Shown here piece after piece: positions 1-20,000 of a DNA stretch of 20,000 nucleotides. Both the position numbers and the translations under genes were made by a program. The notes under the pieces are model-generated. The model was not told the origin of the DNA and did not search any database. It saw only the letters and a list, made by a program, of their open reading frames with translations. The DNA comes from an uncultured virus (IMG/VR IMGVR_UViG_3300042868_010712). Lineage: Duplodnaviria; Heunggongvirae; Uroviricota; Caudoviricetes. The number at the start of each line of letters is the position of its first letter. Positions within the stretch are counted from its first letter, which is position 1. The stretch covers positions 58,557 through 78,556 of the IMG/VR virus record IMGVR_UViG_3300042868_010712; one strand, given 5' to 3'.

Positions 1-2
1 AG

Positions 3-224
3 TGTCATCCTGATGGTCTCTCTGAAGAAGAGGCATTCAACATTGCCTACGAATCATGGGGACCAATAATTAGGCCATTGTTTCACTATAGTGAATCAGC
101 TCCAGATCAAAACAACCCTCGTAAACACGCAGACTATGCTACAAGGTTGCCAGATACGTATGGTAAGTCTATAGACCTAGACTTCGAGTTTAAGCTGAAA
201 GAAAAGTCATTTGAGAATCTATGA
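3..224 (+). CDS. uvsE: UV DNA damage endonuclease (UvsE/UvdE family), C-terminal fragment, truncated by the window edge
   Basis: Not in the ORF track. Manual frame +3 translation gives CHPDGLSEEEAFNIAYESWGPIIRPLFHYSESAPDQNNPRKHADYATRLPDTYGKSIDLDFEFKLKEKSFENL*. The P-x-x-HYSES, HADY and D-x-x-x-E-x-K-x-KE motifs match the UvsE C-terminus. The stop overlaps the next start (ATGA 221-224). Confidence 0.8.
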   Translation, partial: CHPDGLSEEEAFNIAYESWGPIIRPLFHYSESAPDQNNPRKHADYATRLPDTYGKSIDLDFEFKLKEKSFENL

Positions 225-403
225 AAATATCAGAACTAATTGAAGAGTTAGAAGTTCTTAAAGTTGAACATGGAGACCTTATTGTAATTGCAGTAGATGA
301 AGAAGGCAAATACGAAATCGGTAATACTCATGTAAGTGATTATGAGGTATACAACGGTAAAGGAGCATACGATACGCAACTAGCCATAAGACTTTGTCCA
401 TAA
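221..403 (+). CDS. Small acidic hypothetical phage protein (60 aa)
   Basis: ATGA overlap with the uvsE stop. The N-terminus MKISELIEELEVLKVEHGDL resembles common small phage proteins. Confidence 0.7.
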   Translation: MKISELIEELEVLKVEHGDLIVIAVDEEGKYEIGNTHVSDYEVYNGKGAYDTQLAIRLCP

Positions 404-414
404 AGTTTATTAAT

Positions 415-729
415 ATGAAAATTCTAGATACAGAAGAACAGTATAAGCCTAGAACAGATTTTGCCGCTATGGCGACATACGATATAACTCTAGGTGAGCG
501 AGTATTGACTAAGCTAGAGCTATTCTCAAAAGATAAAAACATTCAACTAGACAAAAAAGAGTGTAAAGCCTTACTAGAGGCTCTAAATGTTGAAGGTTGG
601 CTGCTACGCAAGTACCTAAACCGAGAGGAATATCAACCGTACAGCGTAATGTCAGGGTCGCTAGATGGCAGCTCGTCCAAAGGTGAGTTGTCTATATTCG
701 ATAGCGACGCAATAGTAGAAGTAAAATAA
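415..729 (+). CDS. Hypothetical protein (about 104 aa)
   Basis: The ORF track starts at TTG 394. ATG 415, preceded by AT-rich sequence and clear of the upstream gene, is the more likely start. The ORF fills the gap in the + strand gene array. Confidence 0.65.
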   Translation: MKILDTEEQYKPRTDFAAMATYDITLGERVLTKLELFSKDKNIQLDKKECKALLEALNVEGWLLRKYLNREEYQPYSVMSGSLDGSSSKGELSIFDSDAIVEVK

Positions 730-733
730 AACT

Positions 734-964
734 ATGAAACTATACAGACTAGAAGTAAGCGCAACAGTATTAGTGCTGGCTAATTCTGCGGCAGATGCAG
801 AGAAACAGGCAATCAATGGAGTATCAGATAAGAATGTAAACGCGCATGCATATGCGTATGAGATTAAAGCGTTAGAGGACTTGCCATACAACATGGACAG
901 ATATTCTACACCTTTAAACTCAGACAAGACGGTAAAGGATATATTGCAGCTAGCCATGAAGTAA
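734..964 (+). CDS. Hypothetical protein (76 aa)
   Basis: Starts 4 nt after the previous stop, has an A-rich leader (AAAATAAAACT-ATG) and ends 1 nt before the next start. Confidence 0.7.
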   Translation: MKLYRLEVSATVLVLANSAADAEKQAINGVSDKNVNAHAYAYEIKALEDLPYNMDRYSTPLNSDKTVKDILQLAMK

Positions 965-965
965 T

Positions 966-3023
966 ATGGAACTTCAAAAACTAATACTCAAAAACTTCAG
1001 GAGTCATAAAAATTTGACGCTTGATTTTAACGCAGGTGTAACCGGTATTGTTGGCGGCAACGGCACCGGCAAGTCGAGTATTGTAGAAGCTATAATCTTC
1101 CTCCTTACGGGGGAGGGTTATGGTAAGACTAAGGCAGATATGCTTACTGTAGGACAGGTCTCTGGTCATGTGGTTGGGCATATGCTGATAGACGGCAAGG
1201 AAGCCATCCTGGAGCGGCACACGGATACCGCAAAGGTAAACCTTAAATACGATGGCAAGGTTTACAAGAAGAGCAGTGAAGTAAACGAGCTGTGGGACCA
1301 GCTGTTCCAGATCGACAAGCATCTAGTACAGAATGTAATTGTCTCAAATCAGGGTGAGATAGCGTTACTGTTCAACGGAGACAATAGTACTAAAGAGAAG
1401 CTCTTTCAGAAGATCTTCATGGTACCTAATACAACCAAGCTCAGAGATACAGTCTGGAATGGTTATATAAAGACTGCTCCTCCAGAGTATCCTGTAAAGA
1501 ACTTGGATGAGCTTAAAAACGATCAGCAGCTCTTAGAGCAGATTATTCTGATGACCTCAGAGCAGCTGGCTACGCTGGATGCTCCTAAGCTACAGATTGA
1601 TTACAACAGGCTTACCTCTCGTAAGACTGAACTAGAGAAAGTCATCAGCGACGAGCGGGTATCGTCAGGGCTTAGCGACAAGCTTACTAGTCTTCTAGGT
1701 GAGCTAGCGGATATCTCAAGCAAGGTAGTACGTATAGAAAATAACCTAAGTAACATCAACTATGATGAAATAATAGGGGCTATTGCTGAGATGGACGCAG
1801 TAGAGCGCCAGGTAGCCCAGAAGACCAGACTGAGTGCAGAATTAGCGCAGCTTAAGCGGCCTGCAGTTAATGTTACAAAAGATGAACTTGATAATCTATC
1901 TGCAGACATTGCCCAACAGGAAGGCAAACTTAAGGAGAAAAGAGATACGCTTGCAGGATTAAACGACAAGCTAAAATCCTACGAGCAGAAGGGTCTGTCT
2001 TCTGAGACTACCACATGTCCCACATGCGGCTCAGAGCTGAAGGATACTGCTCAGGTTATAGCACACATTCAGGCAGAAGTTGATATGGTTATTTTTGAGG
2101 GAATTAAACTCAAAGATAAACTGACAGCACTGCAGAAGGATAAAGAAATTAAGCAAGAAGAGTACAAACTGGTTGAGGAATATCAAAAAGCTAGAGATAC
2201 ACTTAATCTTAAGCTAGATGCTATAGGCGAGCTTGATTATAATCCAGAAGATCATGGTTTATATAAAATAATAGCAGAGAAATACAAGAACGATAAGTCC
2301 ACGGTATCAGCGCTAAAGATCACAGAGAGTCAAAAACTACAGGATGTTAACAGCGTAAGGTTGGCTATTGCCGCCCAGCGTGTATATGATGGAGCACATC
2401 CTGTAGGAGCAGAGGCTGAGCTTAGTGAGGTTGACACAAACCTGGCATCTGTATCCCGAGGTATACAAGCAGCCAAACAGCTAGAGATAGACCTGGCTGT
2501 AAAGACACAAGAGCTTAAAACTCGCCTAGAAGATATTAGGGAAAATCAGGAGTATATTGAAAAGAATAAAAAGCGTGAAGAGTATACAAGTACCCTAGAC
2601 GCTATTTATGACATTTTCCATCCTTCCAAATTTCCAAGAGCCTTGATCCAAACCTACAGTTCTACTGTAACTGAGTATATGAATGAGGTATTGGCTTCAT
2701 TTGATTTCCCATACACAGCCAAAGTAAACGAAACTTTCGGAATTGATATATTCAATGAAGAAGGTTTACAGCTGCCTGCTGTATCAGGCGGTCAGCAGGT
2801 TATGGTCGGCTTTAGCTTACGTCTAGCGCTACATAACATGTTCGTAGGAGCATTCCCGTTCATGATTGTGGACGAGGGCAGCTATGGACTGAACGCAGAA
2901 AACAGCAAGAAATACTTCGAGATTATTCGAAGCCTGAACAAAACAAGCAAGTTCAAACAGGTGATCGTCATCGACCATCACCCTGAGTTGAGCGATTACG
3001 TAGACAACACTATTAACTTATGA
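966..3023 (+). CDS. Rad50/SbcC-family (T4 gp46-like) SMC-type ATPase, recombination nuclease subunit
   Basis: N-terminal LKNFRSH, Walker A GGNGTGKS, Q-loop SNQGEI, long coiled coil with central zinc hook CPTCG, signature VSGGQ, Walker B MIVDEG and H-loop VIDHH. Confidence 0.93.
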   Translation: MELQKLILKNFRSHKNLTLDFNAGVTGIVGGNGTGKSSIVEAIIFLLTGEGYGKTKADMLTVGQVSGHVVGHMLIDGKEAILERHTDTAKVNLKYDGKVYKKSSEVNELWDQLFQIDKHLVQNVIVSNQGEIALLFNGDNSTKEKLFQKIFMVPNTTKLRDTVWNGYIKTAPPEYPVKNLDELKNDQQLLEQIILMTSEQLATLDAPKLQIDYNRLTSRKTELEKVISDERVSSGLSDKLTSLLGELADISSKVVRIENNLSNINYDEIIGAIAEMDAVERQVAQKTRLSAELAQLKRPAVNVTKDELDNLSADIAQQEGKLKEKRDTLAGLNDKLKSYEQKGLSSETTTCPTCGSELKDTAQVIAHIQAEVDMVIFEGIKLKDKLTALQKDKEIKQEEYKLVEEYQKARDTLNLKLDAIGELDYNPEDHGLYKIIAEKYKNDKSTVSALKITESQKLQDVNSVRLAIAAQRVYDGAHPVGAEAELSEVDTNLASVSRGIQAAKQLEIDLAVKTQELKTRLEDIRENQEYIEKNKKREEYTSTLDAIYDIFHPSKFPRALIQTYSSTVTEYMNEVLASFDFPYTAKVNETFGIDIFNEEGLQLPAVSGGQQVMVGFSLRLALHNMFVGAFPFMIVDEGSYGLNAENSKKYFEIIRSLNKTSKFKQVIVIDHHPELSDYVDNTINL

Positions 3024-3118
3024 GTACGAGAACACAAACAAGAACAAGAAGCGTCACCAGAGGAAACGTAACGATTCGTAAAACAGTAACAATCAGTAGA
3101 ACAGTAAAGCGTAAATAA
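3020..3118 (+). CDS. 32-aa Arg/Thr-rich basic microprotein
   Basis: Not in the ORF track. Translates to MSTRTQTRTRSVTRGNVTIRKTVTISRTVKRK*. The start overlaps the SbcC stop (ATGA 3020-3023) and the stop overlaps the next start (TAATG 3116-3120), so it fills the gap exactly. Confidence 0.7.
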   Translation: MSTRTQTRTRSVTRGNVTIRKTVTISRTVKRK

Positions 3119-3339
3119 TGAGTGATACTAAAAGACCCTGGACAATAACTATGGATAAAACCAGAATGACTGCGCCACCGCCGCTAGGTCCTGGTTTCTC
3201 TATAGATGAGGCTGAAATTGCAGACTCGATGAGTATAACGTTTTCAGCCTTTAATGATCTTGGTGACGATTACACTATCTTCAATTTACACGCTAAAGAT
3301 GGCTCAGTTGTAGCAACAAGAAAAATTAACGGATATTAA
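3118..3339 (+). CDS. Hypothetical protein (73 aa)
   Basis: ORF track; TAATG coupling to the upstream microprotein. Confidence 0.7.
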   Translation: MSDTKRPWTITMDKTRMTAPPPLGPGFSIDEAEIADSMSITFSAFNDLGDDYTIFNLHAKDGSVVATRKINGY

Positions 3340-3341
3340 GC

Positions 3342-3497
3342 ATGAAACATATAACTGACGAGATTGACAAAGCAATAGCTGAATTGCTAGTCTCTACCAA
3401 AAATAACGCAAAGCAGATAGCGAAAAAGACGCTGCTTAAAGTACTAGCGGATTCTCCGCCAAAAAGCAGTAAAAAGAAAAAGCACAAGCTTATCTAG
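3342..3497 (+). CDS. Hypothetical 51-aa Lys-rich protein
   Basis: Not in the ORF track. Translates to MKHITDEIDKAIAELLVSTKNNAKQIAKKTLLKVLADSPPKSSKKKKHKLI*. It fills the gap between 3339 and 3502 and ends in tandem TAG TAG. Confidence 0.6.
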   Translation: MKHITDEIDKAIAELLVSTKNNAKQIAKKTLLKVLADSPPKSSKKKKHKLI

Positions 3498-3501
3498 TAG
3501 C

Positions 3502-4959
3502 ATGAACATAAAGATCGTTCGATTTGATGGCGGGCTAAAAATAAACCCATGTCCTGCATACGTTTCAAAGTTTCTCAAGTATCATCATAGAGAAATGAAG
3601 AGTATTGGGTACCAGCGGCAATGCGTGTTTGTTGAAAAATTACTATACGCTACAGATCAGGACGGCTCTATATATACGCTACCAGGTTTTTATCACAGCC
3701 TGGTAGCGTTAATAGGTAAGCAGATGGATACTGTGGAGACGGAAGATCTCAGGACACCCATGCCTGACCCTGATTGGGCTAGCGTTAAAAAGATAAAGCT
3801 TAGAGACTACCAAAAAGAACCCACCTTAGATCTGATATTCAAAGGAATGGAAGACAGTGGGGTAATTAATGCTACTGGGGGGTTTGGGAAGACACACATC
3901 CAAGCTATCACTTACGCAGCGTGGAATGGTCTGAATACAATTCTAGCCATACCTCTAAAGCAGGTGGTCCTGCAGACGTATGAAAAGTTTAAGCAATTTT
4001 TCCCTGATAAACATATAGGTATAGTTGGCGACGGTAAACATGATATAAGTAATGATATTACTATAACTACGTTTAGGTCTTTACCCAGCTGCGCACTAGA
4101 GAAATGTCAATTGCTTCTAGTTGATGAAATGCAGTCTGCAGGTCAAGAGACTTTTCAAAACGCACTAAAACAAATGAAGCCTTACAGGGTGTTCGGCTTT
4201 TCAGCTACCACGGAAGGTATATTCAACAACACAGACAAGCTGTTAAAGGGCCTGTTTGGTGATGACCTGATATACTTCCCATACGAGGACGCTGAGGAGG
4301 CCGGCGCGGTTGTACCTGGTATGGTGTACATGGTCAACATGCCTGAAGACTTATTTATTGAAAATTATAATAATTTTGAAAGCAAGTTAAAGTACGGAAT
4401 TAAAAGGTGTGATAAGCGCAACGAGATCATAGGACGAGTATGCTCCTTGATTCCAAAAGAGTGGCAGACTATTGTATTTATTGACCATGTTAAAGATCAT
4501 CTGATTCCTATGTACAAGTATATGCCTAAAGAGACAAAATACCTGCATAGGGAGACCAGCAAGAAAAACGTAGGCGCATTTGCACTGACGCCGAAGCAGC
4601 AAAATAAAACAATCGAAGAATTCAGTAATAACGAGTTTCAAACATTGATAGCTAGCGATGCGTTTAGAGCAGGTGTAGATATTCCTAACTGTCGTGTAGT
4701 CATTCAGGCTAGCGGCGGAAGCAGTAAAGTAGAAGTATTGCAGGAAGCTTACAGGGGAAGCCGAATACTTACGAAAGAACAGCGTGATAAATTTGGTCTT
4801 TCAGAAAAAACGCATTTTGTGCTTGTAGATTTTATGGACAACCATGATCCTACACTAGAGGCAATGGCGAAAAAGCGGAAAAAGTATTATGAAGAGCAAG
4901 GATGGACAATCACTACAGTTGATCGCCCCGAAGACATAACATGGAATAGACAAAAATAA
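3502..4959 (+). CDS. Superfamily 2 DNA helicase (UvsW/XPB/ResIII-like)
   Basis: Q motif LRDYQ, Walker A ATGGFGKT, motif II LLLVDEMQ, motif III FSAT, motif V RAGVDIP and motif VI QEAYRGSR. Confidence 0.9.
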   Translation: MNIKIVRFDGGLKINPCPAYVSKFLKYHHREMKSIGYQRQCVFVEKLLYATDQDGSIYTLPGFYHSLVALIGKQMDTVETEDLRTPMPDPDWASVKKIKLRDYQKEPTLDLIFKGMEDSGVINATGGFGKTHIQAITYAAWNGLNTILAIPLKQVVLQTYEKFKQFFPDKHIGIVGDGKHDISNDITITTFRSLPSCALEKCQLLLVDEMQSAGQETFQNALKQMKPYRVFGFSATTEGIFNNTDKLLKGLFGDDLIYFPYEDAEEAGAVVPGMVYMVNMPEDLFIENYNNFESKLKYGIKRCDKRNEIIGRVCSLIPKEWQTIVFIDHVKDHLIPMYKYMPKETKYLHRETSKKNVGAFALTPKQQNKTIEEFSNNEFQTLIASDAFRAGVDIPNCRVVIQASGGSSKVEVLQEAYRGSRILTKEQRDKFGLSEKTHFVLVDFMDNHDPTLEAMAKKRKKYYEEQGWTITTVDRPEDITWNRQK

Positions 4960-4980
4960 CGTATGAATGGAGTATGAGAT

Positions 4981-5253
4981 ATGACATACGAAGAAAAAAA
5001 TAAACTACAGCGTGAAAAAGACATAGAGCGCGTAAAGGAAGCGCTTATTGTACTGCAGGCTTATTGGCTAGAAAGACCATATCTTAGGCTAGGTCAGCTA
5101 GTTATGAACGCCTTTCATGTTCTGCCGGAATACACTAAAAATCCTGAACCTGAAACTGCTGATGTGTTCTATTTACCGGACAATAGGCTGCTGGAAGGTT
5201 TATCCAAACTAGTAGAACAAGAACGTGAATCAAAGAGTAAAAGAACTACTTAA
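4981..5253 (+). CDS. Hypothetical phage protein with W-x3-P-x-LRLGQL motif (possibly YihD/DUF1040-like)
   Basis: IERVKEALIVLQAYWLERPYLRLGQLV...DVFYLPDNRLLEGL resembles a widespread small phage family. The family assignment is from memory. Confidence 0.6.
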   Translation: MTYEEKNKLQREKDIERVKEALIVLQAYWLERPYLRLGQLVMNAFHVLPEYTKNPEPETADVFYLPDNRLLEGLSKLVEQERESKSKRTT

Positions 5254-6157
5254 GCTAAAGTTCGGAAAAGTAAAAAGCGTGTCGGGAGGCAGTTATAGAA
5301 TTGCTTGCCCGACATGCGATCCGAAGAACAGCAAGAAGATGAAGAGGTACATCAACCCTGGATGGACCCAGAGTAGGTGTTTTATCTGTGAAGAGGCTAT
5401 CCCTATACAAGAACTCCTTGGTGAAAATATAGTACTAGAAAGGGCTACGGAAAACGAAGAAGAGACCGAGTATAAGTATGCCAAGATATTGCCGTACGAA
5501 AGTGCTGTAAAGCTCAGTGACATGAGTAAGGCTTCGCCCGTAATAGATTTCTTGACTAAAGACTATCTATTTAACTTTGCGTACTACGACAGTCTAGGTA
5601 TCAGATACATTCCAGCCGGCTGCGGTAAAAATATCAGTTTCGATAGCGGGTTTACAGTTAACACTAGCGAAAGCTTGTTCTTTCCTGTATTCGCTAAAGA
5701 TAACTCGTATGCAGGCTGGCAGTTAAGATTTATACCTGGTACATGGAATGGAGACAGATTCCAATTCATGCGATACATGCACCTGTTTCCGAAGGGTAAC
5801 TATTTATTCAACTATGCTGTTGCTAAGCAGTATAAAGATGTAGTAGTTGTGGAGGGAGTAAAAAAAGCATTGAAACTTGGTAACGCTGTAGCTACTTTGG
5901 GTAAAGGTATATCGATAGCTCAAAAGCAGCTAATCCAAGAGTGGAAAACAATAACGCTAATACTAGACGGAGAAGATAATACGCAGGAGCTTGCTAGAGA
6001 AATTCAATCAGAGTTTATCAGCAACGGTAGAAAATGCGTGAATATTGATCTTAGAGCCTATGGCTTTGAATCACCTGACGACGCAACATCCGAGCAGCTT
6101 CAGTATATTATTCAGAAAGAACATGAACGACAAAGACCCAGATCCTCAGTTGGTTAA
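5225..6157 (+). CDS. DNA primase (zinc-binding domain plus TOPRIM)
   Basis: GTG start. Zn ligands CPTC and CFIC, FFPVF...GWQLRF core, YLFNY, TOPRIM VVVVEGVKKA, ATLGK and LILDGED. Lies near the SF4 helicase and polymerase. Confidence 0.85.
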   Translation: MNQRVKELLKLKFGKVKSVSGGSYRIACPTCDPKNSKKMKRYINPGWTQSRCFICEEAIPIQELLGENIVLERATENEEETEYKYAKILPYESAVKLSDMSKASPVIDFLTKDYLFNFAYYDSLGIRYIPAGCGKNISFDSGFTVNTSESLFFPVFAKDNSYAGWQLRFIPGTWNGDRFQFMRYMHLFPKGNYLFNYAVAKQYKDVVVVEGVKKALKLGNAVATLGKGISIAQKQLIQEWKTITLILDGEDNTQELAREIQSEFISNGRKCVNIDLRAYGFESPDDATSEQLQYIIQKEHERQRPRSSVG

Positions 6158-6686
6158 TGATCTTATTTTCTACTATGAAGAAAAAAAGAGAATAAGTACA
6201 AAACACTTCAAGTACATCCCAAGCGACAAGTACGACAAATACTTCAAGGAAGCTGCGGTGTTGTGTGAGCAGCTCAGCCTGCATCCCGCTCAATTCGTAC
6301 AGCATATGTATGACAGAATGCATGATAAGAAAAACTTCTTTTCTCCTATGCATTTACGGGGGCAGGGAGTTATACAGTACGTACAAGGATTAGCCGACAC
6401 TTCTACCACCTACGAGGTGAGTATCACCAACGCCACATTAAGCTATGCTGATGTATGGGCGCAGCAATTGAACCTTGCTATGAGGTTTATTCGTAGAGGA
6501 GAACCGGTAGAGGATGTGCTACTGGACTCTGGCCTAAAATTCTTTGCATGGTTTAGAATTCTAGCCACCCCGGATAGAAGCGCAGCAATTATTGATAAGT
6601 ACAAAAAAATAGCTAAGAAAGAGTTAACACCTGAGTTAACAAAATTCATAAAAGAGGAAAAACTAGATATAGACAGACTATTATGA
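6123..6686 (+). CDS. Hypothetical protein (about 187 aa) between primase and replicative helicase
   Basis: The ORF track starts at 6045. ATG 6123 (MNDKDPD) gives a shorter overlap with the primase. ATGA coupling to the helicase at 6683-6686. Confidence 0.7.
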   Translation: MNDKDPDPQLVNDLIFYYEEKKRISTKHFKYIPSDKYDKYFKEAAVLCEQLSLHPAQFVQHMYDRMHDKKNFFSPMHLRGQGVIQYVQGLADTSTTYEVSITNATLSYADVWAQQLNLAMRFIRRGEPVEDVLLDSGLKFFAWFRILATPDRSAAIIDKYKKIAKKELTPELTKFIKEEKLDIDRLL

Positions 6687-8098
6687 GCGATATTTACAAC
6701 GACGCAGATTACATAGAGCTAACAATCAAAAGCCTATTCAGAGACAGGCAGGTTTTACAGAAAGCCCTAGACCTAAAAGTCACACCTTCAGACTTTGGAA
6801 CGCTGAATATCTATAATGCTTTTGCTGACACTGCGCTAAGCATAGGCGCTTCTGGTCCTGGTCCGATAGGTCAGCAGTTATGCTTGTCCTATCTAAAAAC
6901 AAAGCTCAAACAGTATAATATTCTTAACACGGATATGGATACAGTTATGGACTTCTGTGAGTTTGTGTACAACGAAGAAGTTCTAAATAGTGAGTATATT
7001 CTTAAGAACTTCGCAGACTTCATAAAGTTTAGAAGATACCAGACACTTAAGGCGGACAAGAGCGCTACGCCCGAGCTGCTCGTGCAAGAGGCTACCAAGT
7101 TGGTTTCTGACATTAATTTGCAGGACAGCGCAGGTGTAGTTAGAGCGTTTGACCCGTTTGAGAATCTTGTTCTGGTAGAGCATAAAGAAAGTTTAATGAC
7201 AGGATTTCCTGCAGTAGATGCTGCAGCCAGAGGACTCAATTACCAGGAATTTGGGTTAATTCTAGGACATAGCGGCTCTGGCAAAACGGCGATGGCTGTG
7301 TACTCAGCTATACAAAATGCTAAAGACAATAGAAAAGTATTATACTTATCTCTGGAAGAGCCTGCTGAAAATATTTGCTGTCGCTTGTATAGTAACATTT
7401 TCAGGATACCTTATACAGACCTACACAAAGGGTCTGTGCTTATGCAGCATGATCTGCGTGAGTCTTTTCAAAATATGTGCGAAAGAGACAAGGTTGCTCT
7501 TAAGAATCTAAAAATACACGATTTGAGAGATGTCACGCCTATCACCTGTGGGTATATCCAGAACTATTTGGATAAGCTATATGCAGATACAGGATATCAT
7601 CCTGATCTAGTATACATAGACCAGCTAGACTATCTGACTACATCTGAAAAATATGATGCCGAATGGCAGAAATATGGTAAGGTGTCGTTTGAGGTGGATG
7701 ACTTATCTAATCATCTTATAGGTGGAAAACATATGTTCAGCGTATGGTTACTTCACCAGGCTAGCGGCAAGATGACAAAGAGATTCAGTAATGCGGAGAT
7801 TTCAGGGTTTAAAGGCGTGATCAAGCCTACCGATATGGCGCTGGCTATAGGTAGAGATTCTTCCCAGGATCAGACCGTGAGTATTTTTTCATTAAAGTCT
7901 AGACATGCTAAGAATTTTCAGTTTGATTATCTGGCTGAGCTTGAATTCATGAACTTTGAGCAGCTAGATAAAGCCGCACAAGACAGAGCTGAAGAAGAGA
8001 AGAAGGATAAGAAAAAACTGAATAAAGGTAACTTCGAAAACATTCCCAGGAAAGCCGCACTACTGCCTCCAGCTGGAACAGGATTCATGGCTTCATAA
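6683..8098 (+). CDS. Replicative SF4 DNA helicase (DnaB/T4 gp41-like)
   Basis: LMTGFPAVD, Walker A GHSGSGKT, H1a YLSLEE, H2 VYIDQLD, H3 LLHQ and KSRH arginine-finger region. Confidence 0.92.
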   Translation: MSDIYNDADYIELTIKSLFRDRQVLQKALDLKVTPSDFGTLNIYNAFADTALSIGASGPGPIGQQLCLSYLKTKLKQYNILNTDMDTVMDFCEFVYNEEVLNSEYILKNFADFIKFRRYQTLKADKSATPELLVQEATKLVSDINLQDSAGVVRAFDPFENLVLVEHKESLMTGFPAVDAAARGLNYQEFGLILGHSGSGKTAMAVYSAIQNAKDNRKVLYLSLEEPAENICCRLYSNIFRIPYTDLHKGSVLMQHDLRESFQNMCERDKVALKNLKIHDLRDVTPITCGYIQNYLDKLYADTGYHPDLVYIDQLDYLTTSEKYDAEWQKYGKVSFEVDDLSNHLIGGKHMFSVWLLHQASGKMTKRFSNAEISGFKGVIKPTDMALAIGRDSSQDQTVSIFSLKSRHAKNFQFDYLAELEFMNFEQLDKAAQDRAEEEKKDKKKLNKGNFENIPRKAALLPPAGTGFMAS

Positions 8099-8108
8099 CA
8101 ATATAAAA

Positions 8109-10808
8109 ATGAGCGATAAAAAAGAAAAAATAGAGGTACAGCCTACCTATAAAGAAAACAGTCAGCCTGAACTAATGATTATTTTTTCTCACCCAGGGAA
8201 AGATGATCTAGAAGAAAGGGCGTTCGGTAAAAAAGGTATGGCTGAAGAGGTATTGTCTGCGCTAAATGCTGCAGATATACCTCTTGATAAAGTGTACTTT
8301 ACAGGAATGGTGAGGTATGGAATTGGTAATAAGCCTAAGCCGTCAGCAGAGGATATAGAATATTGGTCAGCCAAGCTGGACGAAGAAATTGCTGCAGTTA
8401 AGCCTAAACTCATCATGCCTTTGGGTGCTGAAGTATTCAAACGCATCATGCGTACGAATATTAAAATGGGTGATTATGTAGGCGAGATCACTGATACACC
8501 CTACGGTAAAGTTCTGGCAAACTATGCTCCTGGGATGATCGTAGTGATGGATCCTACTAAGCGTCCTGAGTTCAGGGAGATATTCGTATTGGCTAAAAAG
8601 GCGTTAGATAACAATTTAAACTATAGAGAGTTTAAGTATGTGATCATAGACGATCCTAAAGACAATATCGAGATATTGAACAACTACATTGCCCGAGGTG
8701 AGTTTAAAATAGGCTATGACGCTGAATGGTACGGAGATAAGTTTACAGACGACGAGGTAATGTATGAGTTTCAATATAGCTGCCAAAGAGATTTTGCAGT
8801 GATCTTGAATATCTCTAAAGACGGCTCCACAGAAAACCGAGAGCTTCTAGATACGATGAAGATCATGCTAGAGCACCCTAAAGCCCAGCGTATGGGCTGG
8901 AACATAAGGGCTGACGATCTACGCTTGAGGCATAGAGGATTTAATTTACCTGACGAAACGCTAGCGTTTGACGGTATGAAGGCTGTGGCTTTCTTTGACT
9001 CTAGGCTCAGTAAGGGGCTAGAAACGGGGATTAAGCACTTTACCGATTATGCTCCATACTATACAGCATTAAACAGAAAGGTTAAGGAGCATAAGCTTGG
9101 TAAAGCAGAAATGGCTAAGCTTAAGTTTTTGGAGCCTGACATATACCATCACTATTGTGCTGGTGACGCTGTGAGTCATCGTGAGGCCTGTCTGAGGATG
9201 ATGGAGATTTTTCCGGAAAAACTCAAAGATCTATACTACAACGTATATTTGCCATTAACCCATTACTTTACAGATATGGAGTTAACAGGTATTGCTGTTG
9301 ATAAGCAGGTGCTAGAAGATCTTACTGATAAGTATCTAGAAAAATATAACGCACTCAAAGATGAGCTTGTTGTCTTTCTAAAAGATGAGTTTGGTGTAGA
9401 AGAATTTAATCCTAATTCTGCTCCACAGAAAAAATCTTTGCTTTTTGAGACACTACGCGTAACTCCAGCCTACTATACAAAGTCAGGCAAATCTCCAAAG
9501 TCTAAGGCGTGGTACGATAAACAGAAGCCACAGACTCAAAAAATGTACGAGCCCAGTACAAACGGCAAGAGTCTATCTACAATAAAATTCCAGCTTGAAG
9601 AGGAGCTAGATAAATACCCAAACGACCCTGATATCATGAGGGTACATAAAGCAATTACTCTACTGCTTAGCGTAAGTCGTGTAGGCGTATTTGCTACAAA
9701 GTTTTTATCTAAAAAAGGTGTAGTGCTCGACCCTGAGTCAGAGCTAGATGAAGATATTGATGAACCCTTGAAGCAAAGCTATTGGGCAGCTATCTGTAAT
9801 GATGGTCGCGTTCATGCTAGCTTCTTTGAATGCTTAAAGAACTTCAGAGCTAGTAGTAGTCCTAATGTTCAGAATCCCGCTTCAAAGGTTTTAGCGTATA
9901 TTCCAGATATATTCGTTCCAGGGTATAGCAAACTGAGCAGCGAAGAACAGCAATCGTGCAGCAAAATGCTACCTAAAAACATTAGGAATATTTTCTGTAC
10001 AGGCAACCCTGACTATTATTGGACAGAGCTTGACGTAGCTGGGGCAGATTTGGCTATTATGGCCTTTTTGTCTAGAGACGAAGACTTTATTCACGATATC
10101 AGAGCAGGCAATTTCCATCAAACAAAGATGCGAGAATACTTCAATGACGCTACCCTCACAAAGAAAGATGTGAGTAAGTATGTGATCGCCAAGAGTATTA
10201 CTTTTCGAGTCTCGTACACAGCCGGGCTAAAATTCGCAGCAATGCCCATTCAAGCTGATATTTATGCTGAGAATGGCTTGCATGTAGGATTACATACTTT
10301 AGAGTATGCGCTTGAGACTTGGGAGAGATATCGCAAGTACATGGCCTACAGAGACAGATGTACTGACGAAGTTAAAAACCATAAGCGTATCACGAACGCC
10401 AGAGGGTTGGTTTTAAACTACGAAGAAACAGATAATTTCGGTATTCTTGCCGGTTGGATGAATGAAAGCTTGGCTTTTCCCGTGGCCAGCGAGCTTGCAT
10501 GGTTTATGTGGGAGTGTTCTGTAAATCTAAAAAACCTTCTAAAGAAAGAAGGCTTATGGATGAAGTACATATACCCAGTAAATACTGTGCATGATGCAGG
10601 CTATTGGGCTGTGCACAAAGATTTGGTAAATGATAATTATATCCAGGAAGTTCTCAAATATGTATTCTGCCACCATACAAAGCTAGCCACCGGAGATAAT
10701 GTAGGTTGCGAGCTGGCCATCATGGATAGATGGAAAGGTAAAGAAAAAGTATTTGAGAGAGAAACAGCCTGGAACTTTGAAAAGAACACATGGGAATGGA
10801 AAAAGTAA
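8109..10808 (+). CDS. Family A DNA polymerase with N-terminal UDG-like domain and 3'-5' exonuclease
   Basis: The N-terminal ~165 aa are UDG family-4-like (FSHPG, VYFTGMVR, KPSAEDI, LDEEIAAVKPKLIMPLGAEVFK). ExoI YDAEW, ExoII GWNIRAD, ExoIII YCAGD; DMELTGIAVD; FNPNS; RASSSPNVQN; motif A ELDVAGADL; motif B AKSITFRVSY; motif C TVHDA. Confidence 0.92.
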   Translation: MSDKKEKIEVQPTYKENSQPELMIIFSHPGKDDLEERAFGKKGMAEEVLSALNAADIPLDKVYFTGMVRYGIGNKPKPSAEDIEYWSAKLDEEIAAVKPKLIMPLGAEVFKRIMRTNIKMGDYVGEITDTPYGKVLANYAPGMIVVMDPTKRPEFREIFVLAKKALDNNLNYREFKYVIIDDPKDNIEILNNYIARGEFKIGYDAEWYGDKFTDDEVMYEFQYSCQRDFAVILNISKDGSTENRELLDTMKIMLEHPKAQRMGWNIRADDLRLRHRGFNLPDETLAFDGMKAVAFFDSRLSKGLETGIKHFTDYAPYYTALNRKVKEHKLGKAEMAKLKFLEPDIYHHYCAGDAVSHREACLRMMEIFPEKLKDLYYNVYLPLTHYFTDMELTGIAVDKQVLEDLTDKYLEKYNALKDELVVFLKDEFGVEEFNPNSAPQKKSLLFETLRVTPAYYTKSGKSPKSKAWYDKQKPQTQKMYEPSTNGKSLSTIKFQLEEELDKYPNDPDIMRVHKAITLLLSVSRVGVFATKFLSKKGVVLDPESELDEDIDEPLKQSYWAAICNDGRVHASFFECLKNFRASSSPNVQNPASKVLAYIPDIFVPGYSKLSSEEQQSCSKMLPKNIRNIFCTGNPDYYWTELDVAGADLAIMAFLSRDEDFIHDIRAGNFHQTKMREYFNDATLTKKDVSKYVIAKSITFRVSYTAGLKFAAMPIQADIYAENGLHVGLHTLEYALETWERYRKYMAYRDRCTDEVKNHKRITNARGLVLNYEETDNFGILAGWMNESLAFPVASELAWFMWECSVNLKNLLKKEGLWMKYIYPVNTVHDAGYWAVHKDLVNDNYIQEVLKYVFCHHTKLATGDNVGCELAIMDRWKGKEKVFERETAWNFEKNTWEWKK

Positions 10809-11368
10809 AATATATAAAACTAGGTAGCAATGGTCATATAGCTATAGTAGATGCTGAAGACTACGATGATCTTGTTAAACATAAGTGGGGAGTTAAAAAA
10901 GGAAAATCCACTGCATACGCAGTTAGACATAAAAAGAAAAACGAAGTACTAATAGCGGCTAAAAAGGTCCGTATGCATAGAGAGATATTATCAAAAATAT
11001 CTGAGATACCAGAAAAAATGGTTATAGATCATATAAACCATAACGGTCTAGACAATAGAAAAGCTAACTTACGAGTATGCACTGTTTCTGAAAATGTCAG
11101 GAACAGTAGAACGTTTAAAAATAAAAAAGTTAAATACAAAGGTGTTTTTATGGATCTAAGCAGCGCTAAAAACCCGTACAGGGCCTGTATCAGAGTTGAC
11201 GGCAAACGTATAAGTCTAGGACAATATCCTACACCAGAAAAAGCAGCTAGAGCTTATAATGCAGCAGCTGTGAAATACTTTGGAGCTTTTGCCTACTTAA
11301 ACGATGTGCCTGATACAGACGAAGAAGACTCAAAAGAGTTGACGCAATCCGAGCTTGAGCTGTCATGA
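10790..11368 (+). CDS. HNH endonuclease with C-terminal AP2 DNA-binding domain (free-standing homing endonuclease)
   Basis: RMHREI...VIDHINHNGLDNRKANLRVCTVSENVRN (HNH) followed by YKGV...YRACIRVDGKRISLGQYPTPEKAARAYNAAAVKYFGAFAYLN (AP2). Confidence 0.93.
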   Translation: MGMEKVKYIKLGSNGHIAIVDAEDYDDLVKHKWGVKKGKSTAYAVRHKKKNEVLIAAKKVRMHREILSKISEIPEKMVIDHINHNGLDNRKANLRVCTVSENVRNSRTFKNKKVKYKGVFMDLSSAKNPYRACIRVDGKRISLGQYPTPEKAARAYNAAAVKYFGAFAYLNDVPDTDEEDSKELTQSELELS

Positions 11369-12087
11369 CTAGGTTTAAATTGACCAACAACAGCAAAGTC
11401 AGATTTAAAGCTAATCACTATAATACGTTTAGCCTGACGCAAGGAGACCCTAAAGAAGGAGGCACATGCCCTGGTATGACAGAAGGACCAGGAGGATGTG
11501 CCGAGAAATGCTACGATAAAAATCTAAGAAAGTTATATAAAGCATACGCTAGTGTTGAAGATCACAACACTTCACTAGTAGTAGATAAATCTCCTGCAGA
11601 TATGTATGAGACTATCAAGAATTCTGTAATGTACTGGTTGTTAAGTGGAGGCAATAGTACTCCCTACTTCCGCATACATACAGGAGGAGATTTTTATAAC
11701 GAGGAGTATGCGAAAGCATGGGTCAAGGTAATGCAAGAGTACCCAGGAATAAATTTTTGGGCATACACCAGATCATTGTTTTGTGTTCCTATTCTTGCAG
11801 AAGTTAAAAATTTAACCTTGTATCTAAGCTGCGACCCAGTTAACAAGGACAAAGTACTGAAAGTATACTCAGGCTATAGAAATTATCACAACATAGCAAT
11901 AGCGTGGATGGGTAATGAAATTCCTGAAAATTTATTTTCAGACAAAGCTTTTTTAGTTTGCCCTGAAGTTACGGGTAAGCTAAAAAATACAAAGACGGAA
12001 GGCGCTTGCTCTAGATGTAGAGCTTGCGTTGACCGTAAACTAAAAAACGGAAAAACAAGACACATACAGTTTCCTATCCACAGGTAA
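11365..12087 (+). CDS. Phage 'gene product 88'-like Cys-rich protein (putative Fe-S, radical-SAM-like)
   Basis: TCPG-x7-CAEKCY, FRIHTGGDFY, FWAYTRS, NLTLYLSCD and C-terminal CP...CSRCRAC match my recollection of the Gp88 family pattern. Confidence 0.7.
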   Translation: MTRFKLTNNSKVRFKANHYNTFSLTQGDPKEGGTCPGMTEGPGGCAEKCYDKNLRKLYKAYASVEDHNTSLVVDKSPADMYETIKNSVMYWLLSGGNSTPYFRIHTGGDFYNEEYAKAWVKVMQEYPGINFWAYTRSLFCVPILAEVKNLTLYLSCDPVNKDKVLKVYSGYRNYHNIAIAWMGNEIPENLFSDKAFLVCPEVTGKLKNTKTEGACSRCRACVDRKLKNGKTRHIQFPIHR

Positions 12088-12132
12088 TAGTCTGCAAAGG
12101 TGACTGTATTAACAAACAAAAAAATAAATAGT

Positions 12133-12426
12133 ATGACCAAAAAATCATCAAGCAAGAACAAGCCCTGCAAAACAACCAAGTGCGCCACAACAAAGGCAAA
12201 AGCTTACAATGTGCACACAGAAGAATTCAATAACGGTGCATTTGCTCGCTATATTCGACTGAATAACAGCAAGCATTACTTCATCTCTGACCTAGTCAGT
12301 CATTGGGGTCGTGGATTTGTGGACAGCTTGAAAAGCGTTCTCAAGCTCCGCATTAAACACAACAACAACAGTCAAGAGCGTCGTCTTGTGAGTGCGTCAG
12401 AATTACGCACACTCAAGTTGGCATAA
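12133..12426 (+). CDS. Small basic protein, possibly Bro-N-like DNA-binding domain with Lys-rich N-terminal tail
   Basis: ATG 12133 is preceded by AAAATAAATAGT (the track starts at GTG 12100). The pattern F-N-N-G-x-x-x-R-x-I...HYFISDL...Q-x-R-x-L-V-S-x-S-x-L resembles Bro-N. Confidence 0.5.
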   Translation: MTKKSSSKNKPCKTTKCATTKAKAYNVHTEEFNNGAFARYIRLNNSKHYFISDLVSHWGRGFVDSLKSVLKLRIKHNNNSQERRLVSASELRTLKLA

Positions 12427-12435
12427 TTTCCCTCC

Positions 12436-12457
12436 AAATGTTCCCCCCAGAACATTT
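12436..12457 (+). promoter_or_regulatory. 8-bp hairpin in the leader of the Ubl gene
   Basis: AAATGTTC-CCCCCA-GAACATTT perfect inverted repeat followed by an unstructured A/C-rich leader. Function is not known. Confidence 0.35.
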
Positions 12458-12505
12458 AGTCGCAGAAAAACAACAACACACAACTCAGTAAACACTAATA
12501 TTATT

Positions 12506-12766
12506 ATGAACACATACAAAATCGAAATCGCAGACAAGACCGGACACACAACTGTAGCTGACCTGACGCTAGATCAGGCAGTAGACGGAATTCTGGAGCA
12601 CGCCGAGAACAATGCCCGCTGGGTATTCATTAACGGCGAAAAGTTTGAGTTCCAAGGAACCAACTATCGTGCAGAAGAGAACCTCCAAAAGCTTCGAGGC
12701 AAACTCGAGGCAGTGGAAGATCCTGCTGTGCTCCTGACCGGTATTCTGATTGGCGGTCTCAAGTAA
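12506..12766 (+). CDS. Ubiquitin-like (beta-grasp, ThiS/MoaD/Ub superfamily) protein with GG motif and 2-aa C-terminal extension (86 aa)
   Basis: Likely start ATG 12506 (MNTYKIEIADKTGHTTV...). Pattern strand-strand-helix (LTLDQAVDGILEHA), then WVFINGE, then terminal strand VLLTGILIGG-LK*. Neighbouring JAB and E1 genes support the call. Confidence 0.8.
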   Translation: MNTYKIEIADKTGHTTVADLTLDQAVDGILEHAENNARWVFINGEKFEFQGTNYRAEENLQKLRGKLEAVEDPAVLLTGILIGGLK

Positions 12767-12788
12767 ATCAGACAGATCAATTAAAATC

Positions 12789-12826
12789 AAACCCCCTGAT
12801 GATTGCTCATCAGGGGGTTTCTTTTT
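12789..12826 (+). terminator. Intrinsic (Rho-independent) terminator after the Ubl gene
   Basis: Perfect 14-bp inverted repeat AAACCCCCTGATGA-TTGC-TCATCAGGGGGTTT running into TTTCTTTTT, starting 22 nt after the Ubl stop. Confidence 0.85.
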
Positions 12827-12870
12827 ACCCTTCGGGGGAGACACATACCACTTATAAAATAATAAATACT

Positions 12871-14973
12871 ATGGACCTACCTTATAAATCTTTTTTAAAA
12901 ATAGCCAAACAAACACAAACATTAAGCAAGTACGTCAAGACAATGGACGTAAGCATCGATAAATCTACTGAATATGTGGATTATCAATATGTACCTACAG
13001 TAAAAGTGGCATACACAAGCCTGCACTTCGATACGGTGGCAGACATGCATGCCTACTCCAAGTATCTGCCTATACCCACACATAAGCTTAAAATAGGTGA
13101 AGACATCAGATACCAAGATCTTCAAGCAAACATAGCTCAACGTGGCGGATGGGACAATACGCACGTTATGCAATTTTTAAGACAGGATAGCTCTAAGGGC
13201 GAGCCTTCCGTAAAGCTTATCCCTGAAGAAACAGCGTATGCTTTTCGCCCTAATATAATCAAGCTCGCTCCTATCGAGTATACAGAAGGAGACTATACAT
13301 ACAGAATCCTTACAAACCAGAGTAGTAAAAACTATACCGCTCGTATTCGAGTTATAGCTAGAAACGATGAGCCTATTTACGATTACCTGGATAAAGGGTT
13401 TTTCGTAATGACTGTTAATGAAAAATCTGACGAATTAACTAAGCCTGCGTTTGTTGTGTCGGACAGCTATGATATGAATACTGCACATATTTTTATGATG
13501 TGCAAGCTACAGCATAACCTAATCAGTATGCTGAAAGACGAATGCTTTGTGAGTAAGTATGACGCAGAAATGCTTAAACTTAAAATGCTCAGAAAGCTAA
13601 CTCCTGAAGCTAAAGCGTCATACTTGAAGCATTCGAAGGCGATTGATGAAGACTATCGTAAGAATACTACACTGGTAGTAGTTGGGAAATTGCTTAGCGG
13701 CGAAATTAAAAAAACGACTATTAGAGAAGTAGAGTTTTCAGCCACAACGGCGAAGTATGAGAATACTGAAATTGAAGCCGAGGACCTTATAAATGTACTG
13801 TCAAGAGACCTCGATTTTAATAGCGAGTTTGACATCTATGCTGTGGTTCAACTCTATGCTAATTATGCTGAAAAGTGCTTGGACGCTAAAGGCTGGAATC
13901 ACACAGACATTGATAACATCAATGCAGGCGAAAATGAGCTCAAAAAGAAGAGTCTGCCTACGTTTAAAATAAACGGAATCAGTATATCTGCGGCAGTTTC
14001 TTATACAGGACAAAGGTACTTAAACGACACCAGGATTAATCAGGACGAGGTGGCAAAGGCCATATACCGCGCTTCCTGCTATAGGTCAGCTGAAGACTAT
14101 AATTTGTTCCTAAAGAGTATCAGTCGCATGAGTATCAAGAGACATGATATTATTGCAAATGGCCTGCAGGTAAAGATTCACGCAGGTATGAGTGCAGAAG
14201 AATACAGAGAAGCCACTCCTGGTGTAAACGCTCCTGCGCTTAAGTTTGTAATTGATAAGCAAGATAAACGTATCAAGCTGTACATTGACGAAAATCGACA
14301 AGTGCCTGTAGATATCAGCGGGCTGATCAAGAAGGTGCAAACGATCAACTCAAAAACAAACAATAAATCGTTTTACGATAGGTCAGAAAACGCATACAAT
14401 TATATCAACAGAGATCATGTCTGGGCAGCTACAGAGCTTACAAGAGCCCTGATTGAGTTCACTACGTTCCCTGTAAAGTTTAAGAATCTGGAAGATGGTA
14501 CTGTAGTAGAAAAAGTCCAGGTTCTGATATCTAAAGACGACGTCGCTAAACTGTTGAAGGTAGTTGATGACCAGAACAAAGCTAAAATCGAAAGATCTAA
14601 GCAGTTCTTGAGTACTGCAGTAAAGCTTACAGGAGCTGAAGAAATTGAGTTCTTGGGACAAAAGGCCTATAGGGTAAAGGGTAGCCTTAGAGAATACGCT
14701 ATAGTCATCAGTAACGCCAAGGTCTACGATTATGAGACAAAGCAATATCGCTGCATTGTTAATGACAGGCACTATAAAGGTGCAGGTTATGACGACGTGG
14801 CCAGCAGACTATTGGCTCTCAAGAACGACTCTGTGATGCAAGATCATATCGGCACACTGAGAGGAGCACAGGGTCAGCCAGGAGCTGAAAACGCGCACAA
14901 CGATTACAGACCTGAGCGCGACGTTCAGGACGTAATTAGTCCAATTGTAGATAAAGCATTCGAGAAAGTATAA
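12871..14973 (+). CDS. Large hypothetical protein (700 aa) within the Ubl-JAB-E1 cassette
   Basis: The track start at 12799 lies inside the terminator stem; ATG 12871 follows AATAAATACT. No canonical family recognised. The C-terminal region has YRVKGSLREYAI...YRCIV...DDVASRLLALKND. Ends 2 nt before the JAB gene. Confidence 0.85.
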   Translation: MDLPYKSFLKIAKQTQTLSKYVKTMDVSIDKSTEYVDYQYVPTVKVAYTSLHFDTVADMHAYSKYLPIPTHKLKIGEDIRYQDLQANIAQRGGWDNTHVMQFLRQDSSKGEPSVKLIPEETAYAFRPNIIKLAPIEYTEGDYTYRILTNQSSKNYTARIRVIARNDEPIYDYLDKGFFVMTVNEKSDELTKPAFVVSDSYDMNTAHIFMMCKLQHNLISMLKDECFVSKYDAEMLKLKMLRKLTPEAKASYLKHSKAIDEDYRKNTTLVVVGKLLSGEIKKTTIREVEFSATTAKYENTEIEAEDLINVLSRDLDFNSEFDIYAVVQLYANYAEKCLDAKGWNHTDIDNINAGENELKKKSLPTFKINGISISAAVSYTGQRYLNDTRINQDEVAKAIYRASCYRSAEDYNLFLKSISRMSIKRHDIIANGLQVKIHAGMSAEEYREATPGVNAPALKFVIDKQDKRIKLYIDENRQVPVDISGLIKKVQTINSKTNNKSFYDRSENAYNYINRDHVWAATELTRALIEFTTFPVKFKNLEDGTVVEKVQVLISKDDVAKLLKVVDDQNKAKIERSKQFLSTAVKLTGAEEIEFLGQKAYRVKGSLREYAIVISNAKVYDYETKQYRCIVNDRHYKGAGYDDVASRLLALKNDSVMQDHIGTLRGAQGQPGAENAHNDYRPERDVQDVISPIVDKAFEKV

Positions 14974-14975
14974 TT

Positions 14976-15410
14976 ATGTATATATTCAGATACGGTATAG
15001 AATCGTTCCTTAAAGCCATGATTGGTGCTTCTCTAGAGTGTACAAGCACTAAAGAGGAGGAAGGCGGCATTATCATGGAAAAAGATGCAGTGTATGAGTT
15101 CGTAAGAGTTAAAAATGTTTACGAAGGTACAGACAGAGCCTCAGGATTATATGAGACAGATCAAGAAGAGTTGTCTCAATTAATATTCTCCAGAGTCTGT
15201 AAAGGTTGGAAAATGCATGCCAGCTTTCATACGCATCCATCGTTCAGCCCTACTCCTAGCATCCTTGACCTGGATAAGCTGTTTCAAGGCTTTAGATACA
15301 ACATCATATGGTCACCGACACACAGAACATTCTCCTATTCAGCATGGATGGGTGAAGACTCGCATGTGACATACCTACCTATTAATACAATCGAGAAATT
15401 AATTAAATAA
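14976..15410 (+). CDS. JAB/MPN+/JAMM metalloprotease (Ubl-processing/deconjugating peptidase)
   Basis: Catalytic Glu in EEGGII, VRVKN, and exact H-x-H-x7-S-x2-D motif HTHPSFSPTPSILD. Confidence 0.92.
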   Translation: MYIFRYGIESFLKAMIGASLECTSTKEEEGGIIMEKDAVYEFVRVKNVYEGTDRASGLYETDQEELSQLIFSRVCKGWKMHASFHTHPSFSPTPSILDLDKLFQGFRYNIIWSPTHRTFSYSAWMGEDSHVTYLPINTIEKLIK

Positions 15411-15411
15411 T

Positions 15412-16008
15412 ATGAAACTAGACAAAATCGCTATTGCAGGCGCAGGTGGAATCGGTTCTAACCTGCTAAGTATTCTGTTTGACTACGGCTACAACAGAAA
15501 GCAGTTCAGTTATATGGATGTTGAAGTTGACATCTATGACGATGATACTGTAGATATTAAAAACCTACTGCATCAAAACTTTAAAATTGATGACGTAGGC
15601 AAACATAAAGTTAAGGTGCTAGAAGAAAAATATATTGCGCAAGGCGTTACTCGCAGGATGACTGAGGATGACTTCAGTAAATATAATGTAATCTTCAGCT
15701 GCGTGGACAGTATGTCGTTCAGGAAGAGCCTGTATGAGTATGGCTGGAAAGCAGGAAACGATGAGTTATTCTGGGTTGACGGCAGGTGCACTAGCCGGCA
15801 GGGAGCATTGTTTACATCCGACATGCTCAGACCCGCACTAGAGCCGTTTATCAATGACTCGCAAGAAGAAGGCGGTTGCCTTCTAGCCTACGAGAAAGAA
15901 CAGAATATCAGTCATACTCTACCTACAGTGGTAGCAGCTATGATGGTGCAGGCCTTCTTGAATAAACTTAGGGGCCAGCAAACGTTCAAGTCTGTATTCA
16001 TGGTGTAA
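15412..16008 (+). CDS. ThiF/MoeB/E1-family Ubl-activating adenylyltransferase (minimal, 198 aa)
   Basis: Nucleotide-binding GAGGIGS, YDDDTVDIKNLLHQNF, DVGKHKV, IFSCVDS, WVDGR and candidate catalytic Cys in EEGGCLL. Starts 1 nt after the JAB stop. Confidence 0.93.
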   Translation: MKLDKIAIAGAGGIGSNLLSILFDYGYNRKQFSYMDVEVDIYDDDTVDIKNLLHQNFKIDDVGKHKVKVLEEKYIAQGVTRRMTEDDFSKYNVIFSCVDSMSFRKSLYEYGWKAGNDELFWVDGRCTSRQGALFTSDMLRPALEPFINDSQEEGGCLLAYEKEQNISHTLPTVVAAMMVQAFLNKLRGQQTFKSVFMV

Positions 16009-16289
16009 TGGCGGACTTAAATGAAAAACAGCAGCAGACAATAACAGCTGAAAAATATCTTCTAGGTATCCTTGACAAGATCTGCCTAACCGTAGATCTT
16101 CGTAGGGATGAGTGGGAGTTAAACAAAGATTTGCTTATAGCCATAAGTAAAAGCTATAAGACAAAAAAGAAAAAAGATACCGCATTGTTCTATAGCTATG
16201 ATCAATGCTTCAATATGCTAAAAAAACTAAATATAAAGATATCGTCAAAGTTCAAATGGTTCACAAATCTGGAAGAACACGTAAAGTAA
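16008..16289 (+). CDS. Hypothetical basic protein (93 aa), translationally coupled to E1
   Basis: TAATG overlap with the E1 stop. Confidence 0.65.
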   Translation: MADLNEKQQQTITAEKYLLGILDKICLTVDLRRDEWELNKDLLIAISKSYKTKKKKDTALFYSYDQCFNMLKKLNIKISSKFKWFTNLEEHVK

Positions 16290-16335
16290 ATCGCAGTAAA
16301 ACAAATAAACACTAACTACTAAATAAATAAACTAT

Positions 16336-17406
16336 ATGGCAATCATCAAACCATCACTAAAATTCGAAGGCTCAGAACTCAATCTTACGGTATCTGCCGC
16401 TCCATACATTCAAGAATCTGTCCGTAGGGCAGTGTTCAACAAAACAAACAACCAAGAGGGCGCTTACCTGTATTTCTTGCCTGCCTACAAGGCAGACTCA
16501 TCAGGTAACGGTATCTGGTACAAGAAGATCGCAGTGCGTGACAACTTCGGTACTAACTTCAAAGAAAAATACTATGTAGCTAGCAGGTCTAACGACCCAG
16601 CTGAATACTTCGCAAACAACTTCAAGATCTTGTATCCTGAGGAAGCAAAGGTTACAGACACTGAAGTGAACGGTAGGAAGTTCAAGAAGTATCCAAACTT
16701 TGGTCGCGTTACTGAACGTGTTGTATACAACGTGGCTTTTGCTCAAAGCTTGTCTACAGGCGCGCATGTGCTAGATCTGCCACTCAGGAACGGTGCGGAC
16801 AACCTGATGAACTGGCTTGAGGGTAGGGATATGACTGGCAACAGGCGTAATCCTATCAATGATCCTGATCGTTGTGTACCTGTATTTGTTAAGCTCAAGG
16901 AAAACAGCGCCAACCCTTGGATGATTCAGATTGAAAATAATTCTCCAGTACAGTTGCCAGAGCAGCTTGCTGACAGTGATTATCTCTACAATCTAGATGA
17001 AATCTTCATAAATAAGCCTAAAGAAGAAATCATTGCAAAGCTGCGTGAGATGTATTCTGCGGATGTATTTGAGGATTGCATGAACGGTTACCCTGGGCTG
17101 ACCAAGTCTAACACAGCAAGCTTCAATGTTACAGCCAAGCAGGTTACGCAGCCTGCTGTAGAATTACCTCCAGCTAGACCTCAAATGGAGATAGCCAAGG
17201 CTGTAATTAGTAGCGCTCCTGTCGCAGTGCCTGCAATAGAAATACCTAGAGCAGCGTTGACTGCACCTGCGGTTGCCGTTAATGTTCCTCTAGTGGCAAA
17301 CATCTCTGATGTTCCTGCCGCTGTAGATATATCTTCCTTGCCACCAAATCCGATGGCAGGCAAGATTAGCCGCGCAGATGCGCTTAAGTTCATCAACCAA
17401 GACTAA
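16336..17406 (+). CDS. Probable single-stranded DNA-binding protein (gp32-like) with Pro/Ala/Val-rich C-terminal tail
   Basis: YLYFLPAY resembles the gp32-type 'RFLP' strand, VVYNVA is present, the size and low-complexity tail fit, and the gene is directly upstream of RecA with an A-rich leader. The call is largely contextual. Confidence 0.55.
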   Translation: MAIIKPSLKFEGSELNLTVSAAPYIQESVRRAVFNKTNNQEGAYLYFLPAYKADSSGNGIWYKKIAVRDNFGTNFKEKYYVASRSNDPAEYFANNFKILYPEEAKVTDTEVNGRKFKKYPNFGRVTERVVYNVAFAQSLSTGAHVLDLPLRNGADNLMNWLEGRDMTGNRRNPINDPDRCVPVFVKLKENSANPWMIQIENNSPVQLPEQLADSDYLYNLDEIFINKPKEEIIAKLREMYSADVFEDCMNGYPGLTKSNTASFNVTAKQVTQPAVELPPARPQMEIAKAVISSAPVAVPAIEIPRAALTAPAVAVNVPLVANISDVPAAVDISSLPPNPMAGKISRADALKFINQD

Positions 17407-17413
17407 ATAGAAC

Positions 17414-18616
17414 ATGGATATAGACACATACCTGAACTCGATCAAGAAAAACTTCGGCAAGACCTTCAAGTCTGAAGCTGTTAATCTTGAACTAAATACG
17501 GCAGATAAAGAACTCCCGCCTACAGGCATTGTGTTGGATAACCCGTTGTTAGAGTACGCATTCGACCGTAGGTTTATGGCCTACGGTCGGTGTTATCTAC
17601 TCTACGGCAAGAAGGGCTGCTCCAAAACAACGCTATTGTTTGACCTGGCCAAAGTATTCCAGAAAGCTGGAGGCAAGATGTTCTGGATCGAAACCGAGAA
17701 CGCTCCTGACTTCAGATATATGGAGTTACAGGGAGTAGATCCGAAGCATGTAATCTACCACAACCCTAAAAGCCTGGAAGAGGCTCTTACGTTGTGTAAG
17801 ATCATCATTCAAAACTATGCTAAGCATAGCGATGGTAAGACGCCTATACTTATCGCACTAGACAGTATTGCAGGGGCTAGTACTGACTATGAGCGCGATC
17901 AGGATGTGATTGGTCAAACCAAAGTTGGCGAGCACGCAAAGCTGATGAGTGCATTCTATAGGAATATTATTCCGTATCTAGAGTGTGAAAACATGGTATT
18001 TGTTGCTACCAATCAGCTCAAAGAGCAGATTGGCGGAATGACAGGCTTCGGTACAGAAAAGCCAGAAGCATTGATTGGTGGCGAAGCTCAGCGCTTTAAC
18101 TCTACCTATCAATTCAAAGTGGCTCGTATCAAGGATAATCTTGAAGAAGATCATATGGGGGTAAAGCGTAAGTCAGGCTCTACCCACACCCTGACGGTAA
18201 AGCGTAATAAGCTTGGTCGTGAGGGTAATAGCCAGAAGATTGAATTCGATATCCATATCAATGGAGGTATTGATTGGTACTCTCCTCTTGTACGCCTGCT
18301 GGGTGAAAATTATCCTGCACTGGTAGGTAAAACTGGAGGCTGGTATACCTGGAAAACTCCAGAAGTACCATTCACTATTGATGTTGAAGGAGAACAGCAA
18401 ACCCATAAAATTGACACAGAAAAGAAATTCCGTGAGCAAGATCTAGGGTTTGTAATCCAGAATAGTAGCGCAGCCAAAGAGATAGTGCGCAAAGCATTTG
18501 GTATACCAGATATGCCTGCAGCTGAGCTTGAGATGGAAATCGAAAAAGTTAACAAGACAAAACGTAAAAGAGTAAGTGAATTAGAAGTTGAACCACTAGT
18601 CGAAAGCTATGAGTAA
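17414..18616 (+). CDS. recA: RecA/UvsX-family recombinase
   Basis: LPPTG, GRCYLLYG, P-loop GKKGCSKTT, WIETENA, GVDP, Walker B IALDSIAG, VGEHAKLMS, ATNQLKEQIG, GGEAQRFNS, VKRNKL, GGID and GGWY. Confidence 0.93.
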   Translation: MDIDTYLNSIKKNFGKTFKSEAVNLELNTADKELPPTGIVLDNPLLEYAFDRRFMAYGRCYLLYGKKGCSKTTLLFDLAKVFQKAGGKMFWIETENAPDFRYMELQGVDPKHVIYHNPKSLEEALTLCKIIIQNYAKHSDGKTPILIALDSIAGASTDYERDQDVIGQTKVGEHAKLMSAFYRNIIPYLECENMVFVATNQLKEQIGGMTGFGTEKPEALIGGEAQRFNSTYQFKVARIKDNLEEDHMGVKRKSGSTHTLTVKRNKLGREGNSQKIEFDIHINGGIDWYSPLVRLLGENYPALVGKTGGWYTWKTPEVPFTIDVEGEQQTHKIDTEKKFREQDLGFVIQNSSAAKEIVRKAFGIPDMPAAELEMEIEKVNKTKRKRVSELEVEPLVESYE

Positions 18617-19082
18617 AAAAGAAATCGCTTGGTACAGTACAGTATTTGACGAGCAAAGTAATTGCTTTGTCAAAACTGATAAAGTTACAGGAAAGTCGTG
18701 GTCTTGGCCTTACAAGGAAAGACCTTCACGTAAAACTCACACAGTAAGCAGCAATGGCGTCACTATAGATAAACTGACAGCCGCTGGGTTTAAAGTTAGA
18801 ATAAGACATCTCCGGTATGCGCTATATATTCCTAATGATTCTTTCATAGGGTTGTATATAGGCGTGAGAGAGATCGTTGTACCTTCTACTTTTAGACACA
18901 GCACTCATTACAAGCTGCAACCTAAAGGAGGGTTTACACATATTACGATCAATATGAAAGACCAAGACTATATCTGTCTATCAAGTGAATGCTCTAAAAA
19001 AGATCCCTTCTGCTATAACGTGGGGATTGCTACAGCATTATCTCGGCTCACTGCCAGAGACTTAAGTCGGTTAGGTTTGTAA
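18609..19082 (+). CDS. Hypothetical phage protein (157 aa)
   Basis: Overlaps the recA stop. C-terminal PKGGFT...CSKKDPFCYNVGIATALSR motif is of a type common in small phage proteins. Confidence 0.7.
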   Translation: MSKKEIAWYSTVFDEQSNCFVKTDKVTGKSWSWPYKERPSRKTHTVSSNGVTIDKLTAAGFKVRIRHLRYALYIPNDSFIGLYIGVREIVVPSTFRHSTHYKLQPKGGFTHITINMKDQDYICLSSECSKKDPFCYNVGIATALSRLTARDLSRLGL

Positions 19083-19089
19083 TGTTAAG

Positions 19090-19278
19090 ATGACTAATAG
19101 TTACTTACAGAAGCTAGCAGAAATAGAAAAGCTGATAGCAAAGATGGATCTTCCTACTTATCGGAAAACTGTGAAGCATAATGATGACGCAAGGTGGTTG
19201 AAGAACAATCTAGCGGTCAGAAATGCAAATCACAAAAATTACGATAAAGTAATGGAACTTCTGGACAGTTTGGTCTGA
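19090..19278 (+). CDS. Hypothetical protein (62 aa)
   Basis: ORF track; fits the + strand array. Confidence 0.65.
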   Translation: MTNSYLQKLAEIEKLIAKMDLPTYRKTVKHNDDARWLKNNLAVRNANHKNYDKVMELLDSLV

Positions 19279-19290
19279 GTTGTGTACATA

Positions 19291-19323
19291 TGCTAGATAG
19301 AGGTCCAACCCCTCTACCTAGCA
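19291..19323. promoter_or_regulatory. Intergenic hairpin upstream of the resolvase gene
   Basis: TGCTAGATAGAGG-TCCAACC-CCTCTACCTAGCA is a 13-bp stem with one mismatch, ending 10 nt before ATG 19334. There is no immediately adjacent U-tract. Confidence 0.5.
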
Positions 19324-19333
19324 AAACATTTTT

Positions 19334-19837
19334 ATGATATTTATTGGATTCGACAACGGAGTAACCAGTCAAGGCATCGGTGTAGTGACTAGCGATAGGC
19401 ATGCCGAGCTCATTAAGCTACCTATTAAAAAAGAGTTGAGCTATACCAAGGAGGCTAAAAATATTTCAAGAATAGATTTTTCCGCCTTGTGTGAAATATT
19501 TGAAAAGCTGCGGGCTAAGTATCTGGGAGATAAGTTTCTTGTAGGACTTGAAAGACCTATGATTAACAGCACCAGATTCAACGCCTCACTTTCAGCAATA
19601 CGTGCGCTAGAATCTACACTCATAGCTATCGAGCAGCACTCTTTAAGATACGAATATGTAGATAGTAAAGAATGGCAGAAGGTATTGCTTCCTAAGAATA
19701 TCAAAGGAAGCGACGAACTGAAGAGAGCCAGCCTCGATATAGGTAAAAGGTTATTTCCAGAACTAGATATCAAAAAAGACGCAGACGGACTTCTGATCGC
19801 GGAGTTTCTAAGAAGAAGAGAAATTAATCAATTATGA
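19334..19837 (+). CDS. RuvC-like Holliday junction resolvase
   Basis: RNase H-fold catalytic pattern: IFIGFDNG (D), VGLERP (E), KEWQK and DADGLLIAEF (D-x-D). Confidence 0.85.
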   Translation: MIFIGFDNGVTSQGIGVVTSDRHAELIKLPIKKELSYTKEAKNISRIDFSALCEIFEKLRAKYLGDKFLVGLERPMINSTRFNASLSAIRALESTLIAIEQHSLRYEYVDSKEWQKVLLPKNIKGSDELKRASLDIGKRLFPELDIKKDADGLLIAEFLRRREINQL

Positions 19838-19855
19838 ACTTAATACAAACAACTG

Positions 19856-20000
19856 ATGCAGCTTAATTTTTTGTCGGGTTATGAAAACCATCAAATTAAG
19901 CTAGAAAAAACTCAAGCTCAATTTTGGGACACAAGCTTCAATATAATCTCTCCACCGAAAAGAACTCCGGAATACTCTAAAGTTGAAAAGTTCTTTTTGT
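19856..20000 (+). CDS. Hypothetical protein, N-terminal fragment running off the window
   Basis: Not in the ORF track. ATG 19856 opens MQLNFLSGYENHQIKLEKTQAQFWDTSFNIISPPKRTPEYSKVEKFFL... with no stop before the window end. Confidence 0.5.
   Translation, partial: MQLNFLSGYENHQIKLEKTQAQFWDTSFNIISPPKRTPEYSKVEKFFL

Follow-up and report, generated by a model that had tools for sequence, protein, structure and literature searches.

Four co-oriented genes on the plus strand of an uncultured Caudoviricetes genome (IMG/VR IMGVR_UViG_3300042868_010712) encode a candidate ubiquitin-like protein (Ubl), a 700-aa protein, a JAB peptidase and a ThiF-type enzyme. They occupy positions 12506-16008 of the window, i.e., of the whole 20,000-nt stretch of DNA analysed here. 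On balance, we favour the reading that they form a virus-owned Ubl activation and conjugation cassette, in which the JAB enzyme would trim or remove the tag, ThiF would adenylate its Gly-Gly end, and the 700-aa protein would carry or ligate it. This reading rests on the genes, their motifs, weak fold similarities, invariant residues and linkage, from which we infer the chemistry, the direction of transfer and the targets. The features of the locus are as follows.

12506-12766, + strand: Ubl candidate, 86 aa, C-terminus ...LIGGLK
12789..12830, + strand: terminator-like hairpin and T-run between the Ubl and 700-aa genes, 14-bp stem with 7 G-C
12871..14973, + strand: 700-aa protein of an undescribed family, candidate Ubl carrier/ligase (ORF 12799-14973)
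14557..14850, + strand: UBC/UEV-shaped C-terminal domain of the 700-aa protein, approximately residues 563-660 (Cys628 codon 14752-14754)
14976..15410, + strand: JAMM/JAB metallopeptidase, 144 aa, Pfam Prok-JAB
15412..16008, + strand: minimal E1-like adenylyltransferase of the ThiF family, 198 aa (GxGGxG at residues 10-15, D99, Cys156 with codon 15877-15879)
16008..16289, + strand: 93-aa ORF, possible accessory gene, overlapping the ThiF stop by 1 nt

Judged by sequence, the four cassette genes are real and not chance ORFs, because each is conserved across related viral loci. The arrangement described in the initial annotation is seen in full in the ORF map, including the gaps of 2 nt (14974-14975) between the 700-aa and JAB genes and of 1 nt (15411) between JAB and ThiF. 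Upstream lie UDG-PolA (8109-10808), HNH, a GP88-family gene and a 108-aa ORF, and downstream the 93-aa ORF, a 356-aa ORF and RecA/UvsX (17414-18616). The cassette had been placed between DNA polymerase and SSB/RecA; the UDG-PolA and RecA/UvsX flanks were borne out, while the SSB label had to be withdrawn, the 356-aa ORF finding no match in Pfam, PHROG or PDB sequences. An N4-like identity of the phage, suggested by a 3479-aa ORF, was rejected: PHROGs reveals tail sheath and minor-tail matches, and CheckV estimates completeness at 40%.

All four genes co-occur in related viral loci, of which 25 are close, 29 distant and one intermediate. Among the close loci, Ubl was detected in 24/25, JAB in 24/25 and ThiF in 23/25, and each miss falls at a contig end. 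The 29 distant loci show the order big gene, Ubl, JAB, ThiF; their big protein is approximately 20% identical, their flanks carry class II RNR, dUTPase, sigma-70 and a different PolA, and JAB was found in 27 of them by HMM and in locus L038 by eye. The survey of synteny proposed by the initial annotation thus reveals co-occurrence in deep clades although order and neighbours change. Since the distant clade keeps all four genes despite changed order and flanks, they form a functional unit and not just a piece of replication-module synteny. In one relative, the ThiF gene contains an intron with a homing endonuclease. Such introns are typical of conserved core genes, and anti-defence genes are usually variable; the cassette behaves as a core gene set rather than as an accessory anti-defence gene.

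Three further genes were considered as a fifth component and rejected. The 93-aa ORF gave no family match in Pfam, NCBIfam, PHROG and PADLOC scans and is confined to the close clade and locus L031, with homologues in 15/25 close loci, in L031 and in 0/29 distant loci. An exonuclease-like gene occupies the interval between the big gene and JAB in 12/25 close loci, is located elsewhere or absent in other loci, and is absent from G000. G000 also lacks any homologue of the gene of approximately 135 aa that precedes the big gene in the distant clade. Outside this set of viral loci, no copy of the cassette was found in 185,579 bacterial and archaeal species, represented by one genome each (profiles A1 and A7), nor in 50,697 GenBank phage records (blastn of the cassette; tblastn of three big-protein homologues). 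Searches of IMG/VR with the single distant proteins P0117 and P0214 found none, and we found no paper describing the four-gene cassette.

The 86-aa product had been described as a beta-grasp-like protein ending in GG-LK. Its Gly-Gly is invariant in 22/22 close and 17/17 distinct distant sequences; the predicted model shows beta-grasp topology at a moderate pLDDT of 75, with weak fold matches, the top ones mostly of Ubl type. The Gly-Gly part of the description is firm, and the beta-grasp part tentative. Tails after the Gly-Gly comprise 0-8 residues, except for approximately 75 residues in L031, an extension without homologue among the collected loci, and 15/17 distinct distant tags end directly at the Gly-Gly. 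No tag forms fused into proteins longer than 164 aa were found, which is weak evidence. Downstream of the tag gene, the hairpin at 12789-12820 with its T-run folds at -31.1 kcal/mol (z -4.9; consensus scan and RNA folding), and a hairpin with T-tail, differing in stem sequence, was recorded by a crude script rule 3' of the Ubl gene in 14/21 distinct close loci. The element at 12789..12830 presumably acts as a terminator; conserved behind the tag gene, it would leave the tag in excess over the enzymes.

The JAB protein exceeds the Pfam Prok-JAB cut-off (E 2.1e-6, 28 bits, cut-off 25), and the residues E27/E28, H85, H87, S95 and D98 of the E...HxHx7SxxD motif are invariant in 24/24 aligned sequences, in full agreement with its initial assignment as a JAMM protease with intact motif. 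The best PDB match by sequence is Pyrococcus JAMM1 (E 0.026), and the NCBIfam desampylase model matches weakly (E 0.0011). That JAB is retained although 15 of the 17 distant tags already end in Gly-Gly argues for deconjugation rather than mere trimming.

The assignment of the last gene to ThiF/E1 holds as well: the protein scores above the Pfam ThiF cut-off (E 2e-17, 63.6 bits, cut-off 28.1) and keeps GxGGxG, the DxD region, D99 and C156. Its profile finds 59 distinct E1-superfamily sequences of solved structure. Across 27 sequences from both clades, 22 columns are invariant, including G10-G15, D43, D45, D99 and C156. In E1s, the Arg of the NxxRQ motif binds ATP. In the phage proteins, the residue that faces this Arg of UBA3 ('NLNRQ') is H (close clade) or Y (distant clade), and the enzyme is devoid of the C-terminal region of MoeB/ThiF. 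Because of these two traits, its competence for adenylation is an assumption.

The true start of the large ORF is most likely ATG 12871, with ATG 12799 falling within the hairpin; the start at 12871 yields 700 aa, and the identical database cluster P0001 is likewise 700 aa long. The family comprises at least 286 representative clusters. For the protein, 107 database clusters were recorded, none of them named, and its homologues are always encoded alongside Ubl, JAB and ThiF. Among 91 close sequences, C403 and C628 never vary, and the same holds for the corresponding residues of 72 distant sequences. The predicted structure (pLDDT 87.4) gives weak UBC/UEV-like matches at residues ~559-667 only, and no other part of the protein is conserved as well as this UBC-shaped domain. 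In the model, Cys628 lies approximately 8 residues past the fourth strand (618-620) and ahead of the next helix; the HPN motif is absent from the domain, with VYD at the corresponding place. Thus, what the initial annotation listed as a 700-aa unknown does belong to no described family, and we amend the entry on the strength of the weakly UBC/UEV-shaped C-terminal ~100 residues and their invariant cysteine: the protein is probably the missing carrier enzyme.

At the level of families, similarity searches gave negative results. None of 18 family members matched the Pfam families UQ_con or Prok-E2_A-E with E values of up to 1, and hhalign comparison of the C-terminal domain (alignment A4) or the distant family (A5) with PRTRC protein B/Prok-E2_D gave a probability of 0.1%, with a Prok-E2_D alignment of just 6 sequences (a word-indexed search yielded 5). 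PDB sequence and profile searches with alignments A3, A4 and A5 gave no meaningful match, ESM Atlas no usable match for the whole protein or for residues 555-665, and the matches in BFVD were limited to three viral proteins without a name (E 9e-7 to 1e-4). An identity with the FpV4-like arrangement was rejected: hhalign of A5 with gp52 and gp51 of Flavobacterium phage FpV4 gave probabilities of 0.3-0.4%, so the ThiF and weak-JAB pair of that phage represents a different arrangement. As a side observation, DUF7737 gives matches in two control genomes, those of D. radiodurans and B. thetaiotaomicron; no copy was found on two Deinococcus plasmids, and no paper on DUF7737 was found.

Foldseek and complex prediction with the Ubl had been suggested as checks. 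Foldseek of the 700-aa protein against the PDB gave no match at E <= 0.001, while the predicted complex reached an ipSAE of 0.57 (runs 0.54, 0.61 and 0.57), against 0.00 for the best of 3 controls, with at least 68% of contacts common to the runs and a partner pLDDT of at least 78. The ipSAE mark is passed by 116/157 solved complexes and 2/215 mismatched pairs, whereby the band up to 0.60 holds only 18 of those 157 complexes together with both passing mismatches; these counts are only a rough guide here, as our own alignments were used. The tool's verdict, 'weak support', is the strength at which we state that the 700-aa protein may bind the Ubl, and the prediction speaks to pairing only, the Gly-Gly tail not being placed relative to Cys628.

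Taken as a conjugation pathway, the cassette would operate with the 86-aa beta-grasp protein as tag. JAB would expose the Gly-Gly where a tail is present and would probably also strip the tag off conjugates. The 198-aa ThiF, probably a homodimer like MoeB/ThiF, would adenylate the terminal glycine and may hold the tag on Cys156. From there, the tag would pass to Cys628 in the E2-shaped C-terminal domain of the 700-aa protein. This protein may relay the tag via Cys403 and hand it on to a target or keep it on itself, and would select the target through its large N-terminal part. A more far-reaching version, to which we give somewhat less than even chances, holds that this is a complete, self-contained phage Ubl pathway whose carrier or ligase is a new type of enzyme, a two-cysteine protein of 700 aa with a strongly diverged E2-shaped domain at its end, serving a core function through reversible tagging of replication-linked phage or host proteins.

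An unlikely alternative is tagging without an E2, known from archaeal SAMP/UbaA and Thermus TtuB/TtuC, where ThiF alone would activate and transfer the tag and the 700-aa protein would be its main target, an adaptor or a receptor. SAMP and TtuB systems operate without an E2-like partner and also act in sulfur transfer as carriers. As the initial annotation had stated, neither a sulfur-acceptor enzyme nor a recognisable E2 is found in the window by Pfam, NCBIfam or PADLOC at family level. The nearest solved relative of JAB by sequence is the archaeal JAMM1 (see the E values for JAMM1 and desampylase above), and predicted Ubl binding suits a receptor or target equally well as a carrier. Like these systems, the cassette combines an E1 of one domain with a small protein bearing GG and a JAMM enzyme that would both mature and deconjugate the tag, but differs in its obligatory fourth protein with invariant cysteines. 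Two cysteines kept across relatives of ~20% identity exceed the needs of a mere target, and the UBC-shaped domain being the most conserved portion of that protein likewise speaks against this alternative.

Quite improbable is a sulfur-carrier pathway of the ThiS/ThiF, MoaD/MoeB, CysO/Mec or QbsE/QbsD type, in which an adenylated and thiocarboxylated tag would donate sulfur to a phage product and the two-cysteine 700-aa protein would be the sulfur user. These pathways likewise combine a GG-ended beta-grasp protein with a ThiF-type E1 and a tail-trimming JAB, a layout of sulfur relays according to PMC1779556, and the phage E1 is single-domain like ThiF/MoeB. However, rhodanese, cysteine desulfurase, PP-loop, ThiG, MoaE, CysM and TtuA were found in 0/20 window proteins and 0/45 proteins around three distant cassettes (Pfam; viral proteins only), so that the phage loci show no sulfurtransferase or acceptor. 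Moreover, JAB is kept where the tag has no tail to trim, and the cassette resides among replication genes in both clades.

Least probable is a counter-defence role, in which the cassette would mimic or dismantle host Ubl immunity (Bil, CBASS Cap2/Cap3, Bub), e.g., by deconjugating host tags or flooding the host pathway with a decoy: host Ubl pathways act against phages according to PMC11601596, and PADLOC gives weak matches (JAB best E 3.1e-4, E1-E2 best E 1.6e-5), but the four genes are fixed in all related loci of two deep clades inside replication or nucleotide-metabolism operons, the intron in ThiF is a core-gene trait, and a decoy would require JAB or tag alone, not four genes.

Compared with the known conjugation systems, the cassette falls, by its protein families, outside PRTRC, Bil and CBASS. 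According to PMC11601596, BilD is a large IAD-AAD-CYS E1, whereas the phage E1 has 198 aa and one adenylation domain; the phage cassette has no stand-alone E2 and is virus-encoded, whereas Bil is host-encoded. PADLOC revealed no match for the Bil E2, only weak JAB and E1-E2 matches, the latter covering residues 4-82. CBASS type II (Cap2/Cap3) has a CD-NTase, an E1-E2 fusion and a JAB, and CD-NTase was found in 0/20 window proteins. The oxyester intermediates, peptidase-E1 fusion and DUF6527 serine protease described for Bub (6E/DUF6527) were not seen in the phage cassette.

The nearest E1 relatives are found in PRTRC, the ParB-Related, ThiF-Related Cassette of plasmids and ICEs (NCBIfam TIGR03734-03742), whose function is a prediction as far as the papers listed show. 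A tblastn search with the phage ThiF gave 14 plasmid records, 10 of which are annotated as PRTRC system ThiF, and PRTRC likewise unites a small Ubl and an E2-type carrier with a short E1 of one domain, all on a mobile element. The reference proteins of a Deinococcus plasmid belong to Prok_Ub (PRTRC C) and Prok-E2_D (PRTRC B). In contrast, the phage ThiF reaches only 47.9 bits with PRTRC_ThiF (TIGR03736), its closest NCBIfam model, against a cut-off of 144.75, the phage tag is not Prok_Ub, and the candidate carrier forms the end of a 700-aa protein without Prok-E2_D similarity. ParB, PRTRC C and B and proteins D-F were not found among 9 window proteins (NCBIfam) and 20 (Pfam), and the host of the cassette is a large phage of virulent type.

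Until now, bacterial Ubl conjugation has been linked with host defence (CBASS, Bil, Bub) or with the predicted mobile-element cassettes of PRTRC. Here, at least two deep lineages of large uncultured phages keep a candidate tagging kit fixed among their genes for replication or nucleotide metabolism. The small size of the four genes would permit co-expression in E. coli. If the more far-reaching version is true, this would be a ubiquitin-type system owned by a bacterial virus and not by host defence, and the 700-aa family would receive its first function. If the chemistry holds, a new, non-canonical carrier/ligase architecture would be recorded, the minimal 198-aa E1 and 86-aa tag would be usable as tools, and phages would be shown to tag proteins in the service of their own life cycle.

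A viral contig of 78,556 bp, estimated by CheckV to be ~40% complete, ends with the 20 kb of the window; contigs of close relatives reach 204 kb. Based on its tail-sheath, terminase, SbcCD, helicase, primase, DnaB, UDG-PolA, RecA/UvsX, and resolvase matches, the source of this DNA is a large tailed phage. GenBank phages show next to no similarity to the contig. The four genes assigned by the initial annotation to window positions 12506-16008 were found there on the plus strand:

+ strand: ORF of the putative ubiquitin-like protein (Ubl, the tag), 86 aa, C-terminus LIGGLK
start 12871, + strand: ORF of a 700-aa protein
+ strand: Prok-JAB, 144 aa
+ strand: ThiF, 198 aa

Position 12871 is probably the true start of the 700-aa ORF. 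The intergenic gaps measure 2 nt between the 700-aa gene and JAB, and 1 nt between JAB and ThiF.

Several neighboring genes are of interest in their own right. In the DNA polymerase (window 8109-10808), residues 17-156 form a domain of the uracil-DNA-glycosylase superfamily, fused N-terminally to a divergent family A polymerase, and an HNH-AP2 endonuclease gene (10790-11368) overlaps the end of the polymerase gene. A GP88-family protein (11365-12087; PF17338, E 2.7e-33) carries the Cys clusters C-x10-C-x3-C near the N-terminus and CxxCxxC near the C-terminus; its gene is kept beside the polymerase in 23 of 25 closely related viral loci, the close clade (or, counting only the 23 loci with the polymerase, in 22). 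The 356-aa protein encoded at 16336-17406 had been taken for an SSB, which was not confirmed, as Pfam, PHROG, NCBIfam, PADLOC, and PDB sequences all gave no match. Its C-terminal third is rich in Ala, Pro, and Val, and its gene precedes RecA in 23/25 close loci, both misses lying at a contig end. In the structural region, a 3479-aa ORF (G000:C1:21882-32321 in the studied fragment, L028:2882-13318 in a related locus) was considered as an N4-type virion RNA polymerase and rejected on the evidence of PHROG, where residues 1989-2067 match a segment of a minor tail protein and nothing else does.

All 25 close loci are syntenic, with the order DnaB-PolA-GP88-(108-aa)-Ubl-700-aa-JAB-ThiF-(93-aa)-356-aa-RecA. 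By itself, this synteny cannot set the cassette apart from the surrounding genes. Decisive evidence on linkage is given by a distant clade of 29 loci, retrieved with alignment A7. Here, the order is 700-aa-Ubl-JAB-ThiF, and the flanks of three loci (45 proteins) encode a class II ribonucleotide reductase, a dUTPase, a metallophosphatase, a sigma-70 factor, and an ordinary PolA. The 700-aa gene, Ubl, and ThiF are each present in 29/29 loci, and JAB in 27/29 by HMM plus locus L038 by inspection; for the other genes, scores of locus L039 equal those of L038. The intermediate locus L031 retains the gene order of the close clade. The synteny survey proposed by the initial annotation thus finds the four genes together in both clades and in L031, with order and flanks changed in the distant loci.

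Tight spacing is not essential, because an unrelated exonuclease-like gene separates the 700-aa gene from JAB in 12/25 close loci. Its product (L009:8003-8644 and 11 more close loci) comprises 208-231 aa, starts with 'Y(I)I.(D/H)IET.PL', and resembles DEDD exonucleases by eye; the studied 78.5-kb fragment lacks the gene. The distant clade, in turn, encodes a conserved ~135-aa protein directly 5' of the 700-aa gene (L040:7529-7960 and 14 other distinct loci); of 16 distinct sequences, 15 resemble each other. Pfam gave no match for it in the three loci scanned (L040, L054, L058), and the studied fragment holds no homologue. No relative of the cassette was found among bacteria and archaea (185,579 species, one genome each).

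Homologues of the 86-aa Ubl occur in 24/25 close loci, the single miss being cut by a contig end. The Gly-Gly is invariant in 22/22 aligned close sequences, where 0-8 unconserved residues come after it; 15 of 17 distinct homologues of the distant clade end exactly at ...LVGG. In L031, the Ubl gene (L031:7445-7930) runs ~75 residues past the GG, like a pro-protein or fusion that JAB would have to cleave; no homologue of this extension was found among the related loci compared. Between the Ubl and 700-aa genes, window positions 12789-12830 hold a strong terminator-like 14-bp G+C-rich hairpin with a T-run. Of 21 distinct close loci, 14 have a hairpin 3' of the Ubl gene by a crude rule, its structure kept and its stem sequences differing, which suggests that more tag than enzymes is expressed. 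In JAB, E27/E28, H85, H87, S95, and D98 are conserved in 24/24 sequences, and among solved proteins the closest sequence match is Pyrococcus JAMM1 (E 0.026). That JAB is kept in loci whose tag is born mature, already ending at GG, speaks most strongly for deconjugation.

ThiF is conserved far above the neighboring proteins: an alignment of 22 close sequences shows 82 invariant positions. All 27 sequences compared from both clades share the glycine loop, D43, D45, K66, D99, R104, and Cys156, but differ at Cys126. The matches of the ThiF profile to solved proteins amount to 59 distinct sequences of the E1 superfamily, among them UBA3, MccB, Cap2, SUMO E1, ThiF, and MoeB. Ending at residue 198, the phage protein is shorter than the matched ThiF and MoeB chains (249-253 aa), and the Arg of the E1 NxxRQ motif is replaced by H or Y. 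PRTRC ThiF proteins are the closest named relatives: 10 of 14 plasmid records matched by tblastn are so annotated, and the NCBIfam PRTRC ThiF model scores 47.9 bits, below its cut-off of 144.75. In locus L012, a ~1.15-kb insert (L012:9303-10461) splits the ThiF gene exactly within the conserved DDDTV/D.KNLLHQ nucleotide-binding motif; it encodes a 330-aa LAGLIDADG-type ORF in a frame different from that of ThiF and probably represents a group I intron that encodes a homing endonuclease.

The 700-aa protein falls into 107 database clusters, none of them named. Pfam revealed no domain except a sub-threshold DUF7737 match (residues 577-634), present in 18/18 members tested. Starting with a long helix, this region continues through four strands and a loop into helices; the loop holds Cys628 (motif YRCIVND) and lies in the best-conserved portion of the protein. 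With the C-terminal domain profile, 286 representative proteins were retrieved at E <= 1e-3, of which 84 also pass E <= 1e-10; most measure 600-780 aa and end with the domain, and 33 of them scanned against Pfam at E <= 0.001 gave nothing bar one weak DUF7737 match. An alignment of 72 of these distant proteins, with a mean column identity of 16%, has only 9 invariant columns, and the positions of Cys403 and Cys628 both belong to these. The complex prediction suggested by the initial annotation for the whole protein and the tag gave an ipSAE of 0.57 (runs 0.54, 0.61, 0.57), whereas none of three controls exceeded 0.00; at least 68% of contacts are common to the runs, and the partner pLDDT is at least 78. 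The tool grades the complex as weak support and reports no contacts. The mark used is attained by 116/157 solved complexes and 2/215 mismatches; scores of at most 0.60 comprise only 18 of the 157 solved complexes, plus both passing mismatches.

Tagging might instead proceed independently of an E2, the 700-aa protein being target or receptor, which we regard as unlikely. Sulfur relay is more doubtful still: as the initial annotation stated for acceptors in the window, neither a sulfurtransferase nor an acceptor was found in either clade (20 window proteins and 45 around three distant cassettes), although host enzymes could supply these. Counter-defence against host Ubl immunity is the least probable, and the core-like fixity of the cassette speaks against it. 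Compared with the known Ubl-type systems (PMC11601596, PMC1779556), the cassette would work similarly to Bil and PRTRC, yet it falls outside both by their membership tests. The 'ubiquitin' passages of PMC7824862 contain no phage Ubl system, and no description of a phage-encoded cassette of this kind was found in literature covering few subscription journals.

Tagging through the putatively E2-shaped C-terminal domain of the 700-aa protein is most likely, judging from the parts of the cassette. JAB would trim the residues C-terminal to GG, and ThiF would adenylate the terminal glycine of the tag, possibly with a Cys156 thioester. The tag would then be handed over to Cys628 in that domain, perhaps by relay via Cys403, and joined to a target that the large N-terminal part of the 700-aa protein selects. 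JAB would probably also undo the tagging, and the terminator 3' of the tag gene would provide more tag than enzyme. As to the targets, the constant placement among replication and nucleotide-metabolism genes gives only a hint.

Follow-up and report, generated by a model that had tools for sequence, protein, structure and literature searches.

Descriptions of ubiquitin-like (Ubl) protein attachment in prokaryotes have until now presented it as a way in which bacteria defend themselves against phages. Bil (BilABCD), Bub and the Cap2/Cap3 proteins of CBASS are such anti-phage systems, and Bub acts via oxyesters according to passages from the same group of papers (PMC11601596, PMC10557695, PMC10097602). 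The systems share their parts list, namely a Ubl, an E1, an E2-type carrier and a peptidase, with a set of neighbouring phage genes that we describe here. They also differ from it. Bil, Bub and CBASS possess recognisable E2 domains, whereas the candidate carrier domain of the phage set belongs to a different family; and they are bacterial and defensive, whereas the present kit is the phage's own and lies in a replication module. There is no recognisable E2 in it, and a domain with a conserved cysteine stands in the E2's place.

Another point of comparison is the PRTRC cassette (ParB-related, ThiF-related; NCBIfam TIGR03734-03742). The best NCBIfam match of the phage E1 is PRTRC_ThiF (E 1.1e-12), yet its 47.9 bits fall short of the TIGR03736 cut-off of 144.75. 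The PRTRC A, B, C, E and F models match neither the tag protein, the JAB peptidase nor the 700-residue protein of the phage, and a six-frame search for Prok-E2_B gave no match. The E1 also shows a weak likeness to the E1 half of CBASS E1-E2 models (best E 1.6e-5).

Related chemistry is also known from sulfur-carrier systems such as ThiS/ThiF, MoaD/MoeB and QbsE/QbsC/QbsD. Like the phage kit, they combine a carrier ending in Gly-Gly with a ThiF-type E1; unlike it, they are expected to include an enzyme that donates or uses sulfur, and none was seen in the window or in the flanks of related phage loci. Qbs and CysO-Mec further pair a Gly-Gly protein bearing a short extension with a JAB trimmer. 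Tagging can also proceed without an E2, as for archaeal SAMP and the modification by TtuB in Thermus.

We found no description in print of a phage tagging kit with this carrier. Among the matches listed for phage, ThiF and JAB together, titles and abstracts spoke of bacterial systems alone. In the library searched, no paper contains the name DUF7737, the domain family discussed below, and among the matches listed for DUF4132, titles and the opening parts of abstracts named no tagging role.

Four linked genes in phage replication modules

The window, that is, the whole stretch of 20,000 nucleotides analysed here, represents the replication module of an about 40% complete tailed phage. Its features are collected in Table 1.

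Table 1 Features of the locus, with positions counted from the first nucleotide of the window
Feature	Position	Strand	Basis or remarks
Small tag protein of 86 aa (candidate Ubl)	12506..12766	+	ORF and translation; end ...LIGG-LK
Terminator-like hairpin	12789..12820	+	stem of 14 pairs followed by a T-run; separates the tag gene from the 700-aa gene
700-aa protein	12871..14973	+	multidomain; outside the described families
Conserved middle block (residues about 360-440)	13948..14190	+	profile positions 360-440 common to distant representatives; C403, codon 14077-14079
C-terminal DUF7737-like domain (residues about 563-665)	14557..14865	+	holds C628, codon 14752-14754
JAB/JAMM metallopeptidase, 144 aa	14976..15410	+	intact H-x-H-P...S-x-x-D motif
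Minimal ThiF-type E1, 198 aa	15412..16008	+	G-x-G-G-x-G loop; Cys156, codon 15877-15879

The initial annotation had tied the 700-residue protein to a Ubl, an E1 and a JAB, and its homologues keep that company: among 63 IMG/VR loci, which fall into two deep clades, all four genes occur together in 59. Taken singly, the tag gene is present in 62 loci, the E1 in 62 and the JAB in 60. Two of the four exceptions are contig ends; the other two (L051 and L052, with the same neighbours) lack the JAB. Flanks and internal gene order differ between the clades, one reading PolA-GP88-...-tag-700aa-JAB-E1-...-RecA and the other dUTPase-RNR-...-700aa-tag-JAB-E1-...-sigma70-PolA. The linkage of the four genes survives this rearrangement. 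In every locus looked at, the 700-aa gene lies in a replication module, surrounded by genes of nucleotide and DNA metabolism, replication and recombination. A scan of a genome collection, based on an alignment of homologues, gave 156 pattern matches, none of which was confirmed as a relative, and we therefore call the kit phage-borne.

The tag protein has no Pfam or PDB sequence match, and is marked by its end: two residues lie beyond the Gly-Gly, which a peptidase would need to take off. Of the 41 distinct tag relatives listed, 40 either end in Gly-Gly or carry it 1-9 residues ahead of the end; in the remaining one (L066) the called ORF extends far beyond the Gly-Gly placed by alignment. The peptidase exceeds the Prok-JAB cut-off of 25 bits in Pfam, scoring 28 (E 2.1e-6), and its motif columns are kept in 46 distinct relatives, while its best NCBIfam match, far below cut-off, is a desampylase model (E 1.1e-3). 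The E1 is recognised by Pfam ThiF at E 2e-17, and its Cys156 is a cysteine in 47/47 distinct relatives.

The 700-residue protein and its invariant cysteines

An ORF of 700 residues had been annotated at this position, which the ORF listing confirms, as does a cluster representative, P0001, of the same 700 residues (100% identity). The longest form of the ORF starts at an upstream ATG, 12799-14973 (724 residues), and the ATG at 12871 gives the 700-residue form. The upstream ATG falls within the terminator-like hairpin, a call that is a pattern match alone, with three such sites in the region against a mean of 3.2 after shuffling. The description of the protein as Lys-rich needs toning down, since lysine makes up 9.6% of its residues.

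Homologues form 70 clusters, with 445 representatives at E<=1e-3, so that the feature is not a product of chance. A match to some unrelated known family was sought and did not appear: the full-length protein has no Pfam match above cut-off and no sequence match in PHROG, NCBIfam, PADLOC or the PDB. Searching INPHARED by tblastn, with the window's protein and with a distant member, gave no match either. The full-length AF2 model (mean pLDDT 85.2, pTM 0.53) found nothing in the PDB with Foldseek at E<=0.001, with no E2 in the list; in BFVD it retrieved three viral proteins (best E 1.6e-6, TM 0.15-0.24). Two Pfam candidates were considered and set aside as unsupported, StbA_N/ParM at residues 457-591 (E 0.036, in one member alone) and SHS2_FTSA (a weak match in two members).

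What stands out in this family is a pair of cysteines. The cysteine singled out by the initial annotation is indeed encoded where it was placed, is residue 628, and proved invariant: it is a cysteine in 56/56 close homologues and in 113 of 120 distant full-length ones, the other seven having a gap there (113/113 ungapped). It lies in the most conserved stretch of the protein, residues 601-660, with a mean column identity of 0.82-0.87. The C-terminal peptide quoted around it translates exactly as given, at 14662-14829 instead of about 14659-14860. A second invariant cysteine, C403, is found in the conserved middle block within the pattern R-I-N..E...R-A-x-C-[FY]; it is kept in 56/56 close and 118/120 distant homologues, the remaining two being gaps. 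As a point against tag transfer, this second cysteine could indicate disulfide or metal chemistry.

Kinship with bacterial DUF7737 domains

The initial annotation had likened the C-terminal domain to one found in DUF4132-associated bacterial proteins. The likeness is real: the domain in question is DUF7737 (Pfam PF24879), which follows DUF4132 in five full bacterial proteins. Matches to it below the cut-off occur in 55 of the 56 phage family members (best E 9.7e-5), the 700-residue protein itself scoring 18.9 bits, or 22.1 bits in six-frame translation, against a cut-off of 27. When the phage domain was compared by hhalign with 15 true DUF7737 domains, the alignment reached 92.2% probability (E 5.8e-7) over 35 columns and placed cysteine on cysteine, a probability that falls to 15% if the phage profile is made of close phage sequences alone. 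Going by these profile comparisons, the phage C-terminal domain is probably a homologue of DUF7737.

Both domains occupy the C-terminus of their proteins, as in DRA0166 of Deinococcus radiodurans, and have the pattern V-x-G-x-(L)-x-x-Y ... Y-x-C-[IV]-V ... [KR]-x-x-x-L-x-x-D in common. The surroundings differ. The bacterial proteins carry DUF4132, whereas neither family nor profile comparison found it within the phage protein; and the bacterial loci are mostly without a nearby E1 and JAB, whereas the phage loci have both.

The bacterial sample comprised 17 loci, 13 from genomes and four from a plasmid collection. A small protein ending exactly in Gly-Gly-stop lies beside the DUF4132-DUF7737 gene in 11 of the 17 (Actinomycetota, Bacteroidota and Deinococcus), the pair DRA0165-DRA0166 among them. 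By tblastn, ThiF was found near the DUF7737 gene in one of the 13 genome loci, and it is annotated in none of the four plasmid-collection loci; in one locus, from Bacteroidota, the DUF7737 gene is followed by a ThiF gene with an overlap of 4 nucleotides. Since most of these loci have no neighbouring E1, the domain may not need an adjacent one. The phage tag is not a relative of the bacterial Gly-Gly protein as far as hhalign can tell (0.8%), and that kinship was rejected.

The DUF7737 cysteine and the Gly-Gly end of the partner vary together. One bacterial copy (L209) has serine in place of the cysteine, and its partner ends in ...AGSYW; an Acetobacter copy has neither cysteine nor serine at this position and no Gly-Gly-type partner. 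The swap of cysteine for serine is present in two DUF7737 copies and recalls the oxyesters described, in the passages cited above, for Bub.

In Deinococcus, DNA damage induces the genes of the DRA0165-DRA0166 operon (PMC8533742). Work on DR_A0165 has treated it as a small peptide related to stress, the passages concerned making no mention of its Gly-Gly end (PMC9650054).

Is the C-terminal domain built like an E2?

In the models, the C-terminal domain runs from a long helix through four strands and a loop holding C628 into further helices. This order is also that of UBC/E2 proteins, in which a helix precedes a meander of four strands, the loop bearing the key cysteine and further helices. The domain modelled by itself has a pLDDT of 82.3 and a pTM of 0.74; in the AF2 model C628 sits eight residues past the strand 618-620 and ahead of the helix 641-652.

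Structure comparison with VIA placed UEV, E2 and RWD proteins among the best neighbours of the domain, at Z 3.0-4.5, and the tool itself notes that Z below 8 may reflect merely a common arrangement. In the domain-only search, 11 of the 50 rows listed have E2, UEV or RWD in their titles, and ranks 2-4 are among these. The UEV domain of Vps23 scores Z 4.3 (rmsd 4.0, 85 aligned residues), that of Tsg101 Z 4.0 and E2S Z 3.8. The first rank goes to VPS37A 21-148 (Z 4.4), which we take to be UEV-like as well. The full-length model led to the same set of neighbours, and none of three VIA searches gave a Z of at least 5. Chains from bacterial E1-E2-Ubl complexes likewise appear as weak VIA neighbours, namely 9eav_D of the Bub complex (Z 3.3) and 8tz0_C (Z 2.3). 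Foldseek with the domain model listed, in place of an E2, only one chain of an outer-kinetochore complex (rank 6, E 0.33); frataxin-type alpha/beta sandwiches (E about 0.3) are among its best rows, which are weak. Residues 555-668 had no usable match in the ESM Atlas, and querying the PDB with profiles of the C-terminal domain, of the tag and of DUF7737 returned noise or nothing. The models weakly support an E2-like fold.

Sequence motifs set the domain apart from E2 enzymes, which have the HPN motif and match a family profile. The initial annotation was right that the canonical HPN...C is missing: 'HPN' and even 'HP' are absent from all 700 residues. E2 families are likewise absent from the 25 most frequent of the 40 Pfam families matched among the 56 members at E<=1. 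In addition, some 550 residues precede the phage domain in the same chain. As with E2 genes, its gene adjoins those of an E1, a JAB and a Gly-Gly protein. Six-frame searches with UQ_con and Prok-E2_A to E, covering the record of the window and four relatives that are 93-100% complete, had no match at E<=0.1, the UQ_con search being a weak one whose control matched in no control genome. That no other E2 candidate was found in this record and these relatives counts in favour of the 700-residue protein as the carrier.

How the kit might work

Can these pieces be assembled into one mechanism? The initial annotation had placed the 700-residue protein in the slot of an E2/E3 or of a substrate. The invariant cysteine and the fixed linkage are in keeping with a carrier, while the structural side of that reading is weaker, with VIA Z values of at most 4.5 and no E2 from Foldseek. 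With confidence that we would put at about even, we regard the protein as a non-canonical, E2-like Ubl carrier and the fourth fixed part of a phage tagging kit. It is probably the step that carries the tag, because a domain with an invariant cysteine accompanies a small protein with a Gly-Gly end both in nearly all the phage loci and in damage-induced bacterial operons.

Taking the genes, their motifs and fixed linkage, the cysteine invariance and the kinship with DUF7737 as the observations at hand, we infer all chemical steps of the kit, and its target, along the following lines. The JAB peptidase would trim the two residues after the Gly-Gly of the tag. The minimal ThiF E1 would adenylate the exposed end, possibly also holding the tag on Cys156. 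The tag would next pass to C628 in the DUF7737-like domain, which would do the job of the E2 with no classical UBC enzyme involved. The roughly 550 residues upstream, with C403, might then choose the target or pass on the tag in the manner of an E3. One may speculate that the kit acts at damaged or replicating DNA, a role hinted at by its place among replication and recombination genes and by the induction of the Deinococcus operon by damage.

A different division of labour would make the 700-residue protein the kit's dedicated target or scaffold. The E1 would then activate the tag by itself, the tag would end up on a lysine (or cysteine) of the 700-residue protein, and the conserved cysteines would be structural or regulatory. 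Such tagging without an E2 has the precedents named above, an enzyme and its substrate would explain the four-gene linkage equally well, the evidence for an E2 fold is weak, and the best NCBIfam match of the JAB, far below cut-off as it is, points to a desampylase. Yet the cysteine of the loop is invariant across the 445 representatives and is replaced by serine in a bacterial cousin whose partner has an altered end, so C628 looks like a nucleophile and not a passive site. A mere target, moreover, rarely keeps a 100-residue domain as its most conserved part. We consider this arrangement unlikely.

The domain might also read the Gly-Gly tail or be a cysteine peptidase, or the protein might be a replication factor with a regulatory link to the kit whose UBC-like order arose by chance. 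That Foldseek puts other alpha/beta sandwiches first, with no E2, that the VIA Z values lie in a range which the tool calls common, and that the gene is always located in replication modules would all agree with this. Against a peptidase, no His or Asp that could serve as a dyad partner is kept in both DUF7737 and the phage family; the one Cys-His dyad considered was dropped because the bacterial histidine (in I-H-L-G-S) aligns to Val/Ile in the phages. Chance also fails to explain why two unrelated Gly-Gly proteins pair with the domain, one in phages and one in bacteria. These readings appear quite improbable to us.

Finally, ThiF might turn the tag into a thiocarboxylate whose sulfur the two cysteines move into a nucleotide, a cofactor or a DNA base, for which speak an E1 about as close to ThiF adenylyltransferase models as to PRTRC ThiF, a tag extension and JAB fitting Qbs and CysO-Mec, two invariant cysteines and neighbours in nucleotide and DNA metabolism, but such a relay is very unlikely given that the 20 ORFs of the window and the flanks of related loci include no rhodanese, cysteine desulfurase, PP-loop, radical-SAM or thiolation enzyme, that the 700-residue protein matches no sulfurtransferase family, and that the bacterial cousins belong to a DNA-damage regulon beside which no sulfur enzymes are named.

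If C628 does carry the tag, there would be a role to test for a widespread domain of hitherto unassigned function, and a new branch of ubiquitin-like chemistry could be tested with four genes in E. coli. A broader proposal, which we hold only tentatively, is that DUF7737-type domains form a new class of tag-carrying modules that have the function of an E2 outside the UBC family and hold a Gly-Gly end on a cysteine or serine. The class would operate in two settings, in damage-induced bacterial operons (Deinococcus DRA0165-DRA0166 and many DUF4132 relatives) and in a phage kit that brings its own E1 and peptidase to the replication and repair machinery. If true, this would give DUF7737/DUF4132 proteins their first function and would mean that phages run a ubiquitin-style chemistry of their own.

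As for the part of the protein upstream of this domain, the full-length VIA search gave weak neighbours for three segments: residues 1-78 resemble MinE (Z 4.7), residues 53-168 PAS domains (Z about 3.4-4.0) and residues 325-404 YkuJ (Z 4.4).

A conserved four-gene unit in viral loci

The 700-residue reading frame proposed in the initial annotation is real: it opens with an ATG, and its database homologue has the same length. The annotated cysteine codon and quoted peptide were located as well, and the canonical E2 motif HPN is missing, as had been reported. Among 63 viral loci, searched for partners by tblastn with every family member as query, the gene is accompanied by a small protein with Gly-Gly at or near its end (the tag, a candidate Ubl) in 62, by a minimal ThiF-type E1 in 62, by a JAB/JAMM metallopeptidase (JAB) in 60, and by all three in 59. 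Two loci, L005 and L009, are truncated by contig ends, and two with the same neighbours, L051 and L052, lack the JAB gene.

The clade of the window has the order PolA-GP88-...-tag-700aa-(optional 3'-5' exonuclease)-JAB-E1-...-RecA, and a second clade dUTPase-ribonucleotide reductase-...-700aa-tag-(optional ORF)-JAB-E1-...-sigma factor-PolA. Since the four genes stay together despite changed flanks and a changed internal order, their arrangement argues for a working unit rather than mere inherited synteny. The Gly-Gly is terminal or 1–9 residues short of the end in 40 of the 41 distinct tags listed; in the remaining one, from locus L066, the ORF as called extends well beyond the Gly-Gly placed by later alignment. 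The JAB motif H-x-H...S-x-x-D and the nucleotide loop of the E1 are conserved, and Cys156 of the E1 is invariant. Searches with six Pfam E2 families, that with UQ_con lacking a positive control, found no match in the record of the window or in four relatives that are 93–100% complete.

Many relatives carry additional genes within the unit. In L007, L010, L012 and L016–L023 a gene of 208–231 codons with 3'-5' exonuclease/RNase H-like Pfam matches lies between the 700-residue gene and JAB, and in L010 JAB and E1 are separated by a LAGLIDADG gene; both additions are missing from the window.

Table. Coordinates of the features discussed
Location	Feature	Position	Detail
Window	DNA polymerase A	8109-10808	Residues 17-156: uracil-DNA-glycosylase-superfamily domain
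Window	HNH-AP2 endonuclease	10790-11368	Between PolA and GP88
Window	Tag ORF	12506-12766	Plus strand, 5' of the 700-residue ORF; 86 aa, end ...LIGG-LK
Window	Terminator-like hairpin	12789-12820	Between tag and 700-residue genes; perfect 14-bp stem, then T-run
Window	Alternative upstream ATG	12799	Within the hairpin
Window	700-residue ORF	12871-14973	ATG at 12871
Window	Quoted peptide	14662-14829	
Window	Cysteine codon (C628)	14752-14754	
Window	ORF without family	16008-16289	93 aa; between E1 and RecA
Window	ORF without family	16336-17406	356 aa; between E1 and RecA
Virus record	Tail-type ORF	G000:C1:21882-32321 (L027 1882-12321)	3,479 aa
L208 (Bacteroidota)	ThiF-family gene	5055-5771	Full length; Pfam E 1.1e-64
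L209 (bacterial)	Small protein, second pair type	14545-14979	End not GG
L209 (bacterial)	Giant protein, second pair type	9330-14480	Motif Cys replaced by Ser
L216 (D. radiodurans)	DUF7737 locus	634-5921	Record NZ_OV024759.1
L217 (bacterial)	Small protein, second pair type	2873-3346	
L217 (bacterial)	Giant protein, second pair type	1-2772	

A viral family and its probable kinship with DUF7737

A homologue search returned 70 clusters, none informatively named; most are unnamed or 'hypothetical protein', and two bear stray JGI names. Run in full over 1.84 billion representatives, HMMER matched 445 at E<=1e-3, of which 303 reach E<=1e-10. No confirmed relatives were found among 185,579 prokaryote species (one genome each) and none among 50,697 deposited phage records, which leaves uncultured viral contigs as the sole known source of the family. 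Distant members share two blocks, at profile positions of about 360–440 and 545–660, and conservation is strongest in the final 100 residues ahead of the tail. Two cysteines stand out: C403 is Cys in 56/56 close and 118/120 distant members, and C628 in 56/56 and 113/120, the other two and seven being gaps.

Of the 56 family members, 55 match the Pfam family DUF7737 with scores below its cut-off. For comparison, 15 true DUF7737 domains were collected from bacterial genomes by a 16S primer scan followed by family searches; the domain occurs in 2/121 sampled Actinomycetota, 9/41 Streptomycetaceae and 3/121 Bacteroidota, and Pfam places it behind DUF4132 in five full-length proteins. Their consensus reads ...V-x-G-x-x-x-x-Y-x-I-H-L-G-S ... 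Y-L-C-I-V-P ... S-K-A-x-x-L-A-x-D..., the motif residue being Cys in 13 and Ser in two. Aligned with these domains by hhalign, the phage domain reaches a probability of 92.2% (E 5.8e-7), Cys on Cys; with close phage sequences only, against full-length bacterial proteins, the same stretch reaches 15% and no other stretch aligns. The DUF4132-associated pattern proposed in the initial annotation is thus correct, and homology of the two domains is probable.

Small Gly-Gly partners of bacterial DUF7737 proteins

Adjoining the bacterial DUF4132-DUF7737 gene is a small gene of 85–134 codons whose product ends in ...L-V-G-G or ...L-A-G-G, directly before the stop. Such a partner is found in 11 of 17 loci (9/13 from genomes; 2/4 from a plasmid collection, namely Deinococcus radiodurans and Fulvitalea). 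It mostly precedes the big gene and follows it in two loci, and the stop and start codons of the pair often overlap. No partner was seen in L203, L215, L218 and the fragment L210. The exceptions show motif residue and partner changing together: at L209, the Ser-type locus, a related small protein ends in ...AGSYW, and the Acetobacter copy lacks both the motif Cys and the small GG-type partner. In the Bacteroidota locus L208 the order is GG protein, big protein, ThiF, the last overlapping the DUF4132-DUF7737 stop by 4 nt; ThiF was not found by tblastn in the other 12 genome loci and is annotated in none of the four plasmid-collection loci. The phage tag and the bacterial small proteins show no detectable relatedness.

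A second type pairs a small protein of 144–157 residues with a DUF5724-DUF4132-DUF7737 giant. The Deinococcus pair corresponds to DRA0165-DRA0166, which one report describes as a putative operon; it places a DdrO-type motif upstream of DRA0165, at a distance of 83 bases, and shows an IrrE-dependent rise of DRA0166 upon mitomycin C (PMC8533742). According to another, DR_A0165 is a small peptide related to stress, whose C-terminal region is conserved and for which pull-downs gave 157 partners; it is said to be confined to Deinococcus and to lack a DdrO-type motif (PMC9650054). The two are at odds on the radiation/desiccation response motif and on the confinement to Deinococcus; tblastn found relatives in two Bacteroidota loci.

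A possible E2-like outline of the C-terminal domain

The full-length model is reliable at the level of single residues (pLDDT 85.2) but not in its domain arrangement (pTM 0.53), and Foldseek found no match for it in the PDB. VIA-align, run against 48,161 chains, placed residues 566–671 beside members of the UBC superfamily: VPS37A (Z 4.5), Vps23 UEV (Z 4.2), Tsg101 UEV (Z 4.1) and E2S (Z 3.5), as well as RWD and FANCL. Folded separately from 46 sequences of both clades, residues 552–700 (pLDDT 82.3, pTM 0.74) comprise a long helix, four strands, the Cys loop and helices, which is the UBC order. For this domain alone, VIA returned the same neighbours at scores no higher (best Z 4.4, none at 5), with E2, UEV or RWD titles in 11 of the 50 rows listed. 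Foldseek proposed frataxin-type sandwiches instead (E about 0.3); a re-check of its list gave UFC1 at Z 2.9 and a chain of a bacterial E1-E2-Ubl complex at Z 2.3. As such Z values are insufficient for a shared fold on the tool's own calibration, the domain model is E2-shaped at most.

A putative carrier of the tag

Can these observations be joined in one function? The tag would pass from E1 to a carrier cysteine of the 700-residue protein. We give this reading about an even chance, because the four-gene unit is fixed, no other E2 was found, the loop Cys is invariant and replaced by Ser in some cousins, and DUF7737-type domains are independently paired with Gly-Gly proteins. Counted against it are the weak fold evidence, the absence of E2 motifs, the lack of an adjoining E1 gene in most bacterial copies, and the second invariant Cys. 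Weighed on the same evidence, a dedicated target or scaffold appears unlikely, a reader, protease or unrelated role somewhat more so, and a sulfur relay run by the four genes improbable.

Genomic setting

Every long ORF of the window lies on the plus strand, and together the genes look like the replication and recombination module of a phage: SbcC-like ATPase, helicase, primase-like protein and DnaB; DNA polymerase A with its N-terminal UDG-like domain; HNH-AP2 endonuclease and GP88-family protein; two small ORFs, the 700-residue ORF, JAB peptidase and ThiF E1; and two ORFs without family, a RecA/UvsX-like recombinase and a Holliday-junction resolvase. The hairpin behind the tag gene could keep the level of the tag above that of the enzyme genes. 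The virus record measures 78.6 kb at a CheckV completeness of 40%, with the window as its final 20 kb, and elsewhere encodes a tail sheath, a large terminase and a lone tail-type ORF whose sole match is a short minor-tail-protein stretch. Near relatives are viral contigs of 180–205 kb. The HNH-AP2 gene, present in the nearest relative L001, with a 39%-identical one in L025, and missing at this place from the other loci, looks like a mobile homing-type insert. Within the clade of the window, 28 loci retain the 356-residue ORF.
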